Program-made: the position numbers and the translations under genes
Notes under the pieces: model-generated
Told to the model about the DNA's origin: nothing
Database searches by the model: none
Seen by the model: the letters and a program-made list of their open reading frames with translations, nothing else
Origin: a virus
Lineage: Duplodnaviria; Caudoviricetes
IMG/VR virus record: IMGVR_UViG_3300042879_002674
Location: 1 to 56,755 of that record
Strand: one strand, 5' to 3'
DNA length: 56,755 nt
Shown here: positions 1-56,755 of the stretch, piece by piece
Layout: every line of letters starts with the position of its first letter
How positions within the stretch are numbered: position 1 is the first letter of the stretch

Positions 1-2
1 TA

Positions 3-1112
3 TTAGGCAAGTGTTATCTCTTTAATTACTTCTTTTTTAGCTAAGTCGTTTATACGATAAATTAAACAAGGCATTAATTGTGGAATTAACTCAGGACATT
101 TATCACTAAAATGTGTTAGTAATGATTCAAATGCCGGAACATATCCTCTATATTGTATTTTTATACCTAATTTTTTAGTATCTAATACTTTTTTAACTAA
201 ATTATAATTTTTATTAGGACTTGTTTTACGTAAATCCATAAACATATTATATAAAGCTATAATATAAGGTTTTGATGTCTCAAACTCACAGTTAGCAATA
301 ATTTCTTTAGCTACCTCCCAATTACCAGTATCAGTACTTTTTAACATTCCATATAAATTTTGGAATATATCAAAATCAATAATTAATCCTTTATTAATAT
401 CTTCATTTACATTTGAATCAAGTACAACTTTTAAATTATGTTTCTTAACATTATCTAATAGATTAATATAAAACTCTAAACTATCAAATGCTTTTTTAGA
501 ACCGTGTGATCCTTCAAGTCTAATTCCTCTATGTATTGTAGCTTTATCTTTAATAGTTTGGAAGGCAGGAATTTTAGAATATATAGTATTATATTCATCT
601 ATTGATACACAATAATGAGTAATATGTTTTTTTCCTTTTACAGTTATATCATTCCATCTATTGTTATGTGGATTAATATGTTTTTTAAATTTAGGATCTT
701 TTACTAAAACATCTATTGGGAATACTAAATAATCAGTTATATGGTTAGTTAAATATGTTCTTGTAAGACTATCCCATACTGTGATATTATGGTAATGATT
801 CTCAATAAATTCCTTATTAATAATCAGAGTATCTAATTTTTCAAGTTTACGAGCAGTAGTTATATTTAACTTATTTTCTTCAATATAATTTTTAAGTTTA
901 TATGAAGGTAACTCAGATAATGGAGTAACATATACTGTACTATCATCAGTTAATTTATTATCTTTTATTTTATTTAAGAAATTTTTAATTTTAGTTTGAT
1001 AATCTTCGGGTATGATTCCTCCTACTAAATTGTAACCTACATTAAATACTTCGATGCGGTAAGGGTGACCAGAATTAACAGTTGTTAAATGTCCTATATT
1101 TTGATTTTTCAT
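3..1112 (-). CDS. Hypothetical protein, third gene of the MoxR/vWA module; possible BRCT-like N-terminal region
   Basis: 369-aa ORF starting 2 nt after the AAA ATPase stop; segment TVYVTPLSELPSYKLKNY...TTARKLEKLDTLII loosely resembles a BRCT beta-alpha pattern (inference). Confidence 0.55.
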   Translation of the reverse strand: MKNQNIGHLTTVNSGHPYRIEVFNVGYNLVGGIIPEDYQTKIKNFLNKIKDNKLTDDSTVYVTPLSELPSYKLKNYIEENKLNITTARKLEKLDTLIINKEFIENHYHNITVWDSLTRTYLTNHITDYLVFPIDVLVKDPKFKKHINPHNNRWNDITVKGKKHITHYCVSIDEYNTIYSKIPAFQTIKDKATIHRGIRLEGSHGSKKAFDSLEFYINLLDNVKKHNLKVVLDSNVNEDINKGLIIDFDIFQNLYGMLKSTDTGNWEVAKEIIANCEFETSKPYIIALYNMFMDLRKTSPNKNYNLVKKVLDTKKLGIKIQYRGYVPAFESLLTHFSDKCPELIPQLMPCLIYRINDLAKKEVIKEITLA

Positions 1113-1114
1113 AA

Positions 1115-2308
1115 TTACTTAGTTAAAAATTGAATTAAAGTTTTATTTAACATTAATGATTTGAAAGCTGATGGATTGTTATTATAAGTTGTTTTTATAA
1201 TTTTATATTTTAAATCCATAGCAAACAACTCTTCATTCATTAAAAACGCTAAACGATCAATATATGGTTTCTCAACTTTATTATTCTTAGCATAATATGA
1301 ACTAAAGTTAACAATACGAGTTGCTAAAATTGATGCTAAATCTGCTCTATACTTATCGCCCTTACCAATAATACCTTTTAAAGTATTCAAAACATACTCC
1401 TCACTATCATGAGTCATAATAGTTTCTGGTGAGATAATTTTATCTAGTTTATTATTAATAAACATTGTAAACATAGTTGTGAACTCAGGTCCAACACTAC
1501 CCTCACCTATCATTTGAATTAAACCTAACTCACTATCAAATGAATTTAATGATGAGATTGAATTAAAGAATGTTGTAATACTTCTTGAGTTAGTATTTGT
1601 AGATACTAATTCTGGGTGTTTAAGTAAGAAGTTAATACATCTACTATCTATTGTAGCATCTTCAGCCCACTCACTCCAACAATTAATATCAAATTTAAGA
1701 TTAACTGTAATAAATCGTGTTTTTTGGGCGTTATCAATACTATTAACTAAATAGTCTCCATTATCAGGGTTACTTGTTAAAATAATATGCCAATCTTTAG
1801 GTAATGTCCAACTAATATATTGTTGTCTATCAATTAACTCCATAACAGCTTGAATAAACCTAACATCAGCGCGATTCCAGTCATCTAATAATAAAATACC
1901 TCCATTAGTTTTACCACTAATCCATTCAGGTGGACAGTAACTCATACGATTTAGACCTGTAAATTTGTAACCTTGTTTAGTGTACTCTTCTACTGCATGT
2001 TCATCAATCCATAAACAGTCATTATCAGTTTTACATACTTCAAATTGGCGAATTGGAAAACCTACTAAGTCACCTAGCTCCTCAATTTGAGCTAAGTTTA
2101 ACTTAACAAAGTTTAGATCCGTTTCTTTGGCTAATTGTAAAATTGTTGATGTTTTACCAATACCAGAGTCACCAACTACCTCAACGGCTACAGGCAGTTT
2201 ACCTTGTGCTTGTAAATAACGATTGTTATTTATGATGTGTTTTAAGAATTGTTTTGCCTCTTTAATGTTTAGAGACACTTCAGTGTGTTTTGTTTTTTGT
2301 TTTGCCAT
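1115..2308 (-). CDS. MoxR-like AAA+ ATPase
   Basis: Walker A GDSGIGKT, Walker B ILLLDDWNR, sensor ILTSNP, Arg finger KTRF; adjacent to a vWA gene. Confidence 0.85.
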   Translation of the reverse strand: MAKQKTKHTEVSLNIKEAKQFLKHIINNNRYLQAQGKLPVAVEVVGDSGIGKTSTILQLAKETDLNFVKLNLAQIEELGDLVGFPIRQFEVCKTDNDCLWIDEHAVEEYTKQGYKFTGLNRMSYCPPEWISGKTNGGILLLDDWNRADVRFIQAVMELIDRQQYISWTLPKDWHIILTSNPDNGDYLVNSIDNAQKTRFITVNLKFDINCWSEWAEDATIDSRCINFLLKHPELVSTNTNSRSITTFFNSISSLNSFDSELGLIQMIGEGSVGPEFTTMFTMFINNKLDKIISPETIMTHDSEEYVLNTLKGIIGKGDKYRADLASILATRIVNFSSYYAKNNKVEKPYIDRLAFLMNEELFAMDLKYKIIKTTYNNNPSAFKSLMLNKTLIQFLTK

Positions 2309-2327
2309 AACCTTTATTTATTTTAAT

Positions 2328-2360
2328 TAAATATAACATTTATATCTTAAGAAGCCAAAC
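2328..2360 (-). promoter_or_regulatory. Early/host-type promoter (GTTTGGC-N14-ATGTTATATTTA)
   Basis: 33-bp motif upstream of the AAA ATPase. Confidence 0.75.
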
Positions 2361-3540
2361 TTATTTTAATTGTGTGGCCCCATCCATTTTCTTTTACTGA
2401 TTCTACATCATCGCCACTTGAACATATAACCATCATCATTGGTTTAAGTGTCTTAACTGTATTTTCGCCTATATGGCCATCAGTTAATATGATTAAGCTA
2501 TTAAACTCCCTATGCTCGTTAAAATATGTAATAAATGGATTCATATCAGTGCCACCTCTACCTGTTATTTGGTTAGGCATATCACCTTTATATTCATATA
2601 TATTAGTAATACTAGCGTCACCTTCAGCTATAGTGATTGATACACCAGTTTTATACATGTGATTAATTTCATTAAAAAACTCAATCAAATCTTCATTACT
2701 AACTGAGCCTGATGTGTCAACTCCTATTAATATTTTCTTTTTAGTTTTGATTTTTAATGCTGGGTTTTCTTGGAAACGTTTATTTAGCTTACGTCTTGTT
2801 TTTTTAGTATATGTTTTTGATGATGTACCACAGAATCGTCTAAAATATGACTTCCAATCATATGAAGGTTCTGTTTCTTCAAACATATTATCAATCCAAC
2901 TTTGTAATTCTGCGGGTATAAATCCTCTACCTTTATCATTTTGTGAATTAACAATATCTTTAATTTGGTGTTCAATTTGTGCTTTAGCTAATTTAGCATC
3001 AGCTTCACTCATTCCATCAAATTCTTTCCATGTTGGATGTAAACCACCATCCATTTCTGTTAAGTTGTCCATTAATTCTTGTAATGATGGGCATGTACCT
3101 TTGTCTAATGCTTGTTGTAACAACCCATAATACACTTTAGTACCAGCTTTTTCAGGTAGATTTAATTCGGGAAATGATGATAATAATATAATATCAGGAG
3201 TTGGATAATACTCTGGTGTTAGATATTGGTTAATTTCTAAATCCGCAGCTATATTATGTAGTTCTTGATTAGGAAACCACTCTCTATCTTCTAAGTGGTT
3301 AAAACATATATGAAGTAGCTCATGTTTTAATAGACCTATCTTCTTTTTGTCATTATCTAATGAGTTCCAAAATTCCTCATTGATAGCTAGTTGATAATTA
3401 ATATTATTTTTAGAAACTCCAGCAGTAGGTAAATCTTTTCTTACAACTTTATTAAGAGTTGACATGAATATACCGTAGAATGGTTCACTAAACATTAATT
3501 GTTTGCCTATTCTTGATAGGTCTTCTTGTAAATTTACCAT
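2347..3540 (-). CDS. Metallopeptidase-like plus vWA domain protein (DUF2201-type)
   Basis: HELLH (HExxH) and NIAADLEINQ in the N-terminal part; MIDAS DTSGS, GRGGTD and ILTDG in the C-terminal part. Confidence 0.85.
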   Translation of the reverse strand: MVNLQEDLSRIGKQLMFSEPFYGIFMSTLNKVVRKDLPTAGVSKNNINYQLAINEEFWNSLDNDKKKIGLLKHELLHICFNHLEDREWFPNQELHNIAADLEINQYLTPEYYPTPDIILLSSFPELNLPEKAGTKVYYGLLQQALDKGTCPSLQELMDNLTEMDGGLHPTWKEFDGMSEADAKLAKAQIEHQIKDIVNSQNDKGRGFIPAELQSWIDNMFEETEPSYDWKSYFRRFCGTSSKTYTKKTRRKLNKRFQENPALKIKTKKKILIGVDTSGSVSNEDLIEFFNEINHMYKTGVSITIAEGDASITNIYEYKGDMPNQITGRGGTDMNPFITYFNEHREFNSLIILTDGHIGENTVKTLKPMMMVICSSGDDVESVKENGWGHTIKISLAS

Positions 3541-3559
3541 AAGTATTTGTAATTATGGC

Positions 3560-3592
3560 TAAATATAACAAAAGGGTCCGGCAAAGCCAAAC
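3560..3592 (-). promoter_or_regulatory. Early/host-type promoter
   Basis: 33-bp motif upstream of the vWA gene. Confidence 0.7.
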
Positions 3593-3620
3593 CCTTCATG
3601 TCAAATGTTATGTATAGTCT

Positions 3621-4901
3621 TTATAAGAGCGACTCAGCTACATATATTCCTTGTGCTCCACTTACTGTAATTCCACGAGCAGATAAAGCATCTCCTACAA
3701 AATGTACATTAGGATAATCTACTAATGCTAAATTTTTATAGTCTACTAATGGTTCAGGACTTAAATACTTAACTTCAGGTATATACATTCCCCAATCATT
3801 ACCAAACTCAAATACTTTATTCATTTGGTCAATAAAGTTAATAATATAATCAGCGTATTCACCCATTGCTTCTTTGAATTGATTTAGATTACCAACTTGA
3901 ACTGTGTTAATACTTTCACCCTCAGATGTTTGTGATGGTGTACGAGATGGACTATAATATAATCCAATATTTCTAAATTGTAATTTACTTACTACTTCTC
4001 TTGACCATTCAAATGGATTTTCAATACCTTTAATTTCCATTAATATACCAAAGTTGGTCATGTCATTTCTAAATTCTTCACCTTTCTTAGCATGACCATT
4101 ATAACTAATATCACCATATGTTTTTTCCACTGCTACATAAGCTGCGTTATTGTTAGTACAAAATGAGCGTAATGATACATTATTGAATTTTTGATATAGT
4201 TTAAAATCATAACTAATATCAATTAAACGTTGGAAATATTTTTGTGGTGCTTCAAAACGTACTCCAATTTGTACTGATTTTGGTTCTGTAGGTAATTGGT
4301 AATTATCTGCTAATTTTTTACCAAAGTCAATACCTGATTTGCCTACGGCAAATATTAATTCATCATATGATATTACTTCTAAACTATCCTTAATATCAAT
4401 ATACTCAGTTTTAAAATCAATAGATGATACTTCAGTATTCCATTTAAATTTTACACCTTTATCAACTAAATATGAGTACCATGTTTTAGCAATTTCATGT
4501 AGATAATTTGAACCAATATGCCATACTGGGAATAAACGTAACCCAAAATATGGTTTAATGAAATCAGGTTCTGCTTGTGGGTCAGAGCAAAATATTTCTT
4601 CTGGTTTAGGGTGAAAACGTCTAAAGTTACTAATAACTTGATCCATTAATTCCATTGCTTTTTCTTCACCACAATACTTTGATAATACACCTCCGATAGC
4701 AGTGTGATATGTTAATTTACCATCTGACCATCCACCAGCACCTAACATACCTGTCATTACCTCTTCAGGTAAACGATTATGTGGGTCATTTCCTTTGTCT
4801 ATAATGGTGATTAATTCACCTGGGTAGCCGTTATCGACTAATTTAGTAGCTGCGTTTATACCCGCTACTCCCGCACCTATAATTACTATTTTCTTATTCA
4901 T
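3621..4901 (-). CDS. FAD/NAD(P)-dependent oxidoreductase (uncharacterised FAD dehydrogenase family)
   Basis: Rossmann motif IIGAGVAG, GAGGWSDGKLT, C-terminal HFVGDALSARGI. Confidence 0.85.
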   Translation of the reverse strand: MNKKIVIIGAGVAGINAATKLVDNGYPGELITIIDKGNDPHNRLPEEVMTGMLGAGGWSDGKLTYHTAIGGVLSKYCGEEKAMELMDQVISNFRRFHPKPEEIFCSDPQAEPDFIKPYFGLRLFPVWHIGSNYLHEIAKTWYSYLVDKGVKFKWNTEVSSIDFKTEYIDIKDSLEVISYDELIFAVGKSGIDFGKKLADNYQLPTEPKSVQIGVRFEAPQKYFQRLIDISYDFKLYQKFNNVSLRSFCTNNNAAYVAVEKTYGDISYNGHAKKGEEFRNDMTNFGILMEIKGIENPFEWSREVVSKLQFRNIGLYYSPSRTPSQTSEGESINTVQVGNLNQFKEAMGEYADYIINFIDQMNKVFEFGNDWGMYIPEVKYLSPEPLVDYKNLALVDYPNVHFVGDALSARGITVSGAQGIYVAESLL

Positions 4902-4943
4902 ATAATATTAATATAATAAATTTATTTTAAAAGCCAAACTAAG

Positions 4944-4968
4944 GTGGCCCACCTTTTGGGTGGGCCAC
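4944..4968 (-). terminator. GC-rich hairpin, probable intrinsic terminator
   Basis: GTGGCCCACC / GGTGGGCCAC perfect 10-bp stem downstream of the 903-aa gene. Confidence 0.6.
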
Positions 4969-5019
4969 AGCTCCATAATATTTTTTGTTAAGTCGACTGG
5001 CTATGAATCAGTCTATAAA

Positions 5020-7731
5020 TTATTTATTTAGTTTGCTATATTCATTAGCAGCCTGGATAATAGCATTTTTTAAATTTCTTTTTCCTTCAGCACCATTTCT
5101 TAATTTATCACTTAAGTATGGAATTATATCTCGTAAAATCAATTGTATTGCTTCTTCTACAGTATTAATCTTTTGAAGTTGAGATTTAAGTGTAGTATCA
5201 TTTAAAATAGCTTTAACAGTTGCTGATACGTCTTTAGCTTCAGTTTCTTGTATTCTATTTCTTAAGTTAAAGAATACTGATTTTATTTTGTTTTTGTCTT
5301 TCTTATACTCAGGATCTAAGAATTCATTATTTTGATTAAAAATAGCTAAAACTAAATCTCTAAATTCAGCTACAGTATCAATTCTTTTTAATAATGATTT
5401 TATTGAGCTTCTAGAACTAATAGTTTTACTTATACGATCAACATCAGGTTGAGTTTTATTTTTATCTTGTAATTTATCAAAGAATTGAGATTTAGTTTCT
5501 CCTTTCCCTAAGAAAACATAGTTACCTCCTGGTTGAGCTATGAAACCTAATCCTTGTAATTCTTTCTTTTCAGCATCACTAAGTTTAGAAGAATCTAATA
5601 TACTTAAAGTATTATCACCTTCAGCAGCATACATACTACCTAATAATGCTAATAATCTAACTTTACTTGCTTGTATGATATCATCAGTTATTCCTAATTC
5701 TTGGAATACATCATCTACCATTGCTTCATTAAGTATATTAATTAATTTAAACTCAGTTACGGTTTGAGTTTGAGCTCTGGTTGTTGCTCCAGGTTTAGTA
5801 GCGATAGCTTTAGCTCTTGGTTGGAGATCAACATCTAATGATTTAGATATCTTTTTAAGTAAAGTATCAGGTGATTTTCTTATATTAATAATTAATCTAG
5901 CTAATTTTTTAGCCTCGTCTGATGTTGTTATTTCCCCTTGAGCGTTTTTATATTTACCATTAATGATACCAGTTAGGATAGTGTCAGTTAAATTACTAAC
6001 TTTATTATCTCCTAATTGTTTCCATATGTTGCTTTTATCACTTATACGAGCTAATACTAATCCTATTTGAGAGTTTCTGTTAAATTTATTTAAAGCAGAT
6101 ACATCTTGTTTAGTTTGAGCAGGAGTTTGAGTTACTGGTTTAGCAGTTTGGGTAGCAGGTTTTTCTTTTTTGTCGCTTGTAGGTTCTTTTTGTTTATTTT
6201 TAGCATTTGAAGCATTAAAACCTAATTTATCAGGTTCAGCTAAAAATTGAAAATACAATGTTTTTATTGGTTCTCCTCCTTTTTCAGAAGTATCAATATC
6301 ACTTTCAGAACTTTGGAATGATGATTGTGTTTCTAAAAAGTCTTGAGCATTTTGGATTTTTTGATTATCAATCCCATCATGAGTATCTACTTCAACAAAT
6401 GATACATCTACTGCGACACCACTACCATATGTTTTTTCTACAATATCTTGAACTTTTTGAGCAGCTAATTTAGCTACTTTTTCAGATGAGTTAAGACGTT
6501 GGTCTAATAAATCACCTCCATCATTAGATACATTACTATCATCTCCTTGATTGTGAGATACAGCAGCTCCGTATTTTATCTTTATAGAGATTTTAGTTAA
6601 ATTCTTACCTTTATTAGCTTCAAGCTGGTCATTTAAATCATCTATAGTTTTTTCAGCTAATTCATTAGCTGATTTGTCTACACCTGCAGCGTCTAATGTA
6701 CCTTCACCTGTTTCATAAGTTTGAGTTGTAGCAGTGTTATCTGTTACTTCTAAACCTTGAGTATCTACATTATTTTGATCTAAACCTCTAACAACTTCTG
6801 AGTCATCAATTTCAGCGTTATATGGTGTTCCGGATGTTGGGAGATTTTGGTCTATTTCTATGCCATCTCCACTACTAAGTTGATCAGCTGCTTGGCTAGC
6901 ATCATCTGTTAAGTCTATAACTCCTTGGTCATTAGATAAAGCTAATGCTCCATTAGGACCATATATTCCTAAAGCGTCACCAAATGTAGCGCCAGTTGCT
7001 CCACCTAATACAGATAAAATTCCTAATATAGATAATCCTGCTCCTAAACCTAACTTATTTGCTTTTCTAAAGAAATTTAATAATCCAGTTCCAAAATTAC
7101 CTTTTTTAGCTAAATATTTTACTTCATCAGTTGCTGATATTTGAGCTCCTCTTCCACCTTCCCAATCTTCTTCTGGTTGGACTATATATTCAGTGTTAGG
7201 TTTTAGTCCATACTTTTGTTTAGCAGCGTTAATTGTTATAAGTTCATTATTCCATTTAACTTTAGGATTTTCTTCTCCTTTCCAAACAAATGTATCACCA
7301 GGTTTTAAATTCTTTAATTGATTTAAATCTGTAAATTCTTGTGCTTCGGCTTCTTGGAGATTCTTAGCTAAATTTAATGTTTGGATAGCTCTAAATGTAT
7401 CTAAAAATTCTTGAGATGAATCAAAAGCTCCTGGTTTTATGTTAGAGACGTCTTTAATAAGATCTACAGGATTAGTTCCTGTTTTTTTAATGGCGTCTAT
7501 AACTTTTTTAGATACTTGTTGTGTTTTTGAAGATAATTTAGAAAATTTATCTTTAATTTTATTTACTATACCCTTTAAATTAACTTCATTAATTTCTTCT
7601 TTTAGAATACCTTTAGAATAATAGTTATTATATAAGTATACTTCAGTTAATATATTTATAATCTCACTATAATCTTCTTGAGCAGGTTTAATCCCTGCTA
7701 ATTGTTGCATTCTTAGAAATTCTTTATTCAT
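5020..7731 (-). CDS. Large hypothetical protein, probably virion-associated; Gly-rich hydrophobic segment and acidic central domain
   Basis: 903 aa; MQQLAGI N-terminus; LGLGAGLSILGILSVLGGATG hydrophobic stretch; several L/I-x-E sites. Confidence 0.6.
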   Translation of the reverse strand: MNKEFLRMQQLAGIKPAQEDYSEIINILTEVYLYNNYYSKGILKEEINEVNLKGIVNKIKDKFSKLSSKTQQVSKKVIDAIKKTGTNPVDLIKDVSNIKPGAFDSSQEFLDTFRAIQTLNLAKNLQEAEAQEFTDLNQLKNLKPGDTFVWKGEENPKVKWNNELITINAAKQKYGLKPNTEYIVQPEEDWEGGRGAQISATDEVKYLAKKGNFGTGLLNFFRKANKLGLGAGLSILGILSVLGGATGATFGDALGIYGPNGALALSNDQGVIDLTDDASQAADQLSSGDGIEIDQNLPTSGTPYNAEIDDSEVVRGLDQNNVDTQGLEVTDNTATTQTYETGEGTLDAAGVDKSANELAEKTIDDLNDQLEANKGKNLTKISIKIKYGAAVSHNQGDDSNVSNDGGDLLDQRLNSSEKVAKLAAQKVQDIVEKTYGSGVAVDVSFVEVDTHDGIDNQKIQNAQDFLETQSSFQSSESDIDTSEKGGEPIKTLYFQFLAEPDKLGFNASNAKNKQKEPTSDKKEKPATQTAKPVTQTPAQTKQDVSALNKFNRNSQIGLVLARISDKSNIWKQLGDNKVSNLTDTILTGIINGKYKNAQGEITTSDEAKKLARLIINIRKSPDTLLKKISKSLDVDLQPRAKAIATKPGATTRAQTQTVTEFKLINILNEAMVDDVFQELGITDDIIQASKVRLLALLGSMYAAEGDNTLSILDSSKLSDAEKKELQGLGFIAQPGGNYVFLGKGETKSQFFDKLQDKNKTQPDVDRISKTISSRSSIKSLLKRIDTVAEFRDLVLAIFNQNNEFLDPEYKKDKNKIKSVFFNLRNRIQETEAKDVSATVKAILNDTTLKSQLQKINTVEEAIQLILRDIIPYLSDKLRNGAEGKRNLKNAIIQAANEYSKLNK

Positions 7732-7761
7732 AATAATATTTTGAATATTATTTAAAGTTTA

Positions 7762-8283
7762 TTATAAACTTTTTTTCTGATTGTATTGAGACTCAGTGAT
7801 TACACCTGCTAATTTTTGCATTTTAAGAAATGCTTCATTTAACACACCTTCAGGAAGAGCAGGTGATGGGTTTTGTTCAGCTTTTTTTCTTAATTCTTCA
7901 GATTCTTCAGGAGTTAAATTTTCTTCATCAAGATTCATATCTTCATTATAATAACTTCCTTCATCTACTGTGTCTTCAGTAGGTTCATCAGTTACTACTT
8001 TTTTACCTTTGTTTTTCTTTTCTTGAAGTTTTTCTAATTTAGCTTTATTTTTTTCAAGAAGTTTTAAATGTTTTTTAAGTTCATTTAATTTAGCAGGATC
8101 TACTAATTCTTGCATTTCCTCAAGACTTTCAGCGGTCTCAATTTTCTTGTTTACTTTATCAATAGCTTCAGTGTAAGCATTTAATTTAGCTTCCATCGCA
8201 GCGTTTTCTGCCGCGTCCTCAATCTCTTTAAGATTATTACTAATTGATTCTTTTATGATTGAACGTAGTCTGTTAATTTCCAT
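7762..8283 (-). CDS. Coiled-coil hypothetical protein
   Basis: 173 aa; RLRSIIKES N-terminus; FLKMQKLAGVITE near the C-terminus. Confidence 0.65.
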   Translation of the reverse strand: MEINRLRSIIKESISNNLKEIEDAAENAAMEAKLNAYTEAIDKVNKKIETAESLEEMQELVDPAKLNELKKHLKLLEKNKAKLEKLQEKKNKGKKVVTDEPTEDTVDEGSYYNEDMNLDEENLTPEESEELRKKAEQNPSPALPEGVLNEAFLKMQKLAGVITESQYNQKKSL

Positions 8284-8320
8284 TGTTGTTTGTATTTTAT
8301 TATAAATATGTTGTTATTTG

Positions 8321-11300
8321 TTAAACTGTTTTCTTTTCTACTGATTTATTTAATTTAAAGTTTCTAACACCTTTAATTGCTCTAATATCAGTAAATAGTT
8401 GTTGTAAATCTTCATCCTTAAATCCATTAGGATATGGATGTGGGTCTACTTTCATTTTAATTATAGTATAGTAATTAGGATTACTAAATGCAGATGATTC
8501 ACCTGATAAATCATAGTCTTTACTTGATACAATTGTTATACCAGGTAATGAACGTATATCAGATAATATATCTTTTTGTGGGCGATCTTCAGTATTAGTT
8601 AATAATAATCCTTCAATATTATATTGAGTAGATTCTTCTTTAATTATTTTTAAAGTTAACTTACCATTACCTTTAATAACACGATGCCATTCACCTTTAG
8701 GTATAGAGATAGGTTGATTCATAGAAATTGGTAGTTGGTTTTCTAATTGTATTTTCCAATCAGTTTCACCTATAATTTCTACTATTCGGTTTTCATTATC
8801 ACGATGCCATTTTAATTCAATAGGATCAATATTCTCATCAAACTCACGAATAATATGTTCATTAGTTACTTCTAAATCTTTATAAGGTTTAGTTTTAGAT
8901 TTCATTTCTTCTATTTCTTCACGTGTTAATGCTCCCGCTGCTACCCGTATTATATCTTCTGTTTCACGTAAGTTACGAGCTGTTAAAGCATCTATAAAGT
9001 TACCTACTCTACCCATATTAAACGCGCTAGCAGCAGTTATAATAAAATGTCTTGCCTCAGGTTGAAACGACGCTTGTCCTATCATAGTACCACTAGCTAA
9101 ACGAATGATATACATTCTACTTTGACCAGCAGATATAATTCTAGTAACTCGTCCTCTGTCTCCTAATGCTCTATTACGACCCGCTACTCCATTATCATTA
9201 GCTACTAATGTACCTGATAATATTCTACTTCTAAGTGGTGCTGGTAAGGCAGTAAATCCTTGTTCTAAACCTGCTCCAACAATTGCTTGTCGTACAGCAT
9301 CATTTACTTGACCAGTAGTTGCAGGTGGTGTAGCTGCTGCTGCAGTTGCTGTTCTAGGTGTTCTTGTTGTTCCAGTACCCCTAACTGCACCAGCAGGTGG
9401 TCTTGTTCCTAGTATTATAGATACTTTAGCTGGGGTAAGATTAGCTCTAAGTAAATTACCTGTTGATGGGCTAATTTTTCTACTTTCAGATGGGTTATTT
9501 TGGTTTATAATATACCATGTTCCTTCATATTGAGCTGGTTTGTATATGTTATCAGCTGTCAAAGGAGGATTAGCTGCTAAGAATTTTTCTCCAGCATAAT
9601 ATTGAGAACTAGCTAAAGGAAGGAGTTGAGTAGGATCATAAGCTAAATTTTGGGATCTTAAATAATTAAAATATTCAGACCATATTTCTTGATTCGCCAT
9701 TTTTCCACTACCAAATCTTCCATCATCTCTGTAATTAAATGCTACAGAACTTCTATCTAAAGGATTATTTGTATTCCATAAATTAAGTTCATTTCCTGTA
9801 TTACTAGGTATTATTACATAGCTTTCATCTCCTCTTCTTACTATTCTTTTTTCAGCTGGGGTTTGTTTTATTATTGAAACTACAGTTGACATAGGTATTG
9901 TTGGAGGAATGCTATCAAATTTTCCAACTATTCTTACAATACCATCTTGAATACCACTACCTACTGTATCTGATTTTAATATACTTTGAACAGAATCATC
10001 TTCAAATGGTACTGGTGTGTATTCTCCATTTTCAGGTTTATATGCTTTAAAAGTATTTGTATCTAACACTATTTCACCTTCATCAGTATTTGCTGTTATG
10101 ATAGCTGATTTGGAGTCTTCTTCTTTTGATTTATCAATTACTTTAGTAATAGTATCTTTAGGTAAAAGATTATCTTTTGTTAACTTTAATAAAGCATCAA
10201 AAGGCATCTCATCAAATCTAGGTAAACTTCTTAATATACTACTTGTACGAGTGTTTATTTTGACATTAGGATATGTATCTTTTTCAGTAAATAAACCCAT
10301 TGATACATCATCACCACTAAATTTTAGTTTAATTATAGCTTTATCATCATTAGAAACGTAATATCTTTCATTACCAGGAACATCAAGTAATCCACCATTA
10401 ACTACTGCTTTTTTAGCTGAGAAAGGAATACCACGTGATTTTAAAGTTTCTGTAGGTACTTTTGTAAATCTTCTAGCGTTAGCTATAATTGATTTTTGGT
10501 TTTGATTAGAGAAAGAATCAAATTCTTGTAATAAAGTATTGATATCTATCATCCCATAGTTTTTAGCTACTACTGTAGCCATATCTTGATTGTCTGGGAG
10601 GATAGTTTTTACAAATTTTTCATTAGTAATATCATTAAAAAGTTTTTTTCCTTTTCTAATAATAAGATATCGTTCTTTGAAGTCAGGTGGTGCCACTTCC
10701 CATTCTTCAACATTCATAGCATTGTTAGCATATTGACGAGTTGATAATTCAACTTTTCCAATAGGAACATATCTGAATATTCTTTCTAAACCTCGAATTG
10801 ATGGGAAATTTTGTTCAACAAATGAAAATGGTTCCCATCTGTTCCATTCTGTTCCTCTACCACCAACATCATTATTTGATCTATCTGATACTTTATAAGT
10901 ATTATCACTACCTACTACAACAACAAAGAAACTTTTTCTATCACTGTCTGGTAAGTTAGTATCTTTTACTAAATAGAATGTTGGGTTTTTTCTATTAGCA
11001 TCATAACGATAATTACCAAATGAACCTTTAGTAATACACCATTGTTCACCTCGACCAAACTTTAAACAGTTTTCTTCATTATGGCCACTATAGATTATAA
11101 GACCATTTTCATTATAAACAACGTCTGGTATGTTTGATACATCTTCATCATCTTCTTCTTTGCTTGAGCCTTTGTAGGCTGATACAAGTTTTATTAATGA
11201 CTTTAATGGATATTTAGCTAAATCTTTTTCAGTTACTTTAGGATTATTTTTTAATCGAGCATCAAAATAGTCAATATAGTCGCTTAGATTTTTATCTGAG

Positions 11301-11437
11301 ATTGTGATGTCAAAATCATCTGCTTCTTGTTTAAATTTATCCATTAACTGTTGCTTAACTCTTGGAGCTAATGCCTCAGATAAATTGTTTGACCAATTGT
11401 TAACTAAATGTTCTATTAATTTATGAATATTACTCAT
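8321..11437 (-). CDS. Large multidomain protein (PcfJ-like N-terminal region, cupin-like domain near the C-terminus)
   Basis: 1038 aa; CLKFGRGEQWCIT...FYLV motif; WHRD...IPKGEWHRVIKG cupin-like motif. Confidence 0.6.
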   Translation of the reverse strand: MSNIHKLIEHLVNNWSNNLSEALAPRVKQQLMDKFKQEADDFDITISDKNLSDYIDYFDARLKNNPKVTEKDLAKYPLKSLIKLVSAYKGSSKEEDDEDVSNIPDVVYNENGLIIYSGHNEENCLKFGRGEQWCITKGSFGNYRYDANRKNPTFYLVKDTNLPDSDRKSFFVVVVGSDNTYKVSDRSNNDVGGRGTEWNRWEPFSFVEQNFPSIRGLERIFRYVPIGKVELSTRQYANNAMNVEEWEVAPPDFKERYLIIRKGKKLFNDITNEKFVKTILPDNQDMATVVAKNYGMIDINTLLQEFDSFSNQNQKSIIANARRFTKVPTETLKSRGIPFSAKKAVVNGGLLDVPGNERYYVSNDDKAIIKLKFSGDDVSMGLFTEKDTYPNVKINTRTSSILRSLPRFDEMPFDALLKLTKDNLLPKDTITKVIDKSKEEDSKSAIITANTDEGEIVLDTNTFKAYKPENGEYTPVPFEDDSVQSILKSDTVGSGIQDGIVRIVGKFDSIPPTIPMSTVVSIIKQTPAEKRIVRRGDESYVIIPSNTGNELNLWNTNNPLDRSSVAFNYRDDGRFGSGKMANQEIWSEYFNYLRSQNLAYDPTQLLPLASSQYYAGEKFLAANPPLTADNIYKPAQYEGTWYIINQNNPSESRKISPSTGNLLRANLTPAKVSIILGTRPPAGAVRGTGTTRTPRTATAAAATPPATTGQVNDAVRQAIVGAGLEQGFTALPAPLRSRILSGTLVANDNGVAGRNRALGDRGRVTRIISAGQSRMYIIRLASGTMIGQASFQPEARHFIITAASAFNMGRVGNFIDALTARNLRETEDIIRVAAGALTREEIEEMKSKTKPYKDLEVTNEHIIREFDENIDPIELKWHRDNENRIVEIIGETDWKIQLENQLPISMNQPISIPKGEWHRVIKGNGKLTLKIIKEESTQYNIEGLLLTNTEDRPQKDILSDIRSLPGITIVSSKDYDLSGESSAFSNPNYYTIIKMKVDPHPYPNGFKDEDLQQLFTDIRAIKGVRNFKLNKSVEKKTV

Positions 11438-11464
11438 TACAAAATTTATTATAAATATGGGTAA

Positions 11465-11890
11465 TTATTCTTCAGTTTTATCAACTAATGGACCTCCAAC
11501 AACCCAAGCATCACAAGTTCGAGCGGCTGCGCATTTAAATTTTAAAAATCTACAGTACCCTAATTTACCAGCGTCAATTACATCAAATGGGTCTTCTGAT
11601 TCTTCATCATTACCTATTCCTTTAGCTATACAGTCTAAAGTTTTTGTTGTAATATCAAATGCCGCGCAATTACCACATAATGAAGTTTTAGCTTCTTCTA
11701 TAGAGTCAAGTTGCCACATATCTGCTTTAACTTGCCAAAATTTTTCATTAGGTTCGTTTGGATTTAAAGGACCATATCCTTGATTTTTAATAGCTTTTTG
11801 TCTATTTTGAAGATTTAATTCTATATTTTGAGTAGGAGCAGGACATTTATTCATATCTGCTTTATTTAAGATATCTACTAATTTAATCAT
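11465..11890 (-). CDS. Cys-rich hypothetical protein; start revised to MIKLVDILN
   Basis: CGNC...GYC...FKC...TCDAW; the revised ATG overlaps the upstream stop (ATGA). Confidence 0.65.
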   Translation of the reverse strand: MIKLVDILNKADMNKCPAPTQNIELNLQNRQKAIKNQGYGPLNPNEPNEKFWQVKADMWQLDSIEEAKTSLCGNCAAFDITTKTLDCIAKGIGNDEESEDPFDVIDAGKLGYCRFLKFKCAAARTCDAWVVGGPLVDKTEE

Positions 11891-12342
11891 TTTGTTTTCC
11901 CCCATTTTTTACCTTTACCTTTAGTTTTACATTGTGATGGTGTAGGACGACATGATGGGTATTTAGCTCGTTTTTCACCTTCTTTTCTACCACATGGTTT
12001 ACATTTACCATCACGGCATGTGTTACAGTCTACCCATCCACCTTCTTTACCAGGTGTTCCTTTACGTTTGAACCATTTACGTAATGATTCATCTTCATTT
12101 AATATTTTCTGAATTGCTTCTTTTAACCTAGTATATCCTGATCCGTAAGGAGCAGCTTTGCCTGATTGTGGGTCATCTGTTTCTTTTAAGCCTTTCCAAA
12201 TTTTACCTTGGCGACATCTAACAATTGCTCCTGATCTATAAGCTGAGGATTTATCAAATTTTCTTCTAGCTATGCGAAGGCAACGATCTGCTTTTTTCTT
12301 TTCTTCTAGAACAAGTTGTTCTATTAAATGTGTTAGTTCCAT
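11887..12342 (-). CDS. Basic Cys-rich hypothetical protein
   Basis: 151 aa; LRKWF...GGWVDC...KYPSCRP; leader ending LVLEE. Confidence 0.65.
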   Translation of the reverse strand: MELTHLIEQLVLEEKKKADRCLRIARRKFDKSSAYRSGAIVRCRQGKIWKGLKETDDPQSGKAAPYGSGYTRLKEAIQKILNEDESLRKWFKRKGTPGKEGGWVDCNTCRDGKCKPCGRKEGEKRAKYPSCRPTPSQCKTKGKGKKWGKTK

Positions 12343-12343
12343 A

Positions 12344-12988
12344 TTACCAGTATCCTGAAAATGTTGTTTTAAATCCTAATAACTTAGCGTAACGAGGAAG
12401 ACGACATGACCAATAACTAGCTTTTGTTCTATCTTTCTTTTGTGGGCAATTATGACGTTTAGAGAATGCTGAGCGTGCTTTAGAGTTATTTAACTTAGCT
12501 CGCAATCCACCTCCAGCCATACCAAATGATACTTTTTTAATACGTTTGGTTTTAGGATCTTTAACATAAACATAGAATTTTTTAGAACCACCACGTTTTG
12601 GTTTACCTAATGCTGGTTGTTTCTTTTCTTCTTCTAATTCTGCTTCTGTTAATATTTCGATCTCCATCATTGGTAAATCTAAAGGTACCACTTCATCTTC
12701 AAACATTCCAAAACGACCTAAATCTGTGTTTTCAAATAATTTTTTATCTTCAGCTAAAAGTTCAATAATACCTTGTTTCCATAATATACGAGCTTCATGG
12801 ATTAATTCTATATGTGATTTAGAACCAGGACGAAATATATTCTCATGGATCGGTATTTTATTAGAGATATGGTATCTCATATTTTCAGATATAGGAGAAT
12901 TATATTGTTTAGACTCGTTTAATGTTGGAGCAACATTAGGTTGTTCTAGTAAAGCTGATTTTATTGCTTCTATTATTAGTTGTTTCAT
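12344..12988 (-). CDS. Hypothetical protein with a basic C-terminal domain
   Basis: 214 aa; KKFYVYVKD...KVSFG...RHNC...YWSCR. Confidence 0.65.
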   Translation of the reverse strand: MKQLIIEAIKSALLEQPNVAPTLNESKQYNSPISENMRYHISNKIPIHENIFRPGSKSHIELIHEARILWKQGIIELLAEDKKLFENTDLGRFGMFEDEVVPLDLPMMEIEILTEAELEEEKKQPALGKPKRGGSKKFYVYVKDPKTKRIKKVSFGMAGGGLRAKLNNSKARSAFSKRHNCPQKKDRTKASYWSCRLPRYAKLLGFKTTFSGYW

Positions 12989-14184
12989 GCTGTTCTTATT
13001 TTTAAACTTAGTGGTAATATTCCTTTACCTTGAGAATCTCGTATCTCAATAAGGTAATTTACAGTACCTAATACTGGGCTGTCAGCGGTTAACTTTACCG
13101 TTAATGTTTTAGTCGCGGCATTCGGATACTTAATACTAGCATTCTTTATATCACCAACAAATCGATAAACATCATCTTCTGTTCTATTATCATAAATGAA
13201 TAATCCTTTTTCTTTTTCACGAACATACCAATATCCATAGTCATATCCTGATGCTATAAATTTTTTAAGTTCTTCAGAATTACTTATATTTGTTGGTTCA
13301 AACGTATTAGATATAGAGTTTTCTTTAGTTATGTACTCATTTAATCCTTGAGCTACTTTTTCAGAATCAATATTAAATGTTTCAAATAGTCTAGCTATAG
13401 TTGGTTTTAAATTAAATTTACTAGGATCATAAACTACTTTACCATCTTCAAAAACAATAAATGGAACATTACCTCCATTATAAAATCCACCACCTGATAT
13501 ATTTTTGATAGATAAATAAGTATCAGGTAATATTGTTATATCTGATATGGTTTTTCCTTTATTTTCAGGACCATTAAAATCAATAGGACGTTTAGTATCT
13601 TTATTCCCAGTTTGTATTACTTGTTCTGGGGTTATGTCTTCAGGATCAATACCTATTTTAGTATATAATTCTATTAAATCAGGATCAGTTATGTCTTCTA
13701 ATGAGGTACCAGCTGATGATTTAATTTTATCATAGAAATTACTCTCATATTTTTCACCTAAATTTGACCCACCAGATAATGTTATTTTGACAGGACCTTC
13801 AGAAGTATCAAATAAATACATGTTATATTTAGAACTCTTATTTATTCCCTCTTTAGGTTTAAGTATTGTAATTTGAGGATTATTAAATGTATCTTTGATA
13901 ATTTCTAAAAATTGATCAGAAGATATTTTATCCATATTACCTAATCTATACCAATCTGACTGTAGTTTAAAAGTATGCTGTTTACCTAATTTTGAATTAA
14001 TAATAGCTTGGATAGCTTTAACTGTATTTTGTTTCATACTACCTTCATTTAAACTTACATTTTGTCCTAATACTTCACTTATTAAAGATTCAAGTAATGA
14101 AATATCAGTAGGGTTACTCATATCTGGGTAACCCTTAGGGAATTTGTAAGAAACGCTATGTAGGAATTTATCGAATATATTCAT
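12985..14184 (-). CDS. Putative PD-(D/E)xK (restriction-endonuclease-fold) protein
   Basis: GEKYE helix followed by SDITI...YLSIK; N-terminal leader ending SLNE. Confidence 0.5.
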   Translation of the reverse strand: MNIFDKFLHSVSYKFPKGYPDMSNPTDISLLESLISEVLGQNVSLNEGSMKQNTVKAIQAIINSKLGKQHTFKLQSDWYRLGNMDKISSDQFLEIIKDTFNNPQITILKPKEGINKSSKYNMYLFDTSEGPVKITLSGGSNLGEKYESNFYDKIKSSAGTSLEDITDPDLIELYTKIGIDPEDITPEQVIQTGNKDTKRPIDFNGPENKGKTISDITILPDTYLSIKNISGGGFYNGGNVPFIVFEDGKVVYDPSKFNLKPTIARLFETFNIDSEKVAQGLNEYITKENSISNTFEPTNISNSEELKKFIASGYDYGYWYVREKEKGLFIYDNRTEDDVYRFVGDIKNASIKYPNAATKTLTVKLTADSPVLGTVNYLIEIRDSQGKGILPLSLKIRTA

Positions 14185-14196
14185 ATTGATAAATAT

Positions 14197-14649
14197 TTAA
14201 TGAACTAATAAATAAACTAGAGGTGCTATAATTACCACTGCTGCTCCACCTGTTATAAATGTTGATTTGACCCACTTATTCTTTTTATCAGTTATATCTG
14301 CTAATTTAACCTTTGTATTTTCATGAGCTGTGTATTCAGTATTATATTTATTTTGGAAGTCTTTAGATACAACTAATAAGTTATCGTATTCATTATTTAA
14401 ATGATCATACGCTGATCTTTCTCTTTCGATTTGTAAATCAGCATCCATAGCATACTTTTCCCATTTTGCTTTTTCAAGCTTACATCCTTCAAACTGTTTA
14501 AATTTTACTAATAATTCAATTTCTTGTTTGTTAGTAAAAAATATACCAGTATCACCACCAAAAACAATACGTTTAGGGGTTAAGTGTTGACCACATGCTA
14601 TCACGTTGGTCAATAGTAAAATTATGGATATTAGAAATGTCTTTAGCAT
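14197..14649 (-). CDS. Exported/lipoprotein-like coiled-coil protein with a C-terminal TM helix (spanin-like); start revised
   Basis: MLKTFLISIILLLTNVIAC signal peptide, coiled coil, C-terminal AAVVIIAPLVYLLV. Confidence 0.5.
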   Translation of the reverse strand: MLKTFLISIILLLTNVIACGQHLTPKRIVFGGDTGIFFTNKQEIELLVKFKQFEGCKLEKAKWEKYAMDADLQIERERSAYDHLNNEYDNLLVVSKDFQNKYNTEYTAHENTKVKLADITDKKNKWVKSTFITGGAAVVIIAPLVYLLVH

Positions 14650-14890
14650 TTTGGATTTGGATATATTGGATTTCTGTTTTAACATTTGCTTGAGCACTAT
14701 CATAATCTTGTTTTAGTTTAACATATGAATTGTTCAATGAATCTACAATATGGCTTAAACTATCAATACGATTATCAACCGGGGGTGTTATTGGTCTAGA
14801 TGTAGGGGTAATAGACTTTATTACTAATAATGAAGTTAATAATATAACTAATAACCATGGTAAAACAGGATATTTTATAAATTTTTTCAT
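14573..14890 (-). CDS. Membrane-anchored coiled-coil protein (i-spanin-like)
   Basis: N-terminal TM helix (VLPWLLVILLTSLLVI) then coiled coil; overlaps the next gene by 77 nt. Confidence 0.5.
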   Translation of the reverse strand: MKKFIKYPVLPWLLVILLTSLLVIKSITPTSRPITPPVDNRIDSLSHIVDSLNNSYVKLKQDYDSAQANVKTEIQYIQIQNAKDISNIHNFTIDQRDSMWSTLNP

Positions 14891-15447
14891 TATGCTGGTA
14901 GTGTTTCTTCAGGTGTTTCTTCTGTAGGAGGAGTCTCTTCTGTTGGAATTTCAGGGACTGTCTCATCTTCTGGTGTTTCTCCTCCTGTTGGTACTTCACC
15001 TGTTGGTTCCTCTTTATTTGGCTCTGCCCCACCACCATAGCGTAATATACGAGCTATTGAATCAGCAGCACGTTCTTCTTCATTTAAATTAGCTAAATAG
15101 AATTTTTTTCCTTCAACTTGAGCAATCCAAGAACGTTCAGTGTATATTAAATAGAAAAATTGATCATTAGCTAATATAATTTTAAATGTAGTAGGACGAG
15201 GAGCTACCCACCATATGTCAGATATAAAATCTCCATATTGGTCTGTGAGTAAATCCATTATAACTTGCTTTAACTTAGGAAATTTAGCTAGTACTGGGAA
15301 TAATTCTTCTTCAAAGTTAACATCATCTGGTGTTACACCAAATGTATCTTCTTGGGCTTCTATTGAAGTTTCACCTGCTTTTTTAGCCGCGTAAACACGT
15401 TTAGCTATAGCTTGTATTTTATCTACTAATTCTTTTCTACTTGCCAT
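14890..15447 (-). CDS. Hypothetical protein with an acidic Pro/Glu tail
   Basis: 185-aa ORF tightly packed in the operon. Confidence 0.65.
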   Translation of the reverse strand: MASRKELVDKIQAIAKRVYAAKKAGETSIEAQEDTFGVTPDDVNFEEELFPVLAKFPKLKQVIMDLLTDQYGDFISDIWWVAPRPTTFKIILANDQFFYLIYTERSWIAQVEGKKFYLANLNEEERAADSIARILRYGGGAEPNKEEPTGEVPTGGETPEDETVPEIPTEETPPTEETPEETLPA

Positions 15448-15448
15448 T

Positions 15449-16117
15449 TTATTTGCGTAAAGTGTATTCTGTTCTTTCGTCTATTTCTGGTTTGTTTTCA
15501 GCTTGGAAGTTTAAATATTGGCTAACTGATGCTATATAGTCAGCTGCTTTAGTTATTTTACTTTGTACCCATGCTTCTAATTGAGTGTCGTCATCTAACA
15601 TCTGCATTAACTCTTGTGAGTTTTTAATCAAACGGTATAATTCAGATTTAGCCATTTCACCTTCATAATCAACTTCTTCTTTAAGATCTATCCCACGTCC
15701 TTTTAATATATCAGCTTTAGTTACTTTACCATCACCTGTTAAATCAGGAAACTTTTTACTTTTTTTCTCATTTACTGGTGGTGTAGATAACTTTTTCTTA
15801 ATTATTTCTTTTAATTTAGTATCACTCATAGTCTGTACTTGTTTTTTAGCTGTGTTGATTGCACGACCCCATAATATATTTTCAGCGCTACTACCATGTT
15901 TAGCAACAGCGTTTGATATTGCTTTCCCGTCAGCTTTCATTGCTGAGTAGATGTCATTTGCTCTGTCTAAAACCGCATCTGATAGTCCTTCATTAATAGG
16001 TTCAGAAGCGTATAATGCTTTCATATAAGCCTTAGCTTTTTTAACAGATGAAGAACATCCTTTCTTTTTACCTGTCTCTTTATTATAAACACATTTGCCT
16101 CTTAATTCGTATGGCAT
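15449..16117 (-). CDS. Modular hypothetical protein with an EF-hand-like motif
   Basis: DLTGDGKVTKAD loop; modules separated by INE, VNE and LKEE. Confidence 0.6.
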   Translation of the reverse strand: MPYELRGKCVYNKETGKKKGCSSSVKKAKAYMKALYASEPINEGLSDAVLDRANDIYSAMKADGKAISNAVAKHGSSAENILWGRAINTAKKQVQTMSDTKLKEIIKKKLSTPPVNEKKSKKFPDLTGDGKVTKADILKGRGIDLKEEVDYEGEMAKSELYRLIKNSQELMQMLDDDTQLEAWVQSKITKAADYIASVSQYLNFQAENKPEIDERTEYTLRK

Positions 16118-16138
16118 ATCTATTTATTTTAAAGTTAA

Positions 16139-16156
16139 GGGGAGCATTTGCTCCCC
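16139..16156 (-). terminator. Hairpin terminator after the Hc1-like gene
   Basis: GGGGAGCA / TGCTCCCC stem followed by a T-rich tract on the minus strand. Confidence 0.65.
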
Positions 16157-16177
16157 TATAACTCAATTTTACAATTT

Positions 16178-16351
16178 TTATTTCGCTTTGTCTTCAGCAG
16201 TAGAAGCTTTACGGTACTCCGCAATTACCTTCTTAATCTCACCTGCAGTTTTACGAGCACGTCCATGTGCTGCTTTTGCTGGTTTTGAGTGTTCTGCTAC
16301 TAATAACTCGAATAACTCTTGCATTCTTTCTAATAACTCTTGACTGTTCAT
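16178..16351 (-). CDS. Histone H1-like (Hc1 family) small DNA-binding protein; not in the ORF track
   Basis: Translated by hand: MNSQELLERMQELFELLVAEHSKPAKAAHGRARKTAGEIKKVIAEYRKASTAEDKAK; the KAAxxRARK...KxxxEYRK pattern matches Hc1-like proteins. Confidence 0.75.
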   Translation of the reverse strand: MNSQELLERMQELFELLVAEHSKPAKAAHGRARKTAGEIKKVIAEYRKASTAEDKAK

Positions 16352-16374
16352 AGATTTTATTTGTTTGGTTTATA

Positions 16375-16734
16375 TTATGCTTGATCCTTAGTGATTTGTG
16401 TTTTCAAAAAGAATAAAGCGGTGTTTCCGATTTGGCGTACTAATTTGTCTTTATTTTCTCCGTCTGGTAATTGTTTAGCAGCATCTAATGCTGTTTGTAA
16501 ACCTTGGCCAACTTGTTTTTCAATTGAATCACCACCCATATCTGCTCCCATATCCATATCAGCGGTAGGTTCAATAGATATATCCTCTGAAGATACTTCT
16601 TCAGCAGGTGCTTCAGCTTCTGGTTCTATATTTAAATCTAAAGGAGGTAATTCGTCTTTTTTCTTTTTCTTTTCTAATAAAGAGATTTCTTCTTTAATGA
16701 TTTGCTGTATTAATGATTCTAATTTAGTACTCAT
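16375..16734 (-). CDS. Acidic hypothetical protein
   Basis: 119 aa; leader KLESLIQQIIKEEISLLE. Confidence 0.65.
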   Translation of the reverse strand: MSTKLESLIQQIIKEEISLLEKKKKKDELPPLDLNIEPEAEAPAEEVSSEDISIEPTADMDMGADMGGDSIEKQVGQGLQTALDAAKQLPDGENKDKLVRQIGNTALFFLKTQITKDQA

Positions 16735-16755
16735 TGTGTTTTATTATAAATATAT

Positions 16756-16965
16756 TTATTTTCTAATGGTTTTACATTCATAGCATTTCTTTTTAGATAA
16801 TGCTTCTTTAGCCATTTTTTTGATTTTATCTTGAATATCTTGAGGAAGTTTGGCTATTTCAGCTTCTTTTTCTTTTCCTTCAGCATCCCATTTATCTAAA
16901 AGATCTCTAAACATACCTTTAGTACCAGCATATTTGTCTTCAGCTAATTTATATTTGAAAGCCAT
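16756..16965 (-). CDS. Small hypothetical protein
   Basis: 69 aa, coupled to the upstream stop codon. Confidence 0.55.
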   Translation of the reverse strand: MAFKYKLAEDKYAGTKGMFRDLLDKWDAEGKEKEAEIAKLPQDIQDKIKKMAKEALSKKKCYECKTIRK

Positions 16966-17327
16966 TATCGTAAGTTTTGTAATTTGTAAATTGTTGATTT
17001 GATTAAATCTGTGATACCATCTAATAGATTCTGTATATTAGTGTCTTCAGTTGATTGGTACACTTCGTAAACTGCTTTACATAACGCGTCTAAGTAGGCT
17101 ACTACTTGTTGAGTGTTATTATACTCCATTAAGTTAAAATTAGAGTAACCTTTTACAATACCATATTTACCTTGATATGCTTCTACAATACCATCAATTA
17201 AAGGTACTATACCATCATAATAAACATTTAAAGCCATATGTTCAGCATATGACTGTGTTTGTAAATGGAAAATGTGAGCTTGGGTACGGGAGTGGAATAA
17301 ATATGATATTAACTTTACAAAATCCAT
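16965..17327 (-). CDS. Ferritin/Dps-like four-helix protein
   Basis: AHIFHLQT..YAEHMAL..YY...D..VEAYQGKYG metal-ligand pattern. Confidence 0.7.
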   Translation of the reverse strand: MDFVKLISYLFHSRTQAHIFHLQTQSYAEHMALNVYYDGIVPLIDGIVEAYQGKYGIVKGYSNFNLMEYNNTQQVVAYLDALCKAVYEVYQSTEDTNIQNLLDGITDLIKSTIYKLQNLR

Positions 17328-17353
17328 GTTTAATTTTTAATTATAAATATCGG

Positions 17354-17923
17354 CTATTTTTTCAAGCTCTCAAGATACTTAATGGTTTCTTCTTTATTCT
17401 CAAGAAGTTTTTGTTTAGCGTCACCAGACCAACATTCAATATCACCTGCTTCAGTTATATATGACTCATTTTTAGTGTTCATTTCTTCATCAATCCAAAT
17501 GTTAAATTCATGAATTAAACCATCAATATCTGAGTTGGTTACAAACTTTTCATACTCTTCAAGTAATCCTTTTTTTCTAAGGTCAGCTTCAAAATCTACC
17601 TGGCAATTAAAGCATCTTTTGTATTGTAGATAAAAGCGTTTATCTAGATGTGGTTTCATTACTTTACTACAACATGGGCAAAATAATGGTAGGTTAATTT
17701 CTTTTTTAGCAGCGTCTAATTTAGTGATGTTTTGTTTAACACCATTTTTAATAGTCCAAGTACGATCATCTTCTTCCCATATATCACCTTCTTTATGATG
17801 TTCATATTGTTTAGTATAACCAGTACCTACAGTAGCTTTTTCACCATATTTACCTTGCATAAGGTTACGAAGACGTTGTACGTCTTTTTCCTTAAACTCT
17901 TTTTTCAAAACATTTTCTGCCAT
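17354..17923 (-). CDS. Hypothetical zinc-binding protein
   Basis: CPCC...CFNC motif. Confidence 0.65.
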   Translation of the reverse strand: MAENVLKKEFKEKDVQRLRNLMQGKYGEKATVGTGYTKQYEHHKEGDIWEEDDRTWTIKNGVKQNITKLDAAKKEINLPLFCPCCSKVMKPHLDKRFYLQYKRCFNCQVDFEADLRKKGLLEEYEKFVTNSDIDGLIHEFNIWIDEEMNTKNESYITEAGDIECWSGDAKQKLLENKEETIKYLESLKK

Positions 17924-17926
17924 AAC

Positions 17927-18373
17927 TTATGATTCTTTTTCTGCTATATCATATTTAATTTTAGCATTACCTAAAATTGTTTTGATAATTTTTTTAGTTA
18001 CATCTTTTGATGGGTTATTTCCTTGTGGAAAAACTAACGTTTCACCTTTAGGTACCCATGTTAATAAACGAGTTTTTTTATCTTTTAATAAACCAGCGTA
18101 AAACTCATTTTCCATATCTTTAGTGACAGGTGGTTTTCTACCTGCTCTACGATCATATACAGTACCAAATTTTTCTTCATAATCTTTTTGAAATCTATTT
18201 CTTAAATTAGACATATAAATTCCTAAAAAATTAGGATTAGATAAAGCATCTATAACCTTATCTACAGTTGCTCCTTTAGGTGTTAGTACTAAATTATAAG
18301 TAGCTTTTAAACCAGCTGATGGTCTTTCGTCATCACCTTCATTTTCCATTAGTCTTACTAAACTGTATTTCAT
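17927..18373 (-). CDS. Hypothetical protein
   Basis: 148 aa; leader MKYSLVRLMENE. Confidence 0.6.
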   Translation of the reverse strand: MKYSLVRLMENEGDDERPSAGLKATYNLVLTPKGATVDKVIDALSNPNFLGIYMSNLRNRFQKDYEEKFGTVYDRRAGRKPPVTKDMENEFYAGLLKDKKTRLLTWVPKGETLVFPQGNNPSKDVTKKIIKTILGNAKIKYDIAEKES

Positions 18374-18870
18374 AGTCCTAGTTCTTTTAATTGTTTAATT
18401 GTATCTGCGGCAGATGTATGTAATATTCCTATTCCACCTTTATCTCTCCATTGTTGTATGTTTCTTTCCATATCATCAATAAGTATTTTATTTTCTCCTG
18501 AGTATTTTTGTTTAAATCTAGCTGGTGTTAAAATCATTTTAACATCAGGTAAATTATTTTTCTTCCATACTCGTTTACCTATTTTAGATGACTCTTCTTG
18601 GGAAGGTGCTGATAATATTATTGGGTTATATGGAGTGATATAATTCCATAATGTTTTACCATCAGGTAACCATTTTAGTTTAATCCAAAATGCAGCTCCC
18701 ATTTTATGTATTGGTTCCCAAAATTCAGGACCTTCACCTGCGCTTGCCATTGGTTTACCTGACGCTTCTTCATAACCTTTTTCAAAATCAACTAACACAC
18801 CATCTAAATCACAATAGATAGTATACTTGTCTTTTTCAACTTCTTCTAATAACTTTTTTAATTTAATCAT
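18370..18870 (-). CDS. HAD-family 5'(3')-deoxyribonucleotidase-like phosphatase
   Basis: IYCDLDGVLVDF (motif I), ILSAP (II), ILIDD (IV). Confidence 0.85.
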   Translation of the reverse strand: MIKLKKLLEEVEKDKYTIYCDLDGVLVDFEKGYEEASGKPMASAGEGPEFWEPIHKMGAAFWIKLKWLPDGKTLWNYITPYNPIILSAPSQEESSKIGKRVWKKNNLPDVKMILTPARFKQKYSGENKILIDDMERNIQQWRDKGGIGILHTSAADTIKQLKELGL

Positions 18871-20506
18871 TTCCTTTTATTGAATTTTCCCAACCTCTAA
18901 ATAATAGACCATTACCATATTCATATGCTTCACGTTCTAATTCTTTTAGATAATCGTCTTCATTTATATTATATCCTTCGATATTTTGTAATTTTCCTTC
19001 AAGATTTTGTTTATGATGTACCATTTCGTGCGCGAAAGAGCGCAATACATCTTTAGGATGACGTTTTAGTGTGTATAACGTGATTGACTTGTCATTTGGG
19101 TTATAATACGCTGTTTTGCCGAAGAAATCATCAGCGTTCTTAGTATCATCTTCAACAAAATTAACATCTGGTAATGGTTCAATATTAATATGATCCATCA
19201 TATAGTCTGTTAATGATATTAGTTTTTCTATAAAATCTTTATCATTTTCTAAACCTTTTTTACTAATATTAGATATTACTATTTTATCTTTATCTTTATC
19301 AACTTTAAAATCTGGTGGTGATAAATTTTTATAATAGTCTTTATAGTAGTCTACTCTAGTAGGTTCTGATGAGATGTTAAAATCTAATTGTTTGTCTTGG
19401 ATTGGTTCAAAGAAATTATCTATTCCTTTAGGTGTGTTATCATGTCCACATTTATGACACATAAATAAGTCATCACCACCATCTTTAATTTTCCAAGTCC
19501 AACCACAACCATCACAAACTATACTATCACCTTGAATTTGTTCAAATGTTAATTTAGTACTTGTAGTTTGGAAATTAGGTTTACGCATTATAGTTTTAGC
19601 TACCGCTACTACTTTATCACGTAATTGACTTTTTCTAATATCTTTAGTTAATGGAATATTAATGTCAGTATCTGAGTCTGTCGCTACTACCTCTCCTTGG
19701 TCTAATAAATCAGCTAATTCATCTTTTTCATCTGATAGTTTATCAAAGAAATCATATAATTCATCTGTCTCAATTTCAGGACGATTACGTTTATCATTAA
19801 CTCTATCAATAAAATGAGGTGGTATATCAATATCAATTGGGTCTAAAACATCATCAGCATAATCATCTATATCATCAATTTCAGGTTCAGGTACAACCTC
19901 ATTAACCCAAGTTGTTATTTCTTCACCTTCAGACATTGGATTAAGTATACTGTATACTTCTTCTCTTTCGCTATCTGATAACTCAGTTGGTAAGTAGTTA
20001 GATAATGCTTCTTTATCTGTTAGTACTTGTCTAGCTTTAGTACCACTAACATCATTAGTAGTAACAATATTGATTGCTTCTAAATTGTCACGAGTACTAG
20101 CTGCTTTAGAGCGTTTATAAAAATCTTGAAAATCTTGGTCATTACCTTGTCTAGATCCTAAAAACCATTTAACATCTTCAAATGGATGTTCTTTAGCGTA
20201 TCTGTAAATTGAAGATACTGGGTTAGGTGAGGCTGCAATTTCAACATTATCAGGTAGATAATTTTTATAGATATTCCAAATAGCTAATGATTGATCTTGA
20301 GTGATATCTGACCTTCCACCCCCTGTCCCAACAAATATAATAAATTTGTTTGGATTGTATTTTTCTATAGCTTTTTTAACTACTTCAAGATGACCCTTAG
20401 TAGGTGGTTGAAACCCACCTCCAAATAAACCTACAGTTGATCCTTCACCTAAAGAATCAACTTCAGTTAAAAATGGTAATATAAGTGATTTAACTAATGA
20501 GTTCAT
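18863..20506 (-). CDS. Multidomain protein: HIGH-type nucleotidyltransferase, HxxDR domain, Zn ribbon and HExxH domain
   Basis: GGGFQPPTKGH and VSGTKAR; HFIDRVND; CDGC...CHKC; AHEMVH...LEREAY. Confidence 0.75.
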   Translation of the reverse strand: MNSLVKSLILPFLTEVDSLGEGSTVGLFGGGFQPPTKGHLEVVKKAIEKYNPNKFIIFVGTGGGRSDITQDQSLAIWNIYKNYLPDNVEIAASPNPVSSIYRYAKEHPFEDVKWFLGSRQGNDQDFQDFYKRSKAASTRDNLEAINIVTTNDVSGTKARQVLTDKEALSNYLPTELSDSEREEVYSILNPMSEGEEITTWVNEVVPEPEIDDIDDYADDVLDPIDIDIPPHFIDRVNDKRNRPEIETDELYDFFDKLSDEKDELADLLDQGEVVATDSDTDINIPLTKDIRKSQLRDKVVAVAKTIMRKPNFQTTSTKLTFEQIQGDSIVCDGCGWTWKIKDGGDDLFMCHKCGHDNTPKGIDNFFEPIQDKQLDFNISSEPTRVDYYKDYYKNLSPPDFKVDKDKDKIVISNISKKGLENDKDFIEKLISLTDYMMDHINIEPLPDVNFVEDDTKNADDFFGKTAYYNPNDKSITLYTLKRHPKDVLRSFAHEMVHHKQNLEGKLQNIEGYNINEDDYLKELEREAYEYGNGLLFRGWENSIKGND

Positions 20507-21300
20507 TTAATAAAATTATTAACAACAGTAGGTAATTGTTTACTATCTATAGGATTTAATTTAGATTGAATATCCCCGTAAGTATTAGCTATTTTATCAA
20601 TGTTTTGATAAAGTTGTTGTTTTGTTTTTTCTCTTGATTTCTCTCGTTTAGCTTTTTCTTCAGGTGATAATTCAGTATCATCTTTTCTAAATGATGAAAC
20701 AAATTGACCTGATGATAATAAGTTATCAAAATATTCTTTTAGAGTACCATCTTGATATGCTTTTTCAAAATTAGCAATTTCTGCTTCTTCTTCTGGACCT
20801 GATGGTGTGTTTACTAAAATAAAATTATCTCCAAATATATTTTTATACTCATCTAATAAATTATAAACATTAGCCCAAGTACCTAAAACACCAGCAGCTG
20901 GTACTTTACGTTCACGTTTGTAGTTTCTTAAAAATGATACTATTGGGTGAGCATAAACCATTATCATCATTATATCATATCCACCTTCGTTTAACATATC
21001 TAATGTTGGTTGAAGTGTAGATAGATTAGATGCTGTAGTGTCGTAAATTAAATTACGTTTAGCTGCTATAGCGTTAGGTAAGTCTTGTTTTCTTATTTGA
21101 GATGAGGCAGCAGATAAATTACCAAACATTGGTGAATCTTTATCTTCTACATATTTGTCTGCATTTAAGTTTTCAAATCCTTTTAATTGAGAATCAATTG
21201 TTTTTAGGATTGTTGATTTACCTACTGATGCTCCTCCAGCCATTATTATAGCTTTTGGTTTGTTTTGTACTTCTTTTAGTAAGTCAGTTAGTTTTATCAT
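20503..21300 (-). CDS. P-loop kinase of zeta-toxin/AAA_33 type; start revised to MIKLTDLLKE
   Basis: GGASVGKS, NADKY, LIYDTT, RNYKRERKVP lid; promoter motifs lie between the track start and the revised start. Confidence 0.8.
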   Translation of the reverse strand: MIKLTDLLKEVQNKPKAIIMAGGASVGKSTILKTIDSQLKGFENLNADKYVEDKDSPMFGNLSAASSQIRKQDLPNAIAAKRNLIYDTTASNLSTLQPTLDMLNEGGYDIMMIMVYAHPIVSFLRNYKRERKVPAAGVLGTWANVYNLLDEYKNIFGDNFILVNTPSGPEEEAEIANFEKAYQDGTLKEYFDNLLSSGQFVSSFRKDDTELSPEEKAKREKSREKTKQQLYQNIDKIANTYGDIQSKLNPIDSKQLPTVVNNFIK

Positions 21301-21305
21301 CTTGC

Positions 21306-21338
21306 TAAATATAATAAAGAGATTTGGCATAGCCAAAC
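21306..21338 (-). promoter_or_regulatory. Early/host-type promoter, with a late-type ATATTTAT motif just upstream (about 21346-21354)
   Basis: 33-bp motif immediately upstream of the kinase ATG. Confidence 0.6.
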
Positions 21339-21353
21339 CTTTTATCATAAATA

Positions 21354-22124
21354 TTACAAGTCTTCTCGTTTTGCGGTAGTTCTAAACGACTCAAATACAG
21401 GTGCGGACTTAGGATTTTCAAGATCAAATAACTTACGTACAGTCTTGAATATTTCTAAATTTTCTTCAAATGTACGTTCTGATTCAGCTATTTCCCATCC
21501 CTTACCTTGCATTTTCTCTTTATTAGCTTTACGTTTAGATGATTTTAACCATAACACAGCTGCATGATCAGCTTCTAGACCATAACATTCTTTGTAACAT
21601 TGTTTATAAACAGCTGTTTGTAATTCATATACTGTTTGTAGATGATTAGATGTTTTAAAATCAATAATCCATAACTTACCATCAATTTCACAAACTAGAT
21701 CACATGTACCAGCTACTTTTAATTCATCTGAAAATAAGTGTACTTCAGTCTCAATTAATTTAGGTTTATATGTTTCCCAAAAGTCTACAAAACGTAAGAA
21801 CATAATCCATACTTCAGGATTATACTGTGGTACACCATATGAACTTAAAAATGTTAATTCTTCACCGTTTAAGTATTCTTCAATCATTTCATGAACTTGA
21901 GTACCATCTTCAGCTGCTTTTTTAACAATGTACTCTGAGGCGTAACCTACTTTCTTTAACCAATCTTCAAAATGTTTACCTTTAGGATATGTTCCTAACA
22001 CATAAGTAACAGATGGATAATAATCACTATTTCTTCTATAATACCTAGAATCTGGTAGTGTTATTTGTTTATGGTCATCAGAAATTTCTAATATACGCTT
22101 ATACGAGTGTTTTATTTTGCTCAT
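21354..22124 (-). CDS. PD-(D/E)xK exonuclease (Cas4/RecB-like phage nuclease)
   Basis: YPSVT, GTQVH, E...AGTCD...IIDFKTS, QTAVY. Confidence 0.85.
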   Translation of the reverse strand: MSKIKHSYKRILEISDDHKQITLPDSRYYRRNSDYYPSVTYVLGTYPKGKHFEDWLKKVGYASEYIVKKAAEDGTQVHEMIEEYLNGEELTFLSSYGVPQYNPEVWIMFLRFVDFWETYKPKLIETEVHLFSDELKVAGTCDLVCEIDGKLWIIDFKTSNHLQTVYELQTAVYKQCYKECYGLEADHAAVLWLKSSKRKANKEKMQGKGWEIAESERTFEENLEIFKTVRKLFDLENPKSAPVFESFRTTAKREDL

Positions 22125-23050
22125 ACTAATTGGAGTTTTTTCTCAAATAAACTTGAGAATGTTAATGGAATGGTTTGTTGGATTAGATTTGTAAAATTTT
22201 CGAATCCCATTTCACCAGGATCTTTATCTTGCATATCTACCAAATATACCTCTTTACCTTCATTGATTAGCTCTTCACAAAATGACAGAGCTTGTTTAAT
22301 AGCATCTTTATCTAATGCTATATATATTTTTTGTACTTTAGAAGTAACTAATTTTTTTCTTAAGTTTTGTTGAATATTTTTACCTAACAGTGGGATAACA
22401 TTGCGTTTAATAGCTAATGCGTCAAATGGTCCCTCACATAATATAATTGGTATATTCCAGTTAATAAACAACTCAAATGGTATTATATCACGAGATACAT
22501 CTGGGTTTTTATATTTTATAGATGAGTTTTTATCAAAACTTCTAGCTGTAAAATAATTTAAGATTCCATCTTTGTCATATGATGGTATTACAATACAGTT
22601 GTTATACTTACCAGATTCACAATAACCTATATTGTATTTAATAATGTCGTTAGGTGTTACTTGTCTGCGTTTTAAATAGCTGATTGCGTGCTTATATGCG
22701 ATGCTACTATATTGGGTTGATAGTGGTTTAAATTCTTTAGGTAATTCTACTTTTTTCTCAACTACTACTGTTTCTACACCTGATGTGTATTTTACTAATG
22801 ACTTTAATTCATTTATTTTTTCAGCAGTAGCCTCTATTACTTTAAATAGTTTAACTAGACTTTTACCTCTTTTATCACAAACCCAACAGTGCCATGGATG
22901 TTCACCTTTTTCATTTTCAGATAAATTAATTTCAAGTTTAGGTTTGTGATGATTACAAAATGGACAATGGTAAGCAAAGTTACCTTTAGAGGTAGACTTA
23001 CCAGTACCTAAAACAGAATTTATTGTTGCTACTAAAGCTTGATTTACCAT
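22121..23050 (-). CDS. DNA primase (DnaG-type)
   Basis: Zn finger CPFCNH...HCWVC; TOPRIM CEGPFDA and ALDKDA; KDPGE. Confidence 0.9.
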   Translation of the reverse strand: MVNQALVATINSVLGTGKSTSKGNFAYHCPFCNHHKPKLEINLSENEKGEHPWHCWVCDKRGKSLVKLFKVIEATAEKINELKSLVKYTSGVETVVVEKKVELPKEFKPLSTQYSSIAYKHAISYLKRRQVTPNDIIKYNIGYCESGKYNNCIVIPSYDKDGILNYFTARSFDKNSSIKYKNPDVSRDIIPFELFINWNIPIILCEGPFDALAIKRNVIPLLGKNIQQNLRKKLVTSKVQKIYIALDKDAIKQALSFCEELINEGKEVYLVDMQDKDPGEMGFENFTNLIQQTIPLTFSSLFEKKLQLV

Positions 23051-23052
23051 AC

Positions 23053-23520
23053 TTACAATATATCAATCAGATGTGGATTAGCCAAATCTTTCTTAAAATA
23101 TCGTCCTTGTATGTTATCATTGTAACTGTTTGTTTCTAAACAGCTAGTTGTGAATTGGTATTTAGCTTCAAGATATGATAGATGTTTTGATGTCCATGCT
23201 ATATCTAGTATTTCTCTATAGAATTTATCTTCACCTAAACGTGCTACATCTTCTAGTAATGGTTTACAACTGCCCCAATATGTTTGCCAATCTGACTCAG
23301 CGTATGAAACTTCTTTAGTTTTCTTACGACCAGGACCAGTTTGTTCAGCCATGGCTTTTTTACCTAACTTTTTAGTCTTTTTATGTTGTAAGAATTTTTT
23401 TCCAATATATATTCTACCATCAACTGTATTAGAAATAAGATAAACAAACCCAAATGGAGTATGTTCACCAAAATCTTCTATGTTTTCAACTTTTTTACCT
23501 TTATATAACCAATTTACCAT
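23053..23520 (-). CDS. GIY-YIG family nuclease-like protein
   Basis: FGFVYLISN...IYIGKK, YWGS, LE...YNDNI. Confidence 0.75.
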   Translation of the reverse strand: MVNWLYKGKKVENIEDFGEHTPFGFVYLISNTVDGRIYIGKKFLQHKKTKKLGKKAMAEQTGPGRKKTKEVSYAESDWQTYWGSCKPLLEDVARLGEDKFYREILDIAWTSKHLSYLEAKYQFTTSCLETNSYNDNIQGRYFKKDLANPHLIDIL

Positions 23521-23524
23521 AATC

Positions 23525-24472
23525 TTATTTATCTATATTAACTAATATTGTTGTATCAGTTGTTCGACTTGTTGGAAGAGGTTGACCTAATTTAGCTACC
23601 ATTAATAATTCTTGTGCTTCATTATAGAAACCTACTGTTGTAACATATGGACTAAAATATGAACCTGTTACAAAATTATAAACTGTACCTTCTGTAGAAC
23701 CTGATATTAATGATGGGTTTAAACTAAAGTTAAATTCTTCAGGTCTAATAGTACATTTATATTGTGTCTCATATATTGTTCTTGAACTTTGGAAGCTACA
23801 AGTAATATTATTGGTATCAAAAAAGCCATCGTCTATACTTGGTCCAAAATTAGATGGAAATATTACAGTACCATGACTATAGTTTATAATACCTGCTGGT
23901 TGTGATCCTGATATTAATATTCCTTCTCCATTGTCTGTAACTATTGAGATATTTCCAGGGGTTGATCCTTCTACTTTTATATAAAAAGTATTTGGGTTTA
24001 TATAATCTCCAAATAAATCTCTAGGTATGGATAACATAACAAAACCAGCTAAATCAAAATACCTACTAAATCCATAGTTAGAAGTATATCCAATTGAATT
24101 AGTTTGGAATAATGTTGTGGATTCATAGTTATAAAACCTACTATAAACATTAGTTAATGAATCATCTTCTACTACTTGCCCTAAGTAATTAGTGATATAA
24201 GGAGAACCACTAATTGGATTAGGAATGTAATTAGTGTAATATAACTGTTTTATAGAGTTATATAATCCTCCTACAGTTATTGAAGAAGTGATTGAAGGGT
24301 TTGATGAAGCAGAAATATTAAATTGTGAAGAACTTTTATTATAATTTATTCCTGTTAATCCAATAATTCCATTATTAATTAAAGACGCAGTGCCTTCAAA
24401 AGAAAAACTTTTGTTAACAACTAACGGAGATACAATGATATCCGTGCTTAGAAATTGTTTGAAAGCACTCAT
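23525..24472 (-). CDS. Tail/baseplate structural protein
   Basis: C-terminal YVTTVGFYN..ELLMVAKL..PL motif of tail-collar type; paralogous to the next gene. Confidence 0.6.
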   Translation of the reverse strand: MSAFKQFLSTDIIVSPLVVNKSFSFEGTASLINNGIIGLTGINYNKSSSQFNISASSNPSITSSITVGGLYNSIKQLYYTNYIPNPISGSPYITNYLGQVVEDDSLTNVYSRFYNYESTTLFQTNSIGYTSNYGFSRYFDLAGFVMLSIPRDLFGDYINPNTFYIKVEGSTPGNISIVTDNGEGILISGSQPAGIINYSHGTVIFPSNFGPSIDDGFFDTNNITCSFQSSRTIYETQYKCTIRPEEFNFSLNPSLISGSTEGTVYNFVTGSYFSPYVTTVGFYNEAQELLMVAKLGQPLPTSRTTDTTILVNIDK

Positions 24473-24475
24473 TCA

Positions 24476-25546
24476 TTAAAAATCTAATTTAACACGTACT
24501 AATGCCTCTTTTGTAAAGTCTTTCTTAAGTGGTTTTGATAATTTAGCTACTGCTAACAATTCATTTGAATCATTATATAAACCTACGGTTGTAATATAAG
24601 TAGTTGGGCTATTGATAAATAAATCATATAAAACAGCTCCTGTGCTACCTGATATGAAGCTTGGGTTTTCAGTGTAATTAAATTCAGCGTTTCTTGCTCT
24701 ACAAAATACAAAATCAGAAGTTATTGTTTCATTACTGTTTAATGAAAAACTACTTGTAAATGAACCTGTAGTTAATCCTATTTTGGCTGAGCTTGTAGAA
24801 TATAAACGAATTGGGTTAGCAGCGTTTACGTTTGATGTTCTTACTGTATTTAAAGAAATACCTCCACTAGCAAATTGTAAATCTAAGACTGGGGCGTTTA
24901 AAATAATAGTTCCAATGTCTGGTAAAAATAGACCATATGAGCCTGAGATTGTCATACCATTACTTACTGCTCCTAAAGCACTATTTGCTGTTGATACAGC
25001 TGTTCCATTACTCCCAGATACAATTTGATATACTCTACCAGCATCACAATAAGTGACAGTTGTAGTATCTAAACTATTATCGGTTAGATTAATTTGTTTA
25101 GAAGCAGAATATAATGTTAAGTTTAATGATCCTGGGAATAATGATTCTTTGAATCTTGCTCTATCAACTGTAATAGCATAAAAATCTTGTTGGGTAGGAG
25201 TAACTGAAGAGAATGAAAATTGAGTATTCTCATCTCCATAAATTAAATTACGGAATTGTCCATAGACTGTTCTTGAAGGTGATAATCCATTTATACCAGC
25301 GTCATATAGTAATGATCCTGATCCGTTTATATTACCGTAAGCTATGTTAAATTGTATTTCAGCTGATGTGTCTGTAGATGGGTTGGTACTATATATATTT
25401 AAATAGTAGTTACCAGATGTTCCAGCTACTTGAACAGAAGATGTATACATTGCTGTTAATGGGGAGACGTAATTAGTCCAACATGGAGCAGTTATACTAT
25501 CAGCACTAACTAAGAAATCTTGAGGGTCTAATGTTTTATATGACAT
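24476..25546 (-). CDS. Tail/baseplate structural protein
   Basis: C-terminal YITTVGLYND..ELLAVAKLSKPL...VKLDF. Confidence 0.6.
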   Translation of the reverse strand: MSYKTLDPQDFLVSADSITAPCWTNYVSPLTAMYTSSVQVAGTSGNYYLNIYSTNPSTDTSAEIQFNIAYGNINGSGSLLYDAGINGLSPSRTVYGQFRNLIYGDENTQFSFSSVTPTQQDFYAITVDRARFKESLFPGSLNLTLYSASKQINLTDNSLDTTTVTYCDAGRVYQIVSGSNGTAVSTANSALGAVSNGMTISGSYGLFLPDIGTIILNAPVLDLQFASGGISLNTVRTSNVNAANPIRLYSTSSAKIGLTTGSFTSSFSLNSNETITSDFVFCRARNAEFNYTENPSFISGSTGAVLYDLFINSPTTYITTVGLYNDSNELLAVAKLSKPLKKDFTKEALVRVKLDF

Positions 25547-25563
25547 TTTTTATAATATTTTTA

Positions 25564-26220
25564 TTAGCTAACTTTTGTTATAGTGATTGGGATAGTTACT
25601 CTAGCTCCACTATCTCTACCTTGAACAATCAATATAGTTTGTAATTGAGTTTGTGTTCCAAATAATGTATTAATAGTAGTACCAGTCATGTTTAATGTAG
25701 TACCGATCACGGTCTTAGACACATTAGTTCCAAGAGTAGTTGTTGAGTTTAAAGCTGTTGATGTATTAGTATTAATACCTACACCATTAAACACACTCAT
25801 TGTTCTAACATCACCAATAGTAAAGTTATATCCTGAGGTTTCAAATGTTTGTGTTCCACCTAAATAATTTAATGTTTGGGGAGTAATTGAAAGAGAAGCA
25901 CCTTGTTTTAATACTATGTTAGTATAACCAATATTAATAATAGGCATTTTAGCTGTACCACGTGGTAATGTAGTAAGTTGATACTTCATTATTTGTGTTT
26001 CATCAGAAAATGCTTCTAATAAAGGCATACCTTCAATTGCTTGACCATAATAAGCTGATCCTGAAGGATTATTTGGATTGAATAAGGTGTAATCAATTTC
26101 ATCATCTGATAATGAAAATTGAGTGATACGAAATGAGCCGTCATTTTTGGCTAATAACTCTCTACCTTTTTTAGTTAAAATAGCATCAACTGTTACTATT
26201 TGGTTATTTAAATATCCCAT
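25564..26220 (-). CDS. Tail/baseplate structural protein
   Basis: ILTKKGRELLAK...ITQF motif, similar to tail-fibre attachment N-termini. Confidence 0.6.
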   Translation of the reverse strand: MGYLNNQIVTVDAILTKKGRELLAKNDGSFRITQFSLSDDEIDYTLFNPNNPSGSAYYGQAIEGMPLLEAFSDETQIMKYQLTTLPRGTAKMPIINIGYTNIVLKQGASLSITPQTLNYLGGTQTFETSGYNFTIGDVRTMSVFNGVGINTNTSTALNSTTTLGTNVSKTVIGTTLNMTGTTINTLFGTQTQLQTILIVQGRDSGARVTIPITITKVS

Positions 26221-26246
26221 TTTTTATATATAATTTATTATAAATA

Positions 26247-27773
26247 TTATGTTAATAAGCCTTCTGCGGCAAGTTTTTGGACTATAGTTGTAAAATCACT
26301 TTCTAATTCTTCAGACATATATTGGGGTTTTAAGAAACCTGTTAATGTTTGACCTGTTGTACCTGAGGGTTTAGGTACATCTAATATTATTTGATTACCA
26401 GCATTTGGGTTTATCCTAAATACGGTGAAATGATCGGTTATTGATCCTGATGGGATTGGGGGTTTGATATCAATTTGGGTAACACCTACTCCTAAAATAG
26501 TATATGTGCTAATATTATATATTTTTGATATTTTTGTTTTGTCATATTCAAAACGTATATAATCACCAGGAAGTAAATATGATGGAAAAGTTATATTATT
26601 AAAACCTAAAGATAAAGATGATGTAGGAATAATTTGAACATAATTACTTTGAGGATTTAATACATTTGTTAATCCTATAGATGTTATTAAAGATTGAGTT
26701 GCGTTAGAAGATGTTGGATAATTTAATGGAACCCAATATGGAGATATCACTTCTAAAGCATTAGAGTAATTAGTAGTTGCTAAGAATGAGGTATTTAAAG
26801 TATTAGGAGCTGATCCTAGTACTAGTAAAGATGGAGAAAAAGCACTTAATGATTCTAGTTTATATCTTACTCTTATTCTTGAACCACTTTCAAACACTTG
26901 AGGCACAGTTTGTATGTAATTTAAATATGCTGAGGTGGCGGACCCACCTTGAGCTCTATATACTTGACCTTCATCAGTTGTTATAATACTTTGTATTGGT
27001 GGAGTATTTAAATTATTGGAGAAATTTACCCCAGGTGTAGCAATTGTTAAATCTAAAGATTGAGATGTTACAAAATTATCAGTAGATTTTATTATTTGCA
27101 TGTATAATACTTCACTAGGACTTAACCCATTTACAAACATACTTGCTTTAAAAGTTACTTTGGTACTATAATCATAGGTATTAGTACTAAAAGCATAAGT
27201 GTATGTTGAGTTATTATAACTAGATGATGGATCAGATAATTCATATGGATAATCCATAGTTGTCCATGATGTAGCTGTTATAGCACTAGAATTGACTTTT
27301 TTAGTTGAAAAAGTATAGTCAGGAATAAATCCTGTTTGTAATGAGGTCCCACCTTGAGAAAAACTCATTGTTGTGATATAATCCATTTTTCCAGAACCTG
27401 TTTCTGTAGTTAAGATAGTTTCTATTCTACCTATATCTGTTATAGTTTTAGTACCTAATAAAGTACTAAATAAAGTAGTTCCTTCTAAACTTGTAACATT
27501 TACTGTCTTCCCAACTTCAAAATTTTGTATTAAGTTTAACACATCTATTGAATTAGGTTGAGGGGTCACTACATTACCTTGAGCATCAATTAAATACTTT
27601 ACAAAATAAGCAGTTTGGTCTATAAGTTCAGGGCCTGTTCCTCCTACACTACTAAAATAAGCAAAATATGTTTGATTTTTCTCAGCGGCAGAAAGTGCTC
27701 CATACCCACTATTATCTATGGTAAGATCATTAAAATCTCCTTGTATATTCGCACTATATAAATTTTCTGACAT
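26247..27773 (-). CDS. Ser/Thr-rich structural protein (tail-associated)
   Basis: 508 aa, beta-rich composition, within the structural operon. Confidence 0.55.
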   Translation of the reverse strand: MSENLYSANIQGDFNDLTIDNSGYGALSAAEKNQTYFAYFSSVGGTGPELIDQTAYFVKYLIDAQGNVVTPQPNSIDVLNLIQNFEVGKTVNVTSLEGTTLFSTLLGTKTITDIGRIETILTTETGSGKMDYITTMSFSQGGTSLQTGFIPDYTFSTKKVNSSAITATSWTTMDYPYELSDPSSSYNNSTYTYAFSTNTYDYSTKVTFKASMFVNGLSPSEVLYMQIIKSTDNFVTSQSLDLTIATPGVNFSNNLNTPPIQSIITTDEGQVYRAQGGSATSAYLNYIQTVPQVFESGSRIRVRYKLESLSAFSPSLLVLGSAPNTLNTSFLATTNYSNALEVISPYWVPLNYPTSSNATQSLITSIGLTNVLNPQSNYVQIIPTSSLSLGFNNITFPSYLLPGDYIRFEYDKTKISKIYNISTYTILGVGVTQIDIKPPIPSGSITDHFTVFRINPNAGNQIILDVPKPSGTTGQTLTGFLKPQYMSEELESDFTTIVQKLAAEGLLT

Positions 27774-27774
27774 A

Positions 27775-28764
27775 TTATGTTGTTCTATATGAATTTGTTC
27801 TACTACCGTTGTATCTTAAATTAGACCAAGCTTTTGAATTATAATTTGAGTCTTGAACAAAAGCTCTATCAGCGGTTCCTGATATGATAAGACCAAAGTT
27901 AACAGGAGTCAAGGGATTTTGAGAATAATCTATATCCATCCAAATATTTGAATATTGTGGTGTCTCAGCATTATCTAATAATGGGTTGTAATCATTATAG
28001 TCAAAATTAATAGCATCAGGATCAAAAATTACTAATGATGATGAACCATTAAATGGAGAGGAGTTAATCATTGATAAACTTACATGACATGAATTTATTG
28101 TTAAATTAGTAGAATCTAAACCTTCAGCTACTATAAAATTAATTATGTTATTTTCTACTAATCCTATTCCTGATCCTGTTAAGAATAAAGTAGTGTTAAA
28201 AGTATTAGTACCAACAGATAAATTGATTGATTTAACCGATTGGCCTACTCCGTCTCCATTATTCCAAATTGCTGTTGATAATCCAGCTCCTACTACCATA
28301 TATGTACCTGGGCTGGCTATGTAAGTGTAACTACCACTAATTTGAACTTGTAAGCCTACATTAGGAGTTTGATGGAGATAATAATCACCATTAGAAGCTG
28401 TAAGGAAACCTAATGTATTACCACTTACACTCCCAAAAGATGATATTTTTATACTTCCATATTCTATATCATCTGCACTTACTGGAGTGAAACTACTAGC
28501 AGAAGTAGCTAAGAAGCTATAATTATTTATATCTCCTAATGAAGATGTTATAGGTTGGGGGTAAGTTAAACCAAATATAAAATAATCATTTTGGACTTGT
28601 GTAGTTGATATAGCATATTGTTTAACTCCAATATCAGGATGATTAATACGGATTGAAGTCATTTGAGCTAGATAATCAGATTTATCTGTACCATTAGCAT
28701 CAAATTTATTAATTTTTAAATATTTTATACCATCATTATATATGGTTCCGTATCCTGTAGGCAT
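27775..28764 (-). CDS. Structural protein (tail-associated)
   Basis: 329 aa, within the structural operon. Confidence 0.55.
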   Translation of the reverse strand: MPTGYGTIYNDGIKYLKINKFDANGTDKSDYLAQMTSIRINHPDIGVKQYAISTTQVQNDYFIFGLTYPQPITSSLGDINNYSFLATSASSFTPVSADDIEYGSIKISSFGSVSGNTLGFLTASNGDYYLHQTPNVGLQVQISGSYTYIASPGTYMVVGAGLSTAIWNNGDGVGQSVKSINLSVGTNTFNTTLFLTGSGIGLVENNIINFIVAEGLDSTNLTINSCHVSLSMINSSPFNGSSSLVIFDPDAINFDYNDYNPLLDNAETPQYSNIWMDIDYSQNPLTPVNFGLIISGTADRAFVQDSNYNSKAWSNLRYNGSRTNSYRTT

Positions 28765-28778
28765 ATGACTATTTTATT

Positions 28779-31700
28779 TTATCCTGGTATAAATGCAGTT
28801 GGTATTCCTGGTGGGTTAATGTTAAGTATACTTCCTGTGTCAAACCATAAATATATTTCTCCTTGGTTTGGTGAAGTATTAATATTTAAAAAGTCTTCTA
28901 ATGATGTTATAGTACTTACATATAATGTAGGAGTATATGTATTTTGGGTTGTAGAAGGATATTTAAACTCATTATCTGGGTTTAATTCTCCGTCTGTCAC
29001 TACAAATTCAGTTCCTGGTAGTTCACCATTGTAAAACTCATATTGTGATGATTGAGAAATATATGATATACCTGTTGGGCCCTCATATGTTTGTATCCAA
29101 TCTTGAGCAAATGTAGTAGTATTATATTGATTAAATGTACCTCCAGTACTACCACTTATAAACGCTGTTTGTATAGATCCACTATAATCTAATTCTTCCC
29201 ATTCAACTTGCGGTTGGGGGTATTTATTTCTTTCTAATAAATGTTGTTTAATAACTACACCTGATGTTAGACTTGTTCTTGCGGGAACAAAATCTTTAAT
29301 CATTTTAAATAATGAATTATCAAAATATTTAATTAATCTTACATAGTCTGTTAAATCATAAGTATCAAAATATTTTTGAAAGAAATTATTACTTAAAGTA
29401 TTTAAGTCAGGATATGAAGTAGCAGATGAAGATACTTGTCTTGGATCACCAATATATTCTCCTATATTAAAATATCCTAATGAATCTATAATATCATCAT
29501 TAATTTCATTTTGAGGTGAAAATGCTACTTCTAATAAATTAACATCTGGTGATTCACTACCTAGTGATGGGTATGATTGTTCTATAGAAGTATATTGTGA
29601 TATAACACTTCCTGTAGGTAAACTAGAGGATACAATTTGTATTTTATCTGTTACTCTTCCTTTTAGGCCTACTACAGGTGAGTTTAAGAATCTTGGTCCT
29701 ACATTAACCGCATACCAAGGATTTTTAATTATGTTTATAACAGTATTGTTAGGTCCCCATATGCTACTACTAAATGATTGAGTTGTAGGCCAAGAACCTG
29801 TTACTTTAGGATGGACTGAGGTAAGTCCTGGGCTCCCAGGTATAAGGGAGGATGTAGTGGTTATTAAATCTGCTCCTAATGGTAATCTATGAGCTAAATA
29901 ATTAGCATAGTCTACTTCATTGCTGTAGTCTATAGATTGGGGGTTCATTATAAAATCCTTAAACGAATCCACACTTCCTGTTCTAGCCCAAAATCTTAAT
30001 TCTTGATATGAGCCTGTAAATGGAGTAAAATCACGGCCACTTATATTAACAAAACTATCAGCATTTAAAGTAAAATAACTACCGCTTGGCCAAGCTAAAC
30101 TACTTGTAGTTATAGATGAAGAAGCTAAATACCCTATTTGATTTCCATCATATCCATCATAATATAAGCTATTACCAGCGTATAAAGTATAAGTATTGCC
30201 TGATCTATTAACCATTACTGACCACCATCCTTCATCAAAAAATGGTAAATAAACACTAGCTGTAGCGTTAGGAAAGGAAGTATTAGGGTAAAAATCTAGT
30301 TTAGCAAATTGGTAAGAAGCAGAAGGAGTTGACCCACTATATGAGGCACTGATGTATCCAGAACCAGTATATAATAAAGTTAATCCTGCTTGTATTATGT
30401 TTCCACTTCCAGATGTTATCGAAAATATACTTTGAGAGTGATAGGTGTTAGTTAAGCCAGCAGTTTTAAATCGCAATTGAATACTTTCAGGACGATTATT
30501 ATTAGCACTCCAACTTGGGTGGAGAATGAATGTATTTTCTAACCAGTTAACTCCAATATTATTATCATAAAATGAATCAAAAGCATAATTAAATTGTTGA
30601 TCAAAATAATCATAGGTAGAAGTATCTTTATCTCTACCCCCAAATTCACTAATTCTTAAAACAGTATCAGGTACACCAAAACAATTTATTAAAGCACGTA
30701 AACCAGGTATAGTACCTTTAGTTTTAGCTAAATAAGGTAAGTTATGGTAAATACGTTTATATACTTCTTTATTATAATCATCTATTGGAGTAACAGATGC
30801 TTCATATGAAGCTGTTATATAACTTGTAATTAAGTCTGATCCTGTTGGATGTAAATTTATACCTGTACTACCTGAGTTAAACCCAGTGAATGCGTTAAAT
30901 AAATCATCAGATGTGAAATTATTTTGATATAATTTTATACCAAATGATTTTAATGCTTCAGCTACTAAATCTTTAGAAATACCGTGATCTAATCTATTAT
31001 CAGCATTATAACGATTAGTTACATCTTTATAGTAAGTCCATATATAATCATAATGCTGTCCAACTAATTGTACAAAAGAATAATATGGTGAGTTTCTTTC
31101 ATCATCACGTATATATTCAGGTATAGTGTAGTATAAATAATCTTGATTATTCTCATCATATATGGAAGCACTAAGTAATCTTCCTCCATAATATATAGAT
31201 GTAGGATCAGAACTACCTAACCAATTTAAAACTTGAGTACTACCTGTTGAGTATAAAGTATATGGTACAGTACTATTGGATTTAGGCCACATATATGAGC
31301 CTGATTCGTAGTACATATAATATTCATACCCATCAAAATTTTGAATTATATCTGTTATTTTGTTTTGGATAATAACAGAACTTGTTAATGATGATGTAAC
31401 ACTAGATAATGAGTTTAACTCATTATTGTATGTCTCTATTTGTTTTATTTTATAATAAAAATTATTTAGTCTTACTTCAGCTGAGGAAAAATGTATAAAA
31501 TTAGAAAAATCAGTGTAATCAAGACTGATGTCAATGGCTTTTTCTTCTAGTATACTTTTTATTTGATTTATAGATGAAGTAAGAGTATTAGATAATAATG
31601 AATTGTAATCAGTATAATCTGTTGAATTATTTATCCTATCTTGTATATTTAAATTAAAATTTGGGCCTTTTATATCAAATGTTACTATTGGAGGTGTTAC

Positions 31701-32351
31701 AAGTTCTGGGGTGGAACTTATATTAAATGCTAAAGAATCAGCTATTTTAGTTACAACCCAGAAATCAGAGTTAATAGTAAGATTAGAAGGAAGTGGATTA
31801 TATAAATTAATTAATATATCATTTGTAGTAGGATTAACTTGTATATTGTTAGCTACTAATAATATATTATCACCAAAATTTAAATAAAAATCATTAAAAT
31901 AAAAAGAAGTATTATTACTAGTGAAATTATTAACTATAAGAACAGGATCAATTGATGGAGAAGTATATTTAACAATTAATTCAGTTCTATCCGCTGATAT
32001 ACTTTTTATGAAAAGACCTTTGTTTGTAGGATCAGTTAATAATTCATTTCTATAAAAATTATAATATACATTGTAATCACCAGATGTAATTCCTCTACGA
32101 TTTATATCAACTATTGGATCTATTTCTATAGAACTAATATTGTTTGATACAACTGTACCATCTGTAGGAAATGAGTAAGTATTATAATTATAATCTACAG
32201 TTTGAAAAGAATTATTTGTTGTGGAAATTACATACTCAATATAATCTGTAGATGGGTTAAATGTGGCCTCAATTTGAGTTGGAGAGATTAATCTTTCATC
32301 CTGTAGGGAATAAGGAGAAGAAGAAAATATTTGAGATACAGTTATAGCCAT
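28779..32351 (-). CDS. Large baseplate protein (gp7/gpI-like motif, possible LamG-like domain)
   Basis: 1190 aa; NLPYLAKTKGT..GLRALINCFG; WWSVMVNR...FTGSYQELRFW. Confidence 0.6.
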   Translation of the reverse strand: MAITVSQIFSSSPYSLQDERLISPTQIEATFNPSTDYIEYVISTTNNSFQTVDYNYNTYSFPTDGTVVSNNISSIEIDPIVDINRRGITSGDYNVYYNFYRNELLTDPTNKGLFIKSISADRTELIVKYTSPSIDPVLIVNNFTSNNTSFYFNDFYLNFGDNILLVANNIQVNPTTNDILINLYNPLPSNLTINSDFWVVTKIADSLAFNISSTPELVTPPIVTFDIKGPNFNLNIQDRINNSTDYTDYNSLLSNTLTSSINQIKSILEEKAIDISLDYTDFSNFIHFSSAEVRLNNFYYKIKQIETYNNELNSLSSVTSSLTSSVIIQNKITDIIQNFDGYEYYMYYESGSYMWPKSNSTVPYTLYSTGSTQVLNWLGSSDPTSIYYGGRLLSASIYDENNQDYLYYTIPEYIRDDERNSPYYSFVQLVGQHYDYIWTYYKDVTNRYNADNRLDHGISKDLVAEALKSFGIKLYQNNFTSDDLFNAFTGFNSGSTGINLHPTGSDLITSYITASYEASVTPIDDYNKEVYKRIYHNLPYLAKTKGTIPGLRALINCFGVPDTVLRISEFGGRDKDTSTYDYFDQQFNYAFDSFYDNNIGVNWLENTFILHPSWSANNNRPESIQLRFKTAGLTNTYHSQSIFSITSGSGNIIQAGLTLLYTGSGYISASYSGSTPSASYQFAKLDFYPNTSFPNATASVYLPFFDEGWWSVMVNRSGNTYTLYAGNSLYYDGYDGNQIGYLASSSITTSSLAWPSGSYFTLNADSFVNISGRDFTPFTGSYQELRFWARTGSVDSFKDFIMNPQSIDYSNEVDYANYLAHRLPLGADLITTTSSLIPGSPGLTSVHPKVTGSWPTTQSFSSSIWGPNNTVINIIKNPWYAVNVGPRFLNSPVVGLKGRVTDKIQIVSSSLPTGSVISQYTSIEQSYPSLGSESPDVNLLEVAFSPQNEINDDIIDSLGYFNIGEYIGDPRQVSSSATSYPDLNTLSNNFFQKYFDTYDLTDYVRLIKYFDNSLFKMIKDFVPARTSLTSGVVIKQHLLERNKYPQPQVEWEELDYSGSIQTAFISGSTGGTFNQYNTTTFAQDWIQTYEGPTGISYISQSSQYEFYNGELPGTEFVVTDGELNPDNEFKYPSTTQNTYTPTLYVSTITSLEDFLNINTSPNQGEIYLWFDTGSILNINPPGIPTAFIPG

Positions 32352-32354
32352 TTG

Positions 32355-32702
32355 TTATATATTTAAACTAGATGAAATTTGAGTATTAATTAATCTTTGT
32401 TGAGACTCTAATAATTGTTGTCTTAAAGATGTTATTTCATCTAATAAAAGTTGAGTTTCATCATTTGGGGCCGCAGCGTTTATATATTCTCCACTAGTTT
32501 TAACCAAATATTCATGTGAATTAATAGAACCATTAGTTGGAATATCATAAAATATCTTATTATAATATTCAAAAAATTGTTCCACAGTTATAGTATCTTC
32601 AACCGGGGGTGGTGGTGGTTGGAGTTGAGTAAAAGAAGTGTCAATAACATTGACATATTCTCTTTTATTATAAACTGTTTTATTTAAACTATAATTAGCC
32701 AT
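32355..32702 (-). CDS. Hypothetical structural-module protein
   Basis: 115 aa with a C-terminal coiled coil. Confidence 0.6.
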   Translation of the reverse strand: MANYSLNKTVYNKREYVNVIDTSFTQLQPPPPPVEDTITVEQFFEYYNKIFYDIPTNGSINSHEYLVKTSGEYINAAAPNDETQLLLDEITSLRQQLLESQQRLINTQISSSLNI

Positions 32703-33783
32703 TTATTACTTTAAAAGTATAGTTATCATCAAATATTAAAGTATTACCATTTATGGTAGTTTTAATTAATATATTATAATATCTTTCAGGTTCTAGACCA
32801 TTCATATATAATGTAAAATAACTTCCACTAGTATCCACACTTAATTGAGTAAATTGATTATCAAAATCTATTACATATTCATTAGTATAAGTATCTTTAA
32901 TAGCATAATATGATGCTGTAGGTAGATAGTAATTTTGAGTGAAATAAGAAGAAGTAGCAAATACTCTAGCTGGGTATTCAGGTCTACTATTTACTCTAAA
33001 TTCGTTAATACTATTAGGGTAAAAAGTTCCTGGGTTATTATCTACAGATATAGTCGCTGGGAGTATGTTTAGTTCAGTTAGTGAACCAGTACTAAATGAG
33101 TAGTCTCTCCATTTTATTTCTAATTGTGGAGGATAAATAGTGTGAGTATCTCTTGAAAAATAATCTAAATTAATGTTATATAAAAGATTATCTACAAATT
33201 CAACAGCTTGTTTAATAATAAAACCATTATTAGCTATGGATCCTGAGAACCAGTCATCAACAATTGGTGTTACATCTATATTTATATCTTTATCATCATA
33301 GTATGAGAATGACTGTGTATAAGCGGTGGTATACCAATTACCTCCACCACTCACGGAACCATATGATCCTGTTACTCCTGCTGGGAAACCTGATGTTCTC
33401 CAAGTTCCACTACCTGAGGATAGTCTACTATACCAACTTACTCCATTAGTATACTCTGGTGAGTAAGCATACTTACCAGTACCCATATTCCATGAGCCTG
33501 TCACAGCATATACTTCTAAAGTAGTATCTGAGTTTAATCCATTAACTTCAGATATGAATCCTCTTAAAGAAGCACTCCATATTGAACTATTTACTCTATT
33601 AGTAATAACATCAGCTATCTCTGTTGATGAGAACTGGATTAATGTTCTGGCAGCTTGTGTGTTACCACTGTCTTGAGCATCTTCAATACTTACAGATAAT
33701 ATTTCATTTAGTCCTGTGTTTTTGTCAGGATATCTAGAATATATTGTAGCGTCTTGTGAAGGAAATAATTTGTATACAGCCAT
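32695..33783 (-). CDS. DNRLRE/CBM96-like domain virion protein
   Basis: DATIY...N.G...RTLIQF...SASLR...W...DVTPIV..W...NNGFIIK...SRD...PQLEI. Confidence 0.6.
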   Translation of the reverse strand: MAVYKLFPSQDATIYSRYPDKNTGLNEILSVSIEDAQDSGNTQAARTLIQFSSTEIADVITNRVNSSIWSASLRGFISEVNGLNSDTTLEVYAVTGSWNMGTGKYAYSPEYTNGVSWYSRLSSGSGTWRTSGFPAGVTGSYGSVSGGGNWYTTAYTQSFSYYDDKDINIDVTPIVDDWFSGSIANNGFIIKQAVEFVDNLLYNINLDYFSRDTHTIYPPQLEIKWRDYSFSTGSLTELNILPATISVDNNPGTFYPNSINEFRVNSRPEYPARVFATSSYFTQNYYLPTASYYAIKDTYTNEYVIDFDNQFTQLSVDTSGSYFTLYMNGLEPERYYNILIKTTINGNTLIFDDNYTFKVING

Positions 33784-33802
33784 TTGTTATAAATATAAAG
33801 TA

Positions 33803-35665
33803 TTAAAAAGATACAACTTTACCTTTAATATCATTGTTAGGGTATTTTACCTCAAATATCATTGGGTCTAAACTTGGGTAAATAACACTATTTTGAGTAG
33901 CACCTGCTATATCATAAGCATATTCTGAGTATCCTAATATGGCTCCAGTTTTATTAGTTATATTTACATTTTTAACAGTTTGTACTCCCTCTACTTTGTC
34001 TAAAAGGAGATAAATATCTTTTAATATAATAGGTTCATTTATTTGCCAATTATTTAAATTAAAAAACTGCTGTAATTGAGTGATACAATTAAATAAAACC
34101 TCATTACTATTATATTGAGGATAGACTGTGATATCAAAATCTGCACCTATATTAATAATAAAAGCATCTTTAATTTTAATAGAATCATTTATTACTCTAT
34201 ATTGTGATAAATAAGTTGATAAATTTTGTTTTAAAGCTGGTGAGGCTTGGGTTAACTTACCATTAGCGTCATATGATAATATAAATAAATCTAATACTGA
34301 AGGTGTTTCCCCAGGAAGTAATGATGATATTTTTTGGGTTTCTATATAAGCTTTTGATATTGATCCATAATCTGGTGGTAAACTCATAGCTCTGATTAAG
34401 TAATCATCTAATGTTACACTCCTTTGTTGGGTTGTAAAACTAGCTAAAGAGTTTAGTCTTATTTGTTCAGTTGTGTCCCCAGTTGATCCACCATTAGCCG
34501 CTAAAGGATTATTTGTAGAAACAGAATTAAATACATATTGAGCTAAAGTAGGATCTAATCCATTATTTAGTTTAATATTATTTTTATTAGTAATAATATT
34601 TAATAAGCCTGAGGCTACATTAGATGTCACTCCTCCTCCGGTTAAATATCTTACTGTTAAAGTAGTATTACTTGGGGCTATACCATAAGTATCAGTGTAT
34701 AAAAAATTAGTAGGTGAAAATGCTGTGGTTAATAATGATCTTTTATAAGGTAAACCTAATCCTATATTATCTGGGTTAGGGGTGATTTCTTCATCAACAT
34801 TTGATGTATTTGTACCAGCACCAAATTGTACTTGTAAAGTAGTAGGTGTTGTGAAACGAGTTACAAATCTACGTGGGGTTTTCTTTAATTGTAATAAAAA
34901 TGGTATATCACCTTGATCTACAGAGAAATTAGGATTATTAATATTAGTATTTTTAATAGTATCATAAATCATTTCTTGCGCTAGGTATGGTACTTCATAC
35001 CAAGTATTACCATCACTATCTACTATATCTAATATTTTAATTATATTAGAGTCTTCAATTTCTATAGTTGGGTATTTTTCAACAGCTCCAAATGAAAATG
35101 TTGCAGTTTTTAATTCAGCAGAGATAGCTTTTCTAGTCTTTTTTAATAAAAAGTAATCAACATTATTACCAGTTGTTTGATAAATAGTTGAGGTTGTTGG
35201 GTCTTGAGAGCTTGAAAATGAAAAATCTACAGAATCTTGTATTAAAAAAGATACATTTTGATTTAATGAAGTATTAATTTGAGTATTTTCAAGTAATTGA
35301 ATAGTATAATTATAATCAGGGACATAGTTTGTACCTGAAAGAATCGCTGGGATTTGTTGGTATACATCTACGTCAACTATAGAGACTCCTGTAATTTTAG
35401 GTCTATATCCTAACATATACGCTAATGAGTATATGTTGTTTTGCTGTCTAGTAAATTGAATAAAATTTTCTTGAATTTGGTTATCAAGATAAAAAGATAA
35501 TACATCACCTACATATGCTGACATTTCCAGGAACATAGTACCTGGTGAGCTAGGAGTAAAGTTGGCATATGTTGTTGGGAAGTAGGTTTTAGAGAATTCA
35601 GTTAATGCACTTTTAAATTCACTAAAATCTTTATTAATATATTTAACGTCAATATTTTCAGCCAT
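33803..35665 (-). CDS. Baseplate wedge protein (T4 gp6/baseplate J-like)
   Basis: KDFSEFKSAL...SPG..FLEM.AYVGDVLSFYLD; QFGAG; GG...T.EQIR...QQRSVTLDDY. Confidence 0.85.
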   Translation of the reverse strand: MAENIDVKYINKDFSEFKSALTEFSKTYFPTTYANFTPSSPGTMFLEMSAYVGDVLSFYLDNQIQENFIQFTRQQNNIYSLAYMLGYRPKITGVSIVDVDVYQQIPAILSGTNYVPDYNYTIQLLENTQINTSLNQNVSFLIQDSVDFSFSSSQDPTTSTIYQTTGNNVDYFLLKKTRKAISAELKTATFSFGAVEKYPTIEIEDSNIIKILDIVDSDGNTWYEVPYLAQEMIYDTIKNTNINNPNFSVDQGDIPFLLQLKKTPRRFVTRFTTPTTLQVQFGAGTNTSNVDEEITPNPDNIGLGLPYKRSLLTTAFSPTNFLYTDTYGIAPSNTTLTVRYLTGGGVTSNVASGLLNIITNKNNIKLNNGLDPTLAQYVFNSVSTNNPLAANGGSTGDTTEQIRLNSLASFTTQQRSVTLDDYLIRAMSLPPDYGSISKAYIETQKISSLLPGETPSVLDLFILSYDANGKLTQASPALKQNLSTYLSQYRVINDSIKIKDAFIINIGADFDITVYPQYNSNEVLFNCITQLQQFFNLNNWQINEPIILKDIYLLLDKVEGVQTVKNVNITNKTGAILGYSEYAYDIAGATQNSVIYPSLDPMIFEVKYPNNDIKGKVVSF

Positions 35666-35666
35666 G

Positions 35667-36083
35667 TTATAAGGTTATGTCTATAGAATTATTATTCCCA
35701 GCGAATGAATAATCAATAACTATATTAATAGAATTAATATCATGATCTGGGGTTATGATTACATCATTTGTAATTACTTGTGGGAAGTTTACTTTTAAAC
35801 CATCTATGATTTGTAATTTAAGATTATTTAAATTTATCCCTGTTATATTTTGAAAAACAAATCTTCTTAAATCACTACCATAATTTGGATTAAGAACACG
35901 TTCATTTTTATTAGTTAATATATAATTAATAATATCTGATCTTAATTGTTCTGTGGTAGTATAAGTTGAACTAAATACAGCATCTGATCCACTAATTATA
36001 GAACCAACAAATGGGACACTTACCCCAACTGCTAACTTATAATCAAGATCTAATGGATTATTATTTTCTATTCTATATGCCAT
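35667..36083 (-). CDS. Baseplate gp25/GPW-like protein
   Basis: ILTNKNERVLNPNYGSDLRRFVF motif; adjacent to the wedge gene. Confidence 0.8.
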   Translation of the reverse strand: MAYRIENNNPLDLDYKLAVGVSVPFVGSIISGSDAVFSSTYTTTEQLRSDIINYILTNKNERVLNPNYGSDLRRFVFQNITGINLNNLKLQIIDGLKVNFPQVITNDVIITPDHDINSINIVIDYSFAGNNNSIDITL

Positions 36084-36445
36084 TATTTAGTATTCATTAA
36101 TCCCATTATTTGGTCTAAACCTACTTCACCACCAGGTAAACTTGATCCTTCACCTATAGTGCTCACTGGGGGTGGTGTATATGCCGGTTGAGCATGTGAT
36201 GAATTAGCAGTAATGACTGTGTCAAATTCACCCCCAATCATATTTCTTAGATTACGTCTAAGATCATGATTTACAGTAGTACCATTTGATTGAATATTAA
36301 CTGTTGAAGGTGAGACAGGAACATATGTTTCCTGTACTACTGTTTTAGGTGATTTAACTGCTTCAAGTAGAATGTCTTTTAACTCTTCTTGAATTGCTTC
36401 ACGTACTGCTTCTTTTATTAATTTTTTTAGTCCGTCGATTTTCAT
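36083..36445 (-). CDS. Hypothetical protein
   Basis: Leader LKKLIKEAVREAIQEELKDILLE. Confidence 0.65.
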   Translation of the reverse strand: MKIDGLKKLIKEAVREAIQEELKDILLEAVKSPKTVVQETYVPVSPSTVNIQSNGTTVNHDLRRNLRNMIGGEFDTVITANSSHAQPAYTPPPVSTIGEGSSLPGGEVGLDQIMGLMNTK

Positions 36446-36463
36446 ATGTTTATAAATATTTAA

Positions 36464-37861
36464 TTATTCAGCTGTTACGCTGGGGTTTGAATCTATTATA
36501 AATTTTAATTGGGATATTAATACTGCTGGGTCAGATGCGAATGATGAATCAGTTTTTAATACATCTACACCTTGTTTGTTTTGGGCTACAGCATATCGTC
36601 TAATGTATTTACTTTTGTTTTTTTCATCAATTTTAACTCCTAAAGTAAATCCTTTATAAGTATTATTTTCACTTTGTGTAATGGCTACTGTAGGATTAGC
36701 TAAAGCATTGATTTCATCATTTATAGTTTCAAAATCCATATTTTGATCTTGAGCACAAAATTGTAATATTACATCTAATATACTTAAAAATTTTAAAATT
36801 GTTCCTAATAATATGCTAAATGAACCAACTGTTATATTTATAGATCCAATATTTTTATCTAAAACTTTAAGTTCATTTTCTAATTTAGCTACATAAGAAG
36901 CTATGGTAGTTTGAATCCCAGAAGTTAAGGGTGGAAATGTTGGGGGAAAACCAGTAGCAGGATATGGGTTGGATTTAGCTAATTGAATTCCTAATTGTAA
37001 TGTTGTTGCTATTGTATTTGTTATACCTAAAAAAGTTGTTAATGTAGATGTTGTTTTATAAATTCCATTTATCTGAGTAACTAAAGCATTACGTTGTCTA
37101 ATAATAGATTGTATTTTAGATGATGATGGACAGTCTATTAAAGTGATTAATTGTTCTACAGGAATTAAAGCTAATAATGATGGGGCTGCTCCTTTAGTTA
37201 ACGATTGTAATTTTTCTTTATCTTTAGCTGTGTTTTTAGCTGAGTTGGCTGTGTCTTTGGCTGCGTTAATTTTAGCTTGAGCTTCATCTTTTTTAGCTTG
37301 AGCATTTGCTTTTATAGAATCAACTGAAGAGTCTCCACTTATACCTAGTTGAGAAACTACTATAGGTATAATTTGTGGTGCCATAGGAGTAATTAATCCT
37401 ATAACAAATGGGATTAATCTTTTTTTAATAGTTGATTTTTGGCTATTAATAAAATTAGTAAACCTAACTTCAGGTGGTAGATCTGAGTTTAATGCTTGGG
37501 TTAATGCTTGGTTATCTTGAATTAATATCTCTTTATTAGTTTTAGCTATATTTAAAGCTGTTTCGTCTGTTACTTCAGACATTGTTGTTCTAGGAAGTTC
37601 ATATACAACATTATTCCCCCCAGTACTTGATTGATCTTGTGAGCCTTCAACAGTATATGGTAGTGGTTCGCCTGAGTTAGGGTCAACTATGTTATTAGCT
37701 AATAATATTTCTCTAGCTGCTCCTACTTCAGTGTTGCCCATTCTTGATGGACCATTAATAACTTGCCCATCAGGAGTAGTTAATATAGCAGATAATTCAG
37801 GACCACGTTTTTTAAACGTGATAGTACTTCCGTCACTAACTTTATATATAGGTGTACTCAT
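36464..37861 (-). CDS. Hypothetical helical protein
   Basis: 465 aa with coiled-coil and hydrophobic helices. Confidence 0.6.
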   Translation of the reverse strand: MSTPIYKVSDGSTITFKKRGPELSAILTTPDGQVINGPSRMGNTEVGAAREILLANNIVDPNSGEPLPYTVEGSQDQSSTGGNNVVYELPRTTMSEVTDETALNIAKTNKEILIQDNQALTQALNSDLPPEVRFTNFINSQKSTIKKRLIPFVIGLITPMAPQIIPIVVSQLGISGDSSVDSIKANAQAKKDEAQAKINAAKDTANSAKNTAKDKEKLQSLTKGAAPSLLALIPVEQLITLIDCPSSSKIQSIIRQRNALVTQINGIYKTTSTLTTFLGITNTIATTLQLGIQLAKSNPYPATGFPPTFPPLTSGIQTTIASYVAKLENELKVLDKNIGSINITVGSFSILLGTILKFLSILDVILQFCAQDQNMDFETINDEINALANPTVAITQSENNTYKGFTLGVKIDEKNKSKYIRRYAVAQNKQGVDVLKTDSSFASDPAVLISQLKFIIDSNPSVTAE

Positions 37862-37903
37862 GTTTGGTTATTTACAATAAATATGCGAAAGATACGAAAT
37901 TAT

Positions 37904-37936
37904 GTTTGGCTTTCCAAGTTATGTTTATTATATTTA
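37904..37936 (+). promoter_or_regulatory. Early/host-type promoter, the only plus-strand copy seen
   Basis: GTTTGGC...TTATATTTA with the same 33-bp span, followed by an AAATAAAGGTTATG leader. Confidence 0.75.
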
Positions 37937-37953
37937 ATATATAAATAAAGGTT

Positions 37954-38283
37954 ATGAAAAAGACATTATTACTCGGTTTGACAGTATGTTTAATTCAATC
38001 ATGTACTGTTTTTAAACATAAACCTAATTGCAGTCAAGATATTGTAGATTTGGTTAATTATGAAGATACAATTAAAGTTGAATTTAAAGGTATTGATTCG
38101 TTAGTCTTTAAAAATAAAGATTACAAACATGTAGCTGATTCATTGATGGTTAACCATAATGATGTTTATATGAGGATTGATGTTCAAAATATTCATACAG
38201 GATATATTCATCGAATTATTTTTAGTAGAGGAACATTTAATCGTTACCCATATGATGAGACTAATTATAAATGGATCAAATAA
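37954..38283 (+). CDS. Putative lipoprotein
   Basis: MKKTLLLGLTVCLIQSC signal peptide/lipobox; has its own promoter and the standard leader. Confidence 0.75.
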   Translation: MKKTLLLGLTVCLIQSCTVFKHKPNCSQDIVDLVNYEDTIKVEFKGIDSLVFKNKDYKHVADSLMVNHNDVYMRIDVQNIHTGYIHRIIFSRGTFNRYPYDETNYKWIK

Positions 38284-38285
38284 TA

Positions 38286-39827
38286 TTAATTATCTGATTT
38301 TATTGAGTTAAGAGCATTAGTTGAAAATACAGCTGGGTTGGTTTCGGTTATTTTGTCTTTGCAGACATCATATTTGAATAACCATATTGTTTCATCTCTA
38401 TTTGATGGGGTTTTACCTTCTAATGTTTCAGAAGCATATGTGACTACAAATGAATTATTTTGTGGTTTGATTTTATATAACTTAAATGCTCCAACTCCTT
38501 CATGACATTTATTAACTCCCCAAAAATCTTTATAATTTTCAGTTCCTGGGGGTTTAAAACAAGTTATGCTAAAAGTTATAATTTTTTCATTTAAACCAGC
38601 AGTTAATTCTTTTAGTTTAGATGAATTAATTATAAATCTATTATATCTATATCCTCCTATTCTTTTAACTTTTGGAGGAGTACTATTATTAATAGGAAAT
38701 AAGTCTCCTTCTTGAAGAAATTTAAATCTTTCTTCATTTTCAGGTGAAGTAGGTGAATTGTACCCTGTAATTATATTTTCGTAATTTTTTACTTCAGTAT
38801 ATATGTTATTAAAATTACTTTCAGCTAAAGACTGAGGTATATTATTATTTAAACTAGCGTAATCATTTCCATCATCTCTTAATAATATTTTATTATTAGC
38901 CTTTACTTGATATGTAGCTGAGTTGCATTGGTGTCCTTTTCCTATATACATTACATCAAATACTAGATTATTAGCTAAACAATCTTTATTAGCGAGTTCA
39001 ACTGTTATACGTGTATATTGATCTTTTTTATATTTAGGTAAATCCGCTGTTCTTGTGACCTCAGTATTAGGGTCTGATGCTTTTAATTCTTCTAGTAATT
39101 GTTTATTTTTAGCTATAACATCAGGTCTTTCTGTTATAGTTAATATATTAGGGTTTATTGGATTTGGAGTATAAAATCTTTCCCAAAGTTCTTGACCTAC
39201 TCTAGTTATATCACCAAATTCAATTATAGGTCTATTATTTACTTTAATATTAGGATTTTCAATATATTTTCTATTTAAAAAATTATCTACATATTTTTGT
39301 AATGCTTCTGCTCTTGCTTTTGCTAAAGATCCAGGTGTTCTTCTAAACTCATCTGTCCTATCAACCCCATCTCCTGTCTCATTATCAGCGTTAGTTACTT
39401 GTGATTCTGAAGAAGTGATAGTAATTTTTGTATTACCAGGGTTATTTTTTATAAACTCAAATAAATCTTCAAGTTCTTGGTTTATTACTTCTTTAGACTC
39501 ATTACTTAATGAATCTACAAGATATGTTCCTGACTCATATAATCCTTGAAGATCAAGAGTACCACCTTTTACAGGATCTATATATCCATTTAATATTTCT
39601 GTTGGTTGAGGATTAGTAACTTGTTTAGCTTCAAGCCCAGATTTAGAAAATGTAACTGTTATATCTTTTGGATCAAGTGATACTGCTAGTAAAATTATCC
39701 ACTTCCCGTTTTCATCTGTTGCAGTAGAATTGTTAGATACAATTCCTGGGCCTGTGATAGTTACTTTAACATCTTTTAATTTTTGTCCATTTGTATCTAA
39801 GACCTGTCCTTCAAATCTATTAGGCAT
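38286..39827 (-). CDS. Protein with a carboxypeptidase-regulatory-like N-terminal domain and a possible OmpA-like domain
   Basis: GQVLDTNGQKLKDVKV...TDENGKW...FSKSG; ITITSSES...LAKARAEAL. Confidence 0.5.
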   Translation of the reverse strand: MPNRFEGQVLDTNGQKLKDVKVTITGPGIVSNNSTATDENGKWIILLAVSLDPKDITVTFSKSGLEAKQVTNPQPTEILNGYIDPVKGGTLDLQGLYESGTYLVDSLSNESKEVINQELEDLFEFIKNNPGNTKITITSSESQVTNADNETGDGVDRTDEFRRTPGSLAKARAEALQKYVDNFLNRKYIENPNIKVNNRPIIEFGDITRVGQELWERFYTPNPINPNILTITERPDVIAKNKQLLEELKASDPNTEVTRTADLPKYKKDQYTRITVELANKDCLANNLVFDVMYIGKGHQCNSATYQVKANNKILLRDDGNDYASLNNNIPQSLAESNFNNIYTEVKNYENIITGYNSPTSPENEERFKFLQEGDLFPINNSTPPKVKRIGGYRYNRFIINSSKLKELTAGLNEKIITFSITCFKPPGTENYKDFWGVNKCHEGVGAFKLYKIKPQNNSFVVTYASETLEGKTPSNRDETIWLFKYDVCKDKITETNPAVFSTNALNSIKSDN

Positions 39828-39829
39828 AG

Positions 39830-41107
39830 TTATATTGTTTTAACTGTTTTAGATAATAAATTTTTAGCATTTATTATATTTAAAAGATCATTACTTAAAG
39901 TTTCAGCATCTGAAGCTATAGCTTGTAAGGATACAATTGGTGCTCCATTACTATCAGTAGCTGTTTGGAAGGCTATATTAAGTGTTTGTAAGAATACAGC
40001 TATATCTCCTAATACAAAGTTTAAATTCTCACCTAATACAACAGATTGTATTTTAGTTCCTTCAACACCTTCAGATGAACCTAAATATACTTTATTAGCG
40101 GTTAATGATATTTGTTTAGCATCTACTCCTAAAGTTTCACCACATGATAATTGAATTGATTTATTAGCTAAAGCTAATATTGAATCGGATTTAGCATTAA
40201 ATACTAACCTACCTGAGTTGAGTATAATTTGGTTTCCTTCATATTGTCCTACATTGGTAGGAGGAGTTGATTTAGAAAATGAAAAATTATTTACACTAGC
40301 TGGGAATAGGGGTAGTTGTTGGTTAGAAGTTAAATAAATTGATGATTTATCATTATTGATGTCTTCAGTTACAGGGACCCAAGGATCACTTTCATAATTG
40401 GCTTGCCCATTTCTTATTATAGTAATTGGGTCACCATTTACATAACTAGCACCACCAGACCATTGATTGGGTATAAATGAATTACCTACAGTTGAACCTA
40501 GACGAATTGAATTACCCCATCTACCTTCATATATTACATCTCCTTCATATGGTAATAAAGAATGAATATCTGTTTTTTCATCAAATGTTTTCCCTAAAAA
40601 TATATCAGTACTATTATCTGTTACTCTTCTATAAGATCCTAATGTAGTAGAAACATAATCTCTATTTTCAGCTGGGGTTAAATTAGGGGATACAGGAACT
40701 GCATTATGGTGTTGACTATTCCATATATTTGAAGGAGGAAAATAATACGCTACAGATGAATTTGGGTTATCAGTTAGATTAGCCCCAGGTAAAAATATAA
40801 CATATGTTAATTCATTAATAAGAGGATATTGCTTTATATTAGGGAGTAATGGGGTAGCAACTGTATTAGTTGTTGAATTAGTAGAAATAGCACTTAATCC
40901 ATAATATGCTTCTTCATAGAAAATAGTTCCAATACTATTCCATTCCCCATATTCTTTAAATTTAGGATGAGAATTATCTAATATAATATCTAATACTCTA
41001 ATAGGTATAATTTTAATACCACCTCTACCTAGATTAGCTAATGAAGAAGGACTTACATTAAAAGTATTTTGATATGTACCTGCAGGGCCGAATCTAATAT
41101 TAGCCAT
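39830..41107 (-). CDS. Baseplate hub/spike protein (gp5-like)
   Basis: YPLINELTYV OB-like segment, EGDVIYEGRWGNSIRLGS, beta-helix-like C-terminus, VLGE. Confidence 0.6.
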   Translation of the reverse strand: MANIRFGPAGTYQNTFNVSPSSLANLGRGGIKIIPIRVLDIILDNSHPKFKEYGEWNSIGTIFYEEAYYGLSAISTNSTTNTVATPLLPNIKQYPLINELTYVIFLPGANLTDNPNSSVAYYFPPSNIWNSQHHNAVPVSPNLTPAENRDYVSTTLGSYRRVTDNSTDIFLGKTFDEKTDIHSLLPYEGDVIYEGRWGNSIRLGSTVGNSFIPNQWSGGASYVNGDPITIIRNGQANYESDPWVPVTEDINNDKSSIYLTSNQQLPLFPASVNNFSFSKSTPPTNVGQYEGNQIILNSGRLVFNAKSDSILALANKSIQLSCGETLGVDAKQISLTANKVYLGSSEGVEGTKIQSVVLGENLNFVLGDIAVFLQTLNIAFQTATDSNGAPIVSLQAIASDAETLSNDLLNIINAKNLLSKTVKTI

Positions 41108-41448
41108 TACTCCTCAGTTTTAAATTTATCTAACTCTGCTAATAACTGCTGTTTTTCTTCTTCAGATATACCAAAGCCACCATCACTTGGACCAGCGTTA
41201 TTATTCATAATACGTTGGATAATAGTAGCCATCTTAATTAATTGTTCATCATTTTTAACACTTATTTCTAAGTATTCTTTAATCAAAGGAACAATAAGGG
41301 TAGCATCACCTATTTCTTGTACAAGTGGTTTAAGTTCTGATATTAAGATAGATATTTGTTTGTCTTTCTTTTGTTGGTTGGTGTAAATCTCTTCTAGTAT
41401 ATCAGAGAATTTCTTTTTACCAAATACAACATTGTCTAGTCCATTCAT
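41107..41448 (-). CDS. Conserved-looking hypothetical protein
   Basis: 113-aa helical ORF with a late-type motif upstream. Confidence 0.65.
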   Translation of the reverse strand: MNGLDNVVFGKKKFSDILEEIYTNQQKKDKQISILISELKPLVQEIGDATLIVPLIKEYLEISVKNDEQLIKMATIIQRIMNNNAGPSDGGFGISEEEKQQLLAELDKFKTEE

Positions 41449-41473
41449 AATATTTTATTTATAAATATGAACA

Positions 41474-42190
41474 TTAGAAATTTGTATATCCGTTTTCTAG
41501 ATAAAAATAATAATGTTGTTTAAATATATCATATAACTTGTTGGCTATCTTAGTGATTTTAGGGGTTTTAGCATCAATAATCTCACGAATATATATATAC
41601 AGTGCTTTTTTATTAAAAATGTCTATATGCTCTCTTTTACGGAATAACTCAAGAATAGCATCTGCTATTTGAGCGTCTGCTTCTTTAGGAAATAAAGTAT
41701 AGATATTATTTGTACAATAAGTAACATATTCATCTAAGAAATTAGATAATTTATCTTGAGATGAGCCCTCATCTATTCTATAAGAAAAATCTTCATTTGA
41801 TTCAATTTCCTCAATAGGTGCTTTATCTACTCGTTTCTTATAATTTTTAGTATTAGTAATAATTAAGTAACGTTTAGCAATAGTACCAAAATATGAGAAT
41901 GCTTTTGCTCCTTTAGCTGGATTGAATAAATGAATTTTTGAAAGTAAAAATGTTATTACTTCGTGTTGTAAATCTTCAATATTATCTACCTCAGTATAGT
42001 AAAACTTAAAAGTATGAATAATATTTTCTGTTAATTTAAAAAACGCGTAATGAATACGTTCACGATATATCTTATCTTTTAACTCAAAGTCAGTAGTTGA
42101 GTTATACTCATTAATAGCATTTTCTGTGTCTTGAGTGAAGTATTGAACACCTTTAGGTTTTCTTTTTTTAGCCTCTTGTATTTCAATCAT
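41474..42190 (-). CDS. Phage sigma factor (T4 gp55-like, probably late transcription)
   Basis: Region-2-like EDLQHEVI..L..I..FNPAKGAKAFSYFGTIAKRYL. Confidence 0.7.
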   Translation of the reverse strand: MIEIQEAKKRKPKGVQYFTQDTENAINEYNSTTDFELKDKIYRERIHYAFFKLTENIIHTFKFYYTEVDNIEDLQHEVITFLLSKIHLFNPAKGAKAFSYFGTIAKRYLIITNTKNYKKRVDKAPIEEIESNEDFSYRIDEGSSQDKLSNFLDEYVTYCTNNIYTLFPKEADAQIADAILELFRKREHIDIFNKKALYIYIREIIDAKTPKITKIANKLYDIFKQHYYFYLENGYTNF

Positions 42191-42462
42191 AAATTTTTAA
42201 TTTGGAAAGCATTTAATGCTTCTTGAAGTTGTTTAACAGATTGGAAAAAGAAACCAATTTCATCATCTGATTCGAATGAACCTTTATGGTCTATTTCTTT
42301 AAGTTTTTTATCTGATAATTCGATTATACCTGATATTTTGTTTAGGTATCCCATATATCCTGCTAGGATATCTTCTTGGCGCTCATTCTTTTTAAGAAGG
42401 TTAAAGGTCGTGAATCCTAAGACCACGACCATTAAGCCTAATATTATTGTTAATATTATCAT
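42187..42462 (-). CDS. Membrane-anchored hypothetical protein
   Basis: N-terminal TM helix; GSFESDDEIGFFF. Confidence 0.65.
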   Translation of the reverse strand: MIILTIILGLMVVVLGFTTFNLLKKNERQEDILAGYMGYLNKISGIIELSDKKLKEIDHKGSFESDDEIGFFFQSVKQLQEALNAFQIKNL

Positions 42463-43229
42463 ATACTATCTAACATGTTCATTAAACCTTGAGACTTAAC
42501 ATTACTTAATGTTTTTGTCTTAATTGTTTGTTTAGGTGCTTTAGTAACAGCAAAATTATTTACTTTTTTAACTTCACCTTTCAATTTAGGATTCCATTCA
42601 CGCTCAAATTCAATACGAGCAGCCATTAAATCTGCTTGGTGAACAATGTAAATTAATGAAGTACGAGGTTTAGTTTCTGGTGACCAAGACATTAAATATG
42701 GCTTGTTAGCATCATCATATAAACCATCATGCAACTTAATTGCTAACCACTCGTTTTTAGACATCTGAATACCATGAGAAAGTAATAAATGTAGACTACG
42801 ATCTGGTACTGACATGAATTCTAAACGATCGTTAAATTTATAATCTTCACCTAGTTTATCTTTACGCCATTGGTCATCCTGAGGAATATATGCTTCATGT
42901 TGTTCATCACCCATTTTACCTAAGTCATGATTTAGAGCTGCAAATACTAATTCTTCTTTAGTGTAAGTAGACTCATCTACTCCCATTTCAACCCAAACAT
43001 TATTTAATTTAAGAGCACAATCTACTACTCGTAATACGTGATCTACGTAACCACCTGGGAAAGCATTATGATATTCTTTCTTATGAGCAGCAGGCATTAG
43101 CATAATACGTTCTGAGTATTTAGAGTAAAAATCTAGTAATTGTGAACGGCGTGGTTCACTGATGTAAGATTTAATGGTTTCTTCTAAATCTACCCAGTTT
43201 TGTTGGATTTGTTCTGCTGTTAAATTCAT
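42459..43229 (-). CDS. HD-domain phosphohydrolase (YhaM-like); start revised to MNLTAEQI
   Basis: HNAFPGGYVDH, NHDLGK, HDG, HQAD. Confidence 0.85.
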   Translation of the reverse strand: MNLTAEQIQQNWVDLEETIKSYISEPRRSQLLDFYSKYSERIMLMPAAHKKEYHNAFPGGYVDHVLRVVDCALKLNNVWVEMGVDESTYTKEELVFAALNHDLGKMGDEQHEAYIPQDDQWRKDKLGEDYKFNDRLEFMSVPDRSLHLLLSHGIQMSKNEWLAIKLHDGLYDDANKPYLMSWSPETKPRTSLIYIVHQADLMAARIEFEREWNPKLKGEVKKVNNFAVTKAPKQTIKTKTLSNVKSQGLMNMLDSI

Positions 43230-43230
43230 A

Positions 43231-43413
43231 TTAATTATACATTGTTTGTTCAGACTCAACGAATAAACGAGTTTGTTCGATTATCTCTTTTAATTTATTA
43301 ATACCTTCTAAATAAATTTCTAAAGGTTGTTCTTGTTTAACAATAAAATTCAGTTGGTTAGCAAGATTATCCATCTTATCTAATTGATGTAACACGTTGT
43401 CTTTGTTTTTCAT
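43231..43413 (-). CDS. Small hypothetical protein
   Basis: 60-aa ORF abutting the HD gene. Confidence 0.55.
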   Translation of the reverse strand: MKNKDNVLHQLDKMDNLANQLNFIVKQEQPLEIYLEGINKLKEIIEQTRLFVESEQTMYN

Positions 43414-43537
43414 ACGTTTATTATTTGTTTTATATACCCGTGGTCACATTCCACGTTCTTTATTTCCTACGTTTTAGATGTTTCCTAAAACCCGTATCTA
43501 TATAATACGAATTAGGACTTGCGAGGCCAAGCTATTT

Positions 43538-43951
43538 TTAAGAGGGGTTTGCTACGTCTTGTATTTTTTTAAGAAGAGCACAATTCTCATATTCTTCTAA
43601 ATCTTCAAAATGAGAAAGTGCTGATGATAATGCTTTTAAGAAATGTTCATCTGAATATAATATAAGACAATCACGATGCATTTGGTTAGTAGTGTCTATT
43701 TTAGAGATATGGTCCATAGCCCTAGTGAACACCATCATCCCACCAGCTAACTTGATATCATCAATATCTAATTTAGGGTCAGATGATTCAAAGAATTCTA
43801 TCATCTGTTTACTAAATACTTTATAATTTATGATTAACTTTTTAAACATTCCCATCCATACAATAGGGTGATCTGATAAGTCTACTTGAGTAGTACTTAT
43901 AGTTTCCTCTTCAGGGGACTTAAATAAGTTAAAAATATCATCAATATTCAT
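43538..43951 (-). CDS. Hypothetical protein with a UVR-like C-terminal motif
   Basis: FEDLEEYENCALLKK. Confidence 0.6.
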   Translation of the reverse strand: MNIDDIFNLFKSPEEETISTTQVDLSDHPIVWMGMFKKLIINYKVFSKQMIEFFESSDPKLDIDDIKLAGGMMVFTRAMDHISKIDTTNQMHRDCLILYSDEHFLKALSSALSHFEDLEEYENCALLKKIQDVANPS

Positions 43952-43980
43952 ATATCTAAATATATGTTAAGTAGGGAAAT

Positions 43981-43997
43981 AGCGGCTTTAAGCCGCT
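43981..43997 (-). terminator. Hairpin, probable terminator
   Basis: AGCGGCT / AGCCGCT stem. Confidence 0.45.
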
Positions 43998-44009
43998 TTA
44001 ACCATCAAA

Positions 44010-44153
44010 TCAACCCTTTAATAATTGTTTGATATGTCGAGTTTTTAACTCACTTATTTCTTTCTCTAATTGTTCTACTCGTTTACTTATAGTAAAGAGA
44101 TAAGTAATTGATAGAATTGTCTCAATAAGTAAAATAATTGTTAATAATAACAT
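44010..44153 (-). CDS. Small membrane protein; start revised
   Basis: MLLLTIILLIETILSITYLF TM helix plus coiled coil; the track start lies inside a tRNA. Confidence 0.55.
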   Translation of the reverse strand: MLLLTIILLIETILSITYLFTISKRVEQLEKEISELKTRHIKQLLKG

Positions 44154-44167
44154 AATAATAAATTTAG

Positions 44168-44241
44168 TGCGCCCTACAGGAATCGAACCTGTCACCCGCT
44201 GATTATGAGTCAGCTGCTCTAACCAAATGAGCTAAGGGCGC
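44168..44241 (-). tRNA. tRNA with CAT anticodon (Ile2 or elongator Met)
   Basis: Acceptor GCGCCCT/AGGGCGC, anticodon arm GCTGA-CTCATAA-TCAGC, T arm ACAGG-TTCGATT-CCTGT; no encoded CCA. Confidence 0.9.
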
Positions 44242-44246
44242 TATTG

Positions 44247-44387
44247 TACTCAAGGCAGGAGTTGAACCTGCACGGGCTGCCATTATAATGACCACATCTT
44301 ATTCAGACACTTTTTTACCCACGTTGTTATAACCATACGTCGCGTCTACCATCGACCAGGGCCTCCTGATCCTTTCGCCACTTGAGT
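44247..44387 (-). ncRNA. Oversized tRNA-like RNA (141 nt)
   Basis: Acceptor ACTCAAG/CTTGAGT, T arm GCAGG-TTCAACT-CCTGC, Leu-type D arm interrupted by a hairpin; non-canonical centre. Confidence 0.7.
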
Positions 44388-44391
44388 GTAG

Positions 44392-44463
44392 AGCTTCTTG
44401 TAGGAATCGAACCCACTTATCCTGAGTACAAATCAGGTGCATCACCTTTTATGCTTAAGAAGC
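44392..44463 (-). tRNA. tRNA-Thr(TGT)
   Basis: Acceptor GCTTCTT/AAGAAGC, anticodon arm CCTGA-TTTGTAC-TCAGG, T loop TTCGATT. Confidence 0.85.
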
Positions 44464-44475
44464 TTTTATATATGA

Positions 44476-44508
44476 TGAATATAATATCCATCTATTGGGA
44501 AGCCAAAC
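44476..44508 (-). promoter_or_regulatory. Early/host-type promoter driving the tRNA cluster
   Basis: 33-bp motif ending 12 nt before tRNA-Thr. Confidence 0.75.
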
Positions 44509-44522
44509 TCTTATTAATAAAA

Positions 44523-44545
44523 AAAGCCGGGCTTAACCCGGCTTT
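44523..44545 (-). terminator. Intrinsic terminator
   Basis: AAAGCCGGG / CCCGGCTTT stem followed by a T tract on the minus strand. Confidence 0.75.
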
Positions 44546-44570
44546 AAACGACTATCTATATTTTTATATA

Positions 44571-44846
44571 TTAGATATTATCTTCACCGGTATCGTTGGT
44601 ATTTTCCGTTTTTTTACGTGGAGAAGAAAACTTATCTAACGTATCAGCTCCCATTCCTATAGCTGTTATAATTAACACAGCGTCAACTAAATTATCAGCT
44701 GGTGCAAAATCAGCGTGAGAAAATGAGTTAATAGTCATGGTTGTACTTAAAAATAAAGCACCAAGTAATGCGATTACTGGTTTAACTGAAGTTGAGCCAC
44801 GTTCATCTTTGAACAAGTCAATGACCCATTGTTTAAAATTCATCAT
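44571..44846 (-). CDS. Two-TM membrane protein (holin-like)
   Basis: 91 aa, two hydrophobic helices, charged C-terminus, late-type motif upstream. Confidence 0.5.
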   Translation of the reverse strand: MMNFKQWVIDLFKDERGSTSVKPVIALLGALFLSTTMTINSFSHADFAPADNLVDAVLIITAIGMGADTLDKFSSPRKKTENTNDTGEDNI

Positions 44847-44883
44847 AATTATGTGTGTTTAAGTGTTTATTATAAATACAACA

Positions 44884-44909
44884 GAGAAAGGAGCTTTCGC
44901 TCCCTTCTC
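44884..44909 (-). terminator. Hairpin terminator
   Basis: GAGAAAGGAGC / GCTCCCTTCTC stem. Confidence 0.6.
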
Positions 44910-44929
44910 AATAATCAATCCCTAATTGA

Positions 44930-45733
44930 TTAAGCAGCAAACTCAGCTGCTAACTCATACAACTTAGCATTCAAATCTAAGTCTTGTCTGAAGTTCTTAA
45001 TCTTACGAGCTTTTCTAACTTTAGCTCCTGATTGATACTCAAACATACCTTGAGTGATCTTTTCTTGAATCACATTAAACACACTCCACAAATCAGTACC
45101 ACGATCTTCAGGTCTAGTAGCTGTAGTTAAGGCATTATAGTCAATTGCAATGTTTTGTGCTTGTTCCTCACCAAAACGTACTTGAACCGCTTTACGAGCA
45201 AACTCTAAAATCTGTTCTTGAGCTAGTTGTGTTTGTTTGAAACGATTCATTGACTCAACTGCTAACGGTAACGCTCCTACCATTGTATTAATAACAGTTT
45301 GTAACTCATTGAAATCGTACCCGTAGTGGCGAATCTTCATATTTTCAAACTCTTGAGTTGAAATTACTAATCCATTCTCACAAACCAATCGAAACAACCC
45401 AGCTGTAAATGTGAACGCATTTTTACCATCATGACTATTAGTTAATAGAATTTGTGGAAACACATTATCACCATCAGCACCCTCAATGAATAAATCATTG
45501 TTACGGAACACTACTAAGTGTTTTTGGAAACCTTCACCTTTACGGGCACGTACTTGTTTAGCATCTACTACACCCCATCCTAGTTCTTCCATATCATCAA
45601 TGATCTGTTTGGTTGAAATGTGTGAGTACTTTTGACTAGTACCTGGAGCACTTGTAGTTGTGAAAATTGAACTTGCTTTTTCTCTAATTTCAGAAGCAGT
45701 TAAAAACTGGTTGTTGTTTAAATCTAGTGGCAT
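44930..45733 (-). CDS. DUF932/DUF945-family protein
   Basis: LLTNSHDG...AGLFRLVCENGLV; DLWSVFNVIQE. Confidence 0.85.
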   Translation of the reverse strand: MPLDLNNNQFLTASEIREKASSIFTTTSAPGTSQKYSHISTKQIIDDMEELGWGVVDAKQVRARKGEGFQKHLVVFRNNDLFIEGADGDNVFPQILLTNSHDGKNAFTFTAGLFRLVCENGLVISTQEFENMKIRHYGYDFNELQTVINTMVGALPLAVESMNRFKQTQLAQEQILEFARKAVQVRFGEEQAQNIAIDYNALTTATRPEDRGTDLWSVFNVIQEKITQGMFEYQSGAKVRKARKIKNFRQDLDLNAKLYELAAEFAA

Positions 45734-45755
45734 AACCTTTATTTTTTATTTTTAT

Positions 45756-46052
45756 TTATAATTCTTGAATTAATGAACACATACGACCAATTGTGTTTCT
45801 ATATTTTTCTCTATAATCCATTCTCCATGGATCCTTATCTATATCTTGAGCTAAAAGAATTGCCTGGTTTGCATATATTTTTAACTTCTCAGATGTTGAA
45901 CCTTCAAATTCACCTTCTAAGGCATCAATTGTAGGTACAATAAATATCTTTTGAACTGCTTTACGGCCTCTTTTTCTAGGTTCAGCTGTGCTTACTTCTA
46001 ATTTAACTTCTTGTTTCTTTGTCCCGGGTGGGCGACCTCTTCTTTTTTCCAT
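45756..46052 (-). CDS. AT-hook-containing protein
   Basis: KRRGRPP and PRKRGRK. Confidence 0.65.
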   Translation of the reverse strand: MEKRRGRPPGTKKQEVKLEVSTAEPRKRGRKAVQKIFIVPTIDALEGEFEGSTSEKLKIYANQAILLAQDIDKDPWRMDYREKYRNTIGRMCSLIQEL

Positions 46053-46080
46053 AACCTTTATTTGTGTTTTTAATTATACC

Positions 46081-46113
46081 TAAATATAACATCCTTATCC
46101 TGGTGAGCCAAAC
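46081..46113 (-). promoter_or_regulatory. Early/host-type promoter
   Basis: Consensus 33-bp motif. Confidence 0.8.
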
Positions 46114-46115
46114 TC

Positions 46116-46286
46116 TTAACCGAAAATGATTGTCAAAGCGATATAAAACGCAAAATTAACAGTTACATTACCTAAGAAACTAACTAATTCCTGTTTAGTT
46201 GTTGGTTTTACCTCAGCCTTTTTATTCGCGATTACTCGAGCGATTACTGCTCCCAAAATCAAAATTGCAATTACTGTTGTGTTCAT
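46116..46286 (-). CDS. Small two-TM membrane protein; not in the ORF track
   Basis: MNTTVIAILILGAVIARVIANKKAEVKPTTKQELVSFLGNVTVNFAFYIALTIIFG; fills the space between two promoters. Confidence 0.65.
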   Translation of the reverse strand: MNTTVIAILILGAVIARVIANKKAEVKPTTKQELVSFLGNVTVNFAFYIALTIIFG

Positions 46287-46312
46287 AGTCGTTATTATTA
46301 ATTATTATATAT

Positions 46313-46345
46313 TAAATATAACATCCACTCACCAGGAAGCCAAAC
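46313..46345 (-). promoter_or_regulatory. Early/host-type promoter
   Basis: Consensus 33-bp motif. Confidence 0.8.
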
Positions 46346-46396
46346 ATTCACCCGGAAAGGTTACGAGAAGATACTAGAACGTTGAAAATTAATGGA

Positions 46397-47359
46397 TTAG
46401 ACGATTTCTAGAGTAACATCGTCACCTATCTCACGAATCACTGCTAAAGCGTCCTGAGTCGCTACTACTATAGTTGAGTAGTTATCATCATCATTTAACC
46501 CAACTACTTGTACTAAACCAGCGTCTTCAATTACTTCCTCAATTGAACCAACTTGATCAACAATTTCATCTAATTGAGCTACTTTAAGATTTGTAGTTCT
46601 CATTTCATATATACCATAATCTCCTTTAGATAGAGATAAACCTGATAATGCTTGTTTAATGTCGAGTAATACTTGAGGCGGTTCAGTAGATAGTATTAAG
46701 TGATCTACTCCTATACCTTCCATTAAACTAGCATCACTTATATCTTCAGGTGTGAATGGGACAATAATTCCACCTACTTCACCTCCAATGAAATTACCTT
46801 GTTTTAATCCTATAGGAGCTAACTTACTAATCCACAACTTCCAGCTACCAGGATATAAGATGTTATCTGAGAAAATTGTCTTATATGCTTCTAATAACAT
46901 AGTATACATCTTAACACCTAGTCCTTTGCCGCGGTACTTTGGGCTAACATACGTTAAATGTATCTCTGCGCCCGGTATGCGATATGGCTTAGTACGCCCG
47001 GAATTCGCATTAATATATATTTTTTCTACCTCTACTTGTCCTATAACATAATCATCTAAAGTAGTACCTTTAGTATTTACTAAATATAAAGTACCACGAT
47101 AAGTTGAAGGTACTATAAACTCATAATCACCATCAGATATAAGAGTTGTTTTCTTAAGTATCTTAGGGTTGAATGTAGCACCAGGCTTCAGATCAAAGTC
47201 CTCAGAGTTAAACTTACCTCTACTTACAGTAAAAAATTCATCTTCAGGTATTTGAAAGTCTTCTAAAAATGCTATTAATACCTGTTCTAGAGTGATATTA
47301 TCATCTAAGTCTCCACTACGTAGGTCTAATTCTTTAAGTAAGTCGGTGAGTTTTATCAT
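46397..47359 (-). CDS. GNAT-family acetyltransferase domain protein; start revised to MIKLTDLLKE
   Basis: Acetyl-CoA motif A: YVSPKYRGKGLGVKMY. Confidence 0.7.
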   Translation of the reverse strand: MIKLTDLLKELDLRSGDLDDNITLEQVLIAFLEDFQIPEDEFFTVSRGKFNSEDFDLKPGATFNPKILKKTTLISDGDYEFIVPSTYRGTLYLVNTKGTTLDDYVIGQVEVEKIYINANSGRTKPYRIPGAEIHLTYVSPKYRGKGLGVKMYTMLLEAYKTIFSDNILYPGSWKLWISKLAPIGLKQGNFIGGEVGGIIVPFTPEDISDASLMEGIGVDHLILSTEPPQVLLDIKQALSGLSLSKGDYGIYEMRTTNLKVAQLDEIVDQVGSIEEVIEDAGLVQVVGLNDDDNYSTIVVATQDALAVIREIGDDVTLEIV

Positions 47360-47386
47360 GGTCATAAATATTAAAAAAGTAAGAGA

Positions 47387-47402
47387 GGTCCATGCGTGGA
47401 CC
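47387..47402 (-). terminator. Hairpin terminator
   Basis: GGTCCA / TGGACC stem with a T-rich tail on the minus strand. Confidence 0.5.
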
Positions 47403-47436
47403 CCATCTTATTGCATCTTAATACGTATATACGTAT

Positions 47437-47607
47437 CTACAAACAAGTAATAATAAAATCACCAATAGCGTATAGGAGAGACAGCGATGACCATCCTAAA
47501 AAGAACCATGATGTTTTATACCAAAATTTCTTTGGTTCATCTTTATATAAGTAAAGATTGAGGGCATGTAGACCAGTTAATAAGGCCCATCCAATAATTG
47601 ATACCAT
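47437..47607 (-). CDS. Small membrane protein; not in the ORF track
   Basis: 56 aa, MVSIIGWALLTGLHALNLYLY...FFLGWSSLSLLYAIGDFIITCL. Confidence 0.5.
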   Translation of the reverse strand: MVSIIGWALLTGLHALNLYLYKDEPKKFWYKTSWFFLGWSSLSLLYAIGDFIITCL

Positions 47608-47608
47608 A

Positions 47609-47851
47609 TTATTCTATTGTTAAGTTATCTTCTTGTAGCATTTCTCTAATAACGTCTCTTAGACGGTAACATACATCCATTTCTTCAGGTGTTGCTTGAC
47701 CATTACCTTGTAGTGCGCTTCCGTACTTGTGGACGCTACGTAGTTTTTGATCTAGTTCCCAAAGTAAACTTCTATACTTGTATCCGTATAATGCAGAGTG
47801 TATTCCTTCTGCTTCCTCAACGAGGTCAAATTCTATTGTTAATTTTGCCAT
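47609..47851 (-). CDS. Hypothetical protein
   Basis: 80 aa; MAKLTIEFDL...LWELDQKLR. Confidence 0.65.
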   Translation of the reverse strand: MAKLTIEFDLVEEAEGIHSALYGYKYRSLLWELDQKLRSVHKYGSALQGNGQATPEEMDVCYRLRDVIREMLQEDNLTIE

Positions 47852-47866
47852 AATTTTAAAATTTAG

Positions 47867-47972
47867 TAGTCAGGACAGGAATCGAACCTGCTTCAGCTTT
47901 ATCATTCTGAGTGCCATTAGCTGTTAGTCTCAACCCTGGAAGGTGCTGCGCTTTCCAAAACGCCACCTGACT
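47867..47972 (-). ncRNA. tRNA-like RNA with an aberrant anticodon/variable region (106 nt)
   Basis: Acceptor AGTCAGG/CCTGACT, T arm GCAGG-TTCGATT-CCTGT, D-like GCG...CGC; no regular anticodon stem. Confidence 0.65.
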
Positions 47973-48088
47973 ATATACCTTTTTAAACGACGTCGAGAAG
48001 GCTAACTCTATCTCCTATACGATGAGAACAGTTACTTTGAGCATTGTCAAGAGGCTTACTGTGTTTTACGATCCCCTCGCGAGCGGGG

Positions 48089-48349
48089 CTAATTTTTTTC
48101 TATATGATTATATACTAATTTCATTACCCAAGCATCTACAAACTCATACATACCACATATGTTACGTGCTTCTTCTTCGGTATCATAATAAATTATACTA
48201 CCGTTTTCATCCTTCATGTAACCCATGTTTCTGAGATCTATGATTACGTATTTGCCTTCCATTAAATTTAAAACTTCATTTGGTTCAATACCAAATTTAG
48301 CATTTGGGTTATCATAATTGAAATAATGGATATTTTTTTGATCTTCCAT
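48089..48349 (-). CDS. Hypothetical protein
   Basis: 86-aa ORF. Confidence 0.55.
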   Translation of the reverse strand: MEDQKNIHYFNYDNPNAKFGIEPNEVLNLMEGKYVIIDLRNMGYMKDENGSIIYYDTEEEARNICGMYEFVDAWVMKLVYNHIEKN

Positions 48350-48353
48350 ATTT

Positions 48354-48449
48354 TTAAATTATTCCTCTTTGGACTAAATCGAGTACTATTATACCAACTA
48401 TTCCACCTATAAAAAATCCTATTAAAAAACTCTTTTCGTATTTTTCCAT
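48354..48449 (-). CDS. Very small membrane peptide; not in the ORF track
   Basis: MEKYEKSFLIGFFIGGIVGIIVLDLVQRGII fills the intergenic gap. Confidence 0.45.
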   Translation of the reverse strand: MEKYEKSFLIGFFIGGIVGIIVLDLVQRGII

Positions 48450-48450
48450 A

Positions 48451-48708
48451 TTAGAATCGTGCTAAAGGATCTGAAGTGATGATACCACCATCTTTTTCAC
48501 CTCGTGAAGTTAACATTTGTTCCTGTGGTATTACTTCCACTATAACGCCGTTAGCAGTGAATTTACCACCCTGTTTTAGCAACTTCGTGAACAGCGTTGC
48601 ATGCTTAGGTTCCCACGTTTTACTCGCTTCTACTACCACTGCTTTGTCTACTACCTTACCATCGAATTTAATAGTAATACCTTTTCTAATTGCTCTTGAT
48701 GAAATCAT
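48451..48708 (-). CDS. Hypothetical protein
   Basis: 85 aa behind a promoter copy at 48737-48769. Confidence 0.65.
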   Translation of the reverse strand: MISSRAIRKGITIKFDGKVVDKAVVVEASKTWEPKHATLFTKLLKQGGKFTANGVIVEVIPQEQMLTSRGEKDGGIITSDPLARF

Positions 48709-49025
48709 ATGTGTAACCTTTATTTTTTATTATATCTAAATATACGTATATACTTCCCGATAGCCAAACTTTTTGTTAAAGGAGTTTTTTCATTTCTTGC
48801 GATTTTTGGTCAAAGGGGTTAGTTCGGAATTTGGGGTGTGGTTGTGGGTAATATATATATGTATATACAAATCGGGGCGGGAAGATCGTTTACGATCTGA
48901 AGGTTGATCCATTCCCAGGGTTTTCAGGTATACCGGGTATATGGATATCAACGCGCATGGTAGCGCTTACGTCGTACTGTATATGTACATACCGTGTACA
49001 CGCGCACTCCCGCGACACAGGAGGA

Positions 49026-49187
49026 TCAAGCGTGGTCAGAAATGTAAACCACCTCTTCACTGGTCAGTGACACCGAAATTTGCTCGGCGATTGTCTCCAC
49101 CAGACTAGGTGACAGTTCACCATGTGGCACTTGCTGGCGATGTACTTCCATCATCACTAGTGCGGCGTTGTAGCTCATTGTTGTCAT
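49026..49187 (-). CDS. Small hypothetical protein; not in the ORF track
   Basis: 53 aa, MTTMSYNAALVMMEVHRQ...; coupled to the upstream stop. Confidence 0.5.
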   Translation of the reverse strand: MTTMSYNAALVMMEVHRQQVPHGELSPSLVETIAEQISVSLTSEEVVYISDHA

Positions 49188-49369
49188 TATAGTCGTTGGA
49201 GTTTTAATTGGACGAATTCGTTACACATGTCTGCTGTACCTACCATTCTACAAACACCATTCCAGTCTAGTACTTCGTATGCTGGTGCACTTGATGGGCA
49301 GTTGGAATAATTGTCTTCGGGGAACTGGCCCATTGTCTTACCAGTGGATTTGATTTGAAATCGTTTCAT
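49187..49369 (-). CDS. Small hypothetical protein
   Basis: 60-aa ORF with an A-rich leader. Confidence 0.55.
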   Translation of the reverse strand: MKRFQIKSTGKTMGQFPEDNYSNCPSSAPAYEVLDWNGVCRMVGTADMCNEFVQLKLQRL

Positions 49370-49518
49370 GTCTGTATGTTTTTATTATATATAAAATTGG
49401 ATTATTAAAAATGGGATGTCTAATGAGATGTATCTACGTTTTGGTACAACCGAGGTGCCCCAGGTGATCATTAAACCGATTTGGTTGTGAATCATTATTC
49501 TCATTCGCTTATATTCTA

Positions 49519-49728
49519 TCATGGTATGTCTACTTTTTCGATCCACACTTCATCACTTTCACCTACATAGTACATGCAGATCCCTTTGTACATGTATTGG
49601 GTTGTTCCTTTCAAGTACTCAACTATGTTATCATCCATGTAGTGAGCGTCTAACTCTATCACCTCGTCCTCCTCCATGTTTGAGAAACGATCTAAATTGG
49701 TCTCGATGTATTGAATTAATCTGTTCAT
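49519..49728 (-). CDS. Small acidic hypothetical protein
   Basis: 69-aa ORF. Confidence 0.6.
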   Translation of the reverse strand: MNRLIQYIETNLDRFSNMEEDEVIELDAHYMDDNIVEYLKGTTQYMYKGICMYYVGESDEVWIEKVDIP

Positions 49729-49741
49729 ACCTGGTTTTTAA

Positions 49742-49990
49742 TTAGTGTTTAATTTCGTAACTGAATAAATAACCACAGTCGTCATCGTACATGTCTATCT
49801 CAGCTGCTACCAGACCTGATAATTGAGACATTACATCTTCGTTTAGGCGTTGCCAGTAACCGATTCTTAAATGGCGTTCAGTGCCTCGGAATTGGATTTC
49901 ATCTTGCTTAATACCGTTGTTAGTTAAGATGTTCTCGATTGTTCTTTCAATTGTTGTTTGCGGTGCTTCGCTTTCTGATCTAAATTTCAT
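49742..49990 (-). CDS. Hypothetical protein; start revised to MKFRSE
   Basis: The track start falls inside the promoter motif. Confidence 0.65.
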   Translation of the reverse strand: MKFRSESEAPQTTIERTIENILTNNGIKQDEIQFRGTERHLRIGYWQRLNEDVMSQLSGLVAAEIDMYDDDCGYLFSYEIKH

Positions 49991-50052
49991 GTTATATCTG
50001 TTTTTAATTATACCTGAATATAACATCACCTGATCGGGAAGCCAAACAAGTG

Positions 50053-50190
50053 TTAACGAAGGGTGTCCACGGCTACCGTATCTGTTACTACGATCGGGAC
50101 TGTCTCACCATATGGACTCACCCAATATATGTCTGTTGTCGTCGGGGAACATCCCGCTAGCACAAGCGCTACTATAAGGATACGTACCAT
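50053..50190 (-). CDS. Small lipoprotein; not in the ORF track
   Basis: MVRILIVALVLAGCSPTTTDIYWVSPYGETVPIVVTDTVAVDTLR with canonical LAGC lipobox. Confidence 0.65.
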   Translation of the reverse strand: MVRILIVALVLAGCSPTTTDIYWVSPYGETVPIVVTDTVAVDTLR

Positions 50191-50720
50191 CTGTCTGAAT
50201 TATATTTGGCGATGTCGTTTGTCTCCGCCAGTAACTGGTACTGCTGTCCGACACTAGCATGGATATCCTCCAGAGCGTCTGACACTAGTAATCGCTCTCC
50301 CAGCAACTGTGCGAACGTATCATTGGATCTGTCTACCGTATCCTGGTCTGTCATTATCTTGAAGTAATTCGCTTCCGCTACCTCACTGATGAACATCCCG
50401 GAGTACATGCCCTTGAGGTTGTAGCGATGGACAAACTGGTCGGCGTTGCACCAGATGAATATGCTGTTGTCCTTATGTGCTAACGCCTCAGCCACTAGCG
50501 CATCCACGATGTACATGCCTGTTCTGAACCCAGATACGTTTAGCAGTCCACCTGGCGTTCCATGGCCTAACATGATCACCTGGTCGTGATCGTCTATCAT
50601 GTCCATGAGCTCTAGGCGGCTGCATCCGGTAGTCACTAGTGTGACGTCTGGTAAGCGATTGTATATCGGCGCTAGGAAGTCTGTAGATGGGTCTGTCGGG
50701 TGTATTACTAGTCGTTTCAT
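50172..50720 (-). CDS. Putative clan CD (caspase/gingipain/CHAT-like) cysteine peptidase; start revised to MKRLVIHP
   Basis: VIMLGHG and IFIWCNA, a His-Gly/Cys dyad each following a hydrophobic strand. Confidence 0.5.
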   Translation of the reverse strand: MKRLVIHPTDPSTDFLAPIYNRLPDVTLVTTGCSRLELMDMIDDHDQVIMLGHGTPGGLLNVSGFRTGMYIVDALVAEALAHKDNSIFIWCNADQFVHRYNLKGMYSGMFISEVAEANYFKIMTDQDTVDRSNDTFAQLLGERLLVSDALEDIHASVGQQYQLLAETNDIAKYNSDRWYVSL

Positions 50721-50908
50721 TTGTTTCGGCTTATTAATATTAGTGCCCAATATCCACCTATGGCTATTATAAGCGCTAGCGGTATCCAAAGTGGACTAGT
50801 TACCCACCACCATGACCAATCAATGTTGCCTGTTAATTTAAGTACTAGGAACACTAAGAATAATACCGTTCCAAATCCAATTCCGTTTGATGTGTTTTCG
50901 TTTGCCAT
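50717..50908 (-). CDS. Small Trp-rich membrane protein
   Basis: LFLVFLVLKLTGNIDWSWWWVTSPLWIP. Confidence 0.75.
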   Translation of the reverse strand: MANENTSNGIGFGTVLFLVFLVLKLTGNIDWSWWWVTSPLWIPLALIIAIGGYWALILISRNK

Positions 50909-50909
50909 T

Positions 50910-51155
50910 TTATTTATTTGCTATTTGATTCATAATTTCAAGTACATCATCAGGTGAACACCATCCACGAACATCATCATGCTCGCTCAGTTTCACCCAT
51001 TTCCTATCTGGGCCCCATGCTGCGACTTCAGCTGTGGTCTCACCTTCGTCCGAGTAATTGTTTTTACCAAACTGGACACTCATGGTGTATCCGTTCTTGA
51101 ATATCATATGGAACCCGTTATGATATTCGTTTTGTGTTGCTCTAAATTTGCTCAT
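50910..51155 (-). CDS. Hypothetical protein
   Basis: FKNGYTMSVQFG...AEVA...DDVRGW. Confidence 0.7.
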   Translation of the reverse strand: MSKFRATQNEYHNGFHMIFKNGYTMSVQFGKNNYSDEGETTAEVAAWGPDRKWVKLSEHDDVRGWCSPDDVLEIMNQIANK

Positions 51156-51415
51156 ATATTTAATGCTTTTCTTTGTACTTCAATAAACCATTCAATTGTC
51201 TTACTATCCTCCTTAACCGTTTCACTAGCGTCATTTAAAACGCAAACGTCAAAATATGATCTGTGATACTCCATACTGTCATGATAATTTTTATGATCAG
51301 GTTTGATAAACGTTACTCGTCCTCCATCCCCATCATCCACTACCTCATAACCTAATCCTGTTACCATTTCAAATACTAGCTTGTTAAGCGCTTTTCTTGA
51401 TTCTGTTTTATTCAT
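51152..51415 (-). CDS. Hypothetical protein
   Basis: 87 aa behind the promoter copy at 51438. Confidence 0.65.
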   Translation of the reverse strand: MNKTESRKALNKLVFEMVTGLGYEVVDDGDGGRVTFIKPDHKNYHDSMEYHRSYFDVCVLNDASETVKEDSKTIEWFIEVQRKALNI

Positions 51416-51483
51416 GTTCGTGTTATTTAATTATGACTAAATATAACATCACCTTTACCAGAGGCCAAACCTAGGTACAGAGA

Positions 51484-51501
51484 GGGGCCGCAAGCGGCCC
51501 C
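51484..51501 (-). terminator. GC hairpin
   Basis: GGGGCCGC / GCGGCCCC stem. Confidence 0.65.
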
Positions 51502-51535
51502 ATCTCCTATATAATTAAAAACACACATGAACTAC

Positions 51536-52054
51536 TTAACTGATCCTCTCTAGGTACATGTCCCCAAAGATGTCATCTATCTCATCACTTACCGAATCTG
51601 GATCCAAATCAATCGCACCATCAATTTCATCATGGATAGATCTAGCAATTGAATCTTGATCTAGCTCGATCTCAATCTGGTAACCATAACTCATAGATAG
51701 ATCAACTAAACTATCTGCGTCTAGGTTAGTGTCTGTCACTGCTTCCTTACATTTATCAATTATTCGCCCAGCCAACTTAGTGGCGAAGTCGATCATCTCT
51801 GCTCTGGTAAGGTGAACATGTCCTGCGTACTTATCATCCTCTGTTACCACATATGCACTTTCTACTACTGTTCGTTCCACATCACCAAAACCTCTAACAT
51901 CGAATTCAGGACCTTCGTCTACCACCTCCACAGGTGATTCTTCACATCCGCATCCACAGGCACCGTCACCACAAATGGTTTCACCATATACTCGTTTTCC
52001 AATTGCCTCAATCTTATCATTTAACTCCATTAATTGCTCTAATACTGTCTTCAT
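51536..52054 (-). CDS. Acidic hypothetical protein
   Basis: 172 aa; CGDGACGCGC cluster; resembles 55454..55801. Confidence 0.7.
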   Translation of the reverse strand: MKTVLEQLMELNDKIEAIGKRVYGETICGDGACGCGCEESPVEVVDEGPEFDVRGFGDVERTVVESAYVVTEDDKYAGHVHLTRAEMIDFATKLAGRIIDKCKEAVTDTNLDADSLVDLSMSYGYQIEIELDQDSIARSIHDEIDGAIDLDPDSVSDEIDDIFGDMYLERIS

Positions 52055-52115
52055 GTTATCTGTTTTTATTATTGATCTAAATATAATGTCTTATCCTCCG
52101 AGAGCCAAACCTACT

Positions 52116-52385
52116 TTAGTTAAGGTAAAACCCTATTTCCTGTACTTCGTTCTTGGCAAAATTTTTAGCCGACTGTAGGAAGTGTAGGTGCAAGTGCAAG
52201 GCATTTATGTCGTCCATAATCTCCCTAGTTGGTCTCATGTCTAGGAACATCATCGAGTTATGTTCTAGTTCCTGTATCTGTTTCAACGCTTGGTCTATCG
52301 ATTTATTAGCCGTGCTTAATATATCTAGGATCTGGTGCGCCTGAATACGCTCTAATACTTCGTCGGTGTGTTTATCGTAATCCAT
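52116..52385 (-). CDS. Hypothetical protein
   Basis: 89-aa helical ORF. Confidence 0.6.
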   Translation of the reverse strand: MDYDKHTDEVLERIQAHQILDILSTANKSIDQALKQIQELEHNSMMFLDMRPTREIMDDINALHLHLHFLQSAKNFAKNEVQEIGFYLN

Positions 52386-52386
52386 C

Positions 52387-52653
52387 TTATTTAAATTTAC
52401 TTATAATGTTTTTGATACAATGTCCTTCTCCTAAATTAATAGTCCAAACACTTCTAACCATTCTTTTTTTACCATCCTTAACTCCTACTACCTTCATAAT
52501 TCGTTCTTCACCTGTAAAACCTTTACATCCTTCCTTTCTCATCCAATAATAAAAAGTAATGTTTACACCATCTACCTTTACATCCTTCTCCCAATACTGG
52601 TTAATGCAATGATCTTTCGTTGAATTAATTTGTTCTTCTCTGAAATTTTTCAT
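52387..52653 (-). CDS. Hypothetical protein; start revised to MKNFREEQ
   Basis: The track start lies upstream of the promoter and hairpin. Confidence 0.65.
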   Translation of the reverse strand: MKNFREEQINSTKDHCINQYWEKDVKVDGVNITFYYWMRKEGCKGFTGEERIMKVVGVKDGKKRMVRSVWTINLGEGHCIKNIISKFK

Positions 52654-52713
52654 ATTCGTGTTTTTAATTATACCTGAATATAACATCCATGTTCGGCTAA
52701 GCCAAACAGAAGT

Positions 52714-52729
52714 GGGCCCCTTTGGGCCC
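52714..52729 (-). terminator. GC hairpin
   Basis: GGGCCC / GGGCCC stem. Confidence 0.55.
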
Positions 52730-52759
52730 CTTTCTGAAAAACACACACATGGCTGGGTA

Positions 52760-52969
52760 TTAACCCACTAGCTCGATAGTCTTCATACGACGACGAGACA
52801 TATTGTACATAGCGTTCGCTACGTCTTGGTTCACCGAACGGCGACCGTTAATGATGTTTGAAACATGACTGGTAGAATAACCAGTTGTCTCTGCTAGGCG
52901 AGCAGTGTCACCTTTACGTTGACGTGCATTGTAGAACGCCAATTTTGCTGTACGATTTAATTTACGCAT
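52760..52969 (-). CDS. Cro/XRE-like helix-turn-helix protein
   Basis: ARLAETTGYSTSHVSNIINGRR. Confidence 0.8.
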   Translation of the reverse strand: MRKLNRTAKLAFYNARQRKGDTARLAETTGYSTSHVSNIINGRRSVNQDVANAMYNMSRRRMKTIELVG

Positions 52970-53047
52970 AACTTTTATTAATTATTTATTTATATCTCAA
53001 TATACGATAGCACTAATGTTAGAGCAAGCTATCCTTAAGAAAGGGAA

Positions 53048-53074
53048 AGACCTAAGCTGATCAGGCCTAGGTCT
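53048..53074 (-). terminator. Hairpin terminator
   Basis: AGACCTAGGC / GCTTAGGTCT stem followed by TTCCCTTTCTT on the minus strand. Confidence 0.6.
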
Positions 53075-53200
53075 CCATTGTTGGGGCGCTTTGCTTCGCG
53101 TTCGAATCCCATGAGTAAGTTGGTTATTCATCTAACTGGCGTACGTTCCAGTCGATATAGCCTTGCCTAAGGGCCTTCCTCATTGTTACCAGATTAAATG

Positions 53201-53250
53201 TCTCATAATCTACCCTTTGGTCCTATAATCTCCCTTCGGGTCTCATAATC
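53201..53250. repeat. Imperfect 20-bp tandem repeat, about 2.5 copies
   Basis: TCTCATAATCTACCCTTTGG / TCCTATAATCTCCCTTCGGG / TCTCATAATC. Confidence 0.6.
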
Positions 53251-53262
53251 AACTACTGGTAT

Positions 53263-53351
53263 TGGTAGCCGGAGTGGGAATCGAACCCACACTGCCGTTT
53301 CGGGCAACAGGATTTTAAGTCCTGCGTGTCTACCTATTTCACCACCCGGCC
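53263..53351 (-). tRNA. tRNA-Leu(TAA)
   Basis: Anticodon arm CAGGA-CTTAAAA-TCCTG, long variable arm, T arm GTGGG-TTCGATT-CCCAC, encoded CCA. Confidence 0.95.
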
Positions 53352-53360
53352 ATTTGAGGC

Positions 53361-53522
53361 TTATGCCTCCGGAGTCGCTTCCGCTTGTTCAACCTCAGCC
53401 TTAGGCTTAGATGGACGTCCACGTTTAATTACTCCTCCGTTTGCTGCAACTCGTGCTGCGCGGGCCGCTAATCGTGCTTGACGTGCGCTACCCTCTACTA
53501 CTGGTCTTCCTTTTTGTGACAT
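53361..53522 (-). CDS. Small basic protein with two AT-hook-like motifs; not in the ORF track
   Basis: MSQKGRPVVEGSARQARLAARAARVAANGGVIKRGRPSKPKAEVEQAEATPEA; own promoter (53554) and AAATAAAGGTTATG leader. Confidence 0.75.
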   Translation of the reverse strand: MSQKGRPVVEGSARQARLAARAARVAANGGVIKRGRPSKPKAEVEQAEATPEA

Positions 53523-53586
53523 AACCTTTATTTATTTGTTTTTATTATTTATCTGAATATAACATACCTACTTGGCTGAGCCAAAC

Positions 53587-53859
53587 CTATCTACCCATTT
53601 CTTTCTCCCACTCATCCCCGTCTATAAACATCCCAGGTCCAGACCCTAGACTATCTACGAACTCTTGAACTTCATCAAACAACTCAGCATTGTCAACATA
53701 GTCATATAATGTTCCTGTTTTACTTGATAATGTAAAGTCAATTACTGTTCCATCTTCACCTGCCCATTCAGTATAGATTAGGATTTTTTCTGTTGGGTGG
53801 TCAATAACATAAACATTCTGTGTTATTCCTGATTGTGTGATTTGATTTCTTAATTTCAT
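53587..53859 (-). CDS. Hypothetical protein
   Basis: 90 aa between two promoter copies. Confidence 0.65.
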   Translation of the reverse strand: MKLRNQITQSGITQNVYVIDHPTEKILIYTEWAGEDGTVIDFTLSSKTGTLYDYVDNAELFDEVQEFVDSLGSGPGMFIDGDEWEKEMGR

Positions 53860-53910
53860 GTGTTTCTTATTTATGATTAAATATAACGTCCTGATCCCCC
53901 TAAGCCAAAC

Positions 53911-54180
53911 TTATTCGTGGATAAGATTCACTTCTTTTACCACTTCTGAAACATTAAACTCTCGCTCCTCAGCTACGGCTATAAGTTGTTTAATCTGTAG
54001 TGCGTCAAAGGCGTTATCTGGGTTTAATACGTCGGTTAAGGCCGTTATAAACGTCTTAAATACCGCATCATCCACATTGTGATAACTGATAACTCCTTTA
54101 ATAGTTCCAATTAACTTGCCGTAACGGGCGTGAATTGATTGTTCTGCATCTTTACCTGGCTCAATTACTAAATTTTTCAT
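53911..54180 (-). CDS. Hypothetical protein; start revised to MKNLVIEP
   Basis: The track start lies in the promoter motif. Confidence 0.65.
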   Translation of the reverse strand: MKNLVIEPGKDAEQSIHARYGKLIGTIKGVISYHNVDDAVFKTFITALTDVLNPDNAFDALQIKQLIAVAEEREFNVSEVVKEVNLIHE

Positions 54181-54248
54181 ATATCTGTTTTTAATTATAC
54201 CTGAATATAACATCGCTCTACCTGGAAGCCAAACCTAACACGAAAGAG

Positions 54249-54264
54249 GGGCCATAAATGGCCC
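54249..54264 (-). terminator. GC hairpin
   Basis: GGGCCAT / ATGGCCC stem. Confidence 0.55.
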
Positions 54265-54293
54265 ACCCTTCCTATAATTAAAAAACACACACT

Positions 54294-55097
54294 TTATTCC
54301 TCTTCGTCCGCCTCTGGCAAACTGTACTCAACTTGGTTAAAACCAATTCTATATTTGATATATGATTCAGTATCACAATCTCTGTTTTTACTGAAATATA
54401 CCTTTCTACTATCACTACCTTTAATTCTATCAATATGACACATTGCTTCGGTCATGTGTTTCAATCTGTTACTACCTGCAAAATCACCTGCTTTAGTTAC
54501 TTGTTGAATGTTAATAAACGATGTGTACTTTTTTAATTTATTACCACCTTTCTTAACTGTTGATTGTAAGTTCAAAAACCATAACTCCGCAGCGCTTTCA
54601 GTTGTACGGTAAGTATCTTTAAACATTTCAATTACCTCAGCAATACTATCAATTGCAATCACATCATAACCTTGGTCGAACACATACTCCATTGTCTCAC
54701 GAACCGTTTCAGTATAGTTCTTCAAAAATAATGTCGGTACAACCTTAAAACCAGGCATACGTTTACAATATTTGAAGTGACCAATTTCATCCATCTCACC
54801 ACTCACAAACAATACCTTTTTACCTTTAGACGCTAGTTTAGATAACATATCTAATACCACCGTACTCTTACCTGAACCTGGTCCGCCGCAGATAATCATA
54901 TTAACAGCAGGCATTAAACCCTTATCTGTTGATAAAATCGAATCCATCAACGTTCCAGTTGACATTGGGCGAAATACAGACTCGTTAAATGATAACTCAG
55001 AACCTTTAAATATTTGAACTGATTTTGGGTCGAACGCTACTGTTTCTTTAACTTTTGGCTTACGACCTCTTTTCTTTTGCATTACTAAATTTTTCAT
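54294..55097 (-). CDS. RadA/Sms-like RecA-family ATPase without Zn finger or Lon domain
   Basis: GGPGSGKST, VLFVSGEM, IAIDSI, QVTKAGDFAGSNRLKH, KNR. Confidence 0.8.
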   Translation of the reverse strand: MKNLVMQKKRGRKPKVKETVAFDPKSVQIFKGSELSFNESVFRPMSTGTLMDSILSTDKGLMPAVNMIICGGPGSGKSTVVLDMLSKLASKGKKVLFVSGEMDEIGHFKYCKRMPGFKVVPTLFLKNYTETVRETMEYVFDQGYDVIAIDSIAEVIEMFKDTYRTTESAAELWFLNLQSTVKKGGNKLKKYTSFINIQQVTKAGDFAGSNRLKHMTEAMCHIDRIKGSDSRKVYFSKNRDCDTESYIKYRIGFNQVEYSLPEADEEE

Positions 55098-55167
55098 GTG
55101 TGTGTTTTTTATTATGAATTAAATATAACATCATCTGACCCAAAGGCCAAACAAGAGGTAACAAATG

Positions 55168-55356
55168 TTACCCTTGAATCATCCTACCCTCCTCAAATAT
55201 AACCCAACTAAAATCTGAGTAATGTTCGCCTGGTGATAAGAATTCCTCTTTAATTAAATGATTATTTAACTCATCTTTAAAACATCTAATAGATGTAAAA
55301 TCATAAATGTCATTACGATCTACAAAGATCAAATAGGTGTAAATTTCTTGATACAT
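55168..55356 (-). CDS. Small hypothetical protein
   Basis: 62 aa between two promoter copies. Confidence 0.6.
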   Translation of the reverse strand: MYQEIYTYLIFVDRNDIYDFTSIRCFKDELNNHLIKEEFLSPGEHYSDFSWVIFEEGRMIQG

Positions 55357-55414
55357 GTGTTATTATTTTTTAATTATACCTAAATATAACATCACCTAAC
55401 CCAAAGGCCAAACA

Positions 55415-55438
55415 GAGGGACACATTCCTGTGCCCCTC
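55415..55438 (-). terminator. Hairpin
   Basis: GAGGGACACA / TGTGCCCCTC imperfect stem. Confidence 0.5.
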
Positions 55439-55453
55439 CATTTAAAGGTAATT

Positions 55454-55801
55454 TTACTTACCTAAACCCTCTAATACAACCTCAACTACACTCTCAACAT
55501 TCTCCTCATCCAACACCCAATCAATACTATCTACAACCTCACTTAACACTCTACCTCTACTAACTTTAACTTCTAAACCACCCATCACATCACTATTACG
55601 TTTAGTGTATAAGGCACCTCCAAAATCAAAATTATCTTTTTTACTTAACTCAAACTTCACACCATTTGCAACGGCATTACTAATTGTTTTAGTAAATTCA
55701 ATTAACTCCTCTCTTGTGAAAGTAATACTTTCATTATTAATTTCGTTTTCTAACTCTGCAATTTTTGCTTTTAAACCTAACAATTCTGCGAACTTGTTCA
55801 T
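55454..55801 (-). CDS. Hypothetical protein
   Basis: 115 aa; probable paralog of 51536..52054. Confidence 0.65.
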   Translation of the reverse strand: MNKFAELLGLKAKIAELENEINNESITFTREELIEFTKTISNAVANGVKFELSKKDNFDFGGALYTKRNSDVMGGLEVKVSRGRVLSEVVDSIDWVLDEENVESVVEVVLEGLGK

Positions 55802-55870
55802 ACTTTTTTGTTTTTAATTATTATTTTTTTATTTGACTAAATATAACATCCCTTTATTACAAGGCCAAAC

Positions 55871-56122
55871 CTACTTTACCCACTCTATAACCTCCCCTAA
55901 ACCGTCTTCTACACTAAACTCTACAGTACCATTCTCATCTTCCTCAAATTCAAACATGTCATTAACATCCTTATCACTAGTAAATAATACTGCATACTCA
56001 TTAATTACGCTTGAAATTAACTTTTCTTGTTCTGTTGTTAACGGCTCATTAAATATTTTTTCAACGTAGCCGTACTGTGAATTGTAAATAAACCCTGTAA
56101 CCCCTTCTTTTAATTTTAACAT
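55871..56122 (-). CDS. Small acidic hypothetical protein
   Basis: 83 aa between two promoter copies. Confidence 0.65.
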   Translation of the reverse strand: MLKLKEGVTGFIYNSQYGYVEKIFNEPLTTEQEKLISSVINEYAVLFTSDKDVNDMFEFEEDENGTVEFSVEDGLGEVIEWVK

Positions 56123-56197
56123 ATTATTTGTGTTTTTTTAATTATGACTGAATATAACATCAATGTTCAGCAGAGCCAAACAAAATGGTGAGGGAGT

Positions 56198-56395
56198 TTA
56201 AATACTCACCTCACAAATACCATAGTCGGTTAAACCATCAAAATCATCATCAAATACATTTCCTACATCAAACCCTGGAAATTCAAAGTTATACTCAAAA
56301 TCTGTGTGGTCAGTAACTGATAATACTAACTCCATTTCTCCGTGACCTTGTTCTTTTAACTCTGTTAATTGGTCGATTAATTCTTGTACTGTCAT
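56198..56395 (-). CDS. Small acidic hypothetical protein
   Basis: 65 aa, MTVQELIDQL N-terminus. Confidence 0.65.
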   Translation of the reverse strand: MTVQELIDQLTELKEQGHGEMELVLSVTDHTDFEYNFEFPGFDVGNVFDDDFDGLTDYGICEVSI

Positions 56396-56468
56396 GTGTT
56401 ATTAATTTTTAATTATACTTAAATATAACATCAATGACACACAAAGCCAAACAAAAGGTGAGGGAGGT

Positions 56469-56755
56469 TTAACCCTCCTTTTGCGCCGATAAGAATTTCT
56501 CTGCTTGGCTCCAGTTCTGAAACCATGGGTTGTCGTTGTACTTATTCACACTCACATTTAGGTCTATCTGGCCTGGGAAGTGATAGTCGATATGCCTAAG
56601 CACCTTTTGCACCAATGAGGACTTGACGTACACCCAAAACTGGCCTCCCTCGCTGTCGTAAAGGATCCCTTCTCTTGGCTTAAATACCTCTTTGAGTGAG
56701 TCCTCAATGGTGTAGTGAGATAATTCTCCCTTGGCGCACCCAGTTAGTTCAATTG
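56469..56755 (-). CDS. Hypothetical protein, start outside the window
   Basis: Open frame IELTGCAKGELSHY...AQKEG-stop running from the window edge. Confidence 0.6.
   Translation of the reverse strand, partial: IELTGCAKGELSHYTIEDSLKEVFKPREGILYDSEGGQFWVYVKSSLVQKVLRHIDYHFPGQIDLNVSVNKYNDNPWFQNWSQAEKFLSAQKEG

Follow-up and report, generated by a model that had tools for sequence, protein, structure and literature searches.

Complements of a phage's own early leaders between stop codon and hairpin: candidate arms of a promoter-dependent start-site switch

Why should early genes of a phage carry, just past their stop codons, the reverse complement of the phage's own translation leaders? This question is raised by a 56,755-nt stretch of DNA (IMG/VR record IMGVR_UViG_3300042879_002674, positions 1 to 56,755; hereafter the window), which belongs to an uncultured lake phage. 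The original prediction was that three early genes bear such segments, and that these would act as 3′-UTR-derived antisense RNAs or through end-to-end mRNA pairing to shut down early translation. Because all genes here lie on the minus strand, the segments, termed anti-leaders, are U/G-rich on the mRNA and are situated between the stop codon and a GC hairpin. The early leaders are rich in A and C, and most have no Shine-Dalgarno sequence. Fifteen early promoters were predicted by sequence in positions 44000-56755, and 13 terminator-like stems were found versus 2.6 expected.

The three cassettes, all on the minus strand, share one order, namely, stop codon, anti-leader, GC hairpin, early promoter, and leader with AUG. 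The first anti-leader (A1, 54273..54292), a 20-nt exact leader complement without CAU, occurs 2 nt past the stop codon of a 267-aa P-loop gene (RecA/KaiC/DnaB-C-like, here called RadA-like; 55097..54294). It is followed by a 13-bp, extended hairpin (54242..54272, core 54249-54264), the tail of which begins GUGUUAGG and has no U-run, and then by the promoter (54233-54202), leader (54201-54181), and ATG of an 89-aa gene (together 54178..54233), the predicted cis partner. The second (A2, 52737..52751) includes CAU and lies 8 nt past the stop codon of a 69-aa HTH_3 gene (52969..52760); a 10-bp hairpin (52708..52735, core 52714-52729) separates it from its predicted cis partner, the leader and ATG of an 88-aa gene (52651..52706 with the promoter, 52706-52675). 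The third (A3, 51510..51529) also includes CAU, begins 6 nt past the stop codon of a 172-aa gene (52054..51536), and precedes a 12-bp hairpin with a CUUG loop (51479..51507) and the promoter (51469-51438), leader, and ATG of an 87-aa gene (51413..51469), again the predicted cis partner. Each inner promoter shares its consensus with the upstream promoters and so belongs to the same early class. Most proteins neighboring the cassettes match no family, and the sole match of an Rfam scan was a tRNA at 53266-53351.

Direct string comparison bore out the four main pairings originally proposed as exact reverse complements: 52737-52751 with 55095-55109 (15 nt), 54279-54292 with 55098-55111 (14 nt), 51510-51525 with 46063-46078 (16 nt), and 51510-51524 with 52658-52672 (15 nt). 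The sites were thus correctly placed, but two elements had been drawn too short, since that of the RadA-like trailer spans 20 nt (54273-54292) and that of the 172-aa gene runs over CAT to 51529. Two weaker cases did not survive exact-match comparison with the promoter-led leaders and were rejected as chance-level: near 55443 no exact complement of at least 8 nt to any such leader occurs, and at 44547 the complement is 9 nt only. Judged from its sequence, the anti-leader complements the early leader consensus in its shortest form, (UAUAAUUAAAAA)(CACAC)(AUG).

The elements are of low complexity, and their number was compared with shuffled controls. When exact complements (k=14) to any of 16 promoter-led leaders were counted on the mRNA strand of 44000-56755, 3 were observed versus 0.04 in shuffles, and 0 of 300 shuffles reached 3. 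Likewise, 3 of the 15 early trailers examined, a trailer being the 70 nt before each −35, carry a leader complement of at least 14 nt; the shuffle mean was 0.011 and none of 2000 dinucleotide shuffles reached 3, placing leader complements in early trailers far above background. Genome-wide, a complement-only control of the same composition gave 1 match at k=14 versus 4 observed, the fourth of which (37941-37956) is a genuine plus-strand leader. That the three elements themselves are leaders of plus-strand transcripts, or else chance low-complexity matches, is scarcely credible. They do read like leaders, and two of the three have an ATG; however, a search for promoter-like sites on the plus strand yielded none at the three, the mini-ORFs comprise only 4 and 8 codons and are not conserved, the frame differs in the relative L148, and A1 lacks an ATG. 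Conservation and the enrichment over shuffles rule out chance.

Twenty-four unique cassette instances were collected from the window and related contigs. In all of them the anti-leader begins 1-10 nt past a stop codon and is followed by a hairpin, whose tail starts with GU and lacks a U-run, and by a promoter plus leader, the −35 being 29-202 nt from the anti-leader. The U/G-rich core of the anti-leader is invariant in 16 aligned sequences. A1 is invariant in 9 loci with three different genes downstream, A2 is unchanged across 8 aligned relatives, in which the gene downstream is one of five, and A3 is conserved in 7 relatives, one of which has a diverged upstream gene. A stem of 9-18 bp is kept by 22 different hairpin sequences among the 24 instances, with compensatory variants in relatives at the hairpin after A1, and 15 of the 24 stems contain G·U pairs, which are effective on the mRNA-sense strand alone. 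Stems were counted per sequence, since their variation in length and sequence left MAFFT/RNAalifold with a poor hairpin consensus. Complementarity beyond chance, conserved in relatives while the flanks diverge, fits an antisense role at the RNA level, and to this extent the original prediction stands; the hairpins without U-run and the restriction of end-to-end pairing to one of three genes speak against the form in which it was cast.

The same conservation could also reflect a feature of the DNA, such as an inverted promoter-proximal leader box serving as a second site for a regulator (e.g., the phage's HTH protein), with the promoter bracketed by the two boxes, or a by-product of cassette recombination in which gene conversion with the numerous leader copies maintains uniformity. 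At the DNA level, the copies agree with the leader consensus and not with their local partner, and an HTH_3 gene adjoins. The cassettes are recombination break points with different flanking genes in relatives, among them L171, where A2 is preceded by a different upstream gene, and this gene-swap pattern is like that described for promoter-early stem-loop (PeSL) cassettes in PMC2839356. Nevertheless, we consider a DNA-level explanation unlikely. The (TG)n and T-run lengths of the anti-leader vary by 1-2 nt, a variation that RNA helices tolerate but that would put a protein site out of register, and the two arms are separated by anything from about 83 to 258 nt. CAU, complementary to the start codon, is kept in 16 of the 24 instances, and a promoter operator would have no need of it. 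Moreover, all 24 instances are oriented for complementarity on the mRNA, and the neighboring hairpin shows compensatory and G·U changes specific to the mRNA strand.

A U-rich single strand beside a stable stem is a common target of ribonucleases or RNA chaperones. The invariant anti-leader next to its stem would suit such a processing endonuclease or chaperone, and its complementarity to leaders would then be incidental. This reading is quite improbable, as the complementarity spans two separate leader blocks plus the AUG and the enrichment holds against composition-matched controls. In addition, the distant phage L074 has its own version, CATAACC...ATTTTTAATTAC, matching its own leader GTAATTAAAAAT...GGTTATG. 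Promoter-inversion switches are common in Bacteroidota, and the 14- to 20-bp inverted repeats flanking a promoter here resemble those that a site-specific recombinase might flip; yet an invertible promoter is very improbable, because promoter orientation is identical in 24/24 unique variants from many samples, the repeats are the leader sequence common to about 15 other promoters, and none of 64 ORFs scanned (13 at E≤0.01, 51 at E≤1e-5) matched a resolvase or integrase family.

The original prediction had missed a partner in cis, the next gene's leader, pairing with which was predicted for all three elements. At each of the three window junctions, the predicted fold joins the anti-leader to the next leader (z of −2.8, −3.8, and −4.9), and 1, 0, and 0 of 200 shuffles, respectively, folded as well. 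In the minimum-free-energy (MFE) structure of the read-through RNA, the leader's partner is the anti-leader at 3/3 junctions, while other leaders are left unpaired or fold back on their own −10 region. The predicted probability that the leader is unpaired was 0.82-0.92 in promoter-initiated RNA versus 0.19-0.24 in read-through RNA. It changed from 0.89 to 0.22 for the 89-aa gene (A1), from 0.82 to 0.24 for the 88-aa gene (A2), with the AUG changing from 0.46 to 0.01, and from 0.92 to 0.19 for the 87-aa gene (A3), with the AUG changing from 0.86 to 0.00. Among the 24 instances, the MFE structure pairs 13-21 nt of the anti-leader with the next leader in 22, including four in which the promoter is 162-202 nt distant, and 2 do not pair; of the 16 instances with CAU, 14 have every nucleotide of the AUG paired. 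Duplexes of ≤−17 kcal/mol between upstream segment and leader were found in 16 of 262 unique promoter instances, as compared with 2.2 ± 1.4 for shuffled upstream sequences and 6.8 ± 1.9 (maximum 11 in 20) for random leader swaps. These folds are permissive evidence only, because A-rich leaders pair with any U-rich stretch.

Taken with the cassette order, the predicted folds lead us to favor, tentatively, the possibility that the anti-leader is the 5′ arm of an RNA switch acting by promoter-dependent start-site sequestration, like that of T4 gene e, within a PeSL-like cassette. Initiation on A/C-rich leaders that for the most part have no Shine-Dalgarno sequence should need an unstructured start region. 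The hairpin, having no U-run, would probably cause only partial termination, and RNA continuing from the upstream gene would therefore have both arms. In such read-through RNA, we infer, a helix formed in cis between the anti-leader and the next leader, in most cases together with its AUG, would close a large loop and prevent initiation, whereas RNA from the promoter between the arms would have no anti-leader and would be translated. The element starts 1-10 nt past the stop codon, so a ribosome terminating there could melt the helix for a short time and thereby couple the two genes. Consistent with this switch, an anti-leader of reduced length in L077, a more distant phage, fits that phage's own odd leader AAAGCACAUG. 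In four metatranscriptome runs, which yielded contigs from 90-99% relatives, one 182-nt contig (X20 record 14) covers the gene end, anti-leader, hairpin, and promoter at 54195-54376, with strand and ends unreadable and a DNA origin possible. Against the cis switch, the anti-leaders stay constant despite changed cis leaders, and no partner-specific covariation was found among the window pairings and aligned relatives. Furthermore, the cis leader is not the best partner in the window, the cis duplex energies being −13.2, −12.6, and −17.8 kcal/mol versus −20.3, −21.6, and −21.8 kcal/mol for the best partners elsewhere.

These energies bear on a second RNA-level reading, closer to the original one, in which transcripts end or are trimmed at the hairpin and the anti-leader pairs with early leaders of other mRNAs or its own, damping or shutting off early translation. 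The anti-leader's position just upstream of a hairpin protecting the 3′ end would then recall that of a seed in a 3′-UTR-derived small RNA. The anti-leaders fit the consensus leader more closely than they fit their own cis partner, and the best partner of both A1 and A2 is the leader and ATG of the RadA-like gene (55095..55119, minus strand, with a (CA)4 tract), at −20.3 and −21.6 kcal/mol, respectively; A2 matches it perfectly over 15/15 nt, AUG included. As would be expected of a generalist, the anti-leaders remain unchanged while cis partners change, and their U/G-only composition permits wobble pairing with many leader variants. The module also moves with the upstream gene, not with the gene to be controlled, and A1 is retained even at a distance of 189-202 nt from the next promoter. 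We nonetheless regard action in trans or end to end as possible but rather unlikely. No defined 3′ end is to be expected of hairpins that lack a U-run; in read-through transcripts, the anti-leader would be taken up 1:1 by the cis leader; terminating ribosomes would cover a seed 1-10 nt past the stop codon; and in 4 of 8 relatives the RadA-like leader has changed without A2 changing to match. The end-to-end pairing originally proposed is strong in only one of three genes, the RadA-like gene (−20.3 kcal/mol, with a trailer match of 13-14 nt), whereas the duplex of the 172-aa gene with its own leader is weak (−12.1 kcal/mol) and duplex comparison gave no match between the HTH gene trailer and its own leader. 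More doubtful still is the broader proposal that the modules are generalist antisense RNAs, i.e., stable 3′ fragments of three early mRNAs that would pair with the leader and AUG of essentially all early mRNAs, helped by G·U wobble with the shared leaders lacking Shine-Dalgarno sequences.

In 3′-UTR-derived small RNAs of enterobacteria, a short seed lies directly 5′ of a stable terminal hairpin. The anti-leaders show a seed-like complement in the same place, but no U-tail follows the hairpin, which thus does not qualify as an intrinsic terminator, and the host here probably lacks Hfq. Pairing between the UTRs of one mRNA has a precedent in icaR of Staphylococcus aureus, described as pairing its 3′ UTR with the start region in its own 5′ UTR (PMC3868564). 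Similarly, the RadA-like trailer is complementary to its own start region; own pairing, however, occurs in 1/3 genes here, and the target is an A/C-rich leader, not a Shine-Dalgarno sequence.

Our best reading is that the cassette resembles two known kinds of element, gene e-type sequestration and PeSL, with the anti-leader added. According to the account in PMC3014915, the start regions of T4 genes e (lysozyme), soc, 49, and I-TevI are sequestered in long transcripts and free in those from an inside promoter. As there, an upstream segment is predicted to pair with the start region (3/3 junctions, 22/24 instances), and a promoter predicted by sequence lies between arm and start codon (24/24). 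In contrast to the T4 genes, where the described inner promoter is late and the long transcripts early, long and short transcripts here would come from one early promoter class, so that the temporal logic of gene e is absent. The arms, moreover, are 83-258 nt apart, enclosing a hairpin and a whole promoter, and the arm is a generalist consensus copy present at three junctions, shared among phages, and directed at leaders without Shine-Dalgarno sequence. PeSL cassettes, reported from T4-like phages (PMC2839356; PMC4122927), are likewise repeated intergenic units in which a G/C-rich stem-loop is combined with a strong sigma-70-like early promoter and the next small gene's start, and relatives differ by gene swaps at them, as here. 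The PeSL stem-loop is an effective terminator, and recombination gives rise to mini-circles; the hairpin tails of the present cassettes lack a U-run. A leader-complementary segment is not mentioned in the material compared from these two sources. No earlier description of such an anti-leader cassette was found in the literature searched (mostly open-access journals).

No close relative of the phage was found by DNA in an annotated phage collection, in which all matches to the RadA-like protein are below 31% identity. The promoter pattern matched at least 120 stretches in bacterial genomes, about 30 of the 80 listed being Bacteroidota by name; because many such matches must be chance, this is a hint only, and a host in Bacteroidota is our guess. 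In Flavobacterium johnsoniae, mRNA structure has been reported to tune initiation (PMC6847099). If the predicted pairing works, start-site structure would serve as a means of control where Shine-Dalgarno pairing is not used, and each small early gene would be insulated twice, by the hairpin against upstream transcription and by the anti-leader against read-through translation. One portable module would fit any neighbor because it is complementary to the consensus leader, and the cassette would be a small part for gene insulation. If instead the anti-leaders act in trans, they would represent a new kind of phage timer; as generalist antisense RNAs, they would provide an RNA-only, self-timed shut-off of early translation, a protein-free counterpart of T4 RegB/RegA, which, the module being mobile, could spread among phages that share the leader.

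Fifteen minus-strand copies of the early promoter TTTGGCy-N13-GATGTTATATTyA were found in positions 44,000-56,755 of the window, a segment of small genes of which the majority lack a family assignment, and each copy was followed by an A/C-rich leader of 18-36 nt. One copy (44507-44476) lies directly ahead of tRNA-Thr and tRNA-Met (region 44391-44507) and serves these genes, with no ORF. A purine-rich Shine-Dalgarno-like motif was missing from 12 of the 16 listed leaders, and AAAGGT occurred in 4 of the 16. The promoter is compatible with an extended -10 promoter of the sigma-70 type and presumably also with the Bacteroidota -33/-7 type; bacterial genomes carrying the pattern give only a hint of the host. 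The window, a phage-like contig of 56,755 bp, spans the whole genome record, and its minus strand carries nearly every ORF. The sole clear plus-strand copy of the promoter, with a AAAGGTTATG leader, was located at 37905-38280 and drives a 109-aa ORF (37954-38280). The genome also encodes a gp25-like baseplate protein, a PD-(D/E)XK nuclease and three tRNAs, and Pfam matches identified a Zeta_toxin-like P-loop kinase domain (20506-21348; 1.9e-12), a SegE-type GIY-YIG endonuclease (23056-23520; 4e-25) and DUF932 (44933-45733; 2.2e-31). DNA near-identical to the window was present in lake-water metagenome runs, 18 of which contain the anti-leader region, and the annotated phage collection held no close relative. 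Between tRNA-Leu and the HTH_3 gene (53200-53250), the direct repeat GTCYYATAATC occurs three times on the plus strand, at 53200, 53220 and 53240 with a spacing of exactly 20 bp, and may represent operators of the HTH protein; for this gene, a separate and weaker promoter-like site was recognized by eye near 53010-52982, which is not in the promoter listing.

Three early-gene trailers carry a stretch complementary to the phage's own leaders, here termed an anti-leader. On the minus strand, A1 (GUGUGUGUUUUUUAAUUAUA, 54292-54273) lies 2 nt past the stop codon of the 267-aa P-loop (RadA-like) gene, A2 (CAUGUGUGUGUUUUU, 52751-52737) 8 nt past that of the 69-aa HTH_3 gene, and A3 (CAUGUGUGUUUUUAAUUAUA, 51529-51510) 6 nt past that of a 172-aa gene. 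Because the genes run on the minus strand, the mRNA bears these stretches as U/G-rich sequence; downstream of each stands an extended GC hairpin, and beyond it the promoter, leader and ATG of the next gene. Direct comparison established that the four coordinate pairs of the original prediction are all perfect reverse complements, and leader complements were enriched over shuffled sequence: at k=14, the mRNA strand of the early region contained 3 that were exact, a count that none of 300 dinucleotide shuffles reached (mean 0.04), and 3 of 15 trailers contained one versus 0.011 expected (0 of 2000 shuffles). Two weaker cases that it had listed fell away, as the site at about 55443 had no match of at least 8 nt to leaders and that at 44547 matched over 9 nt only. 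Genome-wide, 4 matches were observed versus 1 in a complement-only control of equal composition, the fourth (37941-37956) being a true plus-strand leader. The anti-leader matches are not chance, and an explanation by chance or by plus-strand leaders, as in that fourth match, is scarcely credible for the elements as a whole. The (CA)n tract of the RadA-like leader (55096-55107) differs in length between relatives: contigs from two RNA runs have TG inserted behind 55096, and the related locus L178 has an additional CA; the (TG)n and T-run of A3 vary in length likewise.

Viral contigs were then scanned with the promoter pattern and two anti-leader motifs, which retrieved related uncultured phages. 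In total, 24 unique anti-leader instances were obtained from the window and 15 other loci, including a 163-kb contig (L059), L175 and a 2.7-kb contig from a Chitinophaga MAG bin (L349). The order of stop codon, anti-leader, hairpin, promoter, leader and ATG was identical in all 24, with the stop codon 1-10 nt ahead of the anti-leader and the -35 of the next promoter 29-202 nt further downstream. An invertible promoter between the complementary arms is very improbable, given a single orientation in 24 of 24 variants and no recombinase among the 64 ORFs scanned. Five different genes were found behind A2 and three behind A1, and in L171 another gene stands upstream of A2. With genes exchanged on both sides, the module resembles in its behaviour the PeSL cassettes known from T4-like phages, gene-shuffling sites made of a stem-loop and an early promoter (PMC2839356, PMC4122927). 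Such exchange would also suit a DNA-level site or a by-product of recombination, an unlikely explanation; G.U pairs, which can form on the mRNA-sense strand only, occur in 15 of the 24 hairpins (30 in total, counted by hand from the table). The 24 hairpins comprise 22 distinct sequences; each forms 9-18 pairs, and the energies range from -15.5 to -22.7 kcal/mol. Furthermore, the core TGTGT.TTTTAATTATA was invariant in 16 aligned sequences and A2 in 8, and in L091 the coding sequence ahead of A3 is strongly diverged while the element itself differs by one extra T. Taken together, this argues for selection on the anti-leader sequence and on hairpin structure, and against a decaying relic. An RNA processing or protein-binding site might be conserved in the same way, but was considered rather improbable. 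No Rfam family matched the element.

The 2741-bp L349 contig, whose MAG is named Chitinophaga sp., carries two promoter-pattern copies and an A1-type anti-leader with hairpin; it probably represents a piece of phage DNA that was placed in the bin of a Bacteroidota genome, and thereby a weak hint to the host. Several relatives have arrays of a G-rich, GGTAGGnGATCnGG-like repeat of ~11 nt downstream of the hairpin and ahead of the following early promoter (L154, ~190 nt after A1; L144, L195, L059, L015 and L077). In the window, ...TAGG occurs only as single copies, immediately ahead of several -35 boxes.

The original prediction compared distant leaders; each anti-leader has its nearest partner in the leader of the gene that follows on that strand (the 89-, 88- and 87-aa genes for A1, A2 and A3). 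When the interval bounded by the stop codon and the following ATG was folded, the anti-leader paired with this leader at all three junctions (z = -2.8, -3.8 and -4.9). When 170 nt of upstream sequence were included, the anti-leader was the MFE partner of the leaders of genes 54180, 52653 and 51415, and the remaining leaders were paired with their own -10 region or open. The predicted mean unpaired probability from -15 to +3 was 0.89, 0.82 and 0.92 in RNA from the gene's own promoter, and 0.22, 0.24 and 0.19 (A1, A2 and A3 junctions) in read-through RNA, which runs on from the upstream gene past the hairpin; two other genes likewise drop to 0.24, through pairing elsewhere. MFE cis pairing was obtained in 22 of the 24 instances, involving 13-21 anti-leader nt and including all four with the promoter 162-202 nt off, and among the 16 CAU-bearing instances, 14 had the entire AUG paired. 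Upstream:leader duplexes of -17 kcal/mol or lower were found for 16 of 262 unique promoter instances, versus 2.2 +/- 1.4 with shuffled upstream sequences and 6.8 +/- 1.9 with randomly exchanged leaders. The hairpin tails begin with GU and have no U-run, which argues for incomplete termination and hence probable read-through. The available RNA runs consist of contigs and favour neither outcome. A canonical hairpin-plus-T7 terminator is present at ~44520-44545, upstream of the tRNA promoter; genuine U-run terminators thus occur in this genome, unlike behind the anti-leaders. Separately, UGUGUGUCAU (56428-56443) falls within the variable spacer that belongs to the promoter at 56451-56420. In read-through folds it forms a duplex with the leader and AUG of gene 56395, the gene behind this promoter, lowering the AUG unpaired probability from 0.79 to 0.04; according to these folds, it may be a second, promoter-internal route to hiding a start site.

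Stronger partners than the cis leaders exist. Cis energies were -13.2, -12.6 and -17.8 kcal/mol for A1, A2 and A3, and the best partners were the RadA-like leader, of its own gene, for A1 (-20.3 kcal/mol), the same leader for A2 (-21.6 kcal/mol, perfect 15/15) and the 52653 leader for A3 (-21.8 kcal/mol). Antisense action in trans or on the gene's own mRNA is possible but doubtful. The proposed end-to-end pairing with a gene's own leader, a kind of pairing described for icaR (PMC3868564), held for one of the three genes. The anti-leaders are complements of a minimal consensus leader and do not track partner changes. A1 and A2 are unchanged while their cis leaders vary, and remain so with the RadA-like leader altered in 4 of 8 relatives. 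Since the anti-leaders do not follow their partners, sequence comparison cannot separate cis from trans action, and it identifies the anti-leader only as a generalist element.

Our preferred reading, held tentatively and built on predicted folds, is promoter-dependent sequestration of the start site. RNA running on from the upstream gene would hold both arms and hide the next start site, and RNA begun at the promoter between the arms would leave it open. Because the anti-leader lies so close to the stop codon in every instance, ribosomes finishing there may open the helix. The T4 genes e, soc, 49 and I-TevI are a demonstrated case of this logic (PMC3014915). Unlike in T4, the inner and outer promoters here belong to one class, the arm copies the consensus and is portable, and the leaders mostly lack a Shine-Dalgarno sequence, so that structure alone would decide initiation; structure-governed initiation described for Flavobacterium johnsoniae (PMC6847099) agrees with this proposal. 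No description of such an element was found in the full-text literature collection searched. The anti-leader cassette has good support as a sequence feature that these phages conserve; its mechanism is a proposal, in which a PeSL-like cassette would bear a T4-e-like sequestering arm.
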